From contig CALVVS010000002.1 in assembly GCA_944363925.1 (NCBI GenBank), positions 1 through 60,190 of the forward strand: DNA of 60,190 nt. Reading direction: 5' to 3'. The position numbers and the translations under genes are program-made. The stretch comes from an uncultured Bacilli bacterium. Lineage in GTDB: Bacteria > Bacillota_I > Bacilli_A > RF39 > UBA660. This document shows positions 1 through 60,190 of this stretch, piece after piece. Position 1 is the stretch's first letter. Each line of letters begins with the position of its first letter. The notes under the pieces are model-generated. The model saw nothing but the letters and a program-made list of their open reading frames with translations. It did no database searches and was not told where the DNA came from.

Positions 1-363
1 TTTACCTTTATAACTACTTTTAATATTATTTGTTTTATAGCTTTCATGTACTCCTTTTGCTTTAACTCTAGGATAACCACTGCCATTATAAAATCTTTTA
101 AAAGCATCTCCTAGATTAAACAAACTATTTCTAAGGGCGCAGCTATCAACTTCTTTAAGCCACTCTTTTTCTTTAGAAAGTGAAGGTAATAATTTTATTT
201 GGTCGTAAGCCGATTTACTTTTACCTGTTTCTTTATATTCTTTTATTTTATCATCTAAAAAATAATTATATATAAATCTTGAGCAACCAATTGTTTTATT
301 AATTAACTGTTCTTGCTCTTTATCAGGATAAATTCTAAGTACATAACCTTTTAATATTTTCAT
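1..363 (-). CDS. tnpB: IS200/IS605-family TnpB-like (OrfB) RNA-guided endonuclease, N-terminal part only; the ORF runs off the window start
   Basis: Not in the ORF track. Minus-strand translation from ATG at 363-361 gives MKILKGYVLRIYPDKEQEQLINKTIGCSRFIYNYFLDDKIKEY..., which fits the conserved TnpB N-terminus pattern (YxxRIYP..Q...G..RFxYN). Confidence 0.7.
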   Translation of the reverse strand, partial: MKILKGYVLRIYPDKEQEQLINKTIGCSRFIYNYFLDDKIKEYKETGKSKSAYDQIKLLPSLSKEKEWLKEVDSCALRNSLFNLGDAFKRFYNGSGYPRVKAKGVHESYKTNNIKSSYKGK

Positions 364-500
364 AGCATCACCTTCTATCAATGTTGCAACCAATATATCA
401 CAAACAATCGTTCTTGTAAATAACTTTTTGTAAACTTTTTGAGTTTTACAAAGCAAATTCCTAGTACATAAACACAAAATTTCATAACTAATTTATAAAA

Positions 501-1433
501 CTAAATAAAAATTTTATCCAATTCTTTATTTGGAAGTAACATTTTTATTCCTTTGACAATCTTAATCTCATAATTCTTTGTCTTAGTCTTAAGCATCTCG
601 CCATCAATACAAAAACTTTTCTTAGGTCTCTCATTAAGTCTTATCTTTAAATTATCCGTTTTAAAAAAATAAAATCCCGGTACCTTTCTAATATCACTTG
701 TTTTAAGTAAATATAAACTTCTAATAATATCCTTCCTCGTAGTAATATTTGAAAGCAAAACCTCAAACTTACCATCGTTCATCTTCACATCTTGTAAAAT
801 TTCAAGTCCGCCCATCCTACTCGCATTACAAATCAAAGCAAAAGAATAAAGCCCCGTATAAGTCTCACCATTAGCCGTATAACTCATCTCAAATAAATGC
901 GTTTTTTGATTAAAAGACTTAATCGCATTAATAATATAAGCAAAATACCCAAAATTCTTCTTCAATTTTCTAGGCGTATCATAAGCCACATCCGTAAACT
1001 TACCAAGACCCGCCACATAAACAAATGGTACATCATTAATCGTACATATATCTAAATCTTTAACGGTTCCTTCCAAAACCATTTTTAAATTATGTACAGG
1101 GTTCTTTCCCATCCCAAAAGTAGCTCCTAAATCATTAGTCGTTCCAAGTGGAATATGCGTAAGCAATAATTTTTTCTCTCTTTTTAAATTACCCGTCACC
1201 ACTTCATTAAAAGTTCCATCTCCTCCAAGCGATATAACTAAATCAGTATCATCAGGTAAAGATGAAATAATCTTCTTCGCATGCCCCGCATACTTCGTAA
1301 AAATTATCTCCACCTCATAACCATATTCCTTTAAAATATCTTTAAACTTTAAAGATAAAACTTCCTTATTATTTTTGCCACTATTAGGATTACATATCAA
1401 AACACTTTTTTTCAAACTAATCACCAATTTCAT
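501..1433 (-). CDS. Diacylglycerol/lipid kinase family protein (YegS/BmrU-like)
   Basis: GGDGTFNEV nucleotide-binding motif, about 310 aa, typical DAGK catalytic-domain layout. Confidence 0.85.
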   Translation of the reverse strand: MKLVISLKKSVLICNPNSGKNNKEVLSLKFKDILKEYGYEVEIIFTKYAGHAKKIISSLPDDTDLVISLGGDGTFNEVVTGNLKREKKLLLTHIPLGTTNDLGATFGMGKNPVHNLKMVLEGTVKDLDICTINDVPFVYVAGLGKFTDVAYDTPRKLKKNFGYFAYIINAIKSFNQKTHLFEMSYTANGETYTGLYSFALICNASRMGGLEILQDVKMNDGKFEVLLSNITTRKDIIRSLYLLKTSDIRKVPGFYFFKTDNLKIRLNERPKKSFCIDGEMLKTKTKNYEIKIVKGIKMLLPNKELDKIFI

Positions 1434-1464
1434 TATACATTAAAATTATCTAAATAACAAAATA

Positions 1465-1890
1465 TTATATTCTCTTTTCTCTTTTCATAACATAATCTCT
1501 CATATCAGGAAAAACCAAAGCTATTGTCTCATCTTCCCGAAAATTCTTAGAAAGCATATTAATCTTTGATAAATCGCAGCTCTCTAACCAATCTTCAACC
1601 TTACCACTTTGAATTGCTATATATAAATCTAAAAAAGCCTCATCTTCCTTCTCAAAAGAGTAAGCCTCAAGCGCTGAAATTAAATTTATAACCACGTAAG
1701 ATTGCCTGCACTTCCTTAAAAACTCAAGTAACTCCAAAGCCTTATCATAACCAAGTAAAGCCACTTTCTCACCTAAAACCTTATCACTCTCTTCGCAGGC
1801 CAATATCAAATCATCAAGTATATCCTTATTTAAAGCATAAATCTCATTAAAATCTTCAAATAAAACATCATTTGGTTCAATATCAAACAT
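1465..1890 (-). CDS. Hypothetical acidic protein, last gene of the suf cluster
   Basis: 141-aa ORF co-oriented with sufS. No motif recognised; it lacks the SufU/NifU Cys pattern. Confidence 0.4.
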   Translation of the reverse strand: MFDIEPNDVLFEDFNEIYALNKDILDDLILACEESDKVLGEKVALLGYDKALELLEFLRKCRQSYVVINLISALEAYSFEKEDEAFLDLYIAIQSGKVEDWLESCDLSKINMLSKNFREDETIALVFPDMRDYVMKREKRI

Positions 1891-1956
1891 CTAAAACGCC
1901 CTCTTTCAAAGTTATATAATACCACTGTCAAAAATAAAGTCAAATTAAAAAGGAAA

Positions 1957-3150
1957 CTATATAATTTCCTTTTTAATATTCGGATTTTTTAAAACCTCTA
2001 TAAGCCTATCAATTTCCTCTTTATTATTATAAAAATACAAACTAATTCGGCAAGTATTCTTAATATGAATTTCATCCTTAAGTATCTTCGCGCAGTGATT
2101 ACCAGCCCGCACACATATATTGTACTTATCCAAATAAATAGCTAAATCTTGTGGAAAAATGCCCTCATAATTTATCGTCACAATTCCACTTTGACTATGT
2201 TCATTATAAATCGTAACCTCTTTTATTTCCTTCAATCTCTTAATTAAATATTCCTTAAGTTCAAGCTCAAACTTATGAATATTAGTAAGTCCAATATTCA
2301 TTAAATACTTAAGTACATATCCAAAACCAATCACTCCAGCCACATTTGGCGTTCCAGCTTCAAGCCTATCAGGCATAGTCTTATAAATACGTGTGCCATC
2401 ATGACTAAAATCCGCATTCATCCCGCCACCAAAAATAATCGGTTTAATATCCTTAAGTAACTCCTCTTTCCCGTAAAGTACGCCAACTCCGGTCGGACCG
2501 CACATCTTATGCGCCGAAAACGCTAAAAAATCAATATCTAAATCTTGTACATCAATCTTTAAATGTGGTACACTCTGCGCCCCATCAACCAAAACTAAAA
2601 TGCCTCTGCTATGTGCAAGCTTAATAATATCCTTTATCGGTCTAATATCGCCAACTACATTACTAATATGTGCAATCGAAATAACCTTAGTCTTAGACGT
2701 AATCGCTTTTTCCACATTTTCAAGCAAAACCTCATGATTACTATCGAGCTCAATATAGCTAATCTTAAGATTTTTCAAATCAGCCAATTCAAACCATGGA
2801 AGCAAATTAGAAGCATGCTCACTTTTAGTAAGTAATACCTCATCACCATCATATAAATAATCTTTAAAAAAACCAAAAACTATTTTATTAATCGAATCCG
2901 TCGTCCCACTCGTAAAAGCAATCTCCGATGCCTTTCTAGCTCCTATCAAATCTTTAACTAAATATCTCGTCTCTTCATATTTTTGACTAGCCTTTAAACT
3001 AAGCGCATAATCGCCACGATGCGCATTAGAACTGTAATTATCATAATAATCAGCCACCGCCTCACCTAAAATCTTAGGCTTAAGCGTCGTCGCTCCATTG
3101 TCAAAATAAATAATTCCTGACCTCAAAATATTAAAATCATCACGGTTCAT
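1957..3150 (-). CDS. sufS: Cysteine desulfurase, SufS-like class V aminotransferase
   Basis: SAHKMCGPTGVGVLYG PLP-lysine region and a C-terminal RAGNHCA catalytic Cys loop. I moved the start to ATG 3150 (MNRDDF...), which is preceded by GGAGGTGA. Confidence 0.9.
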   Translation of the reverse strand: MNRDDFNILRSGIIYFDNGATTLKPKILGEAVADYYDNYSSNAHRGDYALSLKASQKYEETRYLVKDLIGARKASEIAFTSGTTDSINKIVFGFFKDYLYDGDEVLLTKSEHASNLLPWFELADLKNLKISYIELDSNHEVLLENVEKAITSKTKVISIAHISNVVGDIRPIKDIIKLAHSRGILVLVDGAQSVPHLKIDVQDLDIDFLAFSAHKMCGPTGVGVLYGKEELLKDIKPIIFGGGMNADFSHDGTRIYKTMPDRLEAGTPNVAGVIGFGYVLKYLMNIGLTNIHKFELELKEYLIKRLKEIKEVTIYNEHSQSGIVTINYEGIFPQDLAIYLDKYNICVRAGNHCAKILKDEIHIKNTCRISLYFYNNKEEIDRLIEVLKNPNIKKEII

Positions 3151-3154
3151 CAAA

Positions 3155-3946
3155 TCACCTCCAATACTTGTAAATAATCTCCTCAAGCTTCTCTTTATAA
3201 TAAGAAATATTCTTTAAAAGAAAACCTTTTGTCAATAACAGCATTGCCTCTTTTTCATCAATACCCCTGCTCATCAAATAAAATAACTCATCTGATGAAA
3301 AAGTCCCAATAAGCGCACTGTGATTAGCCACTACATCTTCCTCATCGATAAACAAATTAGGCTTTATCGTGCAAGTATTATTAGTTAAATTAATAATCCT
3401 TCCACTTTGATTAATATCACAGCCAGTAGTGCCATTAGAAACAAAACCAGAAACATTAAATTCCAAAACTCCATCTAAAATATTAACCCCATTATTTCTT
3501 ATGTCACTAACCGTATCTTTCGCATTATGATAAACTAAAAAATTATACTTTTCAAAATTTTTACTAACCGTCTTCAAATTAAAATTAACTCTCGACCTCA
3601 CACCGTTCAAATTAATAACCGTCATCTCTCTAATATCATTTCCGTCATTAATCTTTTCCACATTTAAAAAACTGTCTTCTTCTAAATAATACTTGTATTG
3701 AAATTTATAATTACCATCATGTTTATACTCATAAATATTAACCTTAACACCCTTCATAACATTAATATAAAAATCAAGTTTTATTGAAACCTCACTGACA
3801 TCTATCACAATATCTGTATCTTTCAAAACCTTCAATTTCACACTCTGGACATTTAAAAACTTACTAGCCTCACCTATAATAATCTCGGTGCCATCCCTAT
3901 TTTCTATCTCAATATCTTCGTTATATACTTTTATCTTATTCATCAC
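3155..3946 (-). CDS. sufD: SufB/SufD-family Fe-S assembly protein (short, 263 aa)
   Basis: Lies between sufC and sufS. C-terminal pattern ...HSALIGTFSSDELFYLMSRGIDEKEAMLLL is typical of SufB/D. Confidence 0.75.
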   Translation of the reverse strand: MMNKIKVYNEDIEIENRDGTEIIIGEASKFLNVQSVKLKVLKDTDIVIDVSEVSIKLDFYINVMKGVKVNIYEYKHDGNYKFQYKYYLEEDSFLNVEKINDGNDIREMTVINLNGVRSRVNFNLKTVSKNFEKYNFLVYHNAKDTVSDIRNNGVNILDGVLEFNVSGFVSNGTTGCDINQSGRIINLTNNTCTIKPNLFIDEEDVVANHSALIGTFSSDELFYLMSRGIDEKEAMLLLTKGFLLKNISYYKEKLEEIIYKYWR

Positions 3947-4685
3947 TCATACCTACTATCTTGTCATAGCCTTCCTTCTCAATTCTTAAAGCCAAACTCT
4001 TATCACCACTTTTTACAATCTTTCCCCCTTGCATAATATGAATAAAATCAGGCTTAATATAATCGAGTAATCTTTGATAATGAGTTACAAGTAAAATAGC
4101 TGGCTTTCTTTTTTCATAATATTCCATTACCGCCTCACCAACTAACTTCAAACTATCCACATCAAGTCCAGAATCAATCTCGTCAAGTAAAACCATATCC
4201 GGCTTTAAAATGTTCATCTGTAAAATTTCATTTTTCTTACGCTCCCCACCAGAAAAGCCATCATTAATACCTCTATGAATCATATTACTATCCATGTGTA
4301 ATTTCTTAGTTAATTCATCTAACTCCCTAATAAATGAAAGCAATTTAAAATTATCACCTTCTTTAGCCCGAAGCGCACTTCTCAAAAAATCCGCATTCGT
4401 CACCCCTTCAATCGAAAGTGGCATCTGCATCCCTAAAAAAATTCCCATTTTAGCGCGCTCATTTACTGGAACATCATTAAGTACTTTACCATTATAAGTA
4501 ATTGTTCCCTTTTCAATCTTGTAATTAGGATCCCCCATAATAACCTTCGTCAAAGTCGATTTACCTACCCCATTAGGTCCCATAATCGCATGAATCTCCC
4601 CAGACTTAATTTCCAAGCTAAAATCTTTTAAAATCTCTTTTCCATTAATACTAACCGTTAAATTATCTATACGTAAAATATTCAT
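3936..4685 (-). CDS. sufC: Fe-S cluster assembly ATPase SufC
   Basis: Walker A GPNGVGKST, ABC signature FSGGERKK, Walker B LLDEIDSGLD. Confidence 0.92.
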   Translation of the reverse strand: MNILRIDNLTVSINGKEILKDFSLEIKSGEIHAIMGPNGVGKSTLTKVIMGDPNYKIEKGTITYNGKVLNDVPVNERAKMGIFLGMQMPLSIEGVTNADFLRSALRAKEGDNFKLLSFIRELDELTKKLHMDSNMIHRGINDGFSGGERKKNEILQMNILKPDMVLLDEIDSGLDVDSLKLVGEAVMEYYEKRKPAILLVTHYQRLLDYIKPDFIHIMQGGKIVKSGDKSLALRIEKEGYDKIVGMSDE

Positions 4686-4839
4686 AATTAATCACCTCCT
4701 TATATTTTAACATTTTTTAAACTTTTTTGGTATAAAATTCATAAAATTCACCAATAATATATTTAGAATATTCGCAGATATTCACAGAAAGAGTTTACTC
4801 TTTTTTTCTTTATATGATAAAATAATAAAGGTGATGAAA

Positions 4840-5205
4840 ATGGATTGTATATTTTGTAAAATTGTAAATGGAGAAATACCTTCTTATACCATATATGAAG
4901 ATGACATCGTCAAAGTTTTTCTAGACGCTAATCCCGATGTCAATGGTCATACCCTAATTATTCCTAAAAAGCATTATCAAGACCTATTTGATATCGATAA
5001 TCAAACCCTAATTCATATTATGGAAACAGCTAAAAAAATAGACAAACTTTTAAAAGACAAATTATACACCGATGGTCTTACTCTAGTTCAAAACAATGGA
5101 CTAAAACAAGAAGTTAAACACTTTCATCTTCATTTAAAACCACAGTATAAAAATGAAGGAAAAAAATTATCTCCAGAAGAAATCTATAACAAAATAAACG
5201 GATAA
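4840..5205 (+). CDS. HIT-family (histidine triad) protein
   Basis: CIFCKI N-terminus and the HFHLHL histidine triad. ATG 4840 follows AAAGGTGA; the track start 4831 is an upstream GTG. Confidence 0.88.
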   Translation: MDCIFCKIVNGEIPSYTIYEDDIVKVFLDANPDVNGHTLIIPKKHYQDLFDIDNQTLIHIMETAKKIDKLLKDKLYTDGLTLVQNNGLKQEVKHFHLHLKPQYKNEGKKLSPEEIYNKING

Positions 5206-5305
5206 CCCCGCTTATTTTTTTAAATACCACAACTATCCTAAACATTTGCCATATTCATAAAACCATTTCCCACATATCATAAATTAGATAAGGGGGAAAG
5301 AAAAA

Positions 5306-5578
5306 ATGTTCAAAAAAAATATGGGCTTTGGTAGACCTATGGAAAACTGCTGCCGCCCTGAACCAAACTGTCCTATTATGGAGCCAGTTATAAATAACTG
5401 TGTCGAAAGAGAGTTTTGTCACGAAGTAAATCATATATGTCCAGTGCATACTCATATAATCAACAAACATATTTATAATCATACTTATACTCCTGAATAT
5501 ACCTGCTCTGAAGAAAATCAAATTATCAACAACGATCCAGGATGCTGCTGCAACAAATTCAATAACAATGGTTTTTAA
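5306..5578 (+). CDS. CotD-like Cys/His-rich spore coat protein
   Basis: 90 aa, Cys/His/Pro/Asn-rich (CCRPEPNCPIMEPV...HICPVHTHIINKHIYNHTYTP...CCC), resembling the CotD family. Good RBS (GGGGGAAAG). Confidence 0.5.
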   Translation: MFKKNMGFGRPMENCCRPEPNCPIMEPVINNCVEREFCHEVNHICPVHTHIINKHIYNHTYTPEYTCSEENQIINNDPGCCCNKFNNNGF

Positions 5579-5591
5579 GCCATTGTTTTTT
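5561..5591. repeat. 31-bp perfect direct repeat, copy 1 (contains a terminator hairpin)
   Basis: AATAACAATGGTTTTTAAGCCATTGTTTTTT is identical to 6237-6267. Confidence 0.95.
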
Positions 5592-5592
5592 T
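5564..5592 (+). terminator. Rho-independent terminator after the cotD-like gene
   Basis: Stem AACAATGG/CCATTGTT followed by a T-run. Confidence 0.7.
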
Positions 5593-5657
5593 ACAAAAAT
5601 ATATAATTGACAAATGTATAAACATTGTATATACTTTAAATGAAGGAGATGAGCACT

Positions 5658-5903
5658 ATGGAAGCAAGACTTCAAAAATGGGGAAACTCTAACGGAATTA
5701 GAATTCCAAATAATATTTTAAAAACCTTAGATATTAAAACAAACGATCCAGTTGAACTAACCGTTCAAGATAATCAAATAATAATTAAAAAAAGCATAAA
5801 AAACAAAGAAATATCTTTAAAAGAAAAATTTGCCAAATACAAAGGGCCAAATTTAGCCAAAGACTTTACTTGGGATGAACCAAAAGGAAATGAATTATGG
5901 TAA
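5658..5903 (+). CDS. mazE: MazE/AbrB-fold type II antitoxin
   Basis: MEARLQKWGNSNGIRIPNNIL is the SpoVT/AbrB swapped-hairpin motif. ATG 5658 follows AAGGAGA, and the 3' end overlaps the mazF start. Confidence 0.8.
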   Translation: MEARLQKWGNSNGIRIPNNILKTLDIKTNDPVELTVQDNQIIIKKSIKNKEISLKEKFAKYKGPNLAKDFTWDEPKGNELW

Positions 5904-6241
5904 AAAAATACATCCCAAATCAAGGTGACATAGTTGTTTTTGACTTTAGCCCTACCAAAGGCCATGAACAATGTGGATATAGACCTGCCATAATCATTAG
6001 TAACTACACTTTTAATAAAAATACTAAAATGGCTATTGCTTGTCCAATAACATCTAATGATAAAGATTTCCCTACTCATTATATCCTGCAAAATTGTGAA
6101 AAAGTAAAAGGTGCTGTTTTATGTGAACATATAAAAAGTATCGATTATGAAATTAGAAATTTAAAATTAATTGAAAAAATAAACGAACAAGAATTAAATA
6201 GCATCCTTAACTTAGTAAAATCTTGCATTAATAAAGAATAA
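5897..6241 (+). CDS. mazF: MazF/PemK-family endoribonuclease toxin
   Basis: GDIVVFDFSPTKGHEQCGYRPAIIIS and ...CPITS motifs. 7-nt overlap with the antitoxin gene. Confidence 0.85.
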   Translation: MVKKYIPNQGDIVVFDFSPTKGHEQCGYRPAIIISNYTFNKNTKMAIACPITSNDKDFPTHYILQNCEKVKGAVLCEHIKSIDYEIRNLKLIEKINEQELNSILNLVKSCINKE

Positions 6242-6267
6242 CAATGGTTTTTAAGCCATTGTTTTTT
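6237..6267. repeat. 31-bp perfect direct repeat, copy 2 (terminator hairpin after mazF)
   Basis: Identical to 5561-5591, 676 bp downstream of copy 1. Confidence 0.95.
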
Positions 6268-6272
6268 CTATA

Positions 6273-7580
6273 TCAAAATGGCATTTTAAAATTACCATTT
6301 TTCATTTGTTTAATCATAACCTTCATCTGTTCAAACTGTTTCAAAAGACGGTTAACCTCTTCCACACTGCGGCCACTACCTGCCGCAATCCTTCTTTTCC
6401 GGCTAGCCTTAAGCACATCAGGATTTCTTCGTTCTAAAGGTGTCATCGATAAAATAATTGCCTCAACATGTGCCATCTGCTTAGGATCAATACTAACATT
6501 ATTAAGTCCCATTTTCTTCGCACCAGGTATTAACTTAATCAAATTCTCAAGCGGTCCAAGTTTCTTAACTTGATTTAATTGTTTTAAAAAATCTTCCAAA
6601 TCAAACTTACCTTTCTGTAACTTTTTAGCCGCTTTTAAAGCTTCGTCCTCATCAAAAACATCTTCAGCCTTCTCAATCATACTCATTAAATCACCCATAT
6701 CGAGAATTCTATTAGCCATCCTCTCAGGATGAAAAGCCTCAAGCCCATCCATCTTTTCAGATACACCGATAAACTTAATAGGAATATTTGTCAAATGTCT
6801 AATAGATAAAGCCGCTCCACCTTTAGTATCACCATCTAACTTCGTAAGTACTGCCCCAGTTAAAGGAAGTCGTTCATTAAAACCAGTAATTACATTAACT
6901 GCATCTTGACCAGTCATACTGTCAATTACTAAAAGTATCTCGTTAGGACACACCGCCTCATTAATATTTTGTAATTCGTCCATAAGCTCATTATCAATAT
7001 GTAATCTTCCGGCTGTATCTATCAAAACATAATTATATCCGTTTTCCTTCGCATAATTAACCGCATTCTTCGCAATCTCTATTGGATTACCCTTGCCTTC
7101 ACTGTAAACTTCAATATTTAATTCTTTACCTAATTGCTTTAACTGATTTATGGCCGCTGGTCTATAGACATCACAGGCCACCATAAGTGGCTTTAACCCA
7201 TATTTTTTTCTTAAAAGTAAAGCCAGTTTCCCCGTCGTCGTCGTCTTACCAGAACCTTGAAGACCACACATCATTAAAATAGTCATCGGTTTAACAATAA
7301 TTAACGGTTCATCTTCCTTACCAAGTAAATCAACAAGCTCATCTTTAACAATCTTAACAAACACTTCACCAGGTTTTAAACTCTTTTTAACCTCTTCACC
7401 CAAAGCTTTTTCCTTAACACTCGAAATAAACTCCTTAACAACCTTGTAGTTAACATCCGCCTCAAGTAAAGCTAGCCTAATCTCTCTCGTAACCTCACCT
7501 ATATTGTCCTCTGTAATCTTACCATAACCTTTTATCTTATTTAAAGCATTTTGTAATCTATCACCTAAATTTTCAAACAT
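6273..7580 (-). CDS. ffh: Signal recognition particle protein Ffh
   Basis: GLQGSGKTTT and DTAGRL motifs, plus a Met-rich M domain. Confidence 0.96.
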   Translation of the reverse strand: MFENLGDRLQNALNKIKGYGKITEDNIGEVTREIRLALLEADVNYKVVKEFISSVKEKALGEEVKKSLKPGEVFVKIVKDELVDLLGKEDEPLIIVKPMTILMMCGLQGSGKTTTTGKLALLLRKKYGLKPLMVACDVYRPAAINQLKQLGKELNIEVYSEGKGNPIEIAKNAVNYAKENGYNYVLIDTAGRLHIDNELMDELQNINEAVCPNEILLVIDSMTGQDAVNVITGFNERLPLTGAVLTKLDGDTKGGAALSIRHLTNIPIKFIGVSEKMDGLEAFHPERMANRILDMGDLMSMIEKAEDVFDEDEALKAAKKLQKGKFDLEDFLKQLNQVKKLGPLENLIKLIPGAKKMGLNNVSIDPKQMAHVEAIILSMTPLERRNPDVLKASRKRRIAAGSGRSVEEVNRLLKQFEQMKVMIKQMKNGNFKMPF

Positions 7581-7633
7581 TTTATATCACCTACACCATT
7601 ATACTTAAAGAAAAAGAAAAAAGCAAACATCGT

Positions 7634-8662
7634 TTACTTTTCTATTATAAATGGATCATCTTTAGTTCCATTACCCTCAAGCATAATATCCGCCTTCAAA
7701 TATACTACTGGTACAATCCCAAAGGCCTCTTCCACACTTACTGGATTAACTGTCCCAACTTTAATAGCCTGCTCAGTAAAATTAGACTCAAGAAAAGGAA
7801 CACTTATACCAAACGCATAATTATAGTTTGCATCTAATACCAAACCTTCATCTTCCGTTTGCACATCCGTAAGTTCACTACTTTCAGTTACACCATCTTG
7901 ACTTAAAGTATTATCTTGCTCATCTATATTAACCGTATTATTAACAATTGGTGACATCGTCCAAAGAAGCGTATAACTTGGAACTGACAACTTACTTAAA
8001 TAATTAGTTGTTCGGCAATTATCATAATTTGTATTATTCAAATATAAACTACCGCACTCTTCACTATTCGTGTTAGCTCGCAAATATTCTGAAGCCGTAA
8101 GTAAACCAATTCGGCCACTCCAATAACTACTATTTTCACTTATAACTTGCTCATTTAATGACAAATTAGTATAATCACTATTCAAAGTCGTTGCCCCCGC
8201 TGCAAAGCTATGTTCAGTTATACTATCCACATCCGCAAGCGTATTCACATAAGTTTCATTTAAGTACTTACTAAGTGATGAACTACTCCAATCTGAATTT
8301 TTACCACTATCAAATGGCAAACTATCTTCTATACTAGAATTCTTAACAATCTTTATCGTATCATCATACTCAACGGATAATATTCTCCACTCTTCACCAT
8401 TAAAAGTTATATAATTATTAGGGTCTGCTCCTTTAAAGAAGTATCTTCCATTTTCATACGTATCAGCTACTAAACCATCACTAGATTTATTATTAGCAAG
8501 CTTCCTAAGCTTACTAGCCGCCGTAACCTTTTTAATATTTCCTTTAGCCTTCAAACTAATTTGTGTATTAAAAGCCGCATAAGCAATTGAAAAACATAAA
8601 AGCAAACTCAAAGCACTAACAATAACTATTCTCTTTTGCGTCTTAAGTCTTTTCCTTCGCAT
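7634..8662 (-). CDS. Membrane-anchored/secreted protein; non-diversified paralog of the DGR target at 28603-29505
   Basis: Blocks shared with the target: RYFF.G..PNNYITFN...WRI.S.E.D.TIKI, LLTASEY.R.N.N...CG, LWTMSP versus WWTLSP, and VPVVYL....I..GNG...(D/N)P at the C-terminus. No nucleotide match to the TR. Confidence 0.6.
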   Translation of the reverse strand: MRRKRLKTQKRIVIVSALSLLLCFSIAYAAFNTQISLKAKGNIKKVTAASKLRKLANNKSSDGLVADTYENGRYFFKGADPNNYITFNGEEWRILSVEYDDTIKIVKNSSIEDSLPFDSGKNSDWSSSSLSKYLNETYVNTLADVDSITEHSFAAGATTLNSDYTNLSLNEQVISENSSYWSGRIGLLTASEYLRANTNSEECGSLYLNNTNYDNCRTTNYLSKLSVPSYTLLWTMSPIVNNTVNIDEQDNTLSQDGVTESSELTDVQTEDEGLVLDANYNYAFGISVPFLESNFTEQAIKVGTVNPVSVEEAFGIVPVVYLKADIMLEGNGTKDDPFIIEK

Positions 8663-8760
8663 ATCCCTACACTCCTTTACGTAGTATCTATATAAATTAT
8701 AACCAATAATTTAATATTTATCAATCATTATCGTATAAAGAGTGTAAAGAAAAAGACTTA

Positions 8761-9579
8761 TTATAAAGTCAAAAAATAAACTAAAAGAATAATCGCCCCT
8801 AAAATAATTCTATACCATCCAAACACTTTAAAATCATGTTTCTTAATATAATCCATTAAAAACTTAATAATAAACATCGATGTAATAAAAGCCACCAACA
8901 TACCTACAAGTAATATCGCAAGTTCCATCCCTGTAAAAGCAAATGAAAATTTAATTAATTTCAAAAGTGAAGCCCCAAACATCACCGGAATAGCTAAGAA
9001 AAATGTAAACTCAGCTGCTGCAGTCCTTGAAACTCCTAAAAGTAATGCGCCAACTATCGTTGCCCCAGACCTTGAAGTTCCAGGAAAAATAGCCGCTATC
9101 AATTGAAATATTCCAATCAGTAAAACCGTATTATAACTAAGTTCAGCTAATGAATTAATCTTAGATTTCTTATTTTTATTTTCGATAATAATAAATAAAA
9201 TACCAAATACAATAAGTGCAATAGCTACACATACATAATTATAAAATAATTTTTCAAAAACTTCATCAAATAAAACTCCAACTATTGCCGCCGGAACGCA
9301 AGCAATTATTATCTTTCCCCATAAAGAAATAATATTTTTATCTATCTCTAACTTTCCTTTTTCCTTTTTAAATGGAAAAATCTGCTTCCAAAAAAGTATC
9401 ACCACCGCCATTATCGCTCCAAGTTGAATAACCACCTGAAACATATCATAAAAATCTTTTGACACATCTAACTTAATTAATTCATTAAGTAAAATCATAT
9501 GGCCTGTACTACTAATCGGTAGCCACTCCGTAATTCCCTCGACAATTCCAAAAAATATCGCCTTAATAATCTCCAGCAT
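8761..9579 (-). CDS. uppP: Undecaprenyl-diphosphate phosphatase
   Basis: EWLPISSTGH and PGTSRSGATI motifs; polytopic membrane protein. Confidence 0.92.
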   Translation of the reverse strand: MLEIIKAIFFGIVEGITEWLPISSTGHMILLNELIKLDVSKDFYDMFQVVIQLGAIMAVVILFWKQIFPFKKEKGKLEIDKNIISLWGKIIIACVPAAIVGVLFDEVFEKLFYNYVCVAIALIVFGILFIIIENKNKKSKINSLAELSYNTVLLIGIFQLIAAIFPGTSRSGATIVGALLLGVSRTAAAEFTFFLAIPVMFGASLLKLIKFSFAFTGMELAILLVGMLVAFITSMFIIKFLMDYIKKHDFKVFGWYRIILGAIILLVYFLTL

Positions 9580-9589
9580 TCAATTCCTC

Positions 9590-10024
9590 CTATTTACATT
9601 CTATATTTTCCTTCTCCATTTTATTAAAAAATTTAATCGAATTTTTCTTTAACATAAATTCATCTAAAATATTATCTTTCACCTTAGGTACATCTATATA
9701 ATACTTAAGCTCCCAAACATCCTCTTCATCCTTTGATACCGTTATTTTAATATCTTCGTTAAAAGCATACCTTTCATTAAAACTCGTGCCACTTTCCTTA
9801 ATAACTTCTAAAGTCTTTATGCCATCTTCATCTAAAGCCTCATAAGTTTTAGTAACCACCGCTTTTTTCAAAACATCTTCATTGTCATAAGTTACATCAA
9901 TACTCATCGTATCTTTTATATTCTCACTTTTTTTAGTAAAAACGCAAGTTTTTTCAAAATCTTCATTAGTAACTATGCAGCCTGTCAAACATAAAGCAAA
10001 TATTCCTATTAAAAACTTTTTCAT
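9590..10024 (-). CDS. Putative lipoprotein
   Basis: Lipobox LTGC after a hydrophobic signal (MKKFLIGIFALCLTGC). Confidence 0.6.
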   Translation of the reverse strand: MKKFLIGIFALCLTGCIVTNEDFEKTCVFTKKSENIKDTMSIDVTYDNEDVLKKAVVTKTYEALDEDGIKTLEVIKESGTSFNERYAFNEDIKITVSKDEEDVWELKYYIDVPKVKDNILDEFMLKKNSIKFFNKMEKENIECK

Positions 10025-12186
10025 TTTACACCCGGCTCCAATAAAGATAAAGATACCTTATTCTTATCAAATTTTATCTCATCAACATAACAATCTACGA
10101 TATCCCCAACATTAATAACTTCCATCGGATGTTTGATAAACTTATTAGTAAGTTTAGAAATATGGGCAAGTCCATCATTTTTTAGTCCAATATCGATAAA
10201 AGCTCCAAAAGGTGTCACATTACGCACCGTTCCTTGTAACTTCATCCCAACCTTTAAATCTTCTAAGTGCAAAATATCACTCTTTAAAATTGGTTTTGGC
10301 ATCTCATCACGCGGATCTCTATTTGGCTTCTTCAAAGACTTAATAATGTCCTCTAAAGTATAAATATCAGTTCCTAACTTGCCCGCATATTCCTTAATAT
10401 CAATATCAATACTCTGCATCTTACTAGTTCCAATATCTGAAGTAGAAAGCCCAAGCATATCAAGTAATTTCAAAGTCACATCATAACTCTCAGGGTGAAT
10501 ACTAGTAGAATCTAAAATATTCTTCTCGCCAGTAATCCTTAAAAAACCAACCGCTTGAGTATATGCCTTTAAAGGAAGTAACTTTTTAATCTCTACTCTA
10601 TCTTTAATTTTTCCATGTTCATTACGGTAATTAATTATTTTATCAATACTAGATTTCGTAAGCCCAGATACATACTTCAAAAGCGATACACTAGCCGTAT
10701 TAACATTAACTCCCACATTATTAACTGACTTTTCCACCACAAAATCTAAAGAAGAAGAAAGCTTCTTCGGTGCCACATCGTGCTGATACATCCCAACTCC
10801 AATACTCTCAGGGTCTATCTTAACAAGCTCCGAAAGTGGGTCCTGTAACCTTCTTGCAATACTTATCGCACTCCTCTGTTCTACATGTAGTGTTGGAAAT
10901 TCACTTATCGCAAGCTTGCTAGCCGAATAAACTGAAGCCCCTGCTTCACTAACCAAAATATATTCGCACTTATGCTTAGCCTCCTTTATCACATCAGCCA
11001 CAAAAGCCTCACTCTCACGGGAAGCGGTACCATTGCCAATCGCAATTATATCTATCTTATATTTATCAATCAAATCAAGTAAAACTTTTTTACTTTGCTC
11101 TTTTTCATTTTTAGGTTCATGCGGATAAATAACTTTAATATCCAGCATTTTTCCCGTATTATCAACTACCGCTAACTTACAGCCAGTCCTATAAGCCGGG
11201 TCAAAACCTAAAACCATCTTATCTTTCATCGGCGATTGCATTAATAATTTTTCCAAATTTAAGCTAAAATTACGCGTGGCCTCATCTTCCGCCTTTTCTG
11301 TAAGCTCACTTCTAATTTCTCTTTCTATTGACGGTCCAATTAACCTTTTATAACTATCGCAAATAGCCTCCTCTATTACATAATTAAAAGGAGCTTCTTT
11401 TTTAATAATTTTCTCTTTTAAATAAGCTATAATCTTATCCTTATCAATATCCAAACCAACAGAAATAACCTTCTCTTTTTCAGCGCGATTAATTGCCATT
11501 ACTCTGTAAGGCTTCGCAAAACGAACCTTTTCAGCAAAATCATAATACATCTCATAAACCTTGCTTTCATCAAGTGCATTTTTCTTTAATTTAGTCCTAA
11601 GTACACCCTCGTTAAAAGTATACCTTCTAATCCATTTTCTATAAGCCGCATTATCACTTATCCACTCGGCAATAATATAACCTGCCCCCTCTATAGCCTC
11701 CTCTTTAGTTTTCACATTTTCATTTAAAAACTTCTTTGTTAATTCCTCCAAAGAAACATTTGAAACAAATGACATAATTATCTTAGCTAAAGGCTCCAAA
11801 CCATTTTTAATCGCCTCTGTAGCCTTAGTCTTCTTCTTTTCCTTAAATGGTCTATATAAATCTTCTACCTCAACTAACTTACTAGCCTTCATTATCTGGG
11901 ACTTTAAATCATCTGTAAGTAAACCTTTCTCATCGATAAGCCTAATTACATCTTCTTTTCTCTTAAGTAAATTAACCTCATATTCATAAACTTCACTAAT
12001 TTTTCTAATCTGTTCTTCATCTAAATTACCCGTAACTTCCTTACGGTATCTTGCGATAAAAGGAATAGTATTTCCTTCTTCTAATAAATGTAAAGTTTTG
12101 GAAACCTGAATTTCCTTAACTTTTAAATCATTACTTATATTCTTAATTATATCTTCGTTCATAATTATCTCACTTTCTAAAAGCAT
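10021..12186 (-). CDS. tex: Tex-like RNA-binding transcription accessory protein
   Basis: N-terminal IPFIARYRKE, a central YqgF-like region, and a C-terminal S1 domain (GTVRNVTPFGAFIDIG). The true start may be ATG at 12162. Confidence 0.9.
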   Translation of the reverse strand: MLLESEIIMNEDIIKNISNDLKVKEIQVSKTLHLLEEGNTIPFIARYRKEVTGNLDEEQIRKISEVYEYEVNLLKRKEDVIRLIDEKGLLTDDLKSQIMKASKLVEVEDLYRPFKEKKKTKATEAIKNGLEPLAKIIMSFVSNVSLEELTKKFLNENVKTKEEAIEGAGYIIAEWISDNAAYRKWIRRYTFNEGVLRTKLKKNALDESKVYEMYYDFAEKVRFAKPYRVMAINRAEKEKVISVGLDIDKDKIIAYLKEKIIKKEAPFNYVIEEAICDSYKRLIGPSIEREIRSELTEKAEDEATRNFSLNLEKLLMQSPMKDKMVLGFDPAYRTGCKLAVVDNTGKMLDIKVIYPHEPKNEKEQSKKVLLDLIDKYKIDIIAIGNGTASRESEAFVADVIKEAKHKCEYILVSEAGASVYSASKLAISEFPTLHVEQRSAISIARRLQDPLSELVKIDPESIGVGMYQHDVAPKKLSSSLDFVVEKSVNNVGVNVNTASVSLLKYVSGLTKSSIDKIINYRNEHGKIKDRVEIKKLLPLKAYTQAVGFLRITGEKNILDSTSIHPESYDVTLKLLDMLGLSTSDIGTSKMQSIDIDIKEYAGKLGTDIYTLEDIIKSLKKPNRDPRDEMPKPILKSDILHLEDLKVGMKLQGTVRNVTPFGAFIDIGLKNDGLAHISKLTNKFIKHPMEVINVGDIVDCYVDEIKFDKNKVSLSLLEPGVK

Positions 12187-12213
12187 TATACATGGAAAAA
12201 AGAACCTTGTAAA

Positions 12214-13437
12214 TCATTTATTCAAATACTTTTTTCCAACTTTACTATCCATTAAAGATGCCTTCTTAATCACCTTAAAACCATATTTTTCCTTAAGTTC
12301 ATCAACCGTCTTCTCAAGTTCATTGTTATCCTCACGCACCTTCAAATCTTCGAATAAAGAAACCTGATGACTAGAAGTATCCGATAATTTATCTAACCTA
12401 ACTCCAATTAATCTAACCCCATCTTCTACACTCATCTCACTTAAAATCGCGCATGCCACCTTGTATATTTCTTCTGTTAAATTAGTCGCATTTACTAATT
12501 TTTTTTGATGACTAACCCTCTTAAAAAATTTATCTTTCAAAGTAACAACAATCACCGAAGCATATTTTTTTTGTTTTCTAAGCCTTATAGCCACATTTTC
12601 TGAAAGTGCTAATAAATAAGGTTCTAACTCTTCCCTAGAAGAAATATTCCGGCTAAGTGTCGTCTCATTACCAATACCTTTGGGCACGGCCTCTTCACTT
12701 ATAACTACATCAGAGCCTTTTCCATTAGCCGCTTCAATCATATCTATCGCTTGGTTCTTAAAATGCATATATAAAAACTTACTATCAGCATGCGCTAAAT
12801 CATATATTGTATTAATATTCAAATTATGAAGTTTAATCGCTGTCTTCTTACCAATTCCAAATAAATCATCCACCTTAAGTGGCCACATTTTTTTAGAAAC
12901 CTCATCTTCAAATAATGTATGTACCTTGTAAGGTTTTGAAAAATCAGAAGCCATCTTCGCACATAACTTATTATTACCAATTCCTATATTAACCGTAAAA
13001 CCTAAAGTATCAAAAATTTCCTTCTTTAACCTAAAAGCAAACTCCACTTCATCACCATATAAATGCTTAACCGGTGTATAATCTAAAAAACACTCATCAA
13101 TACTCATTTGCTCTATATCAGGTGAATACTTTCTTATCAAATCAAGCATCCTATCACTCATTTTCTTATAAAAATTGTAATTTGGTGGATAAACCTTTAA
13201 ATTAGGACATTTCTTTTTCGCACTATAAATTGTCTCAGCTGTCACAACTCCTCTTTTTTTAGCTGGCATCGATTTAGCTAAAACAATTCCATGCCGAGAA
13301 GCTTCATCACCACCTATAATCGCATAAGTTTTCCTAATATCTATATTACTTCCATTTTTTAAATATAAAATAGCCGTCCATGACAAAAAAGCATTATTAA
13401 CATCAATATGCATAATAATTTTCTTCATGAACATCAC
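12214..13437 (-). CDS. dinB: DNA polymerase IV (Y-family)
   Basis: HIDVNNAFLS, SIDECFLD and GIGNNKLCAKMASD motifs. Confidence 0.9.
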   Translation of the reverse strand: MMFMKKIIMHIDVNNAFLSWTAILYLKNGSNIDIRKTYAIIGGDEASRHGIVLAKSMPAKKRGVVTAETIYSAKKKCPNLKVYPPNYNFYKKMSDRMLDLIRKYSPDIEQMSIDECFLDYTPVKHLYGDEVEFAFRLKKEIFDTLGFTVNIGIGNNKLCAKMASDFSKPYKVHTLFEDEVSKKMWPLKVDDLFGIGKKTAIKLHNLNINTIYDLAHADSKFLYMHFKNQAIDMIEAANGKGSDVVISEEAVPKGIGNETTLSRNISSREELEPYLLALSENVAIRLRKQKKYASVIVVTLKDKFFKRVSHQKKLVNATNLTEEIYKVACAILSEMSVEDGVRLIGVRLDKLSDTSSHQVSLFEDLKVREDNNELEKTVDELKEKYGFKVIKKASLMDSKVGKKYLNK

Positions 13438-13594
13438 CCATAATTATTATATCACGAACATTAATTCGGAAAAACCCTAAAATAATAGATAAAACATATT
13501 GTAAATTATATAACTATTTGTTATACTTATATCAAGGAATATTCAATATAAGTTGGGTGTGCCAATTCTCATAAAAGAATTGGAGGTGATGCTT

Positions 13595-13672
13595 ATGACC
13601 AAAAGAGAAAAAACTCTTTACGCCATAATATCCCTTCTATTTGTCTTAATATTTATTATATTATTCAAATAG
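13595..13672 (+). CDS. 25-aa hydrophobic peptide, candidate type I toxin (copy 1)
   Basis: MTKREKTLYAIISLLFVLIFIILFK. GGAGGTGA SD partly buried in the hairpin CCAATTCT/AGAATTGG. Upstream TTGTAA-17nt-TATACT promoter. Confidence 0.55.
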   Translation: MTKREKTLYAIISLLFVLIFIILFK

Positions 13673-13784
13673 AAAAAAACACCTAACTTAAGCAACCGCT
13701 TGATTTAGGTGTACCCAAACAATTGGTACATTCAACATCGCGAATTGAACGTTCCTTTTTTATTTTATGAGATTTCTCCCATCT
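13673..13784 (-). ncRNA. Candidate antisense/convergent small RNA (antitoxin-like), copy 1
   Basis: Minus-strand promoter TTGTCA (13819-13814), 17-nt spacer, TATTAT (13796-13791). Minus-strand terminator: stem ACACCTAA/TTAGGTGT plus T7 (13712-13673), ending at the toxin stop codon. Confidence 0.5.
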
Positions 13785-13946
13785 ATATACATAATATCAT
13801 ATTTTTAAACTTTTGACAAATATATTTTATAACAAAAAGTAACAAAAACGTTGTACCTTATGTCACCATTTGTTATACTTATATTAGGGAATATTCAATA
13901 TAAGTTGGGTGCGCCAATTCTCATAAAAGAATTGGAGGTGATGCTT

Positions 13947-14024
13947 ATGACAAAAAGAGAAAAAGCTCTTTACGCCATAATATCCCTTCTATTTGTCTTA
14001 ATATTTATTATATTATTCAAATAG
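13947..14024 (+). CDS. 25-aa hydrophobic peptide, candidate type I toxin (copy 2)
   Basis: MTKREKALYAIISLLFVLIFIILFK, with the same SD-sequestering hairpin. Promoter TTGTAC-17nt-TATACT. Confidence 0.55.
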   Translation: MTKREKALYAIISLLFVLIFIILFK

Positions 14025-14137
14025 AAAAAAACACCTAACTTAAGCAACCGCTTGATTTAGGTGTCCAAACCATTTTGGTACATCCAACATGCGAGTATTG
14101 AATATTCCTTTTTTATTATATGAGATTTCTCTCATCT
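14025..14137 (-). ncRNA. Candidate convergent small RNA, copy 2
   Basis: Minus-strand TTGCCT (14172-14167), 17 nt, TATCAT (14149-14144). Terminator hairpin plus T7 at 14064-14025. Confidence 0.45.
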
Positions 14138-14174
14138 ATATACATGATATCACATTTTTAACTTTAAGGCAACC

Positions 14175-14720
14175 TTATCCTCTACTGCCACGATAATATT
14201 TTCCATAAGTAAATTTATCTCTTGCTAAAAAAGAATAAACTGATGTTTGAACAACATTATTAGCTAAAGTCTTAAGCTTATCTCCGCCTTTAACCGCATC
14301 TACCATAACCTTATATAGCCCAAGTCTCTTTGCAAAAATCATATCCAAATAAAATGAATCTCCAACCATCATAGTTATTTCAGGTTTAGAAATACCATTA
14401 AATAAAATATTATTAACTAGTACAAAATCACCGTTAAACGGTTTCTTAGCTCCAGCCACAAAATTAACATTTAACTCTCTAGCAACCGGCTCAACCCTCT
14501 TATAAGAACCACTTGAATAAAGTCCCGGCATAATACCAATACATTTAATATGATTAAATAATTCCGTCAATTTACTTGGAACCTTCTTATCATCAAATGG
14601 TAAAATTGTACAGTCCACATCAAAAACTGCAAATTTAATACCATTTTCATATAATTTCATATAATCTATATCATAAACACTTTTTTCATAAGTATCCGGA
14701 ATTAACTTTTCTAGCTCCAT
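14175..14720 (-). CDS. HAD-IIIA family phosphatase (YqeG-like)
   Basis: FDVDCT DxD-type motif and a later GDS..LD motif; size about 180 aa. Confidence 0.7.
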   Translation of the reverse strand: MELEKLIPDTYEKSVYDIDYMKLYENGIKFAVFDVDCTILPFDDKKVPSKLTELFNHIKCIGIMPGLYSSGSYKRVEPVARELNVNFVAGAKKPFNGDFVLVNNILFNGISKPEITMMVGDSFYLDMIFAKRLGLYKVMVDAVKGGDKLKTLANNVVQTSVYSFLARDKFTYGKYYRGSRG

Positions 14721-14782
14721 GTTGTTTCACCTCTCAAGTGTATAACATTATACACGCATTAGTAAAAGATGTCAAAATTACG

Positions 14783-15658
14783 CTATTTAGACATCTTTTT
14801 AATATAATCTAAAACCTCATTTTCCGTTTTACTAAAATCATCATAATTTGTCTCAAACCATTTAAGCTCCATCTTATTTCTAAACCATGTATATTGTCTT
14901 TTCGCATACCTTCTACTTTTACTTTTAATAAGTTCTATAGCTTCTTCCAAACTACACTTACCATCAAAATAATCAAATAATTCTTTAGGTCCAATCGGCG
15001 TCATCACCGCTTTACTTCTAATTCCTAAATCATATACTTCTCTTGCCTCTTCTATAAGCCCTTCAGAAACCATCTTATCCACTCTTTTATTTATCTTATA
15101 ATATAAAATATCTCTGTCAGTCGTAAGTCCAATAAATAAAGTATCATAAAGAAGTTTAAAATCTTTCTCTTTTTCACTGTAAGGTGTTCCGTTAGCCTTA
15201 TAATAATTCAAAGCATTTATAATTCTAACCCTGTTATTCAAATGAATATTAGTATTTGGGTCGACCGAAAGTAACATCTGATAAAGTTCATCATTACTAA
15301 GACCTTCATACTCTTCATTAGCCCTTGAAGGAAACTTATAATCGTATAAAACCGCGTTAATATAAAGCCCTGTTCCGCCAACTAATATCGGCACCTTACC
15401 TCTAGCTAAAATATCGTCAATTATCTTTCTAGCATCCTTCTGATAATCAAATACACTGTAATCTTCCCTTAAATCTTTCTCGTCAAACAAATAGTGTTTA
15501 ACACCCTCAGTATCCTTAATCTTATTAGTCGCAATATCTAAACCTTTATAAATTTGCGTACTATCCGCATTAATAATCTCGCCGCCAAGTTTATGTGCTA
15601 AAAACAAACTTAAATCACTCTTTCCAACCGCCGTTGGACCAGTAATTACAATTACCAT
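14783..15658 (-). CDS. miaA: tRNA dimethylallyltransferase
   Basis: GPTAVGKS P-loop, DSTQIYKGLDI, GGTGLY. Confidence 0.92.
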   Translation of the reverse strand: MVIVITGPTAVGKSDLSLFLAHKLGGEIINADSTQIYKGLDIATNKIKDTEGVKHYLFDEKDLREDYSVFDYQKDARKIIDDILARGKVPILVGGTGLYINAVLYDYKFPSRANEEYEGLSNDELYQMLLSVDPNTNIHLNNRVRIINALNYYKANGTPYSEKEKDFKLLYDTLFIGLTTDRDILYYKINKRVDKMVSEGLIEEAREVYDLGIRSKAVMTPIGPKELFDYFDGKCSLEEAIELIKSKSRRYAKRQYTWFRNKMELKWFETNYDDFSKTENEVLDYIKKMSK

Positions 15659-15667
15659 ATCATCACC

Positions 15668-16693
15668 TTACTTTATCAGCATACTATCGCCAAATGAAAA
15701 AAATCGGTATCTTTTTTCAACAGCCTCTTGATAAGCCTTCATAATATTTTCTTTACCCGCAAGCGCACTAACCAGCATCACTAACGTCGACTTCGGTAAA
15801 TGAAAATTCGTAATCAAATAATCTATCCCTTTAAACTCATAACCAGGATAAATAAAAATATCCGTCCAGCCTGAGCATCCCTTAAACTTGCCATATAAAC
15901 TCGCAATCGTCTCTAAAGTTCTCGTTGAAGTCGTTCCTACCGCAATAATTTTATGACCTTCTTCTTTAGTCTTATTAAGTAAACTCGCAACCTCGTCACT
16001 CATTATATAATATTCACTATGCATCTTATGTTTCTCCACATCCGAAACACTAACCGGTCTAAAAGTCCCAAGCCCAACATGTAAAGTAATATACGCAATA
16101 TTTACACCCTTATCTTTAATCTTACGAAGAAGCTCCTCTGTAAAATGTAAACCAGCTGTCGGTGCAGCCGCACTTCCAATATTTTTCGCATAAACCGTCT
16201 GATAACGATTTTTATCCTCTAATTTCTCGTGAATATAAGGTGGTAAAGGCATCTCACCAAGCTCATCTAAAATTTCATATAAAATACCTTTGTATTCAAG
16301 TTTAAAATGTCTAATTCCCTCATCTAAAACCTTAATACATCTAGCCTTAAGCTTGCCATCTCCAAAAGAAATAACAGTACCCTCTTTAATTCTTTTAGCC
16401 GGCCTCGTCAAACACTCAAAACAATTATTGCCATCATCTTTTAAAAGTAAAACTTCCACTAAAGCTCCAGTTTCTTCCTTAACTCCATAAAGACGAGCGG
16501 GCATAACCTTCGTATCATTTAAAACTAAAGTGTCGCCTTTTTCCATATAATCTATTATATCCGTAAAATGCCTATGACTAATATCACCCGTTTTTTTATC
16601 TAAAACAAGCAACTTAGAAGCATCACGTTTAGAAAGAGGAGTTTGTGCGATAAGCTCCTCTGGTAAATAAAAATCAAAATCATCTGTCTTCAT
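15668..16693 (-). CDS. queA: S-adenosylmethionine:tRNA ribosyltransferase-isomerase
   Basis: [16 protein letters not shown]-terminus, [16 protein letters not shown]. Confidence 0.95.
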
Positions 16694-16704
16694 TAAATCA
16701 CCTT

Positions 16705-17706
16705 CTAAAATAAAGTATCTTGCTTATTTTTCTTTAAATAACTGTAAGCCTTTTCGGTAACCATCCTTCCCCTACTTGTCCTTTTTAAAAAACCATTTTG
16801 AAGTAAATAAGGCTCATAAACATCCTCAATCGTCGAAGCCTCCTCACCAATACTAGACGCAAGCGCATCAATTCCAACCGGACCACCATTAAACTTTTCA
16901 ATAATGGAATTAAGTAAATTATAATCCGTCGCATCAAGACCAAAAGCATCCACCTTAAGTTTATCTAAAGCCATCTTGGTAATATCTAAATCTATATTGC
17001 CATCGCCCATAACTAATGCATAATCGCGAACCCTTTTAAAAAGCCTGTTCGCAATACGGGGCGTCCCTCTACTTCTTTTAGCAAGTTCCAAAGCTGCCTC
17101 TTCATTAATCGGTGATTTCAAAACTCTACTAGTTCTAAGTACAATCTGTTTAAGCTCATCTTCCGTATAAAAATTAAGCTTAGAGACAATTCCAAATCTA
17201 TCGCGAAGTGGCCCTGTTAAATCGCCAGCTCTCGTTGTCGCTCCAACTAACGTAAAAGGAGGCAAATCAATCGTAATATTTCGGCTAGAAGCATCTGAAC
17301 CCACAATAATATCTAACTTAAAATCTTCCATTGCCGAATAAAGTATCTCTTCGATAAATCTAGGTATCCTATGAATTTCATCAATAAATAAAACATCGCC
17401 GGGCTCTAAAGTCGAAAGGACCGCTGCTAAATCACCACTTTTTTCAATCGCCGGACCACTAGTCGTCTTAATATTACTGCCCATTTCATTCGCAATAATA
17501 TAAGCCATCGTTGTCTTACCAAGTCCTGGTGGGCCATATAAAAGTACATGGTCCAAAGCCTCACCGCGCATCCGCGCCGCCTTCATAAAAATACTTAAAT
17601 TCTCTTTCAGCTCTGATTGACCAATATACTCATCAATACTATCCGGTCTAATTGAAGTTTCAAAAACATCTTCGCCCATCTCTTCGCCGCTAACTAACCT
17701 TGCCAT
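16705..17706 (-). CDS. ruvB: Holliday junction branch migration helicase RuvB
   Basis: [29 protein letters not shown]. Confidence 0.96.
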
Positions 17707-17717
17707 CTAATCACCTC

Positions 17718-18269
17718 CTATTTTAAAAGCAATTTCAAAGCCTCTTTTATCTGATTTTCGATATCTAAAGAACTATCAATCTTCTTTATAACCTTGTTAA
17801 TATCTGCTGCCTTATATCCTAAACTGCGTAAAGCTTCTACTAACTCATCATTAACTTGCAAAGCGCCCTCATCGCTCTTCGTAAGTTTACCTTTCAAATC
17901 TAAAATAATTTGTCTAGCCACTTTATCACCAATCTTCGGAAACTTTTTCAAATATAAAATATTTTCTCTTTCTATTGCATCGATAATTCCCTCCGGTGAC
18001 CCTAACGCCAACATCGGTAAAGCCATCTTGCACCCAAGTCCTTTAACCGACGTTAACCTTAAAAAAAGCTTTTTCTCATCTAAAGATTTAAAACCATATA
18101 AAGTTATCTCATCTTCTCTCACATGTTGATATAAATAAACCGTATACTCCTTATCTAGCTCAAAAGAATAAGGACTAGCTGTATAAACCAAATAACCTAC
18201 TCCGTTATTATCGACAACTATATAATCACTCTCTATTTCCTTAATAAACCCTTTTACATATGCATACAT
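17718..18269 (-). CDS. ruvA: Holliday junction DNA-binding protein RuvA
   Basis: MYAYVKG... OB fold N-terminus and HhH motifs (VKGLGCKMA, FPKIGDKVARQI). Confidence 0.9.
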   Translation of the reverse strand: MYAYVKGFIKEIESDYIVVDNNGVGYLVYTASPYSFELDKEYTVYLYQHVREDEITLYGFKSLDEKKLFLRLTSVKGLGCKMALPMLALGSPEGIIDAIERENILYLKKFPKIGDKVARQIILDLKGKLTKSDEGALQVNDELVEALRSLGYKAADINKVIKKIDSSLDIENQIKEALKLLLK

Positions 18270-18331
18270 AATAAACCACCTATTTAATTATAACACGAAC
18301 ACTCGTTTTTTAAAATAAAAAGCCAACCGAA

Positions 18332-18640
18332 TTAAAATTTCCGATTGACAAACTTAGAAAACATAAGTCCTAAGAAAATCATATACACAAGTACATATAA
18401 AAACATTATAATATCGTTAAAAGTTCCAAAATCAAATGAATTTAAAATAGCCGGTATACTCTCTGGAATAAAATCAAAAAAACCAAAAGCATTATCTTTA
18501 ATAATATAAGTTTTTAAATATGTAACTATTCTAAGAAATATATCAATCATCACAAACGCATATACAAACGCATGAAAATCTTTAAAAAATACAATTATAA
18601 GTATCAATAAAATTATAAGTACAATCACTGGAATTGTCAT
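18332..18640 (-). CDS. Hypothetical small membrane protein
   Basis: 3 predicted TM segments; 4-nt overlap with the upstream ORF. Confidence 0.4.
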   Translation of the reverse strand: MTIPVIVLIILLILIIVFFKDFHAFVYAFVMIDIFLRIVTYLKTYIIKDNAFGFFDFIPESIPAILNSFDFGTFNDIIMFLYVLVYMIFLGLMFSKFVNRKF

Positions 18641-19314
18641 ACTACCCCTCCTATTAAATCATCATAAAATTTACTAAAATCATTAACTTCATCATCATAA
18701 ATATCAATCGTTAAAATTCCACTATTATTTAAACCTCGAAAACTATAATAATTACTTAAATCTAATTTATACATATAAACTTTAGAATTTTTCTCATAAA
18801 CATTTAACATAATATTATAATTATTAGCTAAGCTTAAATCAGCTTCCGTATCATATTCGTATAAATTAATAAACCTTGAAAGTGGAATAATATACTGTCT
18901 ACCACCTTCAATTACATTATAACTCAAATCTGAGATTAAATTATCTATAAAACTAGGTGTTATCTTTAAAACACTCAAATCAAAACCATCTATGACCTTA
19001 GCCTCTCGGTTCAAAATCAAATAAACATTTAAACCATTATAGTAATACCGGTTATTATTATATATAAATTCTAACCTATCATCATAACTATTTCCAAAAA
19101 TAGCCTTTTGATTATCTGTATAAGTAAACTTGTAACTATCTAACTCTGGCTTAGCCTCGTCAGCAATCTGAACAGGCCTAGAATTAACCCTCACAAATAT
19201 AACCACTATAGCTAAAAATATAAACCATAAAATAAGAGTTGTTATAGGCTTAAATTTTGAATCAGCCCGCATTTCCTTAAATTTATTATAATAATCTTTT
19301 ATTTTTCTGCCCAT
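18637..19314 (-). CDS. Hypothetical membrane-anchored protein
   Basis: One N-terminal TM segment (ITTLILWFIFLAIVVIFV); follows fmt with a 1-nt gap. Confidence 0.45.
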   Translation of the reverse strand: MGRKIKDYYNKFKEMRADSKFKPITTLILWFIFLAIVVIFVRVNSRPVQIADEAKPELDSYKFTYTDNQKAIFGNSYDDRLEFIYNNNRYYYNGLNVYLILNREAKVIDGFDLSVLKITPSFIDNLISDLSYNVIEGGRQYIIPLSRFINLYEYDTEADLSLANNYNIMLNVYEKNSKVYMYKLDLSNYYSFRGLNNSGILTIDIYDDEVNDFSKFYDDLIGGVV

Positions 19315-19315
19315 A

Positions 19316-20275
19316 TCACTTTAAAACTTTACCCACTAACTGTCCATGATAACCATTAATAAAATTTGAAGCTGACACTTTCTTTTTTCCTTCAAGCTGA
19401 ATTAAAGTAAATACCACTTCACCATTACCACACTTAACCCCAAAACCATCTGGATAAAGAGCCGTAATTTCACCTGGTAAAGCCCTATCATAAATATTGT
19501 CTGTCCTGTAGCACTCCCACACCTTCATAATCTTATCATCAAAAATGCAGTAAGCACCAGGCCATGAATTTAAACCTCTAACTTGATTGACAATCTTTTT
19601 CTTCGTTTTCTTAAAATCGATCTTTTCATCTTCCCGGCTTATATTAAAACCATATGTAACCTCTGACTCATCTTGCGCCACTCTTTTATTACTGCCATCT
19701 ATTATACTAGGTAAAGTATCTAATAGTAAATCACGACCTATAATAGAAAGCTTATCGTGCAGGCTAGATGCCGTCTCATCATCTGTTATCTCTACCTCTT
19801 TTTGGCTAATAATATCACCACTATCCATACTCTCAGCCATATACATAATAGTTACTCCAGTCTTTGTATAACCATCGATAATTGCATGATGAATAGGCGC
19901 CCCACCTCGCAGTTTTGGAAGTAATGAGGCATGAACATTAATACATCCAAGCTTTGGAATAAGTAAAAGCTCTAAAGGAAGTATCTGCCCATAAGCACAA
20001 GTAATAATTAAATCAGGTGAAAGTGAATTAATCTCTTGTAAAGCATCCTTAATTTTATTAGGTTGCAGACACAAAATATTATGTTTCAAAGCCACCTCTT
20101 TAACTGGTGAACACTTAACCTCTCCATGTCTACCGGCAGGCTTATCAGGCTGTGTAACTATTGCTCTAACCTTATATTTACTAATAAGACCTTCTAAAAC
20201 TGGCACACTAAATAAAGGAGTTCCCATAAAAATAATTGTTGGCGCTTTTTTAATCTCTATCTTATCAAAATCCAT
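19316..20275 (-). CDS. fmt: Methionyl-tRNA formyltransferase
   Basis: HASLLPKLRGGAPI formyltransferase motif. Confidence 0.92.
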   Translation of the reverse strand: MDFDKIEIKKAPTIIFMGTPLFSVPVLEGLISKYKVRAIVTQPDKPAGRHGEVKCSPVKEVALKHNILCLQPNKIKDALQEINSLSPDLIITCAYGQILPLELLLIPKLGCINVHASLLPKLRGGAPIHHAIIDGYTKTGVTIMYMAESMDSGDIISQKEVEITDDETASSLHDKLSIIGRDLLLDTLPSIIDGSNKRVAQDESEVTYGFNISREDEKIDFKKTKKKIVNQVRGLNSWPGAYCIFDDKIMKVWECYRTDNIYDRALPGEITALYPDGFGVKCGNGEVVFTLIQLEGKKKVSASNFINGYHGQLVGKVLK

Positions 20276-20352
20276 ATCATCACCTTAATTAATTTTATCA
20301 CATTTTAACCTGTTTAACTATATATTTAACAAAATTATTAATAACAATATCC

Positions 20353-22497
20353 CTATATTCTAAGTGGGTTCAAATCTATATCCACATTTATCTTATTCTT
20401 ATAATGACTGCGAATAAATTCCAAACACGTTAAAATTTCCTGAGTTTTTTTAAACTTAATAATAATCTGAACATAATATACATTGTTAATTTTAGGCATA
20501 CTGGATGAAGCCGGACCTAAAATAATACTCTTCAAATTGTTCTTTAAATAATCCGCAATCTTATTTGCCGAAGAAAATACTTCATTATAATCTTTACCAC
20601 TAACTTTAATCAAACATAAATTATAATAAGGCGGATACTTTAAAACCTTTCTTATCTTCATCTCCTCATTATAAAAACTCTCATAATCATTTTCCTTCGC
20701 ATAAACCATACTATAATGATTAATATTAAACCCTTGAATAATAACCTCACCAGCTAGTTTATCCCTTCCAGATCGTCCAGCCACTTGACTTAATAATTCA
20801 TAAGTGCGTTCACTACTCCTAAAATCTGGAATATTTAAAGTCGCATCTCCATTTACCACACAAACTAAAGTAACTAAAGGAAAATCAAGGCCTTTCGCAA
20901 TCATTTGGGTCCCAACTAAAACATTATACTTACCATTTTTAAAATCATCTATAATTCGCTCATGTGCACCTTTATTTCTAGTCGTATCCTGATCCATCCT
21001 AATCACTCTAGCACCCTCAAACTCTTCCTTAATTAATGCCTCCAAACGCTCAGTTCCCATACCTAAAGAATTAATATCCCGGCTGTGACAAATAGGACAC
21101 TCATGTAACTTAGGTGCTTTATAATCGCAATAATGACATTTCATAATATTATGGCTTTTGTGATAAGTAAGCGGAATATCACAGTTTGGACACTTATGAG
21201 TAAACCCGCACTCATGACATGTAATAACAGTCGAATATCCCCTTCTATTAAGTAAAACTAAAACTTGCTCACCCTTACTTAATCTATCACCCATTTTCTC
21301 TTTAAAAATTTCCGAAAAAACTCTATTTCCCTTTTTAAACTCTTCTTTCATATCTACTAAATAAACTTTAGGTAAACTCTTATTCACTCTGTTTTTCATA
21401 ACCAGTAACTCATAAACACCAGCTTTTACCCTTGTATAACTTTCAATACTTGGCGTCGCACTACCTAAAATAACCGGAATATTATAATTTTTTCCTCGTC
21501 TAAGCGCCACATCTATCGCATTATATCTAGGAATATTCTCTTGTTTATATGTCGCCGAATGCTCCTCATCGACAATAATAATACCCAAATTAGTAAACGG
21601 CGCAAAAATCGCACTTCTCGCACCTATTACTATTGAAACTTCCTTTCTTTCAATCTTCCGCCACTCATCATATTTTTCTCCATTACTAAGGCCACTATGT
21701 AAAATTGCCACTATCTTACCAAATCTCTTTTTAAAAATAGAAACCACTTGTGGAGTTAAACTAATCTCTGGAACAAGTAAAATAGCTTCCTTACCTTGCT
21801 TTAAAACTTCCTCAATCAGCTTAATATAAACAAGCGTTTTCCCACTACCTGTAACCCCATGTAATAAATAAGGTTTAAAACAATCAAGCCTCACACTATT
21901 CAAGACCTTTTCCTGTTCTAATGTTAAAACATAATCTCTCTTTTCTAAAATAGTATCATCATCTAAACGATATACTTCTTTTAAAGTTTCCTCCAAAAAG
22001 CCATTATTAATTAATGTCTTAACCGCCGATACAGAAATTTTATTTGCCTCACTTTTTAACACCAATCCATGTTTCTTAACATAATCGAAAACCAATCTCT
22101 GTTTTTCAGACTTAAAATTCCCATCCTTAATAACCCTCAAATGCTTAAGTATTTTTTTATTTATATTATTTTTTTCTCTAGCCTTCAAAGCTCTAGGTAA
22201 CATCGTCTGATAACACATCGTTAAAGGTGCTAATGTTTTTTTACTAATATACTTCCCAAGTTCCAACATTTCTTCATTTAAAACCGGTCTTTCATCAACC
22301 AACTTAATAATATCTTTTACTTCATAATCAAAACCATCATGCTCATATACTCTAATAATAAACCCCTCAATCACCCGCTTACCAAAAGGAATTAAAGCGC
22401 GCATACCAGCCATAGCTTCCATCCCATTAGGTATTCTATAAGTAAAAGTCTTATCAGTACTCTTAGATACAACCTCAACTAATATATCAGCAAACAT
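20353..22497 (-). CDS. priA: Primosomal protein N' (PriA helicase)
   Basis: GVTGSGKT, VDEEH, and Cys-rich zinc fingers (CHECGF..CPNCD, CHYC...CPIC). Confidence 0.93.
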   Translation of the reverse strand: MFADILVEVVSKSTDKTFTYRIPNGMEAMAGMRALIPFGKRVIEGFIIRVYEHDGFDYEVKDIIKLVDERPVLNEEMLELGKYISKKTLAPLTMCYQTMLPRALKAREKNNINKKILKHLRVIKDGNFKSEKQRLVFDYVKKHGLVLKSEANKISVSAVKTLINNGFLEETLKEVYRLDDDTILEKRDYVLTLEQEKVLNSVRLDCFKPYLLHGVTGSGKTLVYIKLIEEVLKQGKEAILLVPEISLTPQVVSIFKKRFGKIVAILHSGLSNGEKYDEWRKIERKEVSIVIGARSAIFAPFTNLGIIIVDEEHSATYKQENIPRYNAIDVALRRGKNYNIPVILGSATPSIESYTRVKAGVYELLVMKNRVNKSLPKVYLVDMKEEFKKGNRVFSEIFKEKMGDRLSKGEQVLVLLNRRGYSTVITCHECGFTHKCPNCDIPLTYHKSHNIMKCHYCDYKAPKLHECPICHSRDINSLGMGTERLEALIKEEFEGARVIRMDQDTTRNKGAHERIIDDFKNGKYNVLVGTQMIAKGLDFPLVTLVCVVNGDATLNIPDFRSSERTYELLSQVAGRSGRDKLAGEVIIQGFNINHYSMVYAKENDYESFYNEEMKIRKVLKYPPYYNLCLIKVSGKDYNEVFSSANKIADYLKNNLKSIILGPASSSMPKINNVYYVQIIIKFKKTQEILTCLEFIRSHYKNKINVDIDLNPLRI

Positions 22498-22615
22498 TAT
22501 ATCACCTCCATAACTTCTTATTCATTGTAATATAAATATTTATACCTTTCAAGCCTTATACAAAAATACAAAACTTTCATATAAAACAAAATACCAAAAT
22601 AATAAAATCTGAAAA

Positions 22616-23572
22616 TTAACTTTCTTCAGATTTTATTTTCTCAATTTCAGTTTCAGATAAACCTGTAAGTTTTGCAATTTCTGATACATCCATTTTAGAT
22701 TTAAGCATATTTTTAGCTATTTGCTTAATTCCTTGACTAATTCCTTGTTCAAGACCTTTTTCAATTCCTTGATTAAATCCTTGTTCAAGACCTTGTTCGA
22801 GACCTTCTTTAATAGCTTCATCTCGATCAGTATTCCTCATAAGTTCGTCCATCTCTTCCTTGTCATATAACCCAATAATTCTAGGGTTTTGATTTAAATC
22901 GTCAATTATTTTAACCATATTTTCTAAATCTTCATCTCCTTTAGCTAACTTCTTAATTTCCTTCTTATCAAGAAGTTGAAATATTACTAAAGCCTTTTCA
23001 ACCTTTGAAAGAGACTCCTTACCTAAATTATAATACTTTTTTAAAGGATTGGCCATATTTATATGAATTCTTCTAAAATTTTCTTCATCTATATATAAAC
23101 CATCGTCACTTTTCATAGAAAAATTTGTAAATAATTGATTACCAAATCTTTTAACAGTATTAAAATTAATCTGTAATACTTCACAGTCTTCTAACTTTCC
23201 TCCAGAATTATATTGCTCAGTAGCTATTTTATGGTGATATAGATTATTTTTTATTCTTTGACTCTTGTTTAAAGACCTATTAGCTTCAATATTTAAAGTT
23301 GTCCCACTTATTTCAGCTAAAATATCCGTAATCTTTTTTCTTTCATAGACATTGCTGACAGGAAGTTCCGTATTAATAAACTTCAAATTATCATAGACAA
23401 ACTTAGGAGAATAATTAGTAACTTCTCCAATAATTAAAGAAAGTAATCTTCGAAATCTTAAATCTTGAATAATTGCTTTAAAAACACAGTCAGCCATAGA
23501 AATCATATATTCTTCATCATTTGGCCTTTTAACAGGTTTATCAGTCTTTTCTAAAAGTGCATTCATTGCCAC
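22616..23572 (-). CDS. Rpn/YhgA-like PD-(D/E)XK recombination-promoting nuclease/putative transposase
   Basis: N-terminal DCVFKAI..., D-x-E core (TDILAEISGTTLNIEANRS). C-terminal GLEQGxxQG repeats followed by an HTH-like tail (IAKLTGLSETEIEKI), as is typical of this family. Confidence 0.65.
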   Translation of the reverse strand: MAMNALLEKTDKPVKRPNDEEYMISMADCVFKAIIQDLRFRRLLSLIIGEVTNYSPKFVYDNLKFINTELPVSNVYERKKITDILAEISGTTLNIEANRSLNKSQRIKNNLYHHKIATEQYNSGGKLEDCEVLQINFNTVKRFGNQLFTNFSMKSDDGLYIDEENFRRIHINMANPLKKYYNLGKESLSKVEKALVIFQLLDKKEIKKLAKGDEDLENMVKIIDDLNQNPRIIGLYDKEEMDELMRNTDRDEAIKEGLEQGLEQGFNQGIEKGLEQGISQGIKQIAKNMLKSKMDVSEIAKLTGLSETEIEKIKSEES

Positions 23573-23754
23573 ACTCCTTTCTAAGAGGTTACCCTCTATA
23601 TATAAACATACGTCGTAGAAATCATATTTCCTTTTTTATCAATGAAAAAAATCAAAAAACTTTTAATTTTCTGATTTTTAGCTTACAACATATGAACTAA
23701 GTTATCCACCATAATCTCTAGTAATTTTCAAACCATTTACTACTATAAACTTAT

Positions 23755-24756
23755 CTAAATGGCTTTATTTGTACAATAATTAGCCTTTTCCACATAATAT
23801 AAATTATTAAATTCTATCGATAACTGATGTGTTTTTAAAAATAAATTTTTCATCTTATCAGTTAAACCTAAAGTACTCGTAATTGAAAGGGCAAAAGGAT
23901 GCTCCGTAAAATTAAGTGATACATCATTGTAATATCCACCACCTTCAACATATTCACCGTACTTATGAGCCACCTCAATATCACCACTTTTAACATAATC
24001 TAAATTATCAGATACTTTCATGTCCTGAATTAACTTCTTCGCATTATCTTTACCAGTCAAATAATACTTATAAACCTCTTTAATATAACCATTACCTAAA
24101 GAAGGCGATAAATTGCCAAAATTATCTGAATAATGAATATCATAACCCAAATTAGCCCAATACTCTTTAACCACACTTCTTCCACCAAGCTCATCCAAAA
24201 GCATTGCATAACCAATATTATCACTGTACCTAATCGTATACTCCAAAATAGTCCGAAGCTTATACTTCGTACCAATACTGTCATTTTGAATAATTCCACT
24301 ACCACCAGTCTTATATTTAGCTAAATAAGTAAGTTCCTTATCCAAATCAAGCTTTCCATCATCAGCCAACTTATAAGCATACAAAACTGCCGGTAATTTA
24401 GTCACACTTGCCGCATAAAGTTCACTATCTTCACCCTTGCCAAAACTATAATCACTCTCTAAATCAGTATACATAAAATTCGCATTAACTCCATTATATA
24501 AACTAATAATCTCATCTCTCTTAGCCAAAAGCTCTTCACTAAAATTCTCTTCCTTTAAAATTCCTTCATCCATACATTTTTCATAAGCTTTTGTACTTTT
24601 CGAAATGTTTTCTAAAGCTAAATCAAACGTTTTTCCTATTTTGTTACTAAAATTTCCATCACCAGCTAAAGTCACATAACAAATAACTCCTATAATAATT
24701 AAAATAAACAAAAACACAAAAGATGATTTTCTAATTTTTCGCTTTTTTCTACTCAT
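23755..24756 (-). CDS. Membrane-anchored class A beta-lactamase-fold serine hydrolase
   Basis: SxxK motif AASVTKL, SDN motif (YSDNIGY), N-terminal TM anchor. Start moved to ATG 24756 (GGTGG RBS). Confidence 0.65.
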   Translation of the reverse strand: MSRKKRKIRKSSFVFLFILIIIGVICYVTLAGDGNFSNKIGKTFDLALENISKSTKAYEKCMDEGILKEENFSEELLAKRDEIISLYNGVNANFMYTDLESDYSFGKGEDSELYAASVTKLPAVLYAYKLADDGKLDLDKELTYLAKYKTGGSGIIQNDSIGTKYKLRTILEYTIRYSDNIGYAMLLDELGGRSVVKEYWANLGYDIHYSDNFGNLSPSLGNGYIKEVYKYYLTGKDNAKKLIQDMKVSDNLDYVKSGDIEVAHKYGEYVEGGGYYNDVSLNFTEHPFALSITSTLGLTDKMKNLFLKTHQLSIEFNNLYYVEKANYCTNKAI

Positions 24757-24812
24757 AAATACCACCATTATAATTATACAAAGAAAAACCAAAAATTTAA
24801 AGTATATTTATT

Positions 24813-26084
24813 TCAATTCTTCAAACATCCAATAGGAACAACATAAACCCCATCTTTACGTTTATAAGCATAATTACCTACACCTATTACTACCATCAAA
24901 AAAGAAGGCTTTTTCATTTTACTAGTATCCAATTTATTATTTAATTTTATCAAATTATTAACACCTTCTTCTATAAGTTTATCGCCACCAAGCTTAATTT
25001 CAATAAGCCCGTAAGAACCATTTCTTAAATGAATAACAGCATCACACTCAAGCGCAGAAGCATCCCTATAATGATATAAAGTACCATTAAGACTTTCAGC
25101 ATACACTCGCAAATCTCTAATACAAAGATTTTCAAATATAAAACCAAATGTATTTAAATCATTAATCAAATCAAGTGGACCTAACCCCAAAGCCGCAACT
25201 GCTATCGAAGGATCAACAAAATATCTAGTATCCGCAGTTCTTATAGCTGTTTTACTTCTTAAATTAGGATTCCAAGCTAACACCTCATCTATAACAAATA
25301 TCTTCTTTAAAGCATTAATATATGATAAAACCGTATCGGTATCTAAAGAAAATGAATCATTATTAACAATATCGTTTCTTAAAGTTAAAATAGAAGCTTG
25401 ACTTCCAATATTTCTAGCATAACTTCTCATCAAATGCTTAACTCTGTTAGCCTCTCTATTTACTCCATCAACTCTTGAAATATCAGAGTTAACCACCGCA
25501 TCATAATAATCAAATGCTTGTTCCAAAGCAATATCTTTTTCCAGCGAAATACTTCTAGGCCAACCACCTCTACAACACAAATAAGCAATATCCTCAAGCG
25601 ATAACTTATTAACTCCATTAATATCTTTACCTTCAAACAAATCTTGCAAACTCACTACTCCAGATGATTCTAATGACTCAAACAAAGTCATTGGACGCAT
25701 AAGCAAAAAAGAAAACCTACCAGTCCCAGTATGCGTTATCAAACTCTTATCAGTAGGTACTGATGAACCAGTCAAAATAAATTGTCCTTCTTCCTTTCTG
25801 TGGTCAACTTCAAATCTAACAGCATCCCAAATTTTAGGCGCAATTTGCCACTCATCTATAAGTCGTGGAACAGCTCCTTCAAGTAATAAACTAGGACTAA
25901 TATCAGCAAGCATCATATTTTGTTCTTTACTATCAGGATTAGCCATATAAAGTATACTCTTAGCTATTTGTTCAGCCGTTGTCGTTTTCCCACACCATTT
26001 AGGGCCCTCAATCAAAACAGCTCCCTTACCTTTTAATTTTCTAATAAGTAAATCATCAACTACCCTTTTTTTATAATTATCCAT
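24813..26084 (-). CDS. AAA ATPase with C-terminal DUF4143/PD-(D/E)XK-like domain (COG1373-type), paralog A
   Basis: Walker A GPKWCGKTTT, Walker B RLIDEW, C-terminal ECDAVIHL...GLIEIKLG (D..ExK-like). About 55% identity by eye to 32304-33569. Confidence 0.75.
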   Translation of the reverse strand: MDNYKKRVVDDLLIRKLKGKGAVLIEGPKWCGKTTTAEQIAKSILYMANPDSKEQNMMLADISPSLLLEGAVPRLIDEWQIAPKIWDAVRFEVDHRKEEGQFILTGSSVPTDKSLITHTGTGRFSFLLMRPMTLFESLESSGVVSLQDLFEGKDINGVNKLSLEDIAYLCCRGGWPRSISLEKDIALEQAFDYYDAVVNSDISRVDGVNREANRVKHLMRSYARNIGSQASILTLRNDIVNNDSFSLDTDTVLSYINALKKIFVIDEVLAWNPNLRSKTAIRTADTRYFVDPSIAVAALGLGPLDLINDLNTFGFIFENLCIRDLRVYAESLNGTLYHYRDASALECDAVIHLRNGSYGLIEIKLGGDKLIEEGVNNLIKLNNKLDTSKMKKPSFLMVVIGVGNYAYKRKDGVYVVPIGCLKN

Positions 26085-26138
26085 TTCATCATCACCTTTT
26101 CCTCATTTTACCATATCATAAATTATTTATCAATGAAT

Positions 26139-26199
26139 ATTCGGTAATTTGTAGATTTTTTATTCGGTAATTTGTAAGAAAATCATTCGGTAATTTGTA
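26139..26199. repeat. Three direct repeats ATTCGGTAATTTGTA at exact 23-bp spacing, upstream of ATPase paralog A
   Basis: Cores at 26139-26153, 26162-26176 and 26185-26199. They lie just upstream of a TTGATA-17nt-TAAAAT minus-strand promoter. Confidence 0.9.
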
Positions 26200-26204
26200 A
26201 ATTT

Positions 26205-27338
26205 TTAAAATTGGTTTTTTAAAGTTATTTTCATTAAATTATAGCAGTTGCCCCACTTTAAATGTCCTCTATAACTACTAATTATTCTTAAACCACTCTC
26301 TAAAGGAATTTTCTCTTCACGAATTAACTTCATTTTCCGTTTAAAATTTTTCTTTGTTAATTTTCGAACTTTCAGTATTACTTTATTATCTATAATACAG
26401 TATCTAAACCCTAAAAAATCAAGTCCTTCTTTACTAACATTAATAATCTTCGTTTTCCTATTCAAACAAAGACGATACTTTAATACCATCTTTTCTATTT
26501 CCTTTAGACAATTCTTTAAATATTCCTTGTCATTAGAAAGTATTACCCCATCATCCATATATCTTATATAATACTTAGATCCCAAATCTTCTTTAATAAA
26601 ATGGTCCAGTTCATTTAAGTAAAATACGGCTAATATCTGACTTGTCATATTTCCAATCGGTAAACCTCGACCTTTTTTATATAAAGGAATTTGCTCAATC
26701 TCTCTAATTTTAATATTCTTTTCTTTATCACTTATATTTAACCCTCGAATTCGCTCTATCTCCATATTCTTTAATTTTTCTATCGTCCTATTAACATACT
26801 CCCTATCAGTTGAATAAATAATTTTTTTAAGTATATCTAAAACCTTTTTATCTTTAATTTTTTTATTAAGTAAATCTAACAAAATCTCATGGTCTATATT
26901 ATAAAAATACTTACTAATATCATACTTAAGTGCATAAATCGTCTCACCTTTTAAATTATTCAAATATTTTTTTATAAGTTTAATTCCAAAATGCGTACCT
27001 TTATTTAACCTTGTCGCAATATTTGTCTCAATCAAACATCTATCCAATACCAGTAATAAAAACTTAGATGCCACCACATGATTAATTAACTTATCATAAA
27101 TATTTTGACTCATAATAATTCTATACTTGGGCTCTTGAATTAAAAATATATTGTACATCCCACCCGCATAATTCTCATTTTCAAAAGTCTTTTTAACCCG
27201 GCTAATATTTATAGAATAAAAATCTTCAAATCTTTTAATCTTATATTTATTTTTAGTATTAACTCTAATTTGTCTCCTATAAACCTTTATAATATCTTCC
27301 ATACTAACACTATCATATAGATTCCGTCTTCTTTTCAT
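26205..27338 (-). CDS. DGR-type reverse transcriptase
   Basis: RT motifs YDISKYFYNIDH, GLPIGNMTSQ (DGR hallmark I/LGxxxSQ), YIRYMDDGVIL (YxDD), LDFLGFRY. Adjacent to avd and the TR. Confidence 0.93.
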   Translation of the reverse strand: MKRRRNLYDSVSMEDIIKVYRRQIRVNTKNKYKIKRFEDFYSINISRVKKTFENENYAGGMYNIFLIQEPKYRIIMSQNIYDKLINHVVASKFLLLVLDRCLIETNIATRLNKGTHFGIKLIKKYLNNLKGETIYALKYDISKYFYNIDHEILLDLLNKKIKDKKVLDILKKIIYSTDREYVNRTIEKLKNMEIERIRGLNISDKEKNIKIREIEQIPLYKKGRGLPIGNMTSQILAVFYLNELDHFIKEDLGSKYYIRYMDDGVILSNDKEYLKNCLKEIEKMVLKYRLCLNRKTKIINVSKEGLDFLGFRYCIIDNKVILKVRKLTKKNFKRKMKLIREEKIPLESGLRIISSYRGHLKWGNCYNLMKITLKNQF

Positions 27339-27663
27339 TTCTCATCCATCCATAAATCTGTTTTAAAATATCTAGTAAATGTAAAGAGACCTTTTGATAT
27401 TTTTTATAAGAAATATACTTTTTATCAACTGCCGTCTTCAAATAAAAATCAATCATCCTAATATTAACAACTATTCTCGTCTGATAATATGCCCGCTTAT
27501 CCTTAAACTCACTAGCCATATATGTAAACTCTAAAATATCATACATCGTTTGACTAATTTTGTCCCTAAGAACTTTTTCTTTAGCCGGAAAATTAGTAAT
27601 AATCTTATCTAAATATAAAATTGTTTTTTTTATATTAATCACTACCCTAAAATTATCTACCAT
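27313..27663 (-). CDS. avd: Avd-like accessory variability determinant (four-helix-bundle protein)
   Basis: 116 aa, basic, helical. Its position directly upstream of the RT, overlapping it, is typical of DGR Avd. Confidence 0.75.
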   Translation of the reverse strand: MVDNFRVVINIKKTILYLDKIITNFPAKEKVLRDKISQTMYDILEFTYMASEFKDKRAYYQTRIVVNIRMIDFYLKTAVDKKYISYKKYQKVSLHLLDILKQIYGWMRNEKKTESI

Positions 27664-28067
27664 AAAATTTCCTCAACTTTATCCAATACATCCATAATTT
27701 TTGAATTATTTTTTAAAACTCTAAGCCTGTCATACACTTTATTAATTCTATCTTCCAAATTCAAATCATCTGGGACAAACTTATCATAATTGTTAAAATT
27801 AAACTTCTTACGTGTTATATCATCATCTTCAATAATTACATAATTTATTTTAAAACTCTTAAACTTTGAAATCACCTTATCATAACTGTTAATAGGAAAA
27901 CCAACTCTTTTTATACCATTAATATCTTTAATCTTATAACTAAATAAGTTATTTAAAACATATACATCCTCGCCATAACACTCATAGAAAATACCCACCT
28001 TTATTAAAACTACATATTTTGGATATTTATTTTTATATAAATTATATTTATCAATTATTTTTACCAT
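27657..28067 (-). CDS. Stand-alone MutS domain I (mismatch-binding domain)-like protein, DGR accessory ORF
   Basis: KYPKYVVLIKVGIFYECYGEDVYVLNNLF...IKRVGFPINSYDKVISKF..FKINYVIIE aligns by eye to E. coli MutS [22 protein letters not shown]...IPMAGIPYHAVENYLAKL...VAICEQ. The Phe-x-Glu mismatch-contact motif is included. 7-nt overlap with avd. Confidence 0.7.
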   Translation of the reverse strand: MVKIIDKYNLYKNKYPKYVVLIKVGIFYECYGEDVYVLNNLFSYKIKDINGIKRVGFPINSYDKVISKFKSFKINYVIIEDDDITRKKFNFNNYDKFVPDDLNLEDRINKVYDRLRVLKNNSKIMDVLDKVEEILW

Positions 28068-28084
28068 ACAACCTCCAACAAAAA

Positions 28085-28125
28085 AGCAGTATCAAACAAA
28101 GGGATAATCCCTAATTGGTACTGCT
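28085..28125 (-). terminator. Terminator-like hairpin between the TR region and the MutS-I-like ORF
   Basis: Minus strand reads AGCAGTA...TACTGCT followed by TTTTTT, immediately before the GGAGG RBS of 28067. Confidence 0.5.
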
Positions 28126-28244
28126 AAAAATATAGTTTTTCTCATATCATATCTCTTTCAAATATTATAGACCATTAACTAATCACTAGGACATATTTAA
28201 TAATCAATTTTACTAAAAATATCTCTGACTATATTTAATATTTA

Positions 28245-28279
28245 GTTAGGAAACAATTTGTCGATGTAGTTTTCCTAAC
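28245..28279 (-). other. 9-bp stem-loop downstream (minus strand) of the TR
   Basis: GTTAGGAAA / TTTCCTAAC arms with a 17-nt loop. Confidence 0.5.
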
Positions 28280-28361
28280 CTGGGACAATACTTATTCTCT
28301 AATCTTTTCATTATGACCATATTAGTTCATAACCCATAGTGTTCTAGAGAGTTCCAGACAG

Positions 28362-28465
28362 CCGGACGGACCGCATTGGTATTGTTCGCATTGTTGTTGT
28401 TGAAGTTGCCGTTGTTGTTGTTGACATTGAACACGTTGTTAGAGTTGCCGGAATTAGGCGACAAC
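28362..28465 (-). repeat. DGR template repeat (TR)
   Basis: 104-nt gapless match to 28677-28780. All 17 mismatches are at TR adenines (coding strand). The N-rich (AAC/AAT) reading frame means the tracked ORF 28327-28521 is the TR, not a gene. Confidence 0.93.
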
Positions 28466-28507
28466 CCAAACAAATCAATCATATTTAGTATTGCCCCATA
28501 ACTGTCA

Positions 28508-28575
28508 CCGAAAAATTTCATTTTTCGGCCTTTAGCGAGGCAGACGCCCCGCTACCAAACTCCTAACGGAGTTTG
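28508..28575 (-). other. Three consecutive stem-loops between the target stop codon and the TR (putative 5' part of the DGR RNA)
   Basis: Hairpins at 28508-28528 (CCGAAAAAT/ATTTTTCGG), 28535-28552 (closes with a G.U pair only on the minus-strand RNA) and 28556-28575 (8-bp stem CAAACTCC/GGAGTTTG, 4-nt loop). This is a GC-rich patch in an AT-rich genome. Confidence 0.5.
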
Positions 28576-28602
28576 CCAAAATGATATACCTTATTACACA
28601 AC

Positions 28603-29505
28603 TTATCCCAAAGTATATGGGTTATTTTGGGAACCATTTCCACCAGTTATTTTGACCTCAGAGCTTAGATAGACGACCGGACGGACCGCAAAGGTAAAGT
28701 ACGCATCGTTGTAGCTGAAGCTGCCGTTGTAGTCGCTGACATCGAACACGTAGCTAGAGGTGCCGGAATAAGGCGACAACGTCCACCACCAGTTACTCGA
28801 ATAAAACATCCATGTGGTTCCTTTACATTGTGCAGAATTCCATATTTGCTGCACTGTACCACAGCTACTTTTATTACTATTACTTCTTACATATTCACTT
28901 GCCGTAACCAATGCTACTTTTCCGTTCCATTTGCTTGCTTTTTCATTTTTTATGGTATTTGCCATATTATTATCATTAGATGCTACTGCACCAATACTCC
29001 AATCTTTAGCTACTATTTGACTTTGAGCTGTACTATTTAATCTATTATAATATGTGCTATTCAAATATGTATTCAAACTTGCTGGTCTGGCCCAATTATT
29101 ACTATTAGAACTATCCCACACTCGATTTCCTATACTATTTATTCTCATTATCTTTATTGTTCCATCACACTCTATTGATACTATGCGCCAACCGGCTTTT
29201 TCATTATTGAAAGTTATATAGTTATTTGGATTTTTTCCTGTAAAGAAATACCTGCACTCATATGGGTCTTTTTCTAACCCCGCATCTTCGATTATTTGCT
29301 CACCTGCTGGTGGTTCTTTTGTACACTCAGTATAAAGTTCGTCTATAGCTCCTTTAACTGTCGTACTCGAAAGACCGCTTTCTGTATTATCATAACTTAC
29401 CTCATTTGAAGGAAATGTAACTGCCGCATATACTAATGTACCCATACATAAAATTACACCTACTATAAAACCAATTATATTTTTCTTTATATAATCTTTT
29501 TTCAT
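28603..29505 (-). CDS. DGR target (variable) protein; membrane-anchored/secreted, C-terminal VR-bearing ligand-binding domain (C-type-lectin-like fold inferred)
   Basis: N-terminal TM/signal segment. VR encodes LSPYSGTSSYVFDVSDYNGSFSYNDAYFTFAVRP near the C-terminus. The WWWTLSP...FAVRPV pattern is as in CLec/DUF1566-type DGR targets. Confidence 0.88.
   Translation of the reverse strand: MKKDYIKKNIIGFIVGVILCMGTLVYAAVTFPSNEVSYDNTESGLSSTTVKGAIDELYTECTKEPPAGEQIIEDAGLEKDPYECRYFFTGKNPNNYITFNNEKAGWRIVSIECDGTIKIMRINSIGNRVWDSSNSNNWARPASLNTYLNSTYYNRLNSTAQSQIVAKDWSIGAVASNDNNMANTIKNEKASKWNGKVALVTASEYVRSNSNKSSCGTVQQIWNSAQCKGTTWMFYSSNWWWTLSPYSGTSSYVFDVSDYNGSFSYNDAYFTFAVRPVVYLSSEVKITGGNGSQNNPYTLG
28677..28780 (-). 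repeat. DGR variable repeat (VR) with GC-rich IMH-like 3' end
   Basis: See the TR. The shared 3' GC-rich element (coding strand GCGGTCCGTCCGG) is followed by flanks that diverge between VR and TR. Confidence 0.93.
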
Positions 29506-29515
29506 GATACCCCTC

Positions 29516-29596
29516 CTAAATAAAATAGACTAAAAGAAGTGCTAAAACTAAACCTAACAAATAACTTTTCACAAACTCTTTTACTTTTCCTTTCAT
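29516..29596 (-). CDS. Possible 26-aa hydrophobic upstream peptide
   Basis: My translation: MKGKVKEFVKSYLLGLVLALLLVYFI. Its stop TAG overlaps the GGAGGGG RBS of the DGR target gene. No homology evidence. Confidence 0.25.
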   Translation of the reverse strand: MKGKVKEFVKSYLLGLVLALLLVYFI

Positions 29597-29771
29597 ACTA
29601 TTACACATCCTTCCTTCATAAAACCAAATTCATATACTTTTAAACAAATCGTTAAAATATAAGGTACAGCTAACTACAAATATTTATATAAAACAAAGCC
29701 AATTTATCTAACCACTACCATACTTCTTCATTTTTTTCACTCTCCTTATCTTATAATCACAGTATATCACA

Positions 29772-29919
29772 ATATAATCTTGCAGTAAATAGTTCGTGTG
29801 ATTATTTTGCAGTAAATAGTATCATACTTGACGAAGGGGGATAGTTAAATATGGTATTAAAGTTTGATAATCTCAAAGATTTACTAATATTTAATATTAA
29901 ATATTATCGGTACCAAAAT
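29772..29919. repeat. 148-bp direct repeat, left copy, flanking the IS
   Basis: Matches 31889-32036 with 4 mismatches (29853, 29862, 29886, 29913). Contains the XRE promoter/operator region and the first 23 codons. Confidence 0.92.
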
Positions 29920-29937
29920 CCGGAGTTTGACAGTTGA
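29851..29937 (+). pseudogene. Truncated 5' copy of the XRE regulator gene, running into the IS end
   Basis: MVLKFDNLKDLLIFNIKYYRYQN then IS-derived codons and a stop. Duplicate of 31968 onward. Confidence 0.7.
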
Positions 29938-31888
29938 GTGAAATTAATATAGATAGTTTGCCTTTATAGAATAAGGGTTTTATTTTGTCAAGTTTTTGGC
30001 ATTTTATGGTTGTATAATTTTGTATAATATGATAAAAGGTTATTAAGGTAGTGATGTTATGTTTATTAAAAAATGTAAATATTCAAATGGAAAAACTTTT
30101 TTATCAATTGTTCATGGTTATAAACAAGATGGTAAAGTTAAACATTTAACTATTAAAAAATTGGGCTACTTGGAAGATATTTTATTAGAACATGATGATA
30201 TAGATGCTTTTTTAAAAGAACAATTATTAAATTGTCAAAATGAATTTGATGTTGACAAAGGTATTTTTATTAAAAATGAAAAAATGGACTTTTCTAAACG
30301 ATATATATTTAATCTAGGTTACTCTATTTTAAAACAAATATACAATGAACTTGGTTTGAAAGAATTCTTTAAAGATAAACAGAAGAAACTAAAAATGAAT
30401 TATAATCTAAACTCTATTTTTGAACTCCTAATTTATTCTAGAATTTTATTTCCAGCTAGTAAAAATGAAACTTATAATAACAAAGATATATTTTTTGATA
30501 ATTTTGATTTTTCTTTAAAAGACTTATATCGTTCACTAGATTATTTTAATGGTTTCAAAGATGAACTTCAAACTCTACTTTGGAATAATACTAAAGATAA
30601 ATATAAAAGAGATGCTTCTACTTCTTACTATGACTGTACCAATTATTATTTTGAAATTTCATATAATGATGAAGATTTAATTGATGAAAATGGTAACATT
30701 TTAGAAAAAGGTTACAGAAAAAAAGGACCTTCTAAAGAACACAGACCTGAACCTATAATCGGTCTTGGCTTATTAATGGATAAAACTGGTATTCCACTTT
30801 CTTATAATTTGTTCCCGGGCAATCAAAGTGAAAAAATCACTTTAAGACCCACTTTAAAAAATACTAAGTCTAACTTTGGTATTGATAAAACTATTGTTGT
30901 GGCTGATAGAGGCCTAAATACTTCTGATAATATATTTTTCTTAGCTGGTAAAAATAATGACACATCAAACAAAGATGGTTATGTATATGGTCAAAATGTC
31001 CTTTCTTCTGACAAAGAATTTAAAGATTGGGTTTTAAATCAAGATGGATATATTACTGATATATTTACTGAAGATAATGAAGAAATACATTTTAAACATA
31101 AATCTAGAATTTATGCGAAAACTATTCAAATTGAAAGAAATGGTAAAAGGACAAATAAATATACTGTTTACCAAAAGCAAATGGTTTATTTTTCACAAAA
31201 ATATGCGGATAAACAAAAACGTGAACGTGATTTAGCTATAGCTAAAGCCAAAGATTTAATTAATAACCCAGGCAAATATACTAGAGCCACTTCTGTTGGA
31301 GCTGCCGGTTTTATAAACAATCTTTCCTTTGATAAAAATACTGGTGAGGTTATAGATAAAAATTTATCTTTAAACATCGATAAAATTAAAGATTTAGAAA
31401 GATTTGATGGTTATTATTCTATTGTTACTAGTGAAAAAGAACTATCAGACAAAGAAATAAGGGATATTTATAGTGGTTTATGGAAGATTGAAGAAACTTT
31501 TAAAATTACTAAAAGCGAACTTAAAACTAGACCTATTTATGTTTGGACTAAAGAACATATTGAAGCTCACTTTTTAACCTGTTTTATTTCTTTAGTTATA
31601 CTTAGATTACTTCAACAAAGAACAAATTACAAATATTCTACTAAAGAGCTTATCAAATCATTAAAAACTTTAAATGTTAGATATCAAAACGCAAACTATT
31701 ATCAACTATTAAACTATTCAAAACAAATTGATGATATTTCTCGTTGTTTTAATATTGATTTTTCAAATTCATTAATATCTAAGAAAAAAATTTCAAATTT
31801 ATTAAAATAATTTATATTATACAACCTATTCAAAATGAGTTAAGCCTTGTTTTTATTAGCTTAACTCTTTTTTACTGTCAAACTCAGG
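29920..31888 (+). mobile_element. IS1634-family (IS4-related) insertion sequence, about 1.97 kb
   Basis: Terminal inverted repeats CCGGAGTTTGACAGT (29920-29934) and ACTGTCAAACTCAGG (31874-31888), 14/15 complementary. Single DDE transposase ORF and long flanking direct repeats. Confidence 0.8.
30059..31810 (+). CDS. IS1634-family DDE transposase
   Basis: N-terminus MFIKKCKYSNGKTFLSIVHGYKQDGKVKH.TIKKLGYL is typical of IS1634 transposases. 583 aa; C-terminal Y..LW.IEE.F...K motif (YSGLWKIEETFKITKSEL). Confidence 0.8.
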   Translation: MFIKKCKYSNGKTFLSIVHGYKQDGKVKHLTIKKLGYLEDILLEHDDIDAFLKEQLLNCQNEFDVDKGIFIKNEKMDFSKRYIFNLGYSILKQIYNELGLKEFFKDKQKKLKMNYNLNSIFELLIYSRILFPASKNETYNNKDIFFDNFDFSLKDLYRSLDYFNGFKDELQTLLWNNTKDKYKRDASTSYYDCTNYYFEISYNDEDLIDENGNILEKGYRKKGPSKEHRPEPIIGLGLLMDKTGIPLSYNLFPGNQSEKITLRPTLKNTKSNFGIDKTIVVADRGLNTSDNIFFLAGKNNDTSNKDGYVYGQNVLSSDKEFKDWVLNQDGYITDIFTEDNEEIHFKHKSRIYAKTIQIERNGKRTNKYTVYQKQMVYFSQKYADKQKRERDLAIAKAKDLINNPGKYTRATSVGAAGFINNLSFDKNTGEVIDKNLSLNIDKIKDLERFDGYYSIVTSEKELSDKEIRDIYSGLWKIEETFKITKSELKTRPIYVWTKEHIEAHFLTCFISLVILRLLQQRTNYKYSTKELIKSLKTLNVRYQNANYYQLLNYSKQIDDISRCFNIDFSNSLISKKKISNLLK

Positions 31889-32036
31889 ATATAATCTTGC
31901 AGTAAATAGTTCGTGTGATTATTTTGCAGTAAATAGTATCATACTTGACGAAGGGGGATAGTTAAATATGATATTAAAATTTGATAATCTCAAAGATTTA
32001 CTGATATTTAATATTAAATATTATCGGTATCAAAAT
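31889..32036. repeat. 148-bp direct repeat, right copy
   Basis: See 29772-29919. Confidence 0.92.
31898..31937 (+). promoter_or_regulatory. Two direct 13-bp repeats TGCAGTAAATAGT (candidate operator) upstream of the XRE gene
   Basis: 31898-31910 and 31925-31937. The same pair occurs in the left copy at 29781-29793 and 29808-29820. Confidence 0.5.
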
Positions 32037-32261
32037 AACCTATCACAAGAAAAACTAGCTGAACTATGTTCACTATCATCTAGATATATAACAGATATAG
32101 AAAGAGGTTTGCACTGTCCGACAATTCCAAAATTAGAAATAATAGCTAAAGCTTTAAATATAAAGCCATATATCTTATTTCAAAATCCCCCAAGAAGCCA
32201 AGAAATAATTAACAAAATGCAAAGTACTAGACAATATAATCAAAGAAGAAAAAAACGTTAA
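31968..32261 (+). CDS. XRE-family helix-turn-helix transcriptional regulator
   Basis: HTH_3 pattern LSQEKLAELCSLSSRYITDIERG...P....L..IAKAL. Confidence 0.8.
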   Translation: MILKFDNLKDLLIFNIKYYRYQNNLSQEKLAELCSLSSRYITDIERGLHCPTIPKLEIIAKALNIKPYILFQNPPRSQEIINKMQSTRQYNQRRKKR

Positions 32262-32288
32262 ATTCATCTACACGAACTTAACGTTTTT
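32251..32288. terminator. Bidirectional terminator hairpin between the XRE gene and ATPase paralog B
   Basis: AAAAACGTTAA ... TTAACGTTTTT. A related sequence is seen again at about 34192-34222. Confidence 0.6.
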
Positions 32289-32303
32289 ATAATAAATATA
32301 TTC

Positions 32304-33569
32304 CTAATTTTTTAAACAAGTTATGGGCACAACATATACCCCATCTTCTCTTCTATATGCGTATTTAGTAGCCGTAAGTATCATCAAAAATGATGGTTTA
32401 TTCATTTCACTAGTATCTACAACATTAGAAAACTTTATCAAATTTTTAGCAGCCAATTCAATAGAATCATTGTTTCCTAACTTAATCTCGGCAGCACCCC
32501 ATCTGCCATCTTTTAGATGTACAATAGCATCACATTCTAACCCACTCTTATCGCGATAAAAAAACACATCACCATCTAAACTTTGAGCATAAACTTTTAA
32601 ATCTCTTAAACACAAAGCTTCAAAAATAAAGCCAAATGTTTTAAAATCTTTAAGTAAATCTTTATCAGTTGCCCTAAGTGCAGCTACTGCTATTGAAGGG
32701 TCAATAAAACATCTTTTTGCACTAGTTCTTATATCCGTTTTACTCCTAAGTTTAGGACACCACGCTTCCACATCATCAATTACATATAATTTAGATAAAG
32801 CATTTAAATAATCGACAATAGTCTTTTCAGAAATGGTAGAATCATTATAAAATGTATCATCTTTAATAGTAGCTAAACTCGCCGTTGTGCATATATTTCT
32901 AGATAAACTTCTAATAACCGTGCGAAGTCTATTAGGATTTCTCACAGTCCCATCAACAGTCTTAATATCATTTATAATTAAAGAATCTAAATAATCTCGT
33001 GGCACAATTAAAGCATCTCCCTTATTCAAATCGAGAGAACTTGGCCAGCCACCACGCGCACATAAATAAGCAATATCCTCAAGTTCTTTATTAGACACAC
33101 CTTTAATATCAATAACACTATCAAAAAGTTCACTTAAAGAAACACTGCCAGTAGAATCATTAGATTCATATAAACTCATAGGCCTCATAAGCAATCTGAT
33201 AATTCTACCAGTTCCACTGTGCATAGGTTCATCGTCTCTCGGAGTAATAGAACCAGTTAAAATATATTGATTTTTCAAACCAGTATTATCAACATCATAC
33301 CTAATTGCATCCCAAAGCATTGGAGCATCCTGCCACTCATCTATAAGTCTTGGCTTTTCACCTTCCAAAAGTAAATCAGGTCTCATATTTGCAATTTCTA
33401 AATTATTTTCTCTAGTTCTTGGATTTTGAAGTTCTAATACACTTTTAGCATATTGTTTAGCCGTTGTTGATTTACCACACCACTTAGGTCCAATAATTAA
33501 AACTGCACCATATATTTTCATCCTTTTTTCTAAAATATCATCAAGTAATCTAGGCATATATTTTTTCAT
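32304..33569 (-). CDS. AAA ATPase with DUF4143/PD-(D/E)XK-like C-terminal domain, paralog B
   Basis: GPKWCGKSTT, RLIDEW, ECDAIVHL...AAEIKLG. Confidence 0.75.
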   Translation of the reverse strand: MKKYMPRLLDDILEKRMKIYGAVLIIGPKWCGKSTTAKQYAKSVLELQNPRTRENNLEIANMRPDLLLEGEKPRLIDEWQDAPMLWDAIRYDVDNTGLKNQYILTGSITPRDDEPMHSGTGRIIRLLMRPMSLYESNDSTGSVSLSELFDSVIDIKGVSNKELEDIAYLCARGGWPSSLDLNKGDALIVPRDYLDSLIINDIKTVDGTVRNPNRLRTVIRSLSRNICTTASLATIKDDTFYNDSTISEKTIVDYLNALSKLYVIDDVEAWCPKLRSKTDIRTSAKRCFIDPSIAVAALRATDKDLLKDFKTFGFIFEALCLRDLKVYAQSLDGDVFFYRDKSGLECDAIVHLKDGRWGAAEIKLGNNDSIELAAKNLIKFSNVVDTSEMNKPSFLMILTATKYAYRREDGVYVVPITCLKN

Positions 33570-33621
33570 ATTAAACCTTCTTTCTAATTAATTATATCAC
33601 ATTTATTAAAAAAATAAACTC

Positions 33622-33684
33622 TACTTCCGAATTTGGCACTATTTTACTTCCGAATTTGGCATCATTTTACTTCTGAATTTGGCA
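33622..33684. repeat. Three direct repeats TACTTC(C/T)GAATTTGGCA at exact 23-bp spacing, upstream of ATPase paralog B
   Basis: 33622-33638, 33645-33661, 33668-33684. Same number, spacing and distance to the start codon as the paralog A repeats, but a different sequence. Confidence 0.9.
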
Positions 33685-33774
33685 AAGTCAAAAAAAGAAG
33701 TGCCACTATTTATTTAACACCTCACTATGACTACCAATATTTACTACAATTAATAATTTATTAGAATTTTATAA

Positions 33775-33978
33775 TTAATCATCAGATAATAACGCCTTTT
33801 TTAAATCTTCTACATTATCAAAACTTTTATACTCCTCAGGATACTTTTTAATATAAACAAGTTCTTTAGCAGCCTTTCCAAGTTCATCCTCAGTAAAATA
33901 TTGATATAATTCAAAATTCTCTTTTTCCTGAGCCCCTTTATCAATTTGAACATTTATAGAAGTTGTTAAATTAGACAT
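33775..33978 (-). pseudogene. Internally deleted RelB/DinJ-like antitoxin remnant
   Basis: Shares the N-terminus (SNLTTSINVQID versus ASLTSAINVNVD) and the C-terminus (ALLSDD) with 34498-34785 but lacks the RHH core. A YafQ 3' remnant (..GSHSEV) follows at about 33721-33750. Confidence 0.5.
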
Positions 33979-34228
33979 AATATCATCCCCTCATAACAAA
34001 TATATCAGTTTTCATATAATTTATCAAATATTTTATATAAAAATAATATGATTTTTAATATGTTCTATTATATAAAAATTCAAATTTTTTATCCACTCTA
34101 TAAATATTAATAAATAATTTAAATCTTATTTCGCATAATTTAATAAAACAAAATTCACATATTTAACAAAACGATAAAATATAATCAAAAAAGTTAAATT
34201 CAATTATACGAACTTAACTATAATAAAA

Positions 34229-34512
34229 CTATTTAAATAAATCACTATGACTACCAGTATTTACCATTACCAATATTAAATCTTTTTCATAATATTGATA
34301 AATCAATAACCAATCAGTTTCTATATGGCACTCACCACAATTTTGATAATATTTATCATCTTTCAATATATGGTTTTTATATTTTTAATCTAAATCTTCT
34401 TTTAAAGCCAACTTATCAACAATATCTAATAACTTTTCTATACTTTTTCTTTGTTTTAAAACCTTCTTTAAACTTTTTTTATTTTTTTGAATAAAAATCA
34501 ATCATCAGACAA
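34229..34512 (-). pseudogene. yafQ: YafQ/RelE-family toxin pseudogene (frameshift plus in-frame stop)
   Basis: My translation: ..KKSLKKVLKQRKSIEKLLDIVDKLALKEDLD*KYKNHILKDDKYYQNCGECHIETDWLLIYQYYEKDLILVMVNTGSHSDLFK. It has the YafQ hallmarks CHIEPDWLLIY and TGSHSDLF. The ATG overlapping the relB end is out of frame across a poly-A run. Confidence 0.65.
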
Positions 34513-34785
34513 TAAAGCTTCCTTTAAAGATTGTCGATTATCATAGCAAGGATACATATTAGGGTTTTCTATAATTTTTCTTGCCTCATCTAAAGCTCTC
34601 AATGTGTCTTTACTAGGCTTAGGATTAGTTATTTCAAAAGGTATACCATCTTTTTTTATAATTTGTACCAAAAACATATTAATAGCCGTACTCATATTAA
34701 GCCCTAAATCTTTTAAAATAGCAGTTGCCTCTTCTTTAACCTTAGTATCAACATTTACATTAATTGCACTTGTCAAACTAGCCAT
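34498..34785 (-). CDS. relB: RelB/DinJ-family type II antitoxin
   Basis: INVNVDTKVKEEATAILKDLGLNMSTAINMFLVQII ribbon-helix-helix pattern. Confidence 0.8.
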   Translation of the reverse strand: MASLTSAINVNVDTKVKEEATAILKDLGLNMSTAINMFLVQIIKKDGIPFEITNPKPSKDTLRALDEARKIIENPNMYPCYDNRQSLKEALLSDD

Positions 34786-34942
34786 ATAATCACTTCCTTT
34801 CGAAAATAATATAACATATCATCACGATATTGTTAACTAGATAACTACATAATATAAATATAATAACTACAAATATTATATGAAAAAAATTAAAATTATA
34901 TACAAAAAACATCTACATATTTTAAAAATAAAAAAAGAAACC

Positions 34943-36202
34943 CTATTTTTTTAGGATTTCCATAGCCTTACGCATCTTCATGTCATACTTAACAATATCA
35001 AGACCACCAAAAGCGTTTAAAAATTCATCTTCCTTCATTTGATATTTTTCAGCTAAATTCTTAGCTTCTTCTTTAGCCTCTTTATCATCAATTTCAATTT
35101 TTTCTTCTCTAGCAATCTCTTCAAGCATTAATCTATAAGTAATTCTCTTAATAGCTTCTGGTCTCATTTGATCTTTTAAAGCTTGTTCATCAGAATTTGT
35201 AAACTGATAAAACTGCTCAATAGTAATTCCTTGCATTTTCAAATGATCGGCATATTGCTGAACCATTCTATCTAACTCTTCACTAATCATTGCCTCAGGA
35301 ATATCTACTTTAACATCTTTAGCTGCGGTCTCAAGTAAATCATCCATATATTTATTCTCAGCTTCCATTTCCTTACGAGCTATAATATTTTCAGAAATTT
35401 GTGCTTCTAACTCCTCTTTAGTATTAATTCCTTCCATACCTAAATCTTCAAAGAAATCTTTATCTAACTCAGGAATTTTAACCTCTTTAACTTCGTGAAT
35501 AGTAACTTTAAAAATTGCCTCTTTTCCCTTTAAATCAGCAGCATGATAATCTTCTGGGAAAGTAACCTTAACATCCTTCTTATCCCCAGATTTTAAACCA
35601 ATTAATTGCTCTTCAAAACCAGGAATAAAAGTTCCACTTCCAATTTTTAAAGAATAATTCTCAGCCTTACCACCTTCAAAAGCTTTACCATCTACAAAAC
35701 CTTCAAAATCGATAACTGCTATATCCCCTGAAGCAATAGCTCCATCCTTCAAAACATCCTCCGCATATCTTTCGCGCATATGTTTAATAGCATCCTCAAT
35801 CTCCGCTTCTTCAGCTTTTACTTCATCCTTTTTAATTCCTAAACCTTTATATTTGCCAAGTTTAACCTCAGGTCTAGTAGTTAAAGTAAACTTAAAAGTA
35901 ATCTTTTCATCATCAACATATGTTAAAGCAATATCAGGACGTGCCACTAAATCTTTAACATCTGAAGCATGATCCGTCAATAACTTTTGATATGCCTTGT
36001 CAGCTGCCTCATCAGCTGCATCCATATATAATGATTGCTTTCCATAATGTTTAATAAATACATCCTTAGGCGCCTTTCCAGGCCTAAAACCATCAATTTT
36101 AGCTTTCTTATTGTTTTTCTTAAAAGCTTTATCTAAAGCCTCTTCCCACTCTTTTCCAACAATTTCAATTTCAACTTCTTTTTCACATTTTGCCATAATC
36201 AA
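34943..36202 (-). CDS. tig: Trigger factor
   Basis: GFRPGKAPK ribosome-binding loop and an FKBP-type PPIase block (DFEGFVDGKAFEGG...FIPGFEEQLIG). Confidence 0.93.
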   Translation of the reverse strand: MIMAKCEKEVEIEIVGKEWEEALDKAFKKNNKKAKIDGFRPGKAPKDVFIKHYGKQSLYMDAADEAADKAYQKLLTDHASDVKDLVARPDIALTYVDDEKITFKFTLTTRPEVKLGKYKGLGIKKDEVKAEEAEIEDAIKHMRERYAEDVLKDGAIASGDIAVIDFEGFVDGKAFEGGKAENYSLKIGSGTFIPGFEEQLIGLKSGDKKDVKVTFPEDYHAADLKGKEAIFKVTIHEVKEVKIPELDKDFFEDLGMEGINTKEELEAQISENIIARKEMEAENKYMDDLLETAAKDVKVDIPEAMISEELDRMVQQYADHLKMQGITIEQFYQFTNSDEQALKDQMRPEAIKRITYRLMLEEIAREEKIEIDDKEAKEEAKNLAEKYQMKEDEFLNAFGGLDIVKYDMKMRKAMEILKK

Positions 36203-36208
36203 ATCCTC

Positions 36209-37201
36209 CTATATCCACACACCAAAGCCAATAGCTACCATACTAAGTAATAATCCAGCTGACCAAAAAAGCCTAACAACATCAGTTTCTGACCAGCCTA
36301 ACTTCTCAAAATGATGATGAAGTGGTGCCATTAAAAATACTTTGGTATGAAATTTACTTATTGCAATCCACTGTATAATAACACTAAGTGTTTCTATAAC
36401 AAACACACCAGCAACAATAATAAGCGTCACCTCGTGGTTCGTAATGATTGCCACACTAGCAAGTGCTGCACCCAAAGATAAAGATCCTGTATCACCCATA
36501 AATATTTTAGCCGGATAACAATTATAAAATAAAAATCCAATTAACGAACCAACTAAAACAAAACAGAAAATTGCAATTGCTTCATTACCAGAAGCCCAAT
36601 CAGCTCCCCAAGTAATAATTCCAAAAGCAAAAAATGCAATCGCTGAAAGACCTCCAGCAAGACCATCTAATCCGTCAGTAATATTCACCGCATTACTACT
36701 TCCAACTAGTACAAATAGTAAAAACATTCCATAAAGAAAGCCTAAATCAATCTTAATACCTAAAGTGTGAATATCCACAATCGGATCATTACCACTGCTT
36801 AAAAATATATAGAAAAACACAAGAGCCACGATTATTTGTAATACTAACTTCCAAAATATACTAAGACCATTATTATTATGTTTTTTTATAATCAAATAAT
36901 CGTCAATATAACCAAATATTGCATAAGCAATAAAGACAAACAAAACAATAAATAAATTTGTTGAAAACTCCACTTTTCCCGTCAGCACTAGTGCTATCAT
37001 TATCAAAACCGTTGGAATAATGAAAATTATACCGCCAGTCGTTGGAGTACCATTTTTCTTCTTATGTCTTTCTCCTAAAGTGTTACTAACTTGCTGTCTA
37101 ATATGCTTCTTCTTCAGCCACTTAATAGCAAAATAGCCAAAAATAACTGAAATTGAGAAACCTAACATAATCGACAGTACAGCTTTGGCTAATACTAACA
37201 T
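36209..37201 (-). CDS. mraY: Phospho-N-acetylmuramoyl-pentapeptide transferase
   Basis: NAVNITDGLDGLA and MGDTGSL motifs; 10 TM-type profile. Confidence 0.93.
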   Translation of the reverse strand: MLVLAKAVLSIMLGFSISVIFGYFAIKWLKKKHIRQQVSNTLGERHKKKNGTPTTGGIIFIIPTVLIMIALVLTGKVEFSTNLFIVLFVFIAYAIFGYIDDYLIIKKHNNNGLSIFWKLVLQIIVALVFFYIFLSSGNDPIVDIHTLGIKIDLGFLYGMFLLFVLVGSSNAVNITDGLDGLAGGLSAIAFFAFGIITWGADWASGNEAIAIFCFVLVGSLIGFLFYNCYPAKIFMGDTGSLSLGAALASVAIITNHEVTLIIVAGVFVIETLSVIIQWIAISKFHTKVFLMAPLHHHFEKLGWSETDVVRLFWSAGLLLSMVAIGFGVWI

Positions 37202-37260
37202 ATCCTCATCTCCAAGTAGTACAATTATACCATTTTTTCATACCATTTGTACATATAGTT

Positions 37261-37752
37261 TTAAAACATTTCTATAACTTCATCTAGCTTATCAATAACC
37301 GGAAACCCTTTTCCATCCATATCTAAATCAAATCTAATAGAAATGCCTCCATCTTTATCCCATCTTCTCAAATTTTCTGGATAATCATCAATCAAAATAG
37401 AATCTTGAACCTTAACCATTTTATTCTTATCAACTCGCTTAGGCACCGGAATTATTGTCACATCATCTAAATAATTTCTTATTAATTCAATTTTAAGTTC
37501 AGCTTCTTTCGTTGAAACAACATGCGTCAAAATAAAAACCTTAAATTTACCACAATTAATAATTTCCTCAATACATTTAAACGCATCATTTATCTCAGAA
37601 CTTTGTCTCAAAACCTCACACCAATCCAAATTTTTAAAAAACTGATAATAACTCTCATAATCTTTGGTAATACCCTCTGCATCTGCTAACTTATAAGAAA
37701 CTTCAATCGAATTATAAATAACTCCATCAAAATCGATATACAAATTCTTCAT
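37261..37752 (-). CDS. HAD-superfamily hydrolase (5'(3')-deoxyribonucleotidase-like)
   Basis: N-terminal DFDGV (DxD) motif; size about 160 aa. Confidence 0.5.
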   Translation of the reverse strand: MKNLYIDFDGVIYNSIEVSYKLADAEGITKDYESYYQFFKNLDWCEVLRQSSEINDAFKCIEEIINCGKFKVFILTHVVSTKEAELKIELIRNYLDDVTIIPVPKRVDKNKMVKVQDSILIDDYPENLRRWDKDGGISIRFDLDMDGKGFPVIDKLDEVIEMF

Positions 37753-37789
37753 AAAACCACCCCTTTATAGAAAAAAAGGGAATTATCCC

Positions 37790-38314
37790 TTATTTTAAAG
37801 CATCTAAAAGTTCTGCTTTTTTCATAGTAGAGTAACCCTCAATTTTTTTATCTTTAGCTAATTGCTTAAGTTCAGCTACTGTCATTTTACTTAAATCAGT
37901 AGTCTCTTTCTCTTCTTTTTTAGTCTCCGTTTTTACAACAGCTTTTGGAGTATACTTCTTACCTTCTAATGCCGCTTTTGCTACTTTTACAAGTTCTGCA
38001 AATGCTTTTGGATCATCGATAGCAATCTCTGAAAGCATCTTTCTGTTCACTTCCACATTTGCTTTATTCAAACCATCGATAAATTTAGAATAACTAATCT
38101 CATTTAATCTACAAGCCGCATTAATTCTTGTAATCCATAATTTTCTAAAATCTCTTTTTCTATTTCTTCTATCTCTATAAGCATAAGCGCCAGAATGCAT
38201 TACTTGTTCTTTTGCAGTTTTATATAATCTATGTTTACTACCGAAATAACCTTTAGCTTGTTTCAAAGCCTTCTTTCGGCGCGCACGATGAATAGTTCCA
38301 CCTTTAACTCTCAT
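37790..38314 (-). CDS. rplT: 50S ribosomal protein L20 with a ~55-aa C-terminal extension carrying a Rho_N/SAP-like motif
   Basis: [15 protein letters not shown]...[10 protein letters not shown] core, then a Lys/Glu linker and [30 protein letters not shown]. Confidence 0.9.
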
Positions 38315-38325
38315 TTTTATCCCTC

Positions 38326-38532
38326 CTACTTATTAATTAAATCTTTTAATCTCTTAACATCTGATGAACTCATCTCTGATTCATGATGTCTTCTTCTTCT
38401 TGATTGATTACTCTTATGAGTTAACTTGTGATTTTTCATAGCTGGTTGAAATTTAATCGAACCACTTTTTCTAACCTTTAAAACCTTAGATAAACCTTTA
38501 TGTGATTTCGCTTTAATCTTAGCCACAAACAT
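38326..38532 (-). CDS. rpmI: 50S ribosomal protein L35
   Basis: Small basic protein between infC and rplT; K.KSHKG...H.L..K pattern. Confidence 0.85.
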
Positions 38533-38537
38533 TCCTC

Positions 38538-39080
38538 CTATTTTTCTTTATTAGGCGCAAGTATCATTGACATAATACGACCATCGATTTTAGGCATTTG
38601 TTCAATAACCGCAATATCATGAGTTGCCTCTGCAAAACGCATTAAAACATCTTTTCCTAAATAACTGTGCGTAATCTCACGGCCTTTAAACCTAATACTA
38701 ACCTTAACTTTATGACCTTTTTCTAAATACTTACTCGCATTATTTAATTTAGTATTAAAATCATGAACATCAATATTAACAGAAAGCTTATACTCTTTCA
38801 TATCTAAATTAGCTTCACGCTGTTTCTTCATATTCTCTTTCTGTTTTTTCTTGTTTTCATATTTAAAACGATTATAATCCATTATCTTACAAACAGGCGG
38901 TTTGCCACCTGGATTCATAAGTACTAAATCAAATCCTGCATACTCAGCCAAAGTAAGGGCATCTTTAATAGGTTTAACTCCTAACTGTTCACCATTAGGA
39001 CCGATTACCATAACCTCTTTTGCTCGTATTTGCTCATTGATATACAAATCTTTATCTCTTGCGATACCAGACACCTCCAA
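38538..39080 (-). CDS. infC: Translation initiation factor IF-3
   Basis: [21 protein letters not shown]. The tracked TTG start overlaps the GGAGGTG SD (39078-39072), so the real start is probably a non-AUG codon just downstream (in-frame ATC at 39065-39063). This fits the known unusual infC start codons. Confidence 0.9.
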
Positions 39081-39084
39081 TAAA

Positions 39085-39300
39085 AAAGTGAATACAAAGT
39101 ATCCACTACATGCACATAAAATAAGAATAAAAACTTATATTGGCATTAAACCCACCGCTATTCGCTAGGTCGGGTGAGAAGTGGATACTTCTTCTTTCCT
39201 TTTTCAAATTACACAAACGATTATACATATAAATACTATGTTTGTCAAGCAAATATATGCTTTTTTTATTCTAATACCTTAATTTTTCAAAAAAGAAAGA
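39085..39300 (-). promoter_or_regulatory. Possible L20-responsive leader of the infC-rpmI-rplT operon
   Basis: Long 5' UTR with a long-range complementarity AGTATCCACT / AGTGGATACT and a GC-rich hairpin (CCCACCGC...). Not verified against a covariance model. Confidence 0.3.
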
Positions 39301-39301
39301 C

Positions 39302-39649
39302 TTATTTATCTTCCTCATGTAACTTATCAATAATATCTTCTATCTTCTGCGCATTTTTAATCGACTCATCATATACAAACTCCAGTTCTGGAATTTGTCT
39401 AATATCAACTCTATCGCGAAGTTCATGACGAATAAAACCACTAGCCTCCTTCAAAGCCTTACTAGTTTCCTTTATCTTGCTCTCATCTAAAACCGTAAAA
39501 TAAACCTTCGCATATGATAAATCATTACTAACCTTCACATCAGTAATCGTCACAAAATTAATATCCCTATTTTTAACCTCAGTTGCAATAATATAACTAA
39601 TTTGCTCGATTAAAGCATCAGATATTCTTTCAGTCTTAATATTACGCAT
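39302..39649 (-). CDS. rbfA: Ribosome-binding factor A
   Basis: MRNIKTERISDALIEQISYII...VTITDVKVSNDLSYAKVYF. Start set at ATG 39649 (GGTGGGTGA RBS). Confidence 0.88.
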   Translation of the reverse strand: MRNIKTERISDALIEQISYIIATEVKNRDINFVTITDVKVSNDLSYAKVYFTVLDESKIKETSKALKEASGFIRHELRDRVDIRQIPELEFVYDESIKNAQKIEDIIDKLHEEDK

Positions 39650-39712
39650 TAATATCACCCACCTTATTATTAGTATACCACAGCCAAAATAGAAAAAACT
39701 AGTCAAACATCA

Positions 39713-39976
39713 CTAGTTTCTCGTCTTTTTAAGTTGCCTGCCGCCTAAATCTAAATAAAACTTAAGTGGTCTTGCTCCAAGTTCATCAGCTGCAGCATAT
39801 AACATTTCAAAAGTAAAAGCTTTATATGTTTTATACTTAATAAAACTATACTCATCATTTTTCCGAGTAACAATATAAACCTGCATTTTAATCTTACCAT
39901 CATCAAATTCATCAAACTCATAAGCAAAGCCAATCATATCATCTAAATACATTTTAAGTTTAATATTTTCAAACAT
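39713..39976 (-). CDS. Small hypothetical protein, paralog 2 of a tandem pair between infB and rbfA
   Basis: Shares MFE..KL......(I/V)GFAYEF.....G....Q.YIV....D.Y.FIKY..YK....EMLY...DE..A.PL.FY with 39997-40266. Confidence 0.55.
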   Translation of the reverse strand: MFENIKLKMYLDDMIGFAYEFDEFDDGKIKMQVYIVTRKNDEYSFIKYKTYKAFTFEMLYAAADELGARPLKFYLDLGGRQLKKTRN

Positions 39977-39996
39977 TGTATTTCACCTTAAACAAA

Positions 39997-40266
39997 TTAT
40001 ATCTTCTTAACTTTTTGAAATGGAATATTAGTCTCTTTATTCGCATAAAAAGCAAGGGGCTTCGCATGAAACTCATCAATTATAACATAAAGCATTTCAC
40101 TAGTGCGCAGTTTATACTTACGATATTTAATAAATTCATAATCATCTCTTTTAACAACTATATAAAGTTGCATTACCTTCTTACCACTTCTATCATTAGG
40201 TAAAAACTCATAAGCAAAACCCACTGCCTCCATAAAGTTTTTTCTAAGCTTGTTATATTCAAACAT
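39997..40266 (-). CDS. Small hypothetical protein, paralog 1 of the tandem pair
   Basis: See 39713-39976. Confidence 0.55.
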   Translation of the reverse strand: MFEYNKLRKNFMEAVGFAYEFLPNDRSGKKVMQLYIVVKRDDYEFIKYRKYKLRTSEMLYVIIDEFHAKPLAFYANKETNIPFQKVKKI

Positions 40267-40287
40267 GTATAATCACCTTCCAAAAAT

Positions 40288-42384
40288 TTATCTTTTTACT
40301 AAAACCATCTCATAAACTTCTATCGTATCACCGACTTTAATATCATTAAAGCCATCAATAGTAATTCCACACTCATAACCCTTTTTAACCTCTTTAACAC
40401 TGTCTTTCTCGTGCTGTAATGAACCTATTTTACCATCATAAACCACAACACCATCGCGAATAACCCGCGCATTAGCATCCCTTCTAATCACGCCATCACT
40501 AACCGAGCAACCCGCAATATTTCCAACTTTAGAAAACTTAAATATCTGTCTGATTTCCGCCGTACCCAAAATCTTCTCTTCAAACTCTGGGTCAAGCATT
40601 CCCTTCATAGCCGCTTCCATTTCCTCAACTACTTTATAAATAATATTATAAAATCTAATCTCTACGCCTTCATCTTTAGCCTTGTCTGCAATAACCTTTG
40701 AAGGCCTTACATTAAATCCTATAATAATAGCTGACGAAGCTTTGGCCAAAACAATGTCACTTTCAGTAATACCACCAACACTACTTCTAATAACATTTAT
40801 TCTAACACCTTCAACATAAGTTTTTTGTAAACTATTCTTAACCGCTTCCGCACTACCATTAACATCAGCTTTGATAATAACATTTATCTCTTTCAAACCT
40901 TCACCAATCTTCGCAAATAAATCATCAAGTGTAACCGTAGACTTAACTTGATTTTTCTTAGCTTTTGCCTGCTGCATACGTTCAGCAGCAATACTCTTAG
41001 CCTCCTTCTCAGAGGCAAAAGTCATAAATCTGTCACCAGCCGATGGCACCTCATTTAACCCTGTAATCTCTACTGGCTGAGATGGTAAAGCCTTTGTAAT
41101 TTCTTCCCCCTTATCATTTCTAAGCGTTCTAATCTTGCCAAAAGTGCTGCCAACAACTATTGGGTCACCAAGTCTAAGCGTTCCATTTTGAACAAGCACC
41201 GTAACCACTGAACCAACATGCTTATCAAGCTTAGACTCCACAACCGTTCCCATCGCATAACGATTAGGATTAGCCCTATAATTATTAACCTCCGCAATAA
41301 GCAAAATATTTTCCAGTAAATCGCCAATACCTTCGCCAGTGATAGCCGAAATCTTCGTAAAAATAACATCTCCGCCCCACTCTTCAGGCATAAGTCCCGC
41401 ATCAGCCATTTCTGTCATAACCTTATCTGGATTAGCTCCAGGTTTATCCATCTTGTTAATCGCCACAATAATTGGAACGTTAGCTGCCTTCGCATGATCA
41501 ATGGCCTCTTTAGTCTGAGGCATAACCCCATCATCAGCCGCCACAATAATAATAACAATATCCGTAATACTAGCTCCTCTAGCTCGCATCTCTGTAAACG
41601 CCGCATGACCAGGTGTATCGATAAACGTAATCAATTTGCCATTATACTTAACCTGATAAGCTGAAATAGCCTGTGTAATTCCACCAGCTTCACCTAAAGC
41701 CACATTTGTCTTTCTTATCGCATCAAGTAAAGTCGTCTTACCATGATCAACATGCCCCATAATTGTCACTACTGGTGGTCTTGAAACTAAATCTTCTTCT
41801 TTATCCTTAACTTCAAATTCCTCGAAATTAGCCACATTAGCCGTCTCTTCCCTTTTTAATTCCTTACCATAATCAAGGACAATTATCTCCGCATTTTCAA
41901 ATGAAATAGCACTGTTAATATTAACCATAAGACCTAAAGAAAATAACTTTTTAATAATTTCACTAGCCGCTACTCCCATAGCTGAAGCCAACTGTGAAAT
42001 CGTCATATTTTCCTTGTATAAAATAACATTTTCATCATGAGTAGGTGCATTACTCTGTAACTTCTCCTTACTCTTATACATAGCCTTCTTCTTTTGTGCT
42101 AAACTCTTCTTGCCATCATTTTTCTTAACATTTTTAATTTTTTTCTTCTTGCTCTGACTATCCTTAGTATCCCTACTACTCTCTTCCAAAGCCACCTCTT
42201 CAGCAATCTCTTCGTCAGAAAGCTCTTCACTAATCTCATCGAAACTATTATCTAACATAATAATAGCCTCTTCATCAAGTAAATCGTCCTCATTTTTAAC
42301 ATCGATATCAAGTAAAGCACATTTTTCCAAAACTAAATTAACATCACGGTTAATATCCTCTGCATACTCTTTAACACTCATCAT
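40288..42384 (-). CDS. infB: Translation initiation factor IF-2
   Basis: [21 protein letters not shown] GTPase motifs. Confidence 0.96.
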
Positions 42385-42404
42385 ATTTACGCACCTCTTT
42401 TCTA

Positions 42405-42665
42405 TTAATCTAATAAATTATTAAGTTCATCAAAAATCTCTGAAGGAACACTCACCTCTAACTGTCTATCAAGTATTTTATTCTTCTTAGCTTTCAAAAA
42501 TACTTCCTTATCCTTTTTTAAATAAGCTCCTCTGCCATTAGCTTTGCCACTTGGATCAACGATAACCTCACCAGTTGGACTCTTAACAACTCTAATAAGC
42601 TCTGACTTTGGATACTTCTCTCTCGTAACCACACACATCCTCATCGGTATTTTTCTAGTCTTCAT
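42405..42665 (-). CDS. ylxR: YlxR-family (DUF448) RNA-binding protein
   Basis: [19 protein letters not shown]...GRGAYL. Start moved to the internal ATG (MKTRKIP). Confidence 0.85.
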
Positions 42666-43818
42666 AAATACTAATACCCTTTTCACTAGCTTGTGCCGTA
42701 GTTTCCACATCAATCTTAAAATGTGTAAGACGAGCCGCCAACTTAACGTTCATACCCTTTTTACCGATTGCCAAAGATAAATCAGCATCACCGACAACCA
42801 CTAAAGCCTCTTTTTTCTTCTCATCAGTTACAAACACATGTAAATTACGAGCCGGACTTAAAGCATTTTCAATAAATCTTGCCTCATCACTTTCATACTT
42901 AACAATATCTATTTTCTCACCATTAAGCTCTGAAATAATACGGTTAATTCTGCTGCCGTGCTCACCAATACAAGCACCTACTGGATCGACATTAGGATTT
43001 TCCGAATAAACCGCAATCTTCGTCCTATTTCCAGCATCCCTAGCCACACTGTAAACTAAAATAATACCTTCATTAATTTCCGGAATTTCAAGCTCAAAAA
43101 GTCTTTTAACAAATCCATAATGCTTTCTAGAAAGTAAAATTAAAGGTCCCTTAGAATTATTTTCTACCTTAGTAACATAAACCTTCAAACTAGACCCCAT
43201 TTTAATCGTCTCACCAGGAATAATTTCACTCTTAGGTAAAATACCTTGCGTTCTTCCTAAATCGATATAATAATTACGAACATCCTCCATTGCGACAATA
43301 CCCGTCATCATCTCATCTTGTTTATCGGCAAACTCATTATTAATAATCTCTCTTTCAGCCTCTCTAATCTTTTGAACCACAACCTGTTTAGCCGTTGAAG
43401 CCGCTACTCTTCCAAAATCCTTAGGCGTAACTTCCTTCTCTATTGTCTCGCCAATCTTAATACCAGGCACTTGTTTCCTCGCATCCGCTAAAGTAATGTG
43501 AATTCTATCGTCATAGTGAAATTCTTTTTCGATTTCCTTTTCGTTACCCTCTTCATCAGTAACAATCTCTTTTTCTAAAACTCCATCTTCTTTTTCATAC
43601 TTTTCATTAAAAACAACCGTCTTATAAGAAAAAATCTTAATCTCACCAGTTTCCCTATTAATATCCACACGCACATTTGAAAGTGAATGATAATTCTTCT
43701 TATAAGCACTAGTTAGTGCAAGTTCCATCGCATCATAAATAACATCTTTATCAATACCTTTTTCTTTAGACAAATTTTCCACAGCTAACTTAAATTTTTT
43801 ACTGTCCATCTTCGTCAC
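42655..43818 (-). CDS. nusA: Transcription termination/antitermination factor NusA
   Basis: S1 and KH domains (GACIGEHGSRI, AIGKKGMNVKLA). Confidence 0.95.
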   Translation of the reverse strand: MTKMDSKKFKLAVENLSKEKGIDKDVIYDAMELALTSAYKKNYHSLSNVRVDINRETGEIKIFSYKTVVFNEKYEKEDGVLEKEIVTDEEGNEKEIEKEFHYDDRIHITLADARKQVPGIKIGETIEKEVTPKDFGRVAASTAKQVVVQKIREAEREIINNEFADKQDEMMTGIVAMEDVRNYYIDLGRTQGILPKSEIIPGETIKMGSSLKVYVTKVENNSKGPLILLSRKHYGFVKRLFELEIPEINEGIILVYSVARDAGNRTKIAVYSENPNVDPVGACIGEHGSRINRIISELNGEKIDIVKYESDEARFIENALSPARNLHVFVTDEKKKEALVVVGDADLSLAIGKKGMNVKLAARLTHFKIDVETTAQASEKGISIYED

Positions 43819-44059
43819 TTCCCTTCTCCTTAGAACAAATATCTAATACATAACTCTCACTAATTGGATCAGCCTCATCTAATATTGGATTAACAATCTC
43901 ATTTACCTTAACACAGTCACCAACATTAATATAACCAGCCTTATCGATAACTAACCTCAAAGTATTCACATTATCTTCCTTACCATAAAATACTTCATCC
44001 AAAACATATCCAGCATCCTCAATGGCTCTGCCAAGCAAATCTCTAATTTTCTCTTCCAA
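43799..44059 (-). CDS. rimP: Ribosome maturation factor RimP, N-terminal domain only (86 aa)
   Basis: Position upstream of nusA and the RimP N-domain pattern (LRLVIDK.G.I...DC..V...). The C-terminal Sm-like domain is absent. Confidence 0.65.
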   Translation of the reverse strand: MEEKIRDLLGRAIEDAGYVLDEVFYGKEDNVNTLRLVIDKAGYINVGDCVKVNEIVNPILDEADPISESYVLDICSKEKGSDEDGQ

Positions 44060-44220
44060 AAATACACCTCCTTAACTACATTAAAGAGTGGGACCACCCA
44101 CTCTTTTCTGCACGTCTAGAACCATTATATCATAATTTTCTGGCTTTTAATACCTTTTTTCTCATAATATCACTTACATTATCTATCTTTTTCCTCAAAA
44201 TACGTGTTATAATAAAAACG

Positions 44221-44934
44221 GTGATAAAAATGATAACAAAAGAAAATCAAAATAACTATAAATATATTCTAAAAGGTAGCCTCGTTTTATTCATCTATTT
44301 TTTCTTTAGCTACTTCCAAACCCTACCTTTCGCTCTCCTGCACATAAACACTAATGAACTTCCAAATTTAGTTAAAATAATCTATACCCTATCAGTCGAA
44401 CTATTAATGATGTCAATTATCTTTTATATTTTTGAAAAAGAATATAAAAAAGCCTTTCAAGACATAAAGAAAAACCACCGAAAATACTTTGACGAAAACT
44501 TAAAATATTATATCATCGGCCTAATTACTATGATGGGCGCTAATATATTAATAAATATTTTAGGCGGTGGCTTATCAGCCAATGAAACAGCTATCAGAAC
44601 CGAATACGCCACCCTTCCAATATATACCTTTATCTCCGCCGTCATATTAGCTCCTCTTTTAGAAGAAAGCGTCTTCAGACTAGGTTTCAGAGCCATTTTC
44701 AAAAATGATTTTCTATTCATAACTATATCTAGCTTAGTCTTTGGTGGTCTTCATCTTCTAACCAACCCCTTAAATGAATTATTCCCACTATATTTATTAT
44801 CATACTGTAGCTGTGGTATCGCTTTTGCCTATATGCTCAAAAAAACCAATAACATCCTCGTCTCATCCTTCTTCCACTTTATGCATAATGGCTTAATTCT
44901 CGCTTTACAAACTTTCCTTCTCATATTCTCATAA
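44221..44934 (+). CDS. CPBP-family intramembrane glutamic endopeptidase (CAAX protease-like)
   Basis: LLEESVFRLGF and FHFMHN motifs; multiple TM segments. Confidence 0.8.
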   Translation: MIKMITKENQNNYKYILKGSLVLFIYFFFSYFQTLPFALLHINTNELPNLVKIIYTLSVELLMMSIIFYIFEKEYKKAFQDIKKNHRKYFDENLKYYIIGLITMMGANILINILGGGLSANETAIRTEYATLPIYTFISAVILAPLLEESVFRLGFRAIFKNDFLFITISSLVFGGLHLLTNPLNELFPLYLLSYCSCGIAFAYMLKKTNNILVSSFFHFMHNGLILALQTFLLIFS

Positions 44935-44975
44935 AGACTTTTGTCTTTTTTTCTATTGTGGTAAAATTATTATAG

Positions 44976-45848
44976 GTGAAAAGCATGGCTAAAGAAAAAC
45001 ATTTCTCATTTTTAAAATTATTTTTAATTATAATACTAATCATCGGTTTAATAATAGCCTATGGCTTTTTAATCGAACCCAAATTAATAACTGTCAAAGA
45101 GCAAAAAATAACCATAAATAACTTGCCAGATAACTTTGATGGTTTCAAAATCGTCCATATTTCAGATATCCATTATGACAGATTATTTGACGAAGAAAGT
45201 CTTAAAAAACTAGTCAAAAGCATCAATGAACAAAAACCAGATATTGTCGTCTTAACTGGCGACTTAATCGATAAAGATACTCATATGACAACCAATATGG
45301 CCAATAAAGTAAGTAAATACTTAAATAATATATCCGCCACCACCGGCAAATATGCCATAAACGGAAATAACGATTTAAACTTTGATGAGTGGTATAACAT
45401 CATTACAAATGGCGGCTTTAGGGACCTAAATAATACCTATGACACTATCTATAAAGATGGCTATCAAAGCATATTCATATCAGGCGCTAGTACCATCAAA
45501 GATAAACTAAGTATCAATGATAAATTAAAAACTTCGGTAGACTACCTAAACTCATTTCAAAAAGATGGACCAGTCTATAAAATATTACTGCTCCATGAAC
45601 CAGACGCCATCGACGATTTAACCGTAAACCCATTTGACTTAATACTCGCTGGCCACTCCCACGCCGGTCAAATACGGCTGCCTATCATAGGCCCCGTCTA
45701 TTTGCCAGATGGCGCTAAAAAATACTATGAAAACCACTATAAAATAGAAAATGCCGACCTATATATTTCTAATGGTCTAGGTGTTTCAAACTTTAACTTT
45801 AGACTATTCAGCGTCCCATCATATACTCTATATAGATTAGTCAATTAA
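44976..45848 (+). CDS. Membrane-anchored metallophosphoesterase
   Basis: HISDIHYD, GDLID, GNND, GHSHAGQ motifs. Confidence 0.85.
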   Translation: MKSMAKEKHFSFLKLFLIIILIIGLIIAYGFLIEPKLITVKEQKITINNLPDNFDGFKIVHISDIHYDRLFDEESLKKLVKSINEQKPDIVVLTGDLIDKDTHMTTNMANKVSKYLNNISATTGKYAINGNNDLNFDEWYNIITNGGFRDLNNTYDTIYKDGYQSIFISGASTIKDKLSINDKLKTSVDYLNSFQKDGPVYKILLLHEPDAIDDLTVNPFDLILAGHSHAGQIRLPIIGPVYLPDGAKKYYENHYKIENADLYISNGLGVSNFNFRLFSVPSYTLYRLVN

Positions 45849-45856
45849 CGCTAAGC

Positions 45857-46576
45857 TTATCTCAAAATAAGCTTTTTTTCAAACCCTTTTTCTAAATTAT
45901 CCTCCAAAAAGTCCGCATAAATATCATCTAAACTGTTCAAACTTCTTATCATATCAAAATCAATTTCACTAGCCTTGTATCCTCTTTCTAAACACGTCCT
46001 AATAATAAACATCTGATTATAATCAAACTCCTCTTTAGCATATACCTTAAGTTGCTTTAAAGTAAGTCCGTGTTTAGCCCCTTTATAAATTTGGTACATC
46101 TGGTCTTGAGAAAACTTTCTATTAGTATAAAGCAAAATCTTTTTCTCATCAAAACCCTTCTCATATCCTAAACGCATAAGCCACATTTCATAATAAAAAA
46201 ACTCTGCTCTTGCATACTTATCAACTTCATCCTGAGAAAGCCCATGCTTAAACCCTTTAAAAATTTCCTTAAGCTGATTAAACTCAAAATCACCATTCGC
46301 ATATCTTTTAATAACCTTCAAAGAAATACCATCTTCTAAAGCTTTTAAAACCTCCAAAATCTGATAATAATCTAAAATAGGATTTGCAATTAACTCACCT
46401 TCTGCATAATCCATCCCACTTTCCAAAGCCTTCCTAATAAGCTTCATCCTATAACGATCAAAACTAGGCCTTGCAAATAGTAAAATCTTCTTATTAGATA
46501 ACCCATGCCTTAGGCCTTTTTTTATCTCCGAAAACTGCTCTTTACTGAAATCATCTTTATTTATATTTTTCATCAT
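45857..46576 (-). CDS. Hypothetical protein built from about 8 tandem ~29-aa helical repeats
   Basis: Recurrent unit F..(E/D)Q...I.KG..HGL....(I/V)..YA... (for example FSKEQFSEIKKGLRHGLS, FEFNQLKEIFKGFKHGLS, FSQDQMYQIYKGAKHGLT). Confidence 0.5.
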   Translation of the reverse strand: MMKNINKDDFSKEQFSEIKKGLRHGLSNKKILLFARPSFDRYRMKLIRKALESGMDYAEGELIANPILDYYQILEVLKALEDGISLKVIKRYANGDFEFNQLKEIFKGFKHGLSQDEVDKYARAEFFYYEMWLMRLGYEKGFDEKKILLYTNRKFSQDQMYQIYKGAKHGLTLKQLKVYAKEEFDYNQMFIIRTCLERGYKASEIDFDMIRSLNSLDDIYADFLEDNLEKGFEKKLILR

Positions 46577-46662
46577 TTGCCCTCCTTTTAAATTGGAAAT
46601 ACCATATTACCACTATTGATTATTAAAGTCAAATTCAAAAAATTAAAAAAAGTGACCAAAAA

Positions 46663-47052
46663 TCACTCCACATCATAATTCCAAAGCCCAAGTTTGCCCT
46701 TCACATAAATAGGCTCAATTAAACAAACATCTTCTATCTTAAAAGCATAACCTTCATATTCCCTATCATCTATTATATGCTTGTAAACCAAACTATTCTT
46801 CTCCTTTAAAACCTTTCTAAAATTATCGTCTACTTTTATAACATCACTTATTTTAGCTTTAGCTATAATACATCCAAATTTATAATCTAAATCATAAACC
46901 TTAAACTCTTCCATTGCCTTCTTATCCGCACTCTTACTCGCCTGAATTAAAATATCCCCTCTATATTTAGTATTCCAAGTCCTAAATTCATATTCCTTAA
47001 TACCATAAGCAATTAAAGCTGCATATGGCTGCTTTATCGTAATAACTTTCAT
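46663..47052 (-). CDS. ASCH (PUA-like) domain protein
   Basis: MKVITIKQPYAALIAYGIKEYEFRTW... is typical of the ASCH N-terminus. 4-nt overlap with the upstream ARH gene. Confidence 0.7.
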   Translation of the reverse strand: MKVITIKQPYAALIAYGIKEYEFRTWNTKYRGDILIQASKSADKKAMEEFKVYDLDYKFGCIIAKAKISDVIKVDDNFRKVLKEKNSLVYKHIIDDREYEGYAFKIEDVCLIEPIYVKGKLGLWNYDVE

Positions 47053-48536
47053 CTCATCACCTTATAATCATTAAATAAATACTTATCCGGTAAATACAAA
47101 AATTCATCACCTTTACTAAAATTATGGTCTTGGCCAGGTACTATAACCACATTTACATTTCTAAAATCTTGTATCAATGGTAAATAATTAAAAGATGGGT
47201 CCTTACTGCCAAACACAAAAGTCAGCTTTCCCTTGTAATTTCTTATTCCATCCTTAGTTTTGTGCAAATTTATCATTAAAGGTAAATTAACCAGTAACAT
47301 CTGCTTAACATTATAATTATTATATTCCTTTTGTATTCCCTGCATCGCCCCATTAGAAATGCCCATAAAATATATATCATTACCACCTAAATAACTAGCC
47401 AAATTATCAAAATCATCATCCAAATTCATATCAGACAAATTAGCGGCCACAATCACCGTCAGACCAAAATTATAATTAATCCTTTTAGCCATCTTTAAAT
47501 ACTTATTTTGATGTCCATAAATCGAACCTAAAACACCCGTCTTAATAAAAAATACATCCTCACTTCCCTTTATAATTCCATATTTATTGTCTATAACCTC
47601 ATCAAACTTCAAAATATTAAGTCTAAGTTCCTCATCAAACTTATTAGCTAAAGAAACTAAATAATCTTTATTCTTTAACTCCCTTAGTAAATCTTTATTA
47701 ACTCCATAAGAAAGTCCAGCTAAAGCGCCAGTCAAAGCCCCAATAGTATCCGTATCACCACCTAAATTAATAGCTCCGATAATTCCTTCCATAAAGCTGT
47801 TCGTATTCAAAAAAGTCCAAATAACTGCCTCTAATGTATCCACCACATAACAACTAGACTTAATATAATCTAAATCAAGCTTATATATATCCGTCGTCAA
47901 AAAACGCTTATAAGCTCTTCTCGCGTTTTCACTAAACTTATAATAATTCAAATCTTTAACCTTTTGATATGCTTCAAATTTATCATAACCAGATAGTAAA
48001 AAATGAACATACTTAACAAAAATAAAACACCCCATAATGCAGTATTCATGCATATTCGAAAGTGATGAAACCTCACGAACAACTTTTAATAAATCATCAT
48101 CACTCATACCATCATAAAAAGTATATAAAGCAATAGGAAGTATTCTCTTAAGCGAACCATTACTATTACTAACCTTATCCCCACAGTTAAAAACATCCGC
48201 CTTACGTGTAAAATGTTTAAGTAAACTATCTCTAGTAACATCTTCTACATCAAAAACAATTCCGGTTGCTGTATATTCACCTTTGTTCATCCAATTATAA
48301 AAACGCCTCATCATATCGTCATAATCTATTTTATGCGTGCAAACCAAAGAATCAATCGTCGCTAAAACTAAAGCTGTATCATCGGACCATACTCCAGATG
48401 GCACTCCAAAAGCTCCAAAACCTTCCATTTTTACAACCGGGTTTGCAATCAAATCCTCCCTTTTTCTATTCTTACAAAAAACTCCCATCGCATCGCCAAG
48501 TGCAAAACCTAAAATACTATCTACAATTTTTGTCAT
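47049..48536 (-). CDS. ADP-ribosylglycohydrolase (ARH/DraG family) fused to a C-terminal alpha/beta-hydrolase-like domain
   Basis: N-terminal GFALGDAMGV, WSDDTAL, GGDTDTIGALTGALAG. C-terminal ~190 aa with a GxSxG elbow (GISNG), then Asp (GSKDP) and His (GQDHNF) in Ser-Asp-His order. Confidence 0.75.
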   Translation of the reverse strand: MTKIVDSILGFALGDAMGVFCKNRKREDLIANPVVKMEGFGAFGVPSGVWSDDTALVLATIDSLVCTHKIDYDDMMRRFYNWMNKGEYTATGIVFDVEDVTRDSLLKHFTRKADVFNCGDKVSNSNGSLKRILPIALYTFYDGMSDDDLLKVVREVSSLSNMHEYCIMGCFIFVKYVHFLLSGYDKFEAYQKVKDLNYYKFSENARRAYKRFLTTDIYKLDLDYIKSSCYVVDTLEAVIWTFLNTNSFMEGIIGAINLGGDTDTIGALTGALAGLSYGVNKDLLRELKNKDYLVSLANKFDEELRLNILKFDEVIDNKYGIIKGSEDVFFIKTGVLGSIYGHQNKYLKMAKRINYNFGLTVIVAANLSDMNLDDDFDNLASYLGGNDIYFMGISNGAMQGIQKEYNNYNVKQMLLVNLPLMINLHKTKDGIRNYKGKLTFVFGSKDPSFNYLPLIQDFRNVNVVIVPGQDHNFSKGDEFLYLPDKYLFNDYKVMR

Positions 48537-48604
48537 ACATCTACCTTCTAACTAAAACTATTATATCAATATTTTTTTAAAATAAAAACCATAAGTTTTA
48601 AAAC

Positions 48605-48853
48605 TCATAGTTTTCCATGATTAAGCCCCCAGTTTTTCGCATAAGAGCAAGAACATTTTACCTTATAACCACCCTTTTCAAAATAATCAAAAGCCCTTTT
48701 AACAAGCTCACCTGCAATACCTTTACCTCTTAAATCATCATCGACATAAGTATAATAAATGTTTGCTTCACCATTTTTTATTTTAAAACAAACTTCACCC
48801 TTAACTAAACCATCTAAAAGATAAACAATCTTATCATCTAATAACTTATACAT
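48605..48853 (-). CDS. Small GNAT-like N-acetyltransferase (YjdJ-type)
   Basis: 82 aa; LRGKGIAGELV acetyl-CoA loop. Confidence 0.6.
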   Translation of the reverse strand: MYKLLDDKIVYLLDGLVKGEVCFKIKNGEANIYYTYVDDDLRGKGIAGELVKRAFDYFEKGGYKVKCSCSYAKNWGLNHGKL

Positions 48854-48983
48854 TTACTCCTCCAATAACAACTCAATCACATTTTTATAAATAATGCCAT
48901 TTTAAAAATAGTCTAATTTATCTACAGAAATTACATATCCATAAAAACTGGTTTTATTTTCCTAAATTATATATAATTTTTTT

Positions 48984-50180
48984 CTATTTTCTAACTAATA
49001 ATACAGCACTTTCCACATGATAAGTACACGGAAACATATCAAATAAAGTAACCTCTTTAATAACATACTCATCTTTAAGTAATTTCAAATCACGTGCCAA
49101 AGTCATCGGATCACATGAAACATAAACTAACCTAGAAGGCGCAATTTTTAAAATATCCAAAATTCCTTCCTTAGTAAGTCCACTTCTAGGTGGATCAACA
49201 ACAATATTATCAGCTTGAAATTTTAAACTATGAATTATTTGACTAACATCACCACATATAAACCTCACATTAGAAATATTATTCAGCTGCTTGTTTAAAA
49301 AAGCACATTTAACCGCTTCCTCATTTATTTCGGCTCCAGTAACCTCACTAAAATACTTACTTAAAAATAAACTAATCGTTCCTGTCCCACAGTATAAATC
49401 CAAAACACTCTTTCCCAAAGAATTATCTAAATACTCTAAAACCTTATTATATAATTTTAAAGCCACACCTAAATTAACCTGAAAAAAAGCTTCCCTAGAT
49501 ACATAAAATTTTAAATCACCAAGCTTAGCTATTATATTTTCCTTGCCATAAACAAGCTTGTCATCCATATAAATAGAAGCCGCATGCCCCTCAAGCTTCG
49601 ATATATCCATATTACCCTTTATAATAATCATAATCTCGCCAAAATCTTTAATTGTAATTTCCAAAGCGCCCCTTAAATTAATGCCTTTTAAAATGCTGAT
49701 AATCTCATTACTCTTAATGCTCGCAATCTCACATCTATCAATCTCGATTAGCTCATTTGAACCATTTTTAAAATAACCAAGTTTCCCATCTTTAACCTTC
49801 AAAGTTATTTTATTTCGGTAAAAATAAACATCATCACTTGGAATTATCTCTTTAACTACACCCTCTATTCCTGCATATCTTTTTAAAATCCCTATAACTT
49901 TATTCTTCTTAAACTCCAAAGCCTTAGAATATTTTAAACATTTAAGACCGCATCCACAGTTTTCTAAACTACATTTAGGCTCTATCCTATCAGAAGACTT
50001 TTTAAGTAATAAAGTAACCTCTCCTACCATATATTTCTTCTTATTTAAAATAATCTTCACCATAGCCTCTTCAAAAGGAAGTAAATTAGGTACAAAAATA
50101 ATTTTACCTGACACATAACCAATTCCTCTGCCAAAATCATCTAAACGTTCACACTTTACCAAAACTTCATCCATAACCAC
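48984..50180 (-). CDS. RumA/TrmA-family RNA (uracil-5)-methyltransferase
   Basis: N-terminal TRAM-like domain, Cys cluster (CSLENCGCGLKC), SAM motif LDLYCGTGTISL, DPPRSG, catalytic SCDP. Confidence 0.85.
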   Translation of the reverse strand: MVMDEVLVKCERLDDFGRGIGYVSGKIIFVPNLLPFEEAMVKIILNKKKYMVGEVTLLLKKSSDRIEPKCSLENCGCGLKCLKYSKALEFKKNKVIGILKRYAGIEGVVKEIIPSDDVYFYRNKITLKVKDGKLGYFKNGSNELIEIDRCEIASIKSNEIISILKGINLRGALEITIKDFGEIMIIIKGNMDISKLEGHAASIYMDDKLVYGKENIIAKLGDLKFYVSREAFFQVNLGVALKLYNKVLEYLDNSLGKSVLDLYCGTGTISLFLSKYFSEVTGAEINEEAVKCAFLNKQLNNISNVRFICGDVSQIIHSLKFQADNIVVDPPRSGLTKEGILDILKIAPSRLVYVSCDPMTLARDLKLLKDEYVIKEVTLFDMFPCTYHVESAVLLVRK

Positions 50181-50181
50181 A

Positions 50182-51114
50182 TCACCTTAATGCAATATAA
50201 CATTTTTCAAATAAAAATTCTTTAATTTTATCATCATTATTTTCATAATACGAAATTAATAACTTCTTAAACTCATCAGTTAATTCTGCTGGAATTGCAA
50301 TTATTCCAAGTCCCCTTGAAATCAAATAATGATTAGCAAACAAAACCGCTGTCCTCTTATTACCATCGATAAATATTTGTTTTTTCATAACATATAAAAG
50401 TAATTCTATCGCTTTATAAACATCTAATGTATCGTTACTTAATAATATATCTATTTCACTAATTATATCACTTTCCAAAGGAATACTAGGGACCCATTTT
50501 GTACCGCCAATCTTCACAGGAGTACTTCTTACAATACCAGCATTATAATAAAATCCCTCAATTACTAATTTATTAATTTGTGATAATAAATAAAAATTAT
50601 CTTTAGCTAAAACGACATTTTCATCTAAAATAAATTCCCAAGCATGTTTCAAATTAACTATTTTCATTATATCATCACTAGTCATATTATTAACCTTGCC
50701 ACCATTTATAATATTTTCAGTTTCTACAAATGTCGCTGTAACACCTTCTAAAATAGCCTGGTCATAAATAGTGTTAACTAAATTTCTTTTAGCAAAATCA
50801 ATATTAAGCTTAACCATATCACTTAATTTTCCAGTACTATAATTAAATTCTGTTAAAGTTTTCTCTAGCTCTCTTATTTCCTTTTTTATTTTTTTAGCTT
50901 CAATATTATTATTCAAAATCAAATTGTAAATATCATCTGTATATTCACCAACATATTTTGTCGTTAAAACTCCATTAATTCTATAATGTACATAAATATA
51001 TTTTGCCGCACCCTTTTCTCTTATTTCTATAGAACCATAAATTAACGAATCCAATTTTTTTTCTAATTCTCGTTTCTTGGCTAAAACAAACAATAACTCC
51101 ACATTATTATCCAT
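50182..51114 (-). CDS. Fic/Doc-family protein with a degenerate active-site motif
   Basis: QIFIDGNKRTAVLFANHYL aligns to HxFx(D/E)(G/A)N(G/K)Rxx(R/A), with Gln in place of the catalytic His. Confidence 0.65.
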   Translation of the reverse strand: MDNNVELLFVLAKKRELEKKLDSLIYGSIEIREKGAAKYIYVHYRINGVLTTKYVGEYTDDIYNLILNNNIEAKKIKKEIRELEKTLTEFNYSTGKLSDMVKLNIDFAKRNLVNTIYDQAILEGVTATFVETENIINGGKVNNMTSDDIMKIVNLKHAWEFILDENVVLAKDNFYLLSQINKLVIEGFYYNAGIVRSTPVKIGGTKWVPSIPLESDIISEIDILLSNDTLDVYKAIELLLYVMKKQIFIDGNKRTAVLFANHYLISRGLGIIAIPAELTDEFKKLLISYYENNDDKIKEFLFEKCYIALR

Positions 51115-51235
51115 ATTAAAAATCAGTCCTTTCAGCTATATAAAGCCTCTCTTTCTTTTAATACATTATAACACTTAAAATATAAAATGTGAAACATTTT
51201 TATAGTTATAAAGCAAAAAAGTTTCACACCAAAAT

Positions 51236-51264
51236 TTGACAAAACACCTGATAAATTTTAAAAT
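51236..51264 (+). promoter_or_regulatory. Sigma-A-type promoter
   Basis: TTGACA (51236-51241), 17-nt spacer, TAAAAT (51259-51264), then GGTGA RBS and ATG 51281. Confidence 0.6.
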
Positions 51265-51280
51265 AAAATTGGTGATAAAT

Positions 51281-52312
51281 ATGGATCTAATTGAACTTTA
51301 TATGCAAGCTTTTAATAGCTTACCTTTCTATTTAACTACAGCCTTAAGTGGTGGAATATTCATTACTTATATAAGTAAAAAAATAATATCTTCAAGCAAA
51401 ATTAGAAAAGAAAACAAACTTAGACATCTAAAATTATATCGTAGTATTGGTGAAATTAAAGAAACAAATAAAGAAAAAAACAATGACGAACTAACTAAAC
51501 TAACCAAATTATTCTTTAAAATAAATGATAAAAAAGACTATCTTAATATTATTAAAGAAATTAAAATTCCCGAAGAGTTAAAAGAAATAGTAAATACATT
51601 TGTCCAAAATATTGATGAAGAAAATCTTAAATACTGCGCGCAAAACCTAAAAACCGTCAAAATAGAAAACAAAAATATTATTAAAGAGATAAAAAACTAC
51701 TTATCAAATCTAGACAAATCAACCATTAATGGTGGTCTTTATTATAATAACACCAACAACATCGATATATTTATTGATTCAAAGCAAATCCTAAGTCACG
51801 AATTTATTCATATGTGTACAAACAACAAAACTAACTGTGGCTTCAATTTAGATACTCCCTTTAATGAAGAAATCGGCCTAGGCTTAAACGAAGGATATAC
51901 TGAACTTTTAAATCAAAGAATATTTAAGTATAAACATTGCGCCTACTCCAAAAATGTTGGCATAGTAAAACTATTAGAAACTTTTTTCGATAACCCTAAA
52001 GACTTAGAAGATGCCTTTTTCCATAACGACTTAGATAAAGTCATACTTCAGTTTTGTAAGTATGGCACTAAAGAAGAATTCTTTAATCTCTTAGAAAATT
52101 TAGATAACTTTGCCACTGGAACAATTCCTCTAAAAGACTTTGCCCAATATCATAAGCTTCAGTTTGAATTATATGAAATTATAAAAAGAAGCAACGACCC
52201 AATAAAAATCCAAAACTTTGAAAACATTTTATTTCAAAACCCCTTAAATAAAATCTTAAAAAATGGTTTTCATCTAGAACCTTTAAATAAAACTTCCAAA
52301 AGACTAAAATAA
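51281..52312 (+). CDS. Membrane-anchored hypothetical protein with an HExxH motif (putative zinc metalloprotease)
   Basis: N-terminal TM segment; SHEFIHM motif followed by LNEGYTE. The track start 51236 lies inside the promoter. Confidence 0.5.
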   Translation: MDLIELYMQAFNSLPFYLTTALSGGIFITYISKKIISSSKIRKENKLRHLKLYRSIGEIKETNKEKNNDELTKLTKLFFKINDKKDYLNIIKEIKIPEELKEIVNTFVQNIDEENLKYCAQNLKTVKIENKNIIKEIKNYLSNLDKSTINGGLYYNNTNNIDIFIDSKQILSHEFIHMCTNNKTNCGFNLDTPFNEEIGLGLNEGYTELLNQRIFKYKHCAYSKNVGIVKLLETFFDNPKDLEDAFFHNDLDKVILQFCKYGTKEEFFNLLENLDNFATGTIPLKDFAQYHKLQFELYEIIKRSNDPIKIQNFENILFQNPLNKILKNGFHLEPLNKTSKRLK

Positions 52313-52372
52313 AGTCTTTTTTCTTATATTTTAACCTCTTTCGGACATAATAAAAAAGAAAGCAGGGATATT

Positions 52373-53833
52373 ATGGAAAAAATTATTAAAAATGCCAAAA
52401 AAATAATTGAAAAAATAAAAAAACTATATGGTAATAGTCCCGATATCAATACTAGACTAATAAATGTCAAAGGAACTAATATCGGTATTATTTTTTTAGA
52501 AAGCTCATCGCAAGCTAGTACCATAAGTGATTTCATCATCAAAGGTACCTTGTATGCTAGTTCAAATAAAACCATTTTCCAAAATATTTTTGAAGCCTTA
52601 AAAAATAACTTATTCAATAGTCAACTATTTACCATAAAAGATTATAATCAATTCCCCTATTTCCTATCTAGTGGTTTCACCATAGTCGTTGTCGATGGTA
52701 TAGACGAAGCTATAATCATGGAAACAAGAGGCCAATTAGATAGAGGTGTTACAGAATCAACCAGTGAGCCTATATTAAGAGGCTCCAAAGATAGTTTCAC
52801 TGAAAGCCACTCTAAAAACTTAGGTTTAATTAGAAAAAGAATTAAAGACCCTAATCTCTGGTTTAATGAAATAAAATTAGGAAGAAGAACCCAAACTAGA
52901 ATTAGTATCGCCTATATAAATGGCATCGCCGACCCTCAAAAACTAAAAGAAATAAAAAAAAGACTAAAAAAAATTGACGTCGACGGCGTTTTAGATAGTG
53001 GCAACATCAGAGATTATCTAGTCGATAAAAAATCAACCTTTCCCCAAATTCAAAGCACCGAAAGACCCGATGTCACAAGTCAAGCCCTTCTATCCGGTAA
53101 AATAGTCATATTCGTCGAAAACTGTCCTTTTACTTTAATCATGCCAAACGTCTTTATCGACTATCTCCATACCTCCGAAGACCAATATCAAAAATCATCA
53201 AATATAACTTTCACTAGAATTTTAAGAACCATAGCCTTAATCATAACCATATTTACCCCCGCTATCTACATTGCCATCACCACCTATGACCAAAACACAA
53301 TCCCCGATAAACTTTTAATATCCTTAGCCATCCAAAGAGAAGGCGTCCCCTTTCCAACCGCCTTTGAAATAATATTGCTTACAACCATATTTGAAATACT
53401 AAGAGAAAGTGATTTGCGCAGTCCAAGTAGTATGTCAGCCGCCATGAGTATTGTTGGTGCCTTAGTCTTAGGACAGGCCGCTGTCGACGCTGGCATCGTC
53501 TCACCAATCACTGTCATTGTCGTCGCCTTTACGTCAATTTGTAGTCTAGTTTTCACCGATATCGATTTCATGAACGGTATCAGAACCTGGCGTTTTATCT
53601 TCATATTAGCTGCCAGTATTCTAGGGATCATCGGCATACTCTCCTTCACTATCATTTGGCTTGTCAAACTATCCTCCCTAGAAAATCTCGAAACAAGTTT
53701 TCTCTCTCCTTTCGCCCCATTTTCTAAACAAGACCAAAATGATGCCATCTATAAAGCCCCAGAAGAAAACCTCATCACTAGACCAGACTATATAAGTAAC
53801 CTTAATCCCCATAGACAAAGGAGGTCAAAATGA
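52373..53833 (+). CDS. Spore germination protein, GerA (A-subunit) family
   Basis: Typical GerAA pattern (RGQLDRGVTESTSEPILRGSKDSFTE, PFP.AFE..L.E.LRE); C-terminal TM bundle. Confidence 0.9.
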   Translation: MEKIIKNAKKIIEKIKKLYGNSPDINTRLINVKGTNIGIIFLESSSQASTISDFIIKGTLYASSNKTIFQNIFEALKNNLFNSQLFTIKDYNQFPYFLSSGFTIVVVDGIDEAIIMETRGQLDRGVTESTSEPILRGSKDSFTESHSKNLGLIRKRIKDPNLWFNEIKLGRRTQTRISIAYINGIADPQKLKEIKKRLKKIDVDGVLDSGNIRDYLVDKKSTFPQIQSTERPDVTSQALLSGKIVIFVENCPFTLIMPNVFIDYLHTSEDQYQKSSNITFTRILRTIALIITIFTPAIYIAITTYDQNTIPDKLLISLAIQREGVPFPTAFEIILLTTIFEILRESDLRSPSSMSAAMSIVGALVLGQAAVDAGIVSPITVIVVAFTSICSLVFTDIDFMNGIRTWRFIFILAASILGIIGILSFTIIWLVKLSSLENLETSFLSPFAPFSKQDQNDAIYKAPEENLITRPDYISNLNPHRQRRSK

Positions 53834-55008
53834 AAAAATTCTCACTTTTTATAGCTTGCTTCATCATAACTTTTATCCTAACTGGTTGTAGCGGTTATGA
53901 AGAATTAAATAATCTCTCAATTGTCACCGCCGTTGCCTTTGATAAAGAAGATGACAATTACGTCCTAAGCTTTCTTATTGCCAACTCCCCTAAAGCCCAA
54001 ACCTCATCTAAAGAAGGTGAAGCCAAAACAACTGTCTATGAAAGCAAAGGTAAAACAATTGCTGAAGCCTCTAAATCTATTGAGCAAATAGTCCCCAAAC
54101 AAATATATCTAGGTCATATAAACGTCATTATCATCTCCGAAGATATCGCCAAAGACGGCTTCCTCAAAATCGCCGATTGGTTACTTCGTAACCCTCAAAC
54201 TAGAAAAAAATTCTATCTTCTTCAAGCTAAAGATGAAAAAGCCAAAAACATCTTAAAAATCGTTTCACCATTAGAATCTTTTCCATCACAAAGTATCGCT
54301 ACCTTAATCGAATCTAACTCTGAAACCAAATCTATCGCCACATCAATTACCTATAGTAACTTCATAAGCCAAATACTCGAAACTGGTTATGACCCAGTTT
54401 TACCATCCATAACCATCAAAGGAAGCGTTAAAGAAGGTAGTAATGAGAAAAATCTCGAAACAACGGAACCTGAATCATACCTCGTTTTAGGTCCACTAGC
54501 TATTTACAAAGGCGATAAATTAAAAGGTTTCCTAACCGAAAAAGAAAGCTGGGCTATTAATGTCTTAAAAAATGAAGCCAAAGAAGTAAACTATAACGTC
54601 AAATATCAAAATCAAGATATTAGTATTGAAACAGATTCTTTAAAATCATCCATCAAAATAAAAAACTCAAATAATATTGAAATCACCATCAGTGGTGTTG
54701 GTGACATCTATAATATCAATAATAAAATAGACATCCAAAACTATCAAGAAATAAATAAAATAGAAAAAGCTTGGAGTAATTCATTAAAAAAAGATCTTTA
54801 TAAAGTAATAAAAAAAGTTCAAACTAAATATAAAGCTGACATCTTTGGCTTTGGAAATCTCATATATAAAAATGACCCTCAAACTTGGAAAAAATTAAAA
54901 AACAACTGGAACTCCAAATACTTTCCAAACCTTAATATAAAACTTAAAACAAATCTTAAAATAGAAGCCACTGGCTCCTTAGTTAAGACAATAAAGGAGG
55001 ACAAATAA
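53830..55008 (+). CDS. Ger(x)C-family germination lipoprotein
   Basis: Lipobox LTGCSG, then the YEELNNLSIVTAVAFD Ger(x)C N-terminal pattern. Confidence 0.88.
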   Translation: MKKFSLFIACFIITFILTGCSGYEELNNLSIVTAVAFDKEDDNYVLSFLIANSPKAQTSSKEGEAKTTVYESKGKTIAEASKSIEQIVPKQIYLGHINVIIISEDIAKDGFLKIADWLLRNPQTRKKFYLLQAKDEKAKNILKIVSPLESFPSQSIATLIESNSETKSIATSITYSNFISQILETGYDPVLPSITIKGSVKEGSNEKNLETTEPESYLVLGPLAIYKGDKLKGFLTEKESWAINVLKNEAKEVNYNVKYQNQDISIETDSLKSSIKIKNSNNIEITISGVGDIYNINNKIDIQNYQEINKIEKAWSNSLKKDLYKVIKKVQTKYKADIFGFGNLIYKNDPQTWKKLKNNWNSKYFPNLNIKLKTNLKIEATGSLVKTIKEDK

Positions 55009-56081
55009 TGAAAAAAATAAATTCATTAGAATATAATACCCTTATTTGGTTTTTAACTAGAGCCACCTTTATTGAAATAACCGCTGAAATACTCTTAAAT
55101 ACGGCCCATCAAGATTCTTGGATAAGTATCATCATAGCCATCGTATTTGGTATAATTCCCTTTTTCCTATACTCCTATCTAAAAAACAAATTCCCAGATA
55201 AAAATATAATTACCTTAAATAAAGAAAAATTCGGTAAATTTGGTACTTTCTTAAATCTTATCTTAATTGCCAGCACCTTAATCTTTACTATATGTAGCTT
55301 TTGGATTGTCGTAAACTTCATTGACTCCCAGTACCTCTATAGAACCCCAACCATTATGATAATTATCATCCTTATACTGCCAGTCATCTATACAATCATC
55401 AAAGATTTTCATATTTTCAGTAAAGTAAGCCTTATAATGTTTTATATCTCTCTTTTCTTTATTATAATAATATTAACCGGTCTCATAAGTAACATCGACA
55501 TAAATAACCTTAAACCAATTTTAAATAATAGTCCAAATAACATTTTATACGGAACCTTCTGTTTTATCGGTTTTAATATCTTACCACTCTTTCTTTTAAA
55601 CATAATTCCCCAAAATAAAATTAAAAACTATTCACCTAAAAAAAACTTCATCTTCTATCTAATCAGTAGTCTTTCCCTCTTAAATGTCATGTTCTTAACC
55701 ATCAGTATCTTCGGCATCCACCTATCAGAATTATATAACTATCCAAGCTTTCACCTTTTAAAAAGAGTTAGTGTTCTTGATATCATCGATAGAGTTGAAA
55801 GCATTCTTTCCCTAGAATGGTTTCTAGCCTTATTTGTTCAAATTATCACAGCCTTATTCTTCATCAAAGAAGCCTTAAGAGAAACCTTCAAACCAAAAGA
55901 AAAAACAAACAATATCATCATGATTATTGTTTGTCTAATTATAGCTTTCCTAACACAAATTATCTTTACAACTAAAGGTACTGAAATTGCCTACTTCAAA
56001 AACCAATTAATCTATATACTTTATATATCCTATTTTCTAATCCCTATAATTACTTTACTAAAAAGTTTAAAAAAGACCTAA
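55008..56081 (+). CDS. Spore germination protein, GerB-subunit (APC-like permease) family
   Basis: 10-TM profile; third gene of the gerA-type operon (order A-C-B). Confidence 0.85.
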   Translation: MKKINSLEYNTLIWFLTRATFIEITAEILLNTAHQDSWISIIIAIVFGIIPFFLYSYLKNKFPDKNIITLNKEKFGKFGTFLNLILIASTLIFTICSFWIVVNFIDSQYLYRTPTIMIIIILILPVIYTIIKDFHIFSKVSLIMFYISLFFIIIILTGLISNIDINNLKPILNNSPNNILYGTFCFIGFNILPLFLLNIIPQNKIKNYSPKKNFIFYLISSLSLLNVMFLTISIFGIHLSELYNYPSFHLLKRVSVLDIIDRVESILSLEWFLALFVQIITALFFIKEALRETFKPKEKTNNIIMIIVCLIIAFLTQIIFTTKGTEIAYFKNQLIYILYISYFLIPIITLLKSLKKT

Positions 56082-56864
56082 TCTTTGAACAACCAAAAAA
56101 CCAATAACCGCAAGCACACCTAAAATAAGTATAGTCATAAAAATAGTTTTCAAAACAGAACCTTTTTTCTCATCCTCATCATATGACGTAAAATCTTTTT
56201 TCTTTAATTTTAAATCAGATGTAAAGAACGAATTATCCATAGTTTGTTCTTTTTTATCATAATTTCTATTTTCCTTGATTAAATCTTGAATATTATCAAT
56301 CTTTCCAACTTGAGTATTCTCATTTTGACCTTGTAAATCACTAAACATTGAAGCCGCCAAGTCTACATCATCCAACTTATTAAGTGCATTCGCACTAGAA
56401 ATCGTCTGAACTAACTCATCATCGTCATAATAATCTCGCCTATTCGTATTTCTTTTCAAATCTAAATTTTTTAAAACATCATAACTTGTTTTACTAAGTA
56501 CTCTTTCCTTATCATCTGGCGTCTTTTTTTCTCTAGCTTTTGACAAAACATCCATAATATCATAAGTTCTATCGCTATCATCATACTTCTTCTGTATCTT
56601 AGGTAACTCTTGGATCTTCTCTTCCTCATTAATAAGCTTACGGTATCTCCTCTCAGCTTGATATTTTCCTCTATTATCCAGCATCTGTTTAACTTTCGTA
56701 ATATCTATTTCATTAGTGTTATCAATAGACGCAATACCTTCAATATTACTATATTTACCATAAGAATAAATACTATTATAAAGTCTAGTATTACGTTTAG
56801 TCCTTGAATTACCTTGAGTCTCCCGCTTATAATATCTTTCCATCCTTGATGCCACCCAAACCAC
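56067..56864 (-). CDS. Hypothetical charged protein with a C-terminal TM anchor
   Basis: Lys/Asp/Glu-rich; C-terminal TIFMTILILGVLAVIGFLVV. Start uncertain (GTG 56864, GTG 56855 or ATG 56843). Confidence 0.45.
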   Translation of the reverse strand: MVWVASRMERYYKRETQGNSRTKRNTRLYNSIYSYGKYSNIEGIASIDNTNEIDITKVKQMLDNRGKYQAERRYRKLINEEEKIQELPKIQKKYDDSDRTYDIMDVLSKAREKKTPDDKERVLSKTSYDVLKNLDLKRNTNRRDYYDDDELVQTISSANALNKLDDVDLAASMFSDLQGQNENTQVGKIDNIQDLIKENRNYDKKEQTMDNSFFTSDLKLKKKDFTSYDEDEKKGSVLKTIFMTILILGVLAVIGFLVVQRLGLF

Positions 56865-56960
56865 CTCTTATTATTAATAATATCATATTTTGTCACATTT
56901 TAAAAGTAACCCTTGCTTTTTTTACCATATTTATTTATAATTTTCTATAGGAGGCAAAAA

Positions 56961-57146
56961 ATGGCAAAAGTTAAAGTTGACAAAGATAAATGTATCGGTT
57001 GTGGCGCATGCACAGCTACTTGTCCTGAAGTCTTTGATTTTGATGACGACGGACTAGCCAAAGTAATAAAAGATGAAATAAACGATGACGTAAAAATGGC
57101 CGCTGAAGGATGTCCAACCGAAGCCATTGAAATTGAAGAAAACTAA
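56961..57146 (+). CDS. Small [4Fe-4S] ferredoxin
   Basis: CIGCGACTATCP ... EGCP pattern. ATG 56961 after AGGAGG. Confidence 0.88.
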   Translation: MAKVKVDKDKCIGCGACTATCPEVFDFDDDGLAKVIKDEINDDVKMAAEGCPTEAIEIEEN

Positions 57147-57176
57147 TAAAGTTTTTTTTCATATAAAGGAGAAAAT

Positions 57177-57434
57177 ATGGAACTATCAATAATAAATTTT
57201 AATATTCAAAATAAAGTTACAAATAAAAACTATGATGGTAAAGACGCCCCAAAACTACTAGCTAATTTTATAAATGAAATATCGCCAGATATCATATGTG
57301 TACAAGAATTAACTGATGCCTACGAAAGCAAATTAAAAATGTTCATGCCAAAAGACTTTAATATTGAAAGTGTAAATGTCATTGACAATAATTTCAGTGA
57401 CCATAAATTAGTCAAAATAAAAATTAAAAAGTAG
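57177..57434 (+). pseudogene. Endonuclease/exonuclease/phosphatase-family remnant (internal deletion)
   Basis: Keeps the N-terminal INFNIQ...DIICVQELT and the C-terminal SDHKLV motifs but is only 85 aa, against about 250 aa for the family. Confidence 0.5.
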
Positions 57435-58157
57435 CTATTTAGCTACCGCATATAACTTCTTAACCTCTTTAATACTTAAATGTCTATACTGTCCAGAAGT
57501 TAAGCCATCTAAAGTAAGACCTGCAAACCTCTCTCTTTTAAGTTTAGAAACCTTGTAACCAATCGCTTCAAACATTTTCTTAACTTGATGATTTCTTCCC
57601 TCATAAATCGTAAGTTCTATAATAGAACTTTTTTTCTTTTTATCTATTTTTTTTATCTTAACCCTAGCCTTACCAGTCTTCTTGCCATCAACCATAACGC
57701 CTTTTGCTAAACTCTTAACTAACTCAGGATTAACCACATCATCTATTTTTACTATATAAACCTTCTCCACTTCATGTGAAGGATGAATAAGTAAATTTGT
57801 AAGCTCCCCATCATTTGTCAGTAATAAAACTCCGCTAGTATCATAATCAAGCCTACCAACTGGATATAACCTATTTTCACTTTCCACAATATCGACAACT
57901 GTTTTACGCCCTTTATCATCAGAAACACTAGATACAACCCCACGCGGTTTGTAAAGTAATACATACTCTTTAGGTTCTAACTTTAAAGTAACCCCATTAA
58001 TAATAATCGTATCACTATAACTAGCCTTGCTTCCTAAAGTATTAATAACCTCGCCATTAACCGAAACTTTACCACTTAAAATTAACTCCTCTGCTTTACG
58101 CCTAGAACAATATCCACTATTCGCAATAATCTTTTGTAATCTTTCCACCGTCATCAC
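57435..58157 (-). CDS. rluB: Pseudouridine synthase, RsuA/RluB family
   Basis: S4 domain (RLQKIIANSGYCSRRKAE) and catalytic GRLDYDTSG. Confidence 0.92.
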   Translation of the reverse strand: MMTVERLQKIIANSGYCSRRKAEELILSGKVSVNGEVINTLGSKASYSDTIIINGVTLKLEPKEYVLLYKPRGVVSSVSDDKGRKTVVDIVESENRLYPVGRLDYDTSGVLLLTNDGELTNLLIHPSHEVEKVYIVKIDDVVNPELVKSLAKGVMVDGKKTGKARVKIKKIDKKKKSSIIELTIYEGRNHQVKKMFEAIGYKVSKLKRERFAGLTLDGLTSGQYRHLSIKEVKKLYAVAK

Positions 58158-58183
58158 CTAACACCAATTATACAAAATCCTAA

Positions 58184-58702
58184 TTAAAAAAACAAGGGAA
58201 CAATAATTAAAGCAAGTAAAACCATAAATAAATCAGTAAGTAACCCAGCCCATAAAGCATACCTAATCTTCTTTATACCAATCGTTCCAAAGTAAAGCGT
58301 TATCACATATATTGTCGTATCACTAGAACCTTGAATAACCGAAGCTAAAACACTAATAAAACTATCCGGGCCATATACTTTATACATATCATTAAGTAAA
58401 GCAAGGCCAAAACTTCCAGAAAGCGGCCGCATAATCGCCACCGGTAAAACTTCAGTTGGAATATGAATTAAAAGTAAAAAAGGTTTCAAAAACTGTAAAA
58501 AATAATCAATAATACCACTATTTAAAAAAATATTAACCCCAAATATCATAGCTAAAAGTGAAAAAAACATCTGTTTAACCATTGGCAAGCCTTCCTTAGC
58601 CCCACTGACAAAACTATCGTAAACATTTATCTTCTTGTAAGCTCCATAAATTATAACCGTAAGCACTATAATCGGAATAAATAAACTAGAAATCATCTTC
58701 AT
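58184..58702 (-). CDS. spmB: Spore maturation protein B
   Basis: Nucleoside-recognition-type membrane protein downstream of spmA, with a 4-nt overlap. Confidence 0.8.
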   Translation of the reverse strand: MKMISSLFIPIIVLTVIIYGAYKKINVYDSFVSGAKEGLPMVKQMFFSLLAMIFGVNIFLNSGIIDYFLQFLKPFLLLIHIPTEVLPVAIMRPLSGSFGLALLNDMYKVYGPDSFISVLASVIQGSSDTTIYVITLYFGTIGIKKIRYALWAGLLTDLFMVLLALIIVPLFF

Positions 58703-59280
58703 TTATGACTCCTCCTATTCCAAATCCTATCGATAATCAAACCGAAAATTAAAGATAAAAAACTGACAATTAAACAAGGCAGTACAATAAAAGAAGGATC
58801 ATCGCTTCCATAAAGAATTCTAAGTGAAATAATCGTCGTTGGAATTATACAAAGTCCGCATGTATTAATCACCAAAAAAGTAATCATACTCCGGCTTGCC
58901 ACATCCTTATTTTTATTTAATTTTTGAAGTGACTCCATCGCCTTTAAACCAAATGGTGTAGCCGCATTTCCAAGCCCAAACATATTAGCTATAATATTTG
59001 AAGAAATAAAACCAAAAGCTTCATGATTTTTAGGAATTTCTGGAAAAATTTTGTGCAAAAGTGGATAAATAAATTTAGAAATTTTAAAAAGTAAACCAGA
59101 TTCTCTCGCAATATTCATAATTCCAAGCCAAAGCGAAACAAGCGGAAAAACCTGCATAACCAGTTCTAAAGTCGCCTTACCACTAGATAATATCTGCGTA
59201 TTTAAAACATCACTTTTACCAGTCAAAAGTAAACATAAAGAGCCTAAAACAATAAGACCTATCCATAATTTATTAATCAT
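58699..59280 (-). CDS. spmA: Spore maturation protein A
   Basis: MINKLWIGLI... and the conserved dacB-spmA-spmB gene order. Confidence 0.8.
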   Translation of the reverse strand: MINKLWIGLIVLGSLCLLLTGKSDVLNTQILSSGKATLELVMQVFPLVSLWLGIMNIARESGLLFKISKFIYPLLHKIFPEIPKNHEAFGFISSNIIANMFGLGNAATPFGLKAMESLQKLNKNKDVASRSMITFLVINTCGLCIIPTTIISLRILYGSDDPSFIVLPCLIVSFLSLIFGLIIDRIWNRRSHK

Positions 59281-60190
59281 GTTTAAAAAAACCTATAATT
59301 CTATCCCAAAAACTAGATTTAACTTCTTTTTTCTTAACATAAATATTCTCCTTATGTATAACATCATCACCTAAATAAACATTTACAACTCCAACCTTAT
59401 CAGAAGATTTATACTTTCTTTTTTTAACAATCTCATACTTCAATCTTACAATATCTTTTTCATTTTCTCTAAGTAAATACTTAAAATCATTTTTCAAATA
59501 AAGTACATCATCCATATAATAATCTTCACCCAAAATATTAATCTCACCTTTATTTAAAATCATATATGAAGTATACTCCTCAAATGCTTTTTCATATAAA
59601 TTCTTATGATCATCCCAGTCATCACCATCGTTAATTGTCACCACTGTCAAATTTACATCATCCCGGCTAGCGCTAGTTACTAAAGTCCTCTTAGCAATCT
59701 TTGTAAATCCCGTCTTTCCACCAGTTATATATTTATAAGAACCCAAAAGTTTATTCTTGTTGTGCCACTTATAAACATTTTTATTAGTTTTTAAAGTATA
59801 ATCTTTTGTCCCTGTAATTGTTCTAAAATTTTCATTTTTCATCGCATAACTCATAAGTAAAGCCATATCGTAAGCCGAAGAAAAATTACCCTTTTCCTCA
59901 TCAAGGCCACTTGGATTATTAAAAGTCGTATCCTTCATGCCAATTTCTAAAGCCTTCTTATTCATAAGCTCCACAAACTTTTCAGTACTTCCAGATACCG
60001 CTACTGAAATAGCAAGAGCCGCATCATTACCACTCCTAAGCATAAGACCGTAAAGTAAATCTTTTATTGTAATCTCCTCACCAATCTGTATGTAAACCCC
60101 TGACCCATAAGCCTTTAAAATTTCATCACCAATTGTCACTTGCTTTTCAATATCACTATTTTCAATTGCCACAATCGCTGTCATAATTTT
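59273..60190 (-). CDS. dacB: D-alanyl-D-alanine carboxypeptidase (DacB-like), 5' end beyond the window
   Basis: SGND and KTGFT motifs. The frame stays open to the window edge, reading K-I-M-T-A. That fits the SxTK-IMTA active-site region lying just outside the window. Confidence 0.88.
   Translation of the reverse strand, partial: KIMTAIVAIENSDIEKQVTIGDEILKAYGSGVYIQIGEEITIKDLLYGLMLRSGNDAALAISVAVSGSTEKFVELMNKKALEIGMKDTTFNNPSGLDEEKGNFSSAYDMALLMSYAMKNENFRTITGTKDYTLKTNKNVYKWHNKNKLLGSYKYITGGKTGFTKIAKRTLVTSASRDDVNLTVVTINDGDDWDDHKNLYEKAFEEYTSYMILNKGEINILGEDYYMDDVLYLKNDFKYLLRENEKDIVRLKYEIVKKRKYKSSDKVGVVNVYLGDDVIHKENIYVKKKEVKSSFWDRIIGFFKHD

Follow-up and report, generated by a model that had tools for sequence, protein, structure and literature searches.

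What do two repeated units between a dinB-like and a yqeG-like gene of an uncultured Bacilli bacterium (UBA660) encode: a toxin with its antisense RNA, a harmless small peptide, an RNA acting on its own account, or merely a non-coding repeat? The stretch of DNA analysed here (hereafter the window) comprises 60,190 nt (assembly GCA_944363925.1, contig CALVVS010000002.1, positions 1-60,190 of the forward strand). [quoted passage not shown] This reading and its alternatives are weighed below with the help of related units in other genomes.

Organization of the Two Units

Self-comparison of the window resolves two tandem units of about 330 bp that are approximately 90% identical (Table 1). Each is divided into two sub-blocks, 13492-13738/13844-14090 with 91% identity and 13739-13819/14092-14172 with 84% identity, and the unit-to-unit spacing is 352-353 nt, in good agreement with the near-identical copies 352 bp apart described in the initial annotation. 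Because shuffled sequences give 0 expected matches for a 23-mer taken from the unit, the repeat is no chance match. The neighbors of the modules are ordinary chromosomal genes.

Table 1. Predicted features of the two units and the flanking genes (positions in the window).
Feature	Position	Strand	Basis or remarks
DinB-like Y-family polymerase gene, 407 aa	12214-13437	minus	IMS domains; flanks the units
Unit, copy 1	13492-13819		window self-comparison
Toxin promoter, copy 1	13499..13527	plus	TTGTAA-17-TATACT, TG-extended -10
Predicted toxin mRNA, copy 1, ~230 nt	13534..13765	plus	start 7 nt past -10, through U-run 13756-13766
Leader, copy 1	13534..13559	plus	box 1 AAGGAATATTCAATA; helix P1 with 13743-13757
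Leader box 2, copy 1, GTTGGGTG	13552-13559	plus	complements CACCTAAC (13680-13687) and ACATTCAAC (13728-13736)
Anti-SD/SD hairpin, copy 1, CCAATTCT/AGAATTGG	13562-13583	plus	fold
SD GGAGG, copy 1	13582-13586	plus	overlapped by the anti-SD hairpin (hairpin region 13562..13586)
ORF, copy 1, 25 aa, MTKREKTLYAIISLLFVLIFIILFK	13595-13672 (with stop)	plus	ATG 8 nt past SD
Antisense terminator, copy 1	13673-13711	minus	CACCTAA...TTAGGTG, then U7; folding, covariation
Hairpin H2, copy 1	13728..13752	minus	fold, covariation
5' hairpin H3, copy 1	13767..13782	minus	AUGGGA-GAAA-UCUCAU
Predicted antisense RNA, copy 1, ~111 nt	13784 to 13673	minus	MFE -30.8 kcal/mol, z = -3.5
Antisense promoter, copy 1	13819..13791	minus	TTGTCA-17-TATTAT, TG-extended; simple scan
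Unit, copy 2	13844-14172		window self-comparison
Toxin promoter, copy 2	13851..13879	plus	TTGTAC-17-TATACT, TG-extended -10
Predicted toxin mRNA, copy 2	13886..14118	plus	fold
Leader, copy 2	13886-13911	plus	P1 paired perfectly
Anti-SD/SD hairpin, copy 2, CCAATTCT/AGAATTGG	13914-13935	plus	fold
ORF, copy 2, 25 aa, MTKREKALYAIISLLFVLIFIILFK	13947-14024 (with stop)	plus	translation
Antisense terminator, copy 2	14025-14063	minus	CACCTAA...TTAGGTG, then U7; folding, covariation
Hairpin H2, copy 2	about 14080-14105	minus	fold, covariation
5' hairpin H3, copy 2	14120-14135	minus	
Predicted antisense RNA, copy 2, ~113 nt	14137 to 14025	minus	MFE -31.9 kcal/mol, z = -4.5
Antisense promoter, copy 2	14172..14144	minus	TTGCCT-17-TATCAT, TG-extended; simple scan
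HAD/YqeG-like phosphatase gene, 181 aa	14175-14720	minus	other flank of the units

Distribution in Gut Bacilli

One genome per species was searched with the 24-mer GAGATTTCTCNCATCTATATACAT, which comes from the promoter-proximal region of the antisense gene and is blind to the ORF. The search returned 65 loci with approximately 80 units in about 25 genomes of uncultured gut Bacilli, mostly from the chicken gut, which carry the MAG labels Firmicutes bacterium CAG:822, Candidatus Coprosoma, Candidatus Faecisoma, and "uncultured Bacilli". Each genome carries 3-10 units, complete chromosomes of 1.3-1.5 Mb included, and nearly all units possess a hydrophobic ORF of 20-30 aa located 170-190 nt upstream. 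Searching with a profile of the toxin promoter plus leader gave 63 distinct canonical units, and matches to the leader pattern include human gut metagenomes. A comparison with related genomes, by homology and covariance, had been proposed in the initial annotation; the layout is kept throughout these units and the RNAs covary, as detailed below. The same 24-mer found no match in viral contigs, so that carriage by a prophage is without support.

With regard to public sequencing runs, all of those carrying the sequence are unstranded contigs (assemblies). A depth peak at 14116-14179, within the conserved core, also appears in a DNA run (82 versus 4.2, about 20 times the flanks) and therefore reflects the collapse of repeat copies, not expression. 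By this depth ratio, there might be about 20 modules per genome. In addition, a 234-nt contig in run X35, with a depth of 2, matches the predicted copy-2 mRNA (13891-14124), which is probably a coincidence.

The Peptide and Its Coding Frame

Both copies in the window contain an intact 25-codon ORF for MTKREK(T/A)LYAIISLLFVLIFIILFK, a hydrophobic peptide with a charged N-terminus, as had been noticed at the outset. A peptide nearly identical to that of copy 2 is the commonest form of its family (family A) in other genomes. Across the units, the peptides fall into at least four unrelated types, all hydrophobic: type A, that of the window (MTKREKALYAIISLLFILIFIILFK), type B (MNKKDFLILSLVIIIFLLLLILLIVLI), type C (MTKRTFVLRVLRYVTIILSLLTCLVIAIKK), and type D (MQQLIAFALIVFYTILILKNKD). 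The peptides are 20-30 aa long, with a mean Kyte-Doolittle hydropathy of 1.8, charged termini, and one predicted transmembrane helix, and they thus have the properties of type I toxins, i.e., small (<60 aa) hydrophobic peptides with a single predicted transmembrane helix. The initial annotation recognized no named toxin family in the peptide; searches of Pfam and NCBIfam with seven representative peptides, at E values up to 10, likewise gave noise only, a result in which the shortness of the peptides could hide distant homology. A 57-aa read-through ORF occurs in one protein cluster only among 5.8 billion. A 31-aa ORF on the minus strand of copy 2 (14040-14135) was also considered and was discarded, as the same frame in copy 1 stops after 5 codons.

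Selection on the ORF bears on whether the unit is instead a MITE- or REP-like intergenic repeat without coding function, its small ORF occurring by accident. The units are indeed multi-copy and intergenic, they contain internal inverted repeats, and their copy number varies at a single chromosomal site. However, in spite of the AT-rich sequence, all but two of the 63 canonical units possess an intact ATG ORF (GTG replaces the ATG in one of these two), and the SD-ATG spacing is correct. Pooled pN/pS for family A is 0.47 in the ORF frame versus 0.80 and 1.02 out of frame; that for family B is 0.31 in frame, with an out-of-frame range of 0.8-1.9 for both families, and second codon positions are the least variable. 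This frame-specific constraint indicates that the peptide is a selected product. Four peptide types that share hydrophobicity, two promoters conserved at their consensus positions only (see below), and unit ends at which terminal inverted repeats and target-site duplications were sought and not found also speak against such a repeat, which we consider very improbable.

The Plus-Strand Promoter and a Predicted Closed mRNA

The plus-strand promoter proposed initially (TTGTAA or TTGTAC, 17 nt, TATACT) is present in both copies and kept in relatives. A simple promoter scan passed copy 1 and missed copy 2, whose -35 element is too weak. Of the 63 canonical units that could be scored, 61 retain the promoter, with a -10 element of TATACT in 41 and TATAAT in 7, and in most of them a -35 element of the form TTGnnn lies 17 nt upstream of the -10.

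From this promoter, an mRNA of about 230 nt with putative ends is predicted. The predicted mRNAs fold far more stably than shuffled sequences, with an MFE of -72.8 kcal/mol versus -35.0 kcal/mol (z = -10.0) for copy 1 and -79.7 kcal/mol versus about -39 kcal/mol (z = -10.9) for copy 2. Their most prominent element is a long-range helix, designated P1, between the first ~15 nt of the mRNA (AAGGAAYRTTCAATA) and the ~15 nt immediately ahead of the 3' U-run. P1 was predicted independently by RNAalifold, with 7 of 12 pairs changed on both sides and 96.4% of the alignment cells paired, and it is part of the MFE fold of all 63 canonical units. Its first nucleotide lies 6-7 nt past the plus-strand -10 in 51 of 61 units, which is the expected transcription start. 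The second leader element, box 2 (consensus GTTGGGYG), covaries with both of its candidate partners, namely the segment following the stop codon and the 5' arm of H2. The local plus-strand hairpin before the U-run is weak, so that both the place and the mode of mRNA termination are uncertain.

Within the closed structure, a hairpin sequesters part of the GGAGG SD, as had been suggested: at least four of the five SD nucleotides are paired in the MFE folds of 52 of the 63 units. For the other peptide types, the anti-SD hairpin has a different sequence and an unchanged role. On the other hand, an inverted repeat assigned to the leader in the initial annotation (ACTTATAT...ATATAAGT) had to be abandoned. 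Part of it falls inside the -10 box, ahead of the predicted start, and relatives do not conserve it; the leader pairs with the 3' end of the mRNA instead.

The Predicted Antisense RNA Gene and the Strand of Each Structure

A convergent minus-strand promoter, claimed initially on the basis of TTGTCA-17-TATTAT in copy 1, is kept in 63 of 63 units in the form of TTGnnn, a 17-nt spacer, TG at -15/-14, and TAnnAT (eight variants). The non-consensus positions vary among units, and the plus-strand promoter is likewise kept only at its consensus positions. The RNA that would start here, with ends inferred from promoter and terminator, overlaps about 90 nt of the 3' UTR of the mRNA with perfect complementarity, including the 3' strand of P1. 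At the level of sequence, the units thus contain the second component of a type I system, an antisense gene complementary to the toxin mRNA. The U-tail of the terminator is the complement of the A-run directly after the stop codon (13673-13679 and 14025-14031). The initial proposal of a ~110-nt minus-strand RNA ending at a hairpin and T7 terminator that abuts the stop codon is upheld by folding and covariation (6 of 6 base pairs of the hairpin with compensatory changes; 98.6% of cells paired on the minus strand), but not by a simple terminator scan, which called no terminator.

In an alignment of 47 diverse units, RNAalifold independently found H3, H2, and the terminator, with compensatory changes in 15 of 20 pairs. 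The 3' arm of H2, read on the plus strand, is the 3' strand of P1 in copy 1. On the minus strand, the loop of H3 is GAAA or GCAA, i.e., a GNRA loop, and a double change in its stem (ATGAGA/TCTCAT to ATGAAG/CTTCAT) occurs in four units (L061, L067, L074, and L078) that were recovered by the leader pattern, which is independent of H3. Overall, 98.5% of the cells in the antisense helices are paired, compared with 31-49% when the partners are slid; none of 500 shuffles reaches 98.5%, although shuffle controls overstate significance for mutually related units such as these, and the slid-partner and strand-asymmetry tests are more robust.

The strand-asymmetry test makes use of the fact that a G·U pair works on the plus strand only, whereas A·C in the plus-strand reading is a wobble on the minus strand only. 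P1 contains 89 G·U and 16 A·C, and P2 contains 56 and 13, respectively. The reverse is seen for H2 (2 G·U, 51 A·C) and H3 (0 G·U, 10 A·C), while in the terminator hairpin, 32 cases favor the minus strand and 14 the plus strand. By these counts, P1 and P2, the long-range helices, are attributed to the plus-strand RNA, whereas H2, H3, and the terminator, which are local hairpins, are attributed to the RNA of the minus strand. The asymmetry is the strongest evidence given by sequence that functional RNAs are probably made from both strands, and it illustrates that the strand of each structure can be assigned from wobble asymmetry alone.

Within the unit, conservation across all peptide types is highest in the 5'-terminal ~45 nt of the antisense RNA, which comprise H3, an A-rich tract, and GGAAYRTTCAATA. 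Duplex energies between this 5' domain and the first 110 nt of the mRNA were no better than those of shuffled sequences for most of 18 diverse units (most z values from -0.2 to -1.9, two at -2.3 and -3.3), and the sites vary. A trans pairing of the 5' domain with the toxin translation start, as in Fst or SprA1, is therefore not supported, there being no conserved complementarity.

These observations raise the question of whether the minus-strand RNA is itself the primary element, be it as a small RNA acting in trans or as one that binds protein and has targets of its own, with the peptide genes as passengers. Such a role would account for the conservation of the 5' domain, which extends to units obtained with the leader probe independent of that region, for the covariation and GNRA loop of H3, and for the persistence of solo antisense copies without a toxin (see below). 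Yet the 5' domain shows no conserved complementarity to the 5' region of the toxin mRNA, no other target is known for the minus-strand RNA, nor is there an Rfam family for it, most of its length overlaps a toxin 3' UTR that covaries with the toxin leader, and the solo copies look like deletion remnants. We therefore judge a primary, independent RNA to be improbable, and the type I arrangement, in which the RNA serves as the antitoxin of the convergent peptide gene, is retained.

Turnover of Peptide Types on a Common Scaffold

Five other species share the dinB-yqeG site in synteny; their flanks are approximately 80% identical to those of the window, and the content of the site differs among them. 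The window carries two units of type A (A/A); the order is B/A in L062 and L008 and A/B in L039, a single A unit is present in L015, and L029 retains a remnant in which the toxin is frameshifted and its promoter deleted, with the antisense part intact. A disrupted ORF between conserved flanks in close relatives, which the initial annotation had named as evidence against the module, is thus found at one of the six syntenic sites, a finding that fits the turnover of toxin-antitoxin loci rather than a spurious ORF. Across the family, a broken toxin beside an intact antisense part (a "solo antisense" remnant) is seen in about a dozen of the ~80 units. In L021, the type C toxin is kept with a different terminator and the antisense part is absent, and in L030_4635, the -10 of the toxin promoter is mutated to CAAACT. 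Turnover of content at one site, together with decayed units, is typical of toxin-antitoxin loci. The family thereby shows the swapping of toxin cassettes on a conserved antisense scaffold, and its modules may serve as markers of how strains vary at fixed sites of the chromosome.

The same observations bear on whether the peptide is toxic at all. It might be a non-toxic small membrane protein with a physiological role, whose level is tuned by the antisense RNA. Toxicity is a prediction here, some published candidates sharing these hallmarks were not toxic (YhzE-2, a type I peptide candidate, when overproduced; PMC2887945), and the purifying selection described above fits any functional peptide. 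By contrast, the swapping of at least four unrelated peptide types on one RNA scaffold, the tandem duplication and high copy number in chromosomes of only 1.3-1.5 Mb, the frequent decay that breaks the peptide gene and spares the antisense gene, and the several simultaneous blocks predicted to act on translation are typical of type I toxins and would be odd for a housekeeping small protein. A benign peptide is accordingly regarded as unlikely, though it is the most serious of the competing explanations, and a toxin held in check by its antisense RNA is preferred.

The segment of the antisense RNA that is complementary to the 3' strand of P1 is common to the RNAs of all units, and identical stretches of 18-22 nt are shared between many paralogues (42 nt between the two copies in the window). 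Because of this common segment, the antitoxins of one locus, solo copies included, could cross-neutralize toxins of other loci, so that one antisense scaffold with the interchangeable, unrelated cassettes A-D would form a modular network. We advance this only tentatively and put its odds well short of even; if true, it would represent an unusually dense, cross-buffered type I network, with 3-10 modules in each small genome.

Proposed Mode of Action

Taken together, it seems probable (about three chances in four) that each unit is a 3'-overlapping type I toxin-antitoxin-like module and that the units form a new multi-copy family of small-genome gut Bacilli. Judged by sequence, this would be a well-supported type I family in uncultured, small-genome Bacilli of the chicken and human gut, a lineage without an annotated one; its ORFs are below the limits of gene callers.

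A mode of action can be proposed in which the transcript ends, the toxicity, the involvement of an RNase, and the biological role are inferred, largely by analogy. The plus-strand promoter, which looks constitutive, would yield the mRNA for a peptide with a charged N-terminus and one transmembrane helix. This mRNA would be closed by P1, with box 2 pairing deeper in the 3' UTR and the SD held in the anti-SD hairpin; a closed mRNA with a buried SD should be translated poorly by its very nature and have both ends protected. The minus-strand promoter would give rise to an RNA of about 111 nt with a GNRA-capped 5' hairpin, an A-rich tract, a second hairpin, and a terminator at the toxin stop codon. 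If bsrG/SR4 is a guide, binding of the antisense RNA may create a long duplex cleavable by RNase III, and may strip the leader from P1 so that the 5' end is opened to decay while the SD stays locked. Duplex formation and decay would keep the peptide unmade; once made, it would presumably insert into the membrane and harm the cell.

Comparison with Known Type I Systems

The initial annotation likened the units to BsrG/SR4 and TxpA/RatA, and the comparison proves apt. In bsrG/SR4 of the Bacillus subtilis SPβ prophage, and also in bsrE/SR5 and bsrH/as-bsrH, the two genes are convergent and the antisense RNA overlaps the 3' end of the mRNA, as in the units. Structure probing of bsrG mRNA has shown that nt 1-35 pair with nt 232-262 and that the SD lies in a stem (PMC3834814). 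The units have the same P1 topology, in which a helix between the 5' leader and the 3' region encloses the SD-sequestering hairpin and the ORF. Binding of SR4, which overlaps bsrG in the 3' region, renders nt 1-33 single-stranded and lengthens the SD helix (PMC3834814). Decay of bsrG/SR4 involves RNase III (PMC3834814); RNase III-dependent decay is also described for txpA/RatA-type systems (PMC3531473). Different toxins on conserved antisense loci, as observed among the units, were reported for bsrG/SR4-type systems as well (PMC3834814, PMC6562991).

Several differences from bsrG/SR4 should be mentioned. No Rfam model reached its gathering score anywhere in the window. BsrG (RF01412) is the only model that aligns, with the leader paired to the post-stop segment and the SD hairpin placed correctly, at scores of 18.2 bits for copy 1 and 14.1 bits for copy 2 against a gathering threshold of 55. 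The window peptide has 25 aa versus 38 aa for BsrG, with undetectable sequence similarity, and no homology of the peptides to BsrG, BsrE, or BsrH was found by Pfam and NCBIfam. The predicted antisense RNA is ~111 nt long versus 180 nt for SR4, and it stops just past the stop codon, whereas in BsrG/SR4, TxpA/RatA, and YonT/SR6 the antisense RNA enters the 3' part of the toxin ORF. Unlike in bsrG, the 3' strand of P1 runs directly into the U-run without a separate terminator stem-loop, and the units lie outside a prophage context.

Among other Gram-positive systems, txpA/RatA and yonT/SR6 of B. subtilis and EF3263 of E. faecalis resemble the units in having a convergent antisense RNA, about 100-220 nt in length, that overlaps the toxin mRNA at the 3' end (an RNA of ~110 nt was detected for EF3263), but their toxins have 58-59 aa, compared with 20-30 aa in the units, which match nothing in Rfam or Pfam, and their antisense RNAs reach into the ORF. 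In fst/RNA II (par of pAD1) and sprA1/SprA1as, the antisense RNA is also off the ORF and the small peptide has a single transmembrane helix; however, these RNAs interact via 5' regions outside the overlap, for which the units have no conserved complementarity. Type D (MQQLIAFALIVFYTILILKNKD) is the only Fst-like peptide, with a hydrophobic N-terminus and a charged C-terminus. In hok/Sok and aapA1/IsoA1, too, the full-length toxin mRNA is compact and closed to translation owing to long-distance pairing of its 5' and 3' ends. These systems are Gram-negative, their antisense RNAs target the 5' region or the start of translation, and their activation needs 3' processing, whereas nothing in the units suggests an mRNA processing step.

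By analogy, the units are thus best placed as a new family within a known class, apparently working like bsrG/SR4 with no demonstrable membership of it; they are considered new because the Rfam BsrG scores are below threshold, the peptides belong to no family, the antisense RNA lies off the ORF, and its 5' domain shows no conserved complementarity to the mRNA. The ~80 natural variants provide a ready-made mutational series for what would be a second example, outside Bacillus, of the closed mRNA fold of the bsrG type.

Units with an altered or missing toxin or antisense part

In five units related to those of the window (solo antisense units in the table), the promoter of the antisense RNA, its hairpins H3 and H2, and its terminator are all intact, and the toxin promoter, leader, and ORF carry a deletion or frameshift. 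At L029, the toxin ORF reads ATG TTT ATA CCT AAA AAA ACT TCT TTT TGA. Such units could either be remnants left by decay or serve as orphan antitoxins. At L021, a type-C toxin has a changed C-terminus; the plus-strand terminator after it is a different one (AGCTTACCTCGCGGTAAGCTTTTT), and the antisense module is absent, making this the sole toxin lacking an antisense partner among the units found. Apart from its -10 box, unit L030_4635- is intact, including the ORF, and may, judging from this sequence, be a promoter-down copy.

Genomic neighbourhood and copy number

The ORFs flanking the modules, from the tex-like through the ruvB-like gene, all lie on the minus strand; the Pfam check among them covered the dinB-like and yqeG-like ORFs only. 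Since the module flanks share only ~80% identity with the nearest representative genomes, the source of the window is, by sequence, a species outside the representative genomes compared.

In the DNA run X9, contig depth is ~82 at the conserved 24-mer core vs. ~4.2 at the flanking genes, which suggests roughly 20 module copies per genome in this sample, exceeding the 3-10 counted in assembled genomes. A 234-nt contig in X35, a run of unspecified kind with the same organism label as the DNA runs, has both ends within 5 nt of the predicted ends of the copy-2 mRNA. This match is probably a coincidence, because the depth of the contig is only 2 and the neighbouring gene has another contig of similar length.

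Table. Locations of the features discussed
Feature	Location	Remark
Solo antisense unit	L029:5639-5901	OZ007025.1, syntenic dinB-yqeG site
Further solo antisense units	L001:6000-6300, L003:6100-6400, L031:2600-2860, L037:2850-3120	
Type-C toxin unit	L021:5500-5911	minus strand; MRKKDLLISFLILIIILLIVSLMILC...
Unit L030_4635-	L030:4595-4640	toxin -10 CAAACT in place of TATACT
Gene order	window 10021-17706	tex-like (721 aa), dinB-like, two modules, yqeG-like, miaA-like, queA-like, ruvB-like
Conserved core	window 14110-14150	
X35 contig	window 13891-14124	
Box 2 vs. two candidate partners	window 13552-13559 vs. 13680-13687 and 13728-13736	likewise in copy 2
SD with in-ORF partner	window 13582-13586 with ~13641-13645	A3 columns 60-64 with 123-127
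Identical terminator region	window 13673-13714 and 14025-14066	42 nt

Predicted pairing within and between transcripts

Three segments covary jointly across the family, namely leader box 2 (GTTGGGYG) and the 5' arms of the terminator hairpin and H2, so the toxin mRNA may alternate between different folds. In alignment A3, RNAalifold also predicts that a conserved CCUUC inside the ORF (codons around ..SLLF..) pairs with the SD GGAGG, and this CCUUC would be a second anti-SD, located within the coding region; this predicted pairing contains many G·U pairs, and a compensatory change occurs in only one of its five pairs. Because the antisense terminator region is identical between the window copies, each antisense RNA is perfectly complementary there to the mRNA of the other copy, and cross-repression between the two would thus be expected.

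Follow-up and report, generated by a model that had tools for sequence, protein, structure and literature searches.

Proteins that join an AAA_14 ATPase to a DUF4143 domain (COG1373) are listed by PADLOC as the candidate defence system PDC-S01, which is reported to rank 4th in frequency among "defence" loci across prokaryotes and first among single loci in rumen genomes. The DUF4143 family is listed as PD-(D/E)XK (PMC3424549). Validation of most PDC candidates is described as pending, and one published PDC-S01 gene gave no protection against T4, T5 and T7 in E. coli B. AAA_14/DUF4143 proteins are mentioned in only a handful of papers; these treat PDC-S01 as a protein alone, and no cognate upstream array, DNA specificity or autoregulation is described in the PDC-S01 literature searched. 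The two members considered here lie in a 60,190-nt stretch of DNA from an uncultured Bacilli bacterium, the whole of which is referred to as the window, and each is preceded by a tandem array of direct repeats. The features, all on the minus strand except where no strand is given, are as follows.

24813-26084, minus strand: paralog A, AAA_14 ATPase with a PD-(D/E)xK nuclease-like domain (Pfam, PADLOC PDC-S01, AF2 model).
26105-26133, minus strand: promoter-like site of A (TTGATA, 17 nt, TAAAAT, with TG before the -10).
26139-26200, minus strand: array A, three units with cores at 26185-26200, 26162-26177 and 26139-26154, period exactly 23 bp (exact-match search, Tandem Repeats Finder).
32304-33569, minus strand: paralog B, architecture as A (Pfam, PADLOC PDC-S01).
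33591-33618, minus strand: promoter-like site of B (TTTATT, 16 nt, TATAAT, with a TG extended -10; TGATATAAT).
33622-33684, minus strand: array B, three units, period exactly 23 bp (search, Tandem Repeats Finder).
33664-33691: alternative promoter of B (TTGACT, 16 nt, TAAAAT), overlapping the distal unit.

Paralogs A (423 aa) and B (421 aa) are co-oriented and align from end to end at 55% identity (BLASTP E 3e-168), the figure at which a preliminary description of this DNA, made from the sequence by eye, had arrived. That description had also proposed a P-loop ATPase N-terminus and a D...ExK nuclease-like C-terminus, and both are borne out: AAA_14 scores 55.8 and 49.5 bits against a Pfam cut-off of 27, DUF4143 scores 106 and 103.7 bits against 28.1, and the motif ECDA(V/I)(I/V)HL...EIKLG is present. 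Walker A, GPKWCGK(T/S), and Walker B, IDEWQ, do not vary, and D348, E362 and K364 are invariant in 97 relatives. In paralog A the ATPase is followed by a helical lid, a winged helix (212-290) and the nuclease-like domain (292-423). Prediction of the C-terminal structure, which had been suggested as a check, gives an AF2 model (pLDDT 92) with a winged helix and a PD-(D/E)xK core of alpha-beta-beta-beta-alpha-beta form; in this model residue 250 comes second in the recognition helix, residue 279 is part of the wing and residue 342 lies in the loop before the D348 strand. The PDC-S01 profile PDLC04790 matches at full length (E 1.3e-54 for A, 2.1e-52 for B), and a profile of the A/B subfamily matches 14,854 cluster representatives. 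A sequence search against PDB chains gave no significant match, and viral contigs scanned with single distant proteins gave no relatives. The best Foldseek fold match is SSO1545 (2fna), with Orc1/Cdc6-DNA (2qby), RFC, RuvB and MalT (8bob) also matched.

Exactly three direct repeats at a 23-bp period had been described upstream of each gene, and their coordinates are reproduced. On the gene strand the unit of array A is (T/C)TACAAATTACCGAAT, with spacers that differ between units; exact copies of ATTCGGTAATTTGTA stand at 26139, 26162 and 26185, and the 60-kb window has no further match at up to 2 mismatches. The unit of array B is TGCCAAATTC(G/A)GAAGTA, and TACTTCCGAATTTGGCA is exact at 33622 and 33645 with one mismatch at 33668; three matches to it arose in 0 of 100 shuffles. 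Tandem Repeats Finder returned A and B as the only period-23 arrays of the whole window, and no second, inverted repeat set of the kind that forms transposon ends is found there. The last repeat lies 54 nt (A) and 52 nt (B) ahead of the start codon, against the 53-55 nt given earlier. At a 23-bp spacing each site is turned ~69 degrees around the helix from the one before it, an unusual geometry for simple operators.

Whether such repeats stand upstream of homologs elsewhere was a check proposed at the outset, and they do so at ~90% of 78 homologous loci in many phyla. The survey covered at least eight phyla, with loci from Bacilli, Clostridia, Spirochaetota, Bacteroidota, Verrucomicrobiota, Fibrobacterota, Actinomycetota and Pseudomonadota. 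Upstream of the gene a period of 23 scores best in 59/78 and one of 46 in 12/78 (together 71/78), and in 69/78 the score at period 23 is higher than that of any of 339 control segments. Arrays hold 2-11 copies (mode 3-4) in fixed orientation to the gene, with a median of 58 nt from the end of the last core to the start codon, and 176 of 177 copy spacings are exactly 23 bp. Within arrays the 14-nt core (positions 2-15) is 83-97% identical and the spacer 48-63%; between loci, core positions 8-13 are only 25-45% identical. Since the core is kept within each array while positions 8-13 vary between loci, a locus-specific site is maintained, and by this pattern of conservation the repeat core is evidently under selection. 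Subfamilies at ~25% identity also bear arrays, of 22-23 bp period; in the GPRQVGKT subfamily a best upstream period of 22 or 23 is seen in only 21/74 loci, and for several distant paralogs no upstream array was detected. That the repeats are functionless products of chance or slippage might be entertained in an AT-rich genome (31% G+C) with many short tandem repeats, but it is effectively refuted by the exactness of the spacing across phyla, by a core that is conserved as spacers drift and by the failure of any control segment to attain the array score.

The arrays are also phase-locked to the promoter, in sigma-70-type and Bacteroidota-type loci alike. At site A the -35 begins 5 nt past the last repeat core, and at site B the -35 position begins 4 nt past it. 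Of 47 sigma-70-type loci, 20 have a -35 that begins 4-5 nt beyond the last core, and in 17 the -35 is the last core's own TTGCCA; of 26 Bacteroidota-type loci, 16 have a TAnnTTTG that begins 13-17 nt beyond the last core. Public RNA runs yielded sparse, fragmented contigs only, of uncertain RNA or DNA origin, which fix no transcription start. The alternative promoter of B would place the repeats between promoter and start codon, where they could act as RNA, in a structured 5' leader or a small RNA; this is highly improbable, however, as the best promoter-like sequences fall downstream of the array or extend into its last unit, and the conserved feature is a linear bipartite motif rather than pairing. 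A structured RNA in particular was rejected: neither a gathering search of the whole window against Rfam nor E-value searches of both arrays gave anything relevant, and folding energies equal those of shuffles (z -0.07 and +0.34).

The earlier suggestion that the two repeat families are paralog-specific sites co-evolved with a DNA-binding protein, perhaps the ATPases themselves in autoregulation or at iteron-like loading sites, is strongly supported. Residue-base covariation points to the ATPase itself as the putative reader. K/R342 accompanies C3 at 53/55 loci, and a residue other than K/R at 342 accompanies a base other than C3 at 14/14. On a simple NJ tree, and for the best residue-base pairs as preselected by mutual information, 7 of 8 protein changes at residue 342 share a branch with a DNA change at position 3 (p 2e-9), as do 5 of 6 for K250 with G11 (p 1e-7) and 7 of 9 for D/E250 with C11 (p 9e-9); cross-controls in these branch tests are not significant, and neither on the tree is the finer rule pairing E250 with CGG. 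An unbiased scan of 5980 pairs ranked residue 342 with position 2 first (p 3.7e-8, passing Bonferroni), and 7 of its top 10 pairs join residues 247/250 to positions 10-13 or residues 342/279 to positions 2-3. The residue-base rule fits 8/8 further loci in an out-of-sample test, and it predicts both present arrays: paralog A has D250 and A342 with CCG and TA, and paralog B has the equivalents of K250 and K342 with GGA and GC.

This covariation with specific ATPase residues, together with the association of array and gene across phyla, makes it very improbable that another trans-acting factor binds the repeats, e.g. a host transcription factor or the nearby XRE regulator that had been put forward as a candidate. 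Direct repeats before promoters are typical for many regulators, and an XRE gene does adjoin paralog B, but XRE-like ORFs occur near homologs at only 2 of 80 loci. All-against-all clustering of neighbouring ORFs at these 80 loci gave no conserved partner gene, the sole clusters being antisense artefacts inside the ATPase gene; A and B thus qualify as single-gene PDC-S01, and the XRE protein is not needed because no neighbouring gene is conserved.

The XRE gene is one of several genes that A and B were correctly described as bracketing, the others being an IS and a genuine DGR with RT, Avd and TR/VR, in which 17 of 19 mismatches fall at TR adenines. A link to the DGR is not supported; the flanking is incidental, because a relative of the RT, Avd or target gene lies within 3 kb at 0/80 homologous loci. 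It had further been supposed that homologous recombination between A and B may excise or invert this block, which is likewise not supported. At the DNA level the two genes share only 62.5% identity, their longest exact match is 20 nt, and no A/B recombinant joint was found in four metagenomic DNA runs. As direct repeats they could by recombination delete the block, never invert it.

On the basis of these observations each protein probably binds the array in front of its gene, with a single protomer on every repeat, and regulates, most likely represses, its own promoter. A solitary protein of AAA+ ATPase, lid, winged helix and PD-(D/E)xK nuclease-like domain would recognise the tandem array upstream of its promoter, with one protomer on each 23-bp unit. 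The N-terminus of the recognition helix (residues 247-250) would read the promoter-proximal half-site at positions 10-13, which are CCG, CGG or GGN ahead of a conserved AA, and the loop of the nuclease-like domain (342) and the wing (279) would read positions 2-3 of GCCAA in the distal half-site, one helical turn away. The protomers would line up head to tail, probably with their ATPase domains as the joint, and fill the 2-11 units. The occupied units would end on or beside the -35/-33 promoter element, and for that reason the protein would control its own transcription. We infer physical binding, its stoichiometry and the role of ATP, and the sign of regulation is deduced from geometry only: repression appears the most likely form of autocontrol, and activation is equally possible where the array abuts the -35, as it does at A and B. 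Array and gene would together form one portable, self-contained module, whose diversifying specificity would thereby allow co-resident paralogs such as A and B to avoid cross-talk.

A pure regulator leaves the invariant D...ExK and Walker motifs without explanation. It is possible, though tentative, that the array serves chiefly as an assembly or loading platform, or as a substrate, for the ATPase-nuclease, with regulation secondary, a view that extends autoregulatory binding rather than displacing it. In its variants nicking at the GCCAA half-site would spread the cassette, or a poised defence complex would be released or induced as invader DNA titrates the protein. The invariance of D348/E362/K364 and of Walker A/B favours this, as do the apparent reading of the repeat by a nuclease-domain residue and membership of PDC-S01. 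Further support comes from the loci: proteins of 61-75% identity are spread across phyla; the DNA that loci have in common spans array and gene and stops exactly at the first repeat on one side and at the stop codon on the other; one 92%-identical pair sits in unrelated flanks; and long flanking direct repeats at 4/67 loci rise above every control. Such flanking duplications are nevertheless rare, there is neither an inverted downstream repeat copy nor an associated recombinase, self-nicking of the chromosome would be costly, and the published PDC-S01 gene did not protect against its three test phages. A broader and more speculative proposal, rather unlikely as it stands, is that array and gene form an autonomous, horizontally mobile "self-addressed" module, in which a very abundant immune or selfish element would do its work as an ATP-driven oligomer assembled on private iterons; e.g. 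a nuclease held on its operator might be set free, induced or activated once the complex is disturbed by foreign DNA or a phage factor, or might nick the array to drive spread of the cassette. Were this true, a two-residue recognition code would let the specificity of the module be reprogrammed.

The fold matches to Orc1/Cdc6-DNA, RFC and RuvB raise the question of a cryptic integrated replicon, whose arrays would be origin iterons or a partition centromere and whose ATPase an Orc1/Cdc6-like initiator or a segregation factor. Repeats of 17-22 bp at ~22-bp phasing beside an autoregulated initiator gene are the classic arrangement, which the present loci appear to share, and some homologs are plasmid-borne. 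This origin is very unlikely all the same: both copies are chromosomal, between priA and tig and without other replicon genes; two copies lie within 8 kb of each other; all repeats are direct with no flanking unwinding element; the plasmids that bear homologs have their own typed replicons; and known initiators are without a nuclease domain.

Comparison with characterized systems sets the preferred reading, autoregulatory binding of the private array, in context. Orc1/Cdc6 with its origin recognition boxes (2qby) and SSO1545 (2fna) share with A and B the AAA+, lid and winged-helix plan, and as in Orc1/Cdc6 the winged helix of A and B is proposed to read repeated elements just upstream of its own gene. 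A and B do not belong to Orc1/Cdc6 by sequence, however; their repeats are all direct, of fixed 23-bp period and abut the promoter, whereas origin recognition boxes are inverted and flank an unwinding element, and A and B add a PD-(D/E)xK domain with a putative role in sequence readout and show no sign of a replicon. Iteron-binding Rep proteins and ParR/parC likewise have tandem direct repeats at about two helical turns beside the gene of the binder, and cooperative filling, autoregulation and fast divergence of specificity that avoids cross-talk are proposed for A and B in the same manner. The fold differs, Rep being tandem winged helices without an ATPase and ParR a ribbon-helix-helix, and A and B are chromosomal and lack replication or segregation partner genes. 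MalT (STAND/AAA+) resembles A and B, as proposed, in being a nucleotide-dependent oligomerising ATPase with a DNA-binding module on promoter direct repeats. Unlike A and B, whose sole known target would be their own promoter and which have a nuclease-like domain attached, MalT contacts DNA through a LuxR-type HTH, carries a sensor domain and acts on other operons. By HMM A and B are both members of PDC-S01, and single-gene as that family is defined; what is added here for the family is that members carry a cognate 22-23-bp array, that their own winged helix and nuclease-like domain appear to read it, and that a simple residue-to-base rule predicts the repeat sequence. Array, readout and rule give the family its first concrete, testable molecular handle: DNA ligands are now defined for binding, structural and nuclease assays, the family offers a natural set of orthogonal protein-operator pairs, and the three results suggest that tests in a foreign host may tell little if the native upstream region is left out or autoregulation is disregarded.

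The paired paralogs of the preliminary description, each with three upstream repeats at 23-bp spacing, proved real on confirmation of the ORFs, their domains and the repeat positions, and the two proteins align end to end with 55% identity. The genes, arrays and promoter-like sites are:

Paralog A: 24813-26084, minus strand, 423 aa, AAA_14 + DUF4143 ATPase
Array A, upstream of A: ATTCGGTAATTTGTA at 26139, 26162 and 26185
Promoter-like site of A: 26133-26105, TTGATA, 17 nt, TAAAAT, with TG upstream
Paralog B: 32304-33569, minus strand, 421 aa, AAA_14 + DUF4143 ATPase
Array B, upstream of B: TACTTC(C/T)GAATTTGGCA at 33622, 33645 and 33668
Promoter-like site of B: 33618-33591, TTTATT, 16 nt, TGaTATAAT
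Alternative promoter-like site of B, overlapping the distal unit of array B: TTGACT, 16 nt, TAAAAT

On the gene strand the unit of array A reads (T/C)TACAAATTACCGAAT and that of array B TGCCAAATTC(G/A)GAAGTA; inside each array the cores are the same and the 7-nt spacers vary, and a promoter-like site directly follows the array. These are the only period-23 arrays found by Tandem Repeats Finder in the 60-kb window, and the array regions give neither an Rfam match nor a folding signal.

Such arrays belong to the gene family and are not peculiar to this window. When one genome per species was scanned, at least 599 relatives turned up; the 80 best loci were kept, which encode proteins with 61-75% identity to A and span Bacilli, Clostridia, Spirochaetota, Bacteroidota, Verrucomicrobiota, Lentisphaerota, Fibrobacterota, Actinomycetota and Pseudomonadota. 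When periods of 8 to 59 bp were compared in 78 usable upstream regions and 339 random control segments of the same loci, the strongest upstream period was 23 in 59/78 and 46 in 12/78, so that the search for 23-bp-spaced repeats upstream of homologs elsewhere was positive in 71 of 78 loci; period 23 was strongest in 5/339 controls, and the period-23 score of 69/78 upstream regions exceeded that of every control segment. With units put in register, spacing is exactly 23 bp in 176 of 177 cases. The homolog loci carry 2-11 copies per array (mode 3-4), always in the same orientation relative to the gene, with a median of 58 nt from the end of the last core to the start codon and a gene-strand consensus of nGCCAAAT-nnn-CCGAA-n-AAAATTn.

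Relatives at 49% and 43% identity, one at 28% on a Lentilactobacillus hilgardii plasmid and one at 25% on a Spartinivicinus plasmid, are preceded by period-23 arrays of other unit sequences; plasmid copies of Thermus and Rhizobium give weak signals at 22-23, and a Moraxella copy has no periodic array signal upstream. In the GPRQVGKT subfamily, about 25% identical to A and collected in a metagenome scan, the best upstream period is 22 in 16/74 and 23 in 5/74 (controls 3/260 and 6/260, respectively), with units resembling ATTCCnGAATTTACG in 2-4 direct copies at 22-bp spacing (e.g. homolog loci L090-L104, L130 and L143). Across the superfamily, then, phased direct repeats are widespread, though not detectable in every relative. 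An unrelated paralog adjoining the gene of locus L171 (L171:1900-2232) carries a pair of AAAAGTCGTGGG repeats at a spacing of 33 bp, and L053 contains a second paralog whose period-23 array is built of the unrelated unit ATATGGGTCA.

The question of which protein reads the repeats was approached by covariation, using mutual information and then parsimony on the protein tree. Two contacts were singled out, residue 342 with position 3 and residue 250 with position 11 (residues in A numbering, DNA positions within the 23-bp unit on the gene strand):

K/R342 with C3, other residues without C3: 53/55 with C3, 14/14 without; shared branches 7/8; p 2e-9
D/E250 with C11: 43/47; shared branches 7/9; p 9e-9
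K250 with G11: 10/12; shared branches 5/6; p 1e-7

Residue 342 lies within HYRD-x-SGLECDA, and K or R there goes with GC at positions 2-3, and S, A, G or N with CA, TA or GA. Residue 250 directly precedes the invariant T251, and R250 pairs with T11. The pairings, Lys/Arg with G and Asp/Glu with C, make chemical sense, and the cross-comparisons (342 with position 11, 250 with positions 2-3) were not significant. In an unbiased multistate scan that covered 5980 residue-base pairs, 342 with position 2 came out on top (p 3.7e-8, Bonferroni threshold 8.4e-6), and 7 of the 10 top pairs join 247/250 with positions 10-13 or 342/279 with positions 2-3. Repeat type predicted from the protein only fitted at 8/8 loci outside the discovery set (seven newly fetched and a Bacteroides ovatus plasmid), one of them after a 1-nt register shift. 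Both window paralogs obey the same rule:

A: residue 250 D, positions 11-13 CCG; residue 342 A, positions 2-3 TA
B: residue 250 K, positions 11-13 GGA; residue 342 K, positions 2-3 GC

No conserved neighbouring gene is present in the 80 loci. The proposal that paralog-specific sites have co-evolved with the ATPases themselves is thus strongly supported, and the repeats are very probably, as read from sequence, cognate operator or iteron arrays recognized by the solitary ATPase-nuclease that they precede.

Inside arrays, positions 2-15 are 83-97% identical and the spacer (positions 17-23) just 48-63%; because the spacers of the same arrays diverge, the core identity does not stem from recent duplication. 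Across loci, there is almost no variation in CAA (positions 4-6) or at A14, and positions 8-13 are only 25-45% identical. Cores that are kept inside arrays and varied across loci are the signature of a binding site with locus-specific specificity, and the core is, on this pattern, under locus-specific selection.

A was modelled with AlphaFold2 from a 97-sequence alignment (mean pLDDT 92, pTM 0.92). The model has the following parts:

About residues 1-140: AAA+ core
146-206: helical lid
Helices 212-224 and 232-242, recognition helix 249-261, strand 265-270, wing 271-285, strand 286-289: winged helix
Helix 310-331, strands 334-340, 346-353 with D348, and 358-364 with E362 and K364: PD-(D/E)xK core

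The model puts residue 250 second in the recognition helix, 279 in the wing and 342 in the loop that precedes the catalytic strand. The half-sites tracked by the co-varying residues are about 9 bp apart and would therefore lie on the same side of the DNA helix, an arrangement that fits one protomer per repeat unit.

The array is also phase-locked to the promoter, under two promoter grammars. A good sigma-70-like promoter is present in 47 loci: in 20 of these, including both window genes, the -35 element begins 4-5 nt past the last core, and in 17 more the last core supplies the -35 with its own TTGCCA. Of the 26 loci that carry the Bacteroidota -7 motif (TAnnTTTG), 16 have it beginning 13-17 nt past the last core and 7 one period farther out; the motif occurs four times in total in 80-nt control segments upstream of the arrays. 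Since the proximal protomer would sit over the -35/-33 element in two of these three geometries, autorepression is favoured; for the abutting class, in which the -35 comes just after the array as in both window genes, activation is equally possible. The ATPase would assemble as an oligomer on its own array, one protomer per 23 bp, with autoregulation its most likely function.

Array and gene also appear to travel together. Loci that share DNA homology do so from the first repeat to at most a few bases from the stop codon, and their flanks are unrelated: L015/L018 are 92% identical from -109 to +5, L012/L014 match from -105 to +1 and L020/L042 from -146 to -1, and L035/L040 and L059/L064 are likewise bounded by first repeat and stop codon. 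This suggests an array-plus-gene cassette that is exchanged as a unit. Long direct repeats surround the cassette in 4/67 loci (L041, 66 nt; L042, 44; L065, 25; L010, 24), above every control from unrelated flanks (maximum local-alignment score 13). L042 also has two copies of a terminator-like hairpin, one directly before the first repeat and the other directly after the stop codon.

The diversity-generating retroelement (DGR) between the window paralogs, 26205-29505, is complete, with 17 of 19 TR/VR mismatches at TR adenines:

26205-27338: reverse transcriptase (RT)
27313-27663: Avd
27657-28067: MutS-domain-I-like ORF
28356-28465: TR
28603-29505: DUF6273 target gene, with VR (28671-28780) at its 3' end

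The bracketing of a DGR by the paralogs therefore stands for this window, but a link to the DGR is not supported, as RT or Avd is near 0/80 homolog loci. Metagenomic contigs show breaks or skips inside VR, with joints at 28690-28800. The suggested recombination between A and B found no support: their DNA is 62.5% identical with a longest exact run of just 20 nt, and four chicken-gut metagenomes contain no A/B joint; inversion of the block fails as well, since direct repeats permit deletion only. In three of the four related chicken-gut metagenomes, depth over 29644-34600 (IS, XRE gene, B and array B) is close to zero at 95% identity, whereas A, array A and the DGR are covered, and the B side thus appears strain-variable. 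One contig of run X4 (depth 31 vs ~14 for the full form) joins 24848 to 26140 via 30 unrelated letters, so that array A comes to lie almost next to the final 34 nt of gene A; this may reflect either a deletion variant or a chimeric assembly.

Among other features of the window, the transposase gene at 30059-31810 belongs to the IS1634 family (NCBIfam E 9e-106). Direct repeats of 153 nt (29767-29919 and 31884-32036, 96% identical) lie on either side of it and copy the XRE gene (31968-32261) at its 5' end. A long target duplication is typical of IS1634, and the repeats look like one. A RelB-family antitoxin ORF (34498-34785), near which no toxin partner is evident, shares the C-terminal ending ...ALLSDD with a 67-aa ORF (33775-33978). 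Within a gene at 22616-23572 that has the C-terminal domain of the Rpn family (recombination-promoting nuclease / putative transposase), an in-frame 12/24/36-nt tandem repeat (22727-22813) codes for GLEQG-type repeats.

A and B belong to PDC-S01 (E 1e-54), a single-gene candidate defence system of PADLOC that reportedly ranks fourth in frequency across prokaryotes and first among loci in rumen genomes. Its validation as a defence system has been described as pending, and a test of one representative against T4, T5 and T7 showed no protection. In the literature searched, DUF4143/COG1373 appear in lists only and the upstream arrays are described nowhere. At E <=1e-3, the subfamily profile matches 14,854 representatives of 50%-identity clusters. 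A PDB sequence search matched no chain; in Foldseek the first match is the archaeal AAA+ ATPase SSO1545 (2fna), followed by STAND/NLR proteins, RuvB, Orc1/Cdc6 bound to origin DNA, RFC and MalT. The array-plus-gene arrangement in this very abundant, uncharacterized family is classed with initiator-iteron or operator-type self-recognition modules.

Follow-up and report, generated by a model that had tools for sequence, protein, structure and literature searches.

A complete chromosomal diversity-generating retroelement with Avd and a MutS-domain-I-like protein, probably active recently, in an uncultured Bacilli bacterium

The window analysed here is a stretch of 60,190 nucleotides (positions 1 to 60,190 of contig CALVVS010000002.1, assembly GCA_944363925.1) from an uncultured gut Bacilli bacterium. 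It consists of chromosomal housekeeping DNA, with ffh, tex, ruvAB, priA, tig, infC, infB and nusA flanking a minus-strand cassette at 26205-29505 that related genomes also carry at this chromosomal position. Candidate defence genes (PDC-S01) also flank the cassette. The host had been described in a first-pass annotation as a sporulating low-GC Firmicute, in keeping with the window GC of 31% and with GerA, GerAC and spore-permease genes at 52373-56081. None of the window ORFs scanned encodes a capsid, tail, terminase or integrase protein; together with the housekeeping flanks this upholds the earlier view that a bacterial, and not a phage, protein is diversified. Read along the coding strand, the features of the cassette are as follows.

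28603-29505, minus strand: target (variable-protein) gene; 300 aa, in which a hydrophobic signal or anchor helix at the N terminus is followed by a linker and a DUF6273 domain
28677-28780, minus strand: VR, target codons 243-276 of 300, ending 3′ in the GC-rich, IMH-like GCGGTCCGTCCGG (28677-28689)
28507-28575, minus strand: three consecutive hairpins separating the target stop codon from the DGR RNA, H1 (28556-28575), H2 (28534-28553) and H3 (28507-28529)
28487-28498, minus strand: 5′ arm UGGGGCAAUACU of a long-range helix, putatively corresponding to the avd strand in the cPRT Stop duplex of BPP-1
28362-28465, minus strand: TR, 104 nt with 35 adenines; its 3′ end (28362-28374) is a GC-rich, IMH*-like element
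28296-28351, minus strand: spacer (Sp) core, comprising the P1 5′ strand CUCUCUA (28345-28351), a 9-bp hairpin (28311-28332), an A-rich single strand (28302-28310) and the P1 3′ strand UAGAGA (28296-28301)
28281-28292, minus strand: 3′ arm AGUAUUGUCCCA of the long-range helix, putatively corresponding to the Sp strand in the cPRT Stop duplex
28245-28280, minus strand: stem-loop GGUUAGGAAA...UUUCCUAAC immediately 3′ of the long-range helix, with an A-rich tract after it (MFE and centroid fold)
28080-28125, minus strand: terminator-like hairpin AGCAGUA...UACUGC with U6, predicted by folding, just upstream of the MSL ribosome-binding site
27657-28067, minus strand: MSL, a 136-aa MutS-domain-I-like accessory protein, pI 9.1
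27313-27663, minus strand: avd, 116 aa, basic (pI 9.7), with overlaps of 7 nt at the MSL stop and 26 nt at the RT start
26205-27338, minus strand: DGR RT, 377 aa, with IGNMTSQ and YMDD (RVT_1, E 2.6e-18)

Recomputed from the sequence, the TR and VR align without gaps over 104 nt each at an offset of 315 and differ at 17 positions. Each of these is T on the plus strand of the TR, that is, A on the minus (coding) strand. Thus 17 of the 35 minus-strand adenines are substituted in the VR (A to T nine times, A to G seven times and A to C once), whilst 0/69 non-adenine positions differ. The chance of all 17 mismatches falling on the 35 adenines is 3.3e-10 (hypergeometric). The first-pass annotation had given the same counts, and these are exact; the translations it quoted for the two repeat frames are also present in the ORF list. 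Similarity ends on both sides of the repeats, with a mismatch at 28360/28361 and unrelated 5′ flanks. The two repeats share the GC-rich GCGGTCCGTCCGG at their 3′ ends and diverge beyond it, as had been described for an IMH versus IMH*-like pair, and a role in homing is predicted for this element. The TR is distinct in composition (GC 47% versus 31% for the whole window). Read in the VR frame it contains 17 AAY codons and one ACC, with all 35 adenines at codon positions 1 or 2 and none at position 3; consequently, no stop codon can arise. A second VR was not found in the 60-kb window.

The VR, with its AAY adenines, lies at the 3′ end of the coding target and encodes the C-terminal strands of the DUF6273 domain (Pfam, E 1.2e-10). 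The AlphaFold model of the target has a pLDDT of 85.7, rising above 90 for residues ~80-300. Its best solved match by Foldseek is the DUF6273 domain of the Thomasclavelia ramosa IgA peptidase (PDB 9qa6; E 1.6e-6, 283 columns), and in the viral library phage DUF6273 proteins rank best (E 5.6e-10). More than 1,800 homologues exist, the nearest being 77% identical to the target, which stands alone in its 90% cluster. In a set of 120 homologues, hypervariability is seen at the 18 adenine codons, with an entropy of 3.32 bits versus 1.32 and 0.95, the last being the value elsewhere (P 1.3e-12 for 3.32 against 0.95). The target had been called cell-anchored. The hydrophobic N-terminal helix on which that claim depends is present and makes membrane anchoring plausible, but it could alternatively be a cleaved signal peptide (VYA-A), and no lipobox or LPXTG-type sorting motif was seen when the translation was read by eye. 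We propose that the outcome is an exported protein whose DUF6273 domain, putatively C-type-lectin-like, presents a diversified ligand-binding face.

MSL, avd and RT are intact ORFs, each overlapping its neighbour. DGR RTs carry (I/L)GxxxSQ in place of the group II QGxxxSP, together with YxDD, and the IGNMTSQ and YMDD reported for this RT are both in the ORF translation. In a PDB sequence search, its best relative is the BPP-1 bRT (8ub7), at 118 bits and E 3.9e-33 over nearly the full length, whereas group II and retron-type RTs reach at most 41 bits (E 1e-9 or worse). Against the curated models of other RT families it stays under every cut-off (group II 94 bits of 300, Drt3a 47 of 200, retron St85 33 of 235) and PADLOC returns generic RT matches only. 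With none of these models above its curated cut-off, identity as a group II intron, retron or defence (DRT) RT is effectively refuted. Avd is present by its Pfam bAvd match (47 bits, above the cut-off of 40), whilst the NCBIfam equivalog DivGenRetAVD scores below its cut-off (51.6 of 80 bits) and PDB sequences give no match.

MSL matches Pfam MutS_I above cut-off (E 1.1e-7) and Taq MutS at E 4e-4. Its model has a pLDDT of 85.9, and all 44 PDB matches at E ≤0.001 in Foldseek are MutS/MSH domain I, with an rmsd of 1.2-2.4 Å over most of the 71-82-column matches. Its mismatch-wedge Phe, F27, is retained, and this copy also has the F-x-E Glu; among 63 family members F27, G25 and a G-F-P motif are invariant or nearly so and E29 occurs in 21. 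Residues ~4-69 alone align to MutS, and the remainder is modelled as two short helices. Therefore MSL is not a MutS and cannot signal repair; a canonical MutS is rejected, as domains II-V (connector, core, clamp, ATPase) are missing. Rather, MSL is a small MutS domain I homologue in a DGR cassette that has avd and is without HRDC, the arrangement that defines the MSL family.

Several putative RNA elements lie around the TR. A 12-bp long-range helix joins sequences upstream and downstream of the TR and so encloses it. Across 13 distinct loci, 98.1% of cells are paired and 8 of the 12 pairs have changed on both sides, with the qualification that in five of these loci the 5′ arm was chosen as the best complement in a 170-nt window, which favours pairing, although all choices fall in one register. 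Such pairing was reached by 0/500 shuffles, and slid registers gave 43-56%. The published cPRT Stop of BPP-1 consists of an avd:Sp duplex followed by a stem-loop and adenosines, and like duplexes have been predicted in 207 DGRs. The helix around the TR matches that duplex, and by analogy a stop function is probable; likewise, the stem-loop at 28245-28280 and the A-rich tract after it appear to reproduce the same layout. The sequence of this stem-loop is variable in relatives, with hairpin-forming stretches visible by eye in some.

Conservation of the Sp core exceeds that of the cassette proteins: the core is 82-92% identical among loci whose RTs are just ~58-62% identical, and 42 columns are invariant in 19 sequences. 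Its 9-bp hairpin carries a flipped-out base, and with the long-range helix it supplies the stem-loop just after the TR and the upstream:downstream duplex that characterise a DGR RNA. RNAalifold predicts P1 and P2 with one compensatory change, P1 being almost without covariation because it is invariant. By analogy, we infer that P1 is the template:primer duplex. Upstream, the DNA of the H1-H3 region folds with a z-score of -4.99 (0/200 shuffles equally stable), H2 is GC-rich with a 4-nt loop, and in relatives the positions are kept whilst the sequences differ. These hairpins are candidates for a terminator and/or the GC-rich inverted repeat known downstream of the IMH in some DGRs. The terminator-like hairpin at 28080-28125 is retained in a same-site relative (L002) with a changed inner stem-loop. 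It is probably the 3′ end of the TR RNA, in which case MSL-avd-RT would be served by read-through or a separate promoter.

We compared the cassette with 80 loci related by RT, from genomes of mostly uncultured gut Bacilli. The first-pass annotation had set the order target-TR-MSL-avd-RT apart from the Bordetella prototype mtd-avd-TR-brt. The two do differ, but the order is not new, since MSL-containing cassettes have been described as Architecture D (Wu et al. 2017, PMC5758913) and in Bacteroides, and this is the commonest resolved order among the 80 relatives. MSL adjoins avd in most of these loci, and a strict adenine-only TR/VR pair is found in 34 of the 80. Two sister loci (L036 and L074) are informative as to transfer. 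At all 14 non-adenine sites where the TR of the window differs from theirs, its VR has the base of its own TR (14/14), which demonstrates TR-to-VR transfer in this lineage. Moreover, the VR of the window differs from their VRs at 23 of the 32-33 shared adenine sites and at none of the shared non-adenine sites. This and the family-wide hypervariability of the adenine codons are indirect signs that the DGR may still be active, although a scan of JGI metagenomes found no VR variants.

An account in which the cassette is complete but no longer homes, leaving the TR/VR pattern as a relic, draws on the instability of the locus. In L002 a truncated TnpB-like ORF, joined to the TR, stands in place of the target and VR, and in L082/83, also at the same chromosomal site, the RT and a remnant of avd alone persist beside a RelB/YafQ pair. 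An IS lies ~550 bp upstream of the target gene of the window, bracketed by a 148-bp duplication. The decay of these close same-site relatives, together with this insertion, marks the locus as unstable, and VR variants were found neither in the homologue clusters nor in the metagenomes. However, drift after inactivation should leave non-adenine differences between TR and VR, and there are none at 69 positions even though the TR has changed at 14 such sites since its split from the sister TRs. The ORFs, the catalytic YMDD and the RNA elements are, moreover, all intact. We therefore regard loss of homing as unlikely.

More improbable still is an unrecognised prophage with the target as its receptor-binding or tail-fibre protein. 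DUF6273 domains are frequent DGR targets in gut phages (PMC10743442, PMC11792537), and phage proteins of this family head the structural matches from the viral library. Yet the scanned ORFs and housekeeping flanks show nothing of a phage, the site is shared with related genomes, and the target is just 300 aa long with an N-terminal signal or anchor helix. The notion that there is no DGR at all, but a plain duplicated segment under selection or gene conversion beside an unrelated RT (group II intron, retron or defence), we consider barely credible. It could appeal to the sub-threshold RT matches to group II, Drt3a and retron models and to the neighbouring PDC-S01 genes, but those scores are far under their cut-offs with bRT as nearest relative, and it is opposed by the adenine restriction (P 3.3e-10), by Avd and the DGR-type RNA elements, and by the adenine-only pairs in 34 loci of the same RT clade.

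Taken together, these data indicate, with a probability of about 0.9, that 26205-29505 is a complete chromosomal DGR of the class with Avd and MSL, probably active recently. It belongs, in well-preserved form, to a class already described and is not a new kind of system. By the mechanism that we envisage, an RNA would be transcribed in which the TR is flanked by the conserved upstream and downstream (Sp) segments. The 12-bp helix would loop out the TR and probably set the stop of cDNA synthesis, and pairing of the Sp core with the stretch immediately 3′ of the TR in a short duplex would probably place an Sp adenosine as primer (cis-priming), both by analogy with BPP-1. An RT-Avd complex would then copy the TR to cDNA with misincorporation opposite adenines only, and the cDNA would replace the target's 3′-terminal VR, presumably guided by the common GC-rich end (IMH). 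The 17 AAY codons and one ACC codon could give up to ~4e20 protein variants without stops. As a tentative hypothesis, to which we give well under even odds, MSL could be a stand-alone mismatch-binding module without ATPase that binds the densely mismatched cDNA:VR heteroduplex and either shields it from host MutS or biases resolution to the cDNA strand.

The DGR of BPP-1 is alike in its RT (the closest solved one), Avd, adenine-only mutagenesis, AAY-rich TR, GC-rich IMH-like end and RNA layout (a duplex enclosing the TR, a stem-loop and adenosines), and putatively in its C-type-lectin-like variable domain. However, it is phage-borne, whereas the cassette of the window is chromosomal with an extra MSL gene, and its target is the tail-fibre tip Mtd and not a small exported DUF6273 protein. 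In BPP-1 the TR lies between avd and the RT; in the window it precedes the accessory genes, and the upstream helix arm is therefore intergenic and not inside avd. The target domain family is instead shared with the DGRs of Faecalibacterium prophages, where the VR is at the C-terminus of DUF6273, and of ‘tentaclin’ phages, for which DUF6273 is termed C-type-lectin-like (PMC11792537, PMC10743442). Those targets are phage receptor-binding or decoration proteins, in contrast to the chromosomally encoded target here with its signal or anchor helix. The T. ramosa IgA peptidase (PDB 9qa6, PMC12402451) is likewise secreted by a gut Firmicute and has an N-terminal DUF6273 domain, but this domain is attached to an M64 peptidase and is not diversified by a DGR.

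Amongst cellular systems, Architecture D, which includes the DGR of Legionella pneumophila Corby, shares MSL beside avd, the lack of HRDC and an exported or surface target (PMC5758913). The published MSL proteins have a mean pI of 7.2 compared with 9.1 here (PMC5758913), and LdtA of Corby is of the DUF1566/CLec2 class whereas the target of the window is DUF6273 in a Gram-positive spore former. The Bfr, Bth and Bun DGRs of Bacteroides are also chromosomal elements of gut commensals with Avd and Msl, TRs with 30-45 adenines and a cell-surface-exposed variable protein (bioRxiv 10.1101/2024.11.15.621889), although they belong to another phylum and diversify Type V pilus tip proteins. Retrohoming was lowered 5-10-fold by host MutS in that study, in a DGR without reported Msl (bioRxiv 10.1101/2024.11.15.621889). 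If MSL does act as a shield, this would account for the escape of some cellular DGRs from the all-or-nothing reversal by mismatch repair that was measured in Bacteroides, an idea that the compact cassette described here would make directly testable.

The first-pass annotation had described a TR/VR repeat on this contig, and on recomputation the repeat is real and precisely as claimed. The repeats and genes of the cassette are as follows.

28603-29505, minus strand: target gene, 300 aa (Pfam DUF6273, E 1.2e-10, residues 126-281)
28677-28780, minus strand: VR, 104 nt, gapless alignment to the TR
28362-28465, minus strand: TR, 104 nt, gapless alignment to the VR
27657-28067, minus strand: MSL gene, 136 aa (Pfam MutS_I, E 1.1e-7, exceeding the cut-off)
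27313-27663, minus strand: avd, 116 aa (Pfam bAvd, 47 bits against a cut-off of 40; NCBIfam Avd under its cut-off)
26205-27338, minus strand: RT, 377 aa (RVT_1, E 2.6e-18)

All 17 mismatches between TR and VR fall on the 35 adenines of the TR minus strand (9 A>T, 7 A>G and 1 A>C; P = 3.3e-10 for all 17 landing on adenines), and none of the 69 non-adenine TR positions differs in the VR. Homology ends sharply at either side, with a common terminal element, GCGGTCCGTCCGG, and divergent flanks beyond. In the VR frame the TR adenines lie in 17 AAY codons and one ACC codon and never in third position; mutagenesis therefore cannot create a stop codon, and the computed potential peptide diversity is ~15^17 x 4 = 3.9e20. 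The ORF list contains the peptides previously quoted for both repeats, as well as IGNMTSQ and YMDD in the RT. Both strands of the window were scanned with the TR skeleton, leaving adenines free, and no second VR was found, the scan returning only the TR and one VR. An Asn-rich 64-aa ORF (28327-28521, minus strand) that mirrors the VR frame runs across the TR and very probably does not represent a gene.

When the RT was compared with every PDB sequence, its top match was the BPP-1 DGR RT (8ub7, E 3.9e-33), aligned in two stretches over near full length; the scores of group II intron and retron-type RTs were 1e-9 or worse. Moreover, the RT lies far under the cut-offs of the NCBIfam group II, Drt3a, retron and Drt5 models, and PADLOC gave generic RT matches only. 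The MSL, avd and RT genes overlap one another, suggesting a single operon. The MSL protein aligns with residues 16-79 of Taq MutS (GDFYECFGEDA versus GIFYECYGEDV) and is without MutS domains II-V. Its AlphaFold model (pLDDT 85.9) has 44 PDB matches at E <= 0.001, every one of them to MutS/MSH domain I. Across related loci, 63 MSL sequences retain G25 and the wedge phenylalanine F27 without exception and K23, D34 and a G-F-P motif almost without exception, while the Glu of F-x-E is retained in 21, the window copy included. This accessory gene is the "MSL" class of MutS-like DGR genes, which a survey of 372 DGRs detected in 16, invariably together with avd and including the Legionella DGR (Wu et al. 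2017, PMC5758913); it is also the "Msl" of Bacteroides DGRs. A literature search found no published test of MSL function. In Bacteroides, deletion of host mutS raises VR mutagenesis 5-10-fold in an all-or-nothing manner (bioRxiv 10.1101/2024.11.15.621889), and on the strength of this effect we speculate that MSL might shield the heteroduplex.

The model of the target protein has a mean pLDDT of 85.7 (>90 over residues ~80-300). Residues 4-21 form a hydrophobic N-terminal helix of low confidence, from which a linker leads to a compact domain. Among solved structures the model is closest to the N-terminal DUF6273 domain of a Thomasclavelia ramosa IgA peptidase (9qa6, E 1.6e-6, 283 columns), below which lie numerous weak matches to C-type lectin domains. 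A profile search of the PDB with the target family returned nothing beyond weak matches to F-box proteins, which were put down to chance. The top matches in the viral library were phage DUF6273 proteins (E 5.6e-10), and DUF6273 has been described as a C-type-lectin-like domain targeted by DGRs of gut phages, the VR lying at its C-terminal end (PMC11792537, PMC10743442). The closest solved fold relative being the N-terminal domain of a gut IgA peptidase hints at variable proteins that bind host or microbial surface ligands. There are more than 1,800 target homologues of ~300 aa each, and aligning 120 of them gave a mean entropy of 3.32 bits for the 18 residues from TR-adenine codons, compared with 1.32 bits for the remaining VR residues and 0.95 bits for the rest of the protein (Mann-Whitney P 1.3e-12). 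The hydrophobic N-terminus marks the target as an exported protein, the segment acting either as a membrane anchor or as a signal cleaved at VYA|A, a site conserved in the family. Directly after the hydrophobic helix, at residues ~25-62 (window ~29320-29433), more than 100 homologues share the strong conserved motif VYAA.YFPS..V.YDNTESGL.STNVQGAIDELY, which may be a processing or docking element. Upstream, a 26-aa hydrophobic ORF, MKGKVKEFVKSYLLGLVLALLLVYFI (29516-29596, minus strand), stops 10 nt ahead of the target ATG and is followed by a GGAGGGG ribosome-binding site.

More than 514 relatives of the RT were found in a collection of species-representative genomes. The best 80 of these come mainly from MAGs of gut origin labelled uncultured Bacilli, Tenericutes, Erysipelotrichaceae, CAG:822 and CAG:956. 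A strict detector (0 non-adenine mismatches in 50 nt and at least 5 adenine mismatches) identified TR/VR pairs in 34 of the 80 loci, and numerous remaining contigs stop near the TR. The commonest resolved order in this set is VR-TR-MSL-avd-RT, with avd-RT-MSL in a minority. Some genomes carry at least two cassettes, namely L045 and L059 (contig CAJLEF010000003.1), L012 and L050 (CAG:822) and L002 and L063 (BRZ_CL bin38), sometimes ~18 kb apart. In a further locus (L025:2522-4914), two VRs in tandem target genes match one TR.

The TR sits within conserved non-coding sequence. In blastn comparisons of related loci, the ~60 nt past the TR (28351-28296), which hold the spacer core (Sp) of the DGR RNA, are 82-92% identical where the RTs share just ~58-62%, and 42 columns of the core are invariant among 19 sequences. 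RNAalifold places in the core a short duplex, P1 (CUCU with AGAG), around a 9-bp hairpin from which one base is flipped out; covariation is nearly absent and uninformative because the core is almost invariant. A long-range helix joins UGGGGCAAUACU (28498-28487), 21 nt upstream of the TR, to AGUAUUGUCCCA (28292-28281), directly past the core. Among 13 distinct loci, 98.1% of its cells pair and both sides have changed in 8 of 12 pairs; slid registers give 43-56% pairing, and none of 500 column shuffles matched any observed measure. In 5 distinct loci the 5' arm was picked as the best complement within a 170-nt window, and all such picks begin GGG, with a start-to-start arm distance of 191-207 nt. 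Two loci without the upstream segment (L002 and L003) gave only off-register matches, of 9-10/11. Further elements lie around this helix.

28575-28507, minus strand: three adjacent hairpins, lying between target stop codon and helix 5' arm (DNA fold z -4.99)
28280-28245, minus strand: stem-loop, then an A-rich tract, following the long-range helix
28125-28080, minus strand: terminator-like hairpin and U6, immediately ahead of the MSL ribosome-binding site

The positions of the three hairpins recur in relatives, where their sequences differ. A GC-rich repeat occurs downstream of the IMH in a third of DGRs, and the three hairpins may be a terminator or a repeat of this kind (a DGR cruciform). 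According to Handa et al., the RNA of BPP-1 has a TR:Sp template:primer duplex beside an 11-bp avd:Sp "cPRT Stop" duplex that encloses its TR, then a stem-loop and adenosines; the same authors predicted comparable duplexes, averaging 13 bp, and 9-bp stem-loops bearing flipped-out bases in 207 DGRs, Bacillota included. The layout in the window is that of the BPP-1 RNA, and by analogy we infer that P1 would be the primer duplex and an adenosine near 28296 the primer. These elements corroborate function and are of an already known type. Rfam gave no match in the window at gathering thresholds, and a promoter scan returned 34 consensus matches against 24.4 in shuffled sequence (sd 4.7), a modest excess in which none was assigned as a promoter.

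Evidence for activity was sought among close copies of the cassette. The collections searched held no second copy of the target gene, and the exact RT was found only on the window's own contig (L001, 0 differences). The target's 90% protein cluster has a single member and so offered no VR variants, the closest homologue being 77% identical, and a scan of JGI metagenomes with the VR skeleton (adenines as N) gave 0 matches. L002, whose RT is 96% identical, was set aside as a strain comparison, being without a VR and having a truncated TnpB-like ORF in the target's place; the other RTs at least 90% identical belong to decayed cassettes or to contigs breaking at the TR. Comparison with two other relatives gave good indirect evidence. 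The window TR is homologous to those of L036 and L074 (84% identity), and differs from each at 14 positions without adenine in either TR. At 14/14 of these positions each VR agrees with the TR of its own cassette, in the window as in both relatives, so information has passed from TR to VR in the window lineage after divergence. No non-adenine TR/VR difference has accumulated since that flow. Compared directly, the VR of the window and those of L036 and L074 differ at 23 of the 32-33 adenine sites they share, and never at a shared non-adenine site. Other cassette pairs show a like pattern, there partly a product of the strict detection criterion, by which the window was not chosen.

The window is chromosomal and carries ffh, tex, a dinB-like gene, miaA, queA, ruvAB, fmt, priA, tig, infC, infB and nusA. 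GerA, GerAC and spore-permease genes at 52373-56081 make up a complete germinant-receptor set, by which the host is a predicted spore former, whereas many relatives carry the labels Tenericutes or Mycoplasma. With a GC content of 31%, these genes support the earlier description of the host as a sporulating low-GC Firmicute. On its two sides the cassette is bordered by tig and a beta-lactamase-like gene, an arrangement shared with L002, L082 and L086. The site is unstable, as seen from these loci and from the IS and flanking ATPase genes of the window itself (below). L002, the closest genome relative, retains TR-MSL-avd-RT and has lost the target, VR and 5' RNA arm to the truncated TnpB-like ORF; what is left is probably dead, its TR an orphan. 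In this region (L002:4348-5010, homologous to window ~28327-28492) the TnpB/IS605-OrfB-like ORF is fused in frame to the TR. L082 and L083 (4199-6128, window ~26205-27471) keep only the RT and a remnant of avd, with a RelB/YafQ toxin-antitoxin pair in place of the remaining avd, MSL, TR and target, and each is an orphan DGR RT. Identity between the window and L082 is 87% on the tig side, jumps within avd and is 97.9% from mid-avd on downstream; against L002, the cassette is 94.5% identical and its flanks 86.6% and 78%. This mosaic identity at 21224-39158 (versus L002, L082 and L086) suggests recombination or exchange.

A DDE_Tnp_1 IS (~29920-31888) is flanked by a 148-bp direct duplication (97%; 29772-29919 and 31889-32036), which includes two TTGCAGTAAATAGT repeats (29774-29793 and 29801-29820) and in which an XRE-type HTH gene (31968-32261) begins. 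Were the IS removed, this gene would be divergent to the target operon, which it may regulate. Two paralogous AAA_14/DUF4143 ATPases (24813-26084 and 32304-33569; 55% identical) stand either side of the cassette, each aligning full-length with PDC-S01, a candidate defence family of PADLOC (E 1e-54 and 2e-52). The former is also retained beside the RT in L082 and L086. In the gap that separates the RT stop codon from the start of this ATPase gene, three direct copies of ATTCGGTAATTTGTA with 23-nt spacing (26139-26199) look like operator or iteron sites.

The cassette shows every defining feature of a DGR that in silico tests could decide, and its initial identification as a DGR was correct. Since DGRs with Avd and MSL, and others with DUF6273 targets, have already been described, the conceptual gain is small; the value lies in a compact (3.3 kb), fully intact example of a very large, almost unstudied clade. 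It is a good system for asking the role of MSL, as host MutS suppresses retrohoming 5-10-fold in Bacteroides. Moreover, every RNA element known for BPP-1 can be found in the cassette, which makes it a good choice for reconstitution. It belongs to a known class and is well preserved, and its departures from the BPP-1 prototype are already catalogued.

Follow-up and report, generated by a model that had tools for sequence, protein, structure and literature searches.

Genes encoding MutS-like proteins (MSL) are one of the four classes of DGR accessory genes described by Wu et al. (Nucleic Acids Res 2018; PMC5758913), and the description of the class is repeated in a 2021 review. MSL genes were found in 16 of 372 DGRs, one of these in Legionella, and encode proteins of 112-283 aa. 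They always occur together with avd and never with HRDC (the 'Architecture D' of the authors), and three DGR reverse transcriptases (RTs) carry a MutS_I domain as a C-terminal extension (PMC5758913). Msl genes have also been reported in three Bacteroides DGRs, Bfr, Bth and Bun (Macadangdang et al., bioRxiv 10.1101/2024.11.15.621889). No functional test of any MSL was found in the literature searched (open-access papers and bioRxiv).

Data on host mismatch repair come from several DGR systems. In a Bacteroides DGR lacking Msl, deletion of the host mutS gene raised retrohoming 5-10 fold and left the mutation pattern unchanged; the authors conclude that the repair of heteroduplexes by host MutS is all-or-nothing; Msl is absent from both Bov and Bfi, which are active Bacteroides elements (10.1101/2024.11.15.621889). 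MutS is reportedly unnecessary for the retrohoming of the Bordetella phage (cited in PMC5758913). In one reconstitution in E. coli, mutS was deleted to help keep DGR substitutions, and the loss of mutS had no effect in the 18-nt insertion repair assay of that study. Another E. coli reconstitution relied on a dominant-negative MutL, the rationale given by the authors being the MutS-like homologs. The entry of mutagenized cDNA into the variable repeat (VR) is the least understood step of the DGR cycle, and among the proteins encoded by DGRs only MSL is obviously connected to mismatches.

The window analyzed here, a stretch of 60,190 nt from an uncultured Bacilli bacterium (contig CALVVS010000002.1), contains a DGR in which a 136-aa ORF precedes avd. 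The ORF is a further member of the already named MSL class, and the gene class itself is not new. The original prediction mentioned a survey of DGR cassettes listing a MutS-like accessory ORF, and the survey is that of Wu et al. 2018 (PMC5758913); MSL had also been presented as a mechanistically undescribed part of the system, which overstated its novelty, the class having been both named and reviewed. The window thus contributes a member of the class and not its discovery. What is newly added is the large size of the family, an invariant Phe, a dispensable Glu, an acidic C-terminal hairpin, a conserved overlap with avd, and the occurrence of intact MSL in cassettes lacking RT and avd.

The gene of the window resembles published MSL genes (PMC5758913) in its small size, homology to MutS and location inside a DGR cassette, as in the presence of avd and the absence of HRDC. 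The published proteins, a set of 16 genes compared by description, have a near-neutral pI of 7.2 +/- 1.7, vs. 9.1 for the window protein and a mean of 8.4 +/- 1.2 for its family. In the RT-MutS_I fusions (PMC5758913) the same module is tied to the DGR RT machinery, being fused to RT there and encoded by a separate, avd-overlapping gene here. The Bacteroides Msl genes, also compared by description, similarly reside in chromosomal DGRs of gut bacteria. They differ in host and target, being found in Bacteroidota, in DGRs with Type V pilus tip proteins as targets, whereas the DGR of the window belongs to an uncultured Bacilli bacterium and has a DUF6273 target.

The DGR cassette of the window

All the components of the cassette are on the minus strand, in the order target gene with VR, template repeat (TR), MSL, avd, RT. 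The target gene (28603-29505) encodes a 300-aa protein featuring an N-terminal hydrophobic segment and a C-terminal DUF6273 domain (Pfam, E 1.2e-10), the latter bearing VR, which lies at the 3' end of the gene (28671-28780). TR is an AAC-rich segment of 110 nt (28356-28465) located between the target gene and the MSL ORF. TR and VR, identified as direct repeats of each other, are 83% identical over 110 nt, and 17 of their 19 differences correspond to A residues in TR. The avd gene (27313-27663, 116 aa) was identified by Pfam bAvd (E 3.9e-12), NCBIfam DivGenRetAVD and PHROG 3206 ('Avd protein of DGR'), and the RT gene (26205-27338, 377 aa) by Pfam RVT_1 (E 2.6e-18) and a group II RT-like match. 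No HRDC match was found by Pfam at E <= 10 among the four cassette proteins. The cassette is a complete, genuine DGR.

The MSL gene (27657-28067) was assigned by Pfam MutS_I, AlphaFold and Foldseek. It starts with ATG, has a GGAGG sequence just 5' to it, and is the sole ORF between TR and avd; its placement in the DGR operon and its 7-nt overlap with avd are as originally described. The MSL stop and the avd start share the 7 nt ATGGTAG, and the avd and RT genes overlap by 26 nt. The MSL-avd overlap, along with the orientation shared with avd and RT, suggests translational coupling.

The DGR is chromosomal, its neighbors including priA, fmt, tig, infB, nusA, ffh and spore-germination genes. Neither mutS nor mutL was found among the window ORFs scanned. 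An identical protein, within an identical gene order, is encoded by one ENA metagenome scaffold.

A lone MutS domain I and its relatives

The 136-aa protein matches the Pfam MutS_I profile (PF01624) with 32.5 bits (E 1.1e-7), the curated cut-off being 20.6; the match spans residues 6-69 of the protein and positions 5-73 of the 113 of the profile. No other Pfam family matched the protein at E <= 10, and within this search none of the connector (II), core/lever (III), clamp (IV) and ABC ATPase (V) domains was found. NCBIfam MutS equivalogs match over their first ~70 positions only, scoring 15-18 bits against cut-offs of 480-642. Scores this far under the cut-offs and the absence of domains II-V indicate that the protein is a homolog of MutS domain I, not a MutS.

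A profile built from 20 close homologs retrieved Thermus aquaticus MutS (1ewq) from PDB with E 0.0012. In the alignment, GiFYEtyGED falls on GDFYECFGED, and vGFP on aGIP, so that F27 of the window protein takes the position of the Phe that stacks on mismatches (MutS Phe36), and E29 that of Glu in the Phe-x-Glu pair (MutS Glu38). The two motifs read G25-x-F27-Y28-E29 and G56-F57-P58. The structure predicted by AlphaFold2 has a pLDDT of 85.4 with 20 sequences, which rises to 93.7 with 72 sequences, the latter model being confident over all the 136 residues. When models were compared to PDB by Foldseek, the top 47-48 matches were all domain I of MutS, MSH3 or MSH6 (best E 3.6e-6; rmsd 1.2-2.4 A over 72-92 columns). 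The MutS domain I fold is formed by residues 1 to ~90. Residues ~100-136 form a two-helix hairpin (helices 100-120 and 124-135 in the model from the deeper alignment) which has no counterpart in the Foldseek matches. The protein is basic overall (pI 9.1), as is its domain I part (pI 9.4), and the C-terminal hairpin is acidic (pI 4.8).

On these grounds, the 136-aa product is almost certainly an MSL-class MutS domain I protein. The alignment to MutS domain I originally made by eye was right, Pfam and the profile alignment to T. aquaticus MutS being in agreement with it. The view of the protein as a stand-alone domain I carrying the Phe-x-Glu pair (G25-I-F27-Y28-E29, aligned to GDFYE of the T. 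aquaticus protein) and devoid of connector, clamp and ATPase domains was equally borne out, by a MutS_I score above the curated cut-off, by a Pfam search in which MutS_I is the only family at E <= 10, and by a predicted structure which superposes on MutS/MSH domain I and on nothing else among the Foldseek matches.

Compared to MutS domain I of E. coli (1e3m) and T. aquaticus (1ewq), the window protein has the same fold, the GxFYE segment with Phe-x-Glu, and GxP. It differs in having ~18-22% identity only, in lacking domains II-V, and with them the ATPase, the clamp, the dimer interface and the route to MutL, and in featuring the acidic C-terminal helical hairpin as an extra part. Small proteins similarly made by the MutS domain I fold alone are found in BFVD in Siphoviridae sp. 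ctZro7 (153 aa) and in the giant virus Klosneuvirus KNV1 (135 aa); a link to DGRs is unlikely for the Klosneuvirus protein.

The 27 close relatives found by a word-indexed search are all small. When 1.84 billion cluster representatives (50% identity) were searched exhaustively with a profile, 1269 clusters were retrieved at E <= 1e-3, of which 361 had E <= 1e-10. Proteins in the best 150 clusters range in size from 58 to 299 aa, but are mostly 130-145 aa long, and most cover almost the whole profile, C-terminal helices included. The acidic C-terminal hairpin is a conserved addition to domain I.

Residues invariant among the 20 close homologs include G25, F27, Y28, E29, G56, F57, P58 and the K73-I-N-Y76 stretch. 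When 72 diverse members, with identities to the window protein of 28-85%, were aligned, F27 and F57 proved invariant, and G25, D34, Y44, G56, P58, Y76, N92, Y94, I108 and L115 almost invariant; E29 is kept in 24 members out of 72. The motif G-x-F-[YFIV]-x was recognized in 263 of the 273 proteins retrieved. The last position of the motif is E in 102 of these (39%), H in 32, I in 30, N in 19 and K in 19; the motif reads GxFYH in a group of distant relatives (P0200/P0247). The Phe-x-Glu pair thus holds for the window protein, as predicted, and for its close homologs, but not family-wide, Glu being found in only 102 of 263 proteins. Judged from these alignments, Phe is a family-wide constraint, the Phe-x-Glu pair a feature of a sub-family.

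No close relatives were found in IMG/VR (scan) or in INPHARED phages (tblastn), and no PHROGs family corresponds to the protein, so that the sub-family seems to belong to chromosomes and not to phages, although BFVD includes a few small MutS_I proteins from phages.

Genomic context of the family

The 20-sequence alignment was used to search a collection of species-representative genomes, and 28 loci were identified. Most are found in MAGs of uncultured gut Bacilli, the remaining ones in Erysipelotrichaceae, Firmicutes bacterium CAG:822, a 'Tenericutes' MAG, a few Clostridia, and two contigs binned as Muribaculaceae. MSL, avd and RT are found in a row at 22 of the 28 loci, RT only at one, a target gene only at two, and none of these at three. 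The link to DGRs thus held in the adjacency survey, homologs not being found mostly away from these elements. Homologues of the target gene are found upstream of MSL in related loci.

The same arrangement was observed in metagenome contigs. A bAvd gene directly follows MSL both in close relatives (P0019, P0022, P0014) and in distant ones, 28-45% identical to the window protein (P0042, P0178, P0200, P0247), and RT is found downstream of bAvd wherever the contig reaches that far. In the P0200/P0247 group the target gene is directly upstream of MSL, and a gap of ~480 nt, which probably houses TR, separates avd from RT. The place of MSL relative to TR hence varies, its place before avd being constant. 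The MSL stop and the avd start overlap by 4-11 nt in 30 of the 36 loci in which both genes could be placed, though these loci are not all independent.

Some copies depart from this scheme. Three are truncated or frameshifted (L024, L030, L031), and three are orphans found without a DGR (L023, L026, L032). In MAG BRZ_CL__bin38 the cassette is split in two. One half (L009:4676-6414) includes the target gene and a genuine VR/TR pair in which TR adenines account for 20 of the 21 differences; its MSL is intact and is succeeded by rpsF and ssb, avd and RT both being missing. The other (L006:5582-7890), syntenic with the window, combines a TR-like segment with MSL, avd and RT, and has a TnpB-like fragment in place of the target gene, which is missing; the TR-like segment is 99% identical to TR of the first half over 129 nt. 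The occurrence of both halves in one genome implies that RT and Avd act in trans, and each half has its own copy of MSL.

A different layout is found in two other loci (L008:67-1633 and L046:3-1449), in which an intact MSL lies ~230 nt past the target gene and precedes genes for a response regulator and a histidine kinase. TR, avd and RT were not found within 6 kb at either locus. This layout is not an assembly artefact, as it recurs in two independent samples; it could denote either an orphan MSL which is maintained or a recent deletion.

Possible roles of MSL and features near the cassettes

Shielding of heteroduplexes from host MutS/MutL, their recruitment and a bias in strand choice, the roles originally put forward for MSL, are hypotheses. 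DNA binding by full-length MutS requires also the clamp domain and dimer formation, and a lone domain I may bind DNA weakly. MutS engages MutL through its connector and ATPase regions. Against this background, the reading we prefer, tentatively and at somewhat less than even chances, is that MSL rides with Avd-RT, binds the heteroduplex formed by cDNA and VR, and holds or masks it, keeping host MutS from starting repair. MSL would travel with the Avd-RT complex to the cDNA, and its invariant Phe would serve as a wedge to bind the irregular, mismatch-dense duplex which adenine-mutagenized cDNA forms with VR. Having no connector, clamp or ATPase, MSL would neither form a sliding clamp nor license MutL; as ATP hydrolysis, clamping and contacts with MutL would all be missing, binding would mask or stabilize the intermediate, and no repair would be triggered. 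Host MutS would be kept from reverting the heteroduplex until replication fixes the new VR.

Masking fits the known antagonism between host MutS and DGR output. The RT-MutS_I fusions, and the finding that MSL never occurs without avd (PMC5758913), point to a physical coupling to the RT machinery, and favor the mechanism. The role of Phe as wedge residue is supported by its conservation in 72 of 72 diverse members, and by the presence of G-x-F-[YFIV] in 263 of 273 proteins. Masking is weakened by the loss of Glu in most members, which implies that the family as a whole does not depend on canonical mismatch chemistry, and by the probably low affinity of a lone domain I for DNA. It is weakened also by the existence of highly active DGRs lacking MSL, which is thus not essential to DGR function in general, and by the report that Bordetella phage retrohoming does without MutS (cited in PMC5758913). 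If MSL masks or manages the heteroduplex, it would become clear how some natural DGRs get along with hosts proficient in repair, and MSL might substitute for mutS deletion or dominant-negative MutL in tools for directed evolution based on DGRs.

A broader version of masking, more doubtful than masking itself, sees MSL as a counter-measure of the retroelement to host mismatch repair. MSL would mimic the MutS mismatch sensor in minimal form, as a decoy delivered by Avd-RT, and would block all-or-nothing reversion by host MutS, so setting the diversity output of the DGR. In a variant, the target/TR side would be where MSL acts, which would account for the intact MSL of target-TR-MSL cassettes that lack RT and avd and must be served in trans.

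The main rival, nearly as well supported as masking although likewise less likely than not, is that MSL works independently of host mismatch repair, as a core homing cofactor in the Avd-RT-RNA particle. It would stabilize mispaired primer-template or cDNA:target junctions, and promote cDNA annealing or integration at VR. The tight coupling of MSL to avd and the RT-MutS_I fusions (PMC5758913) speak for such a cofactor too, as does the loss of Glu in most members, which suggests a generic binding to irregular duplexes and not a MutS-type verification of mismatches. The intact MSL found beside target and TR in the half cassette lacking avd and RT (L009) is also in line with it. Against a core function stands the fact that most DGRs, including the one of Bordetella phage BPP-1 and the highly active Bov and Bfi, lack MSL and home without it.

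Alternatively, and improbably, MSL could be an adaptor which brings in or redirects host repair factors (MutL, beta-clamp, a nuclease), biasing repair to the cDNA strand and turning mismatches into VR changes. The conserved C-terminal hairpin, absent from MutS, could serve as an interface between proteins, and the all-or-nothing action of host MutS on VR heteroduplexes (10.1101/2024.11.15.621889) is compatible with a redirected repair. Yet MSL lacks the very regions, connector and ATPase, by which MutS engages MutL, and the loss of mismatch repair raises DGR output instead of lowering it. That the ORF has no function, being either the remnant of a captured mutS gene in decay or a product of chance in AT-rich DNA, is extremely improbable: the ORF is short, and truncated, frameshifted and orphan copies do exist, but 361 clusters are found at E <= 1e-10, the top 150 all made up of small proteins, most near the full length of the profile, the motifs are invariant across members 28-96% identical, the model is confident from end to end, and the overlap with avd is conserved. 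Both the pseudogene and the chance-ORF readings are ruled out by the conservation of the family.

A long hairpin (28080-28126, minus strand; single-sequence folding) is located between TR and MSL, directly before the ribosome-binding site of the latter; it reads AGCAGTACC..GGGATTATCCC..GATACTGCT, has GGGAT/ATCCC as inner stem and is followed by T6. When sequences were folded singly, the hairpin was found in 8 of 11 related loci, the outer stem being kept and the inner stem altered yet still pairing. The motif GAAAGAGATATGATATGAGAAAAACTATATT is conserved just upstream of the hairpin, in the region up to ~28160. RNAalifold detected no structure upstream of MSL when run on a MAFFT alignment, the alignment being of poor quality in this region. 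The hairpin could be a terminator or attenuator parting the TR RNA from MSL-avd-RT, or a structural element at the 3' end of the DGR RNA.

The DGR of the window is flanked by paralogous genes for AAA_14/DUF4143 ATPases (24813-26084 and 32304-33569, both on the minus strand). The target gene is separated from the second ATPase gene by a DDE_Tnp_1 transposase gene and an HTH_3 gene (30059-31810 and 31968-32261, both on the plus strand). All these genes are missing from the syntenic locus of MAG BRZ_CL__bin38 (L006), which indicates that the DGR neighborhood is a site of insertions and rearrangement. At a further locus (L039:4175-6261), an IS21-like element, made up by a Mu-transposase-like gene and IstB, sits exactly between MSL and avd in an otherwise conserved cassette. 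In a Clostridium MAG (L029:47-2309), RT is flanked by two MSL-like ORFs in opposite orientation, one of which shows a weak Avd match.

Genes of the PDDEXK_2/Rpn-like type (recombination-promoting nuclease family) reside within a few kb of MSL-type DGRs in at least six distinct contexts. One is found in the window (22616-23572, minus strand), others at L001:958-1827, L006:3-593, L037:8110-8952, L038:7440-8072 and L043:764-1678. Genes of this type are often multi-copy, and their proximity to the cassettes may be a coincidence.
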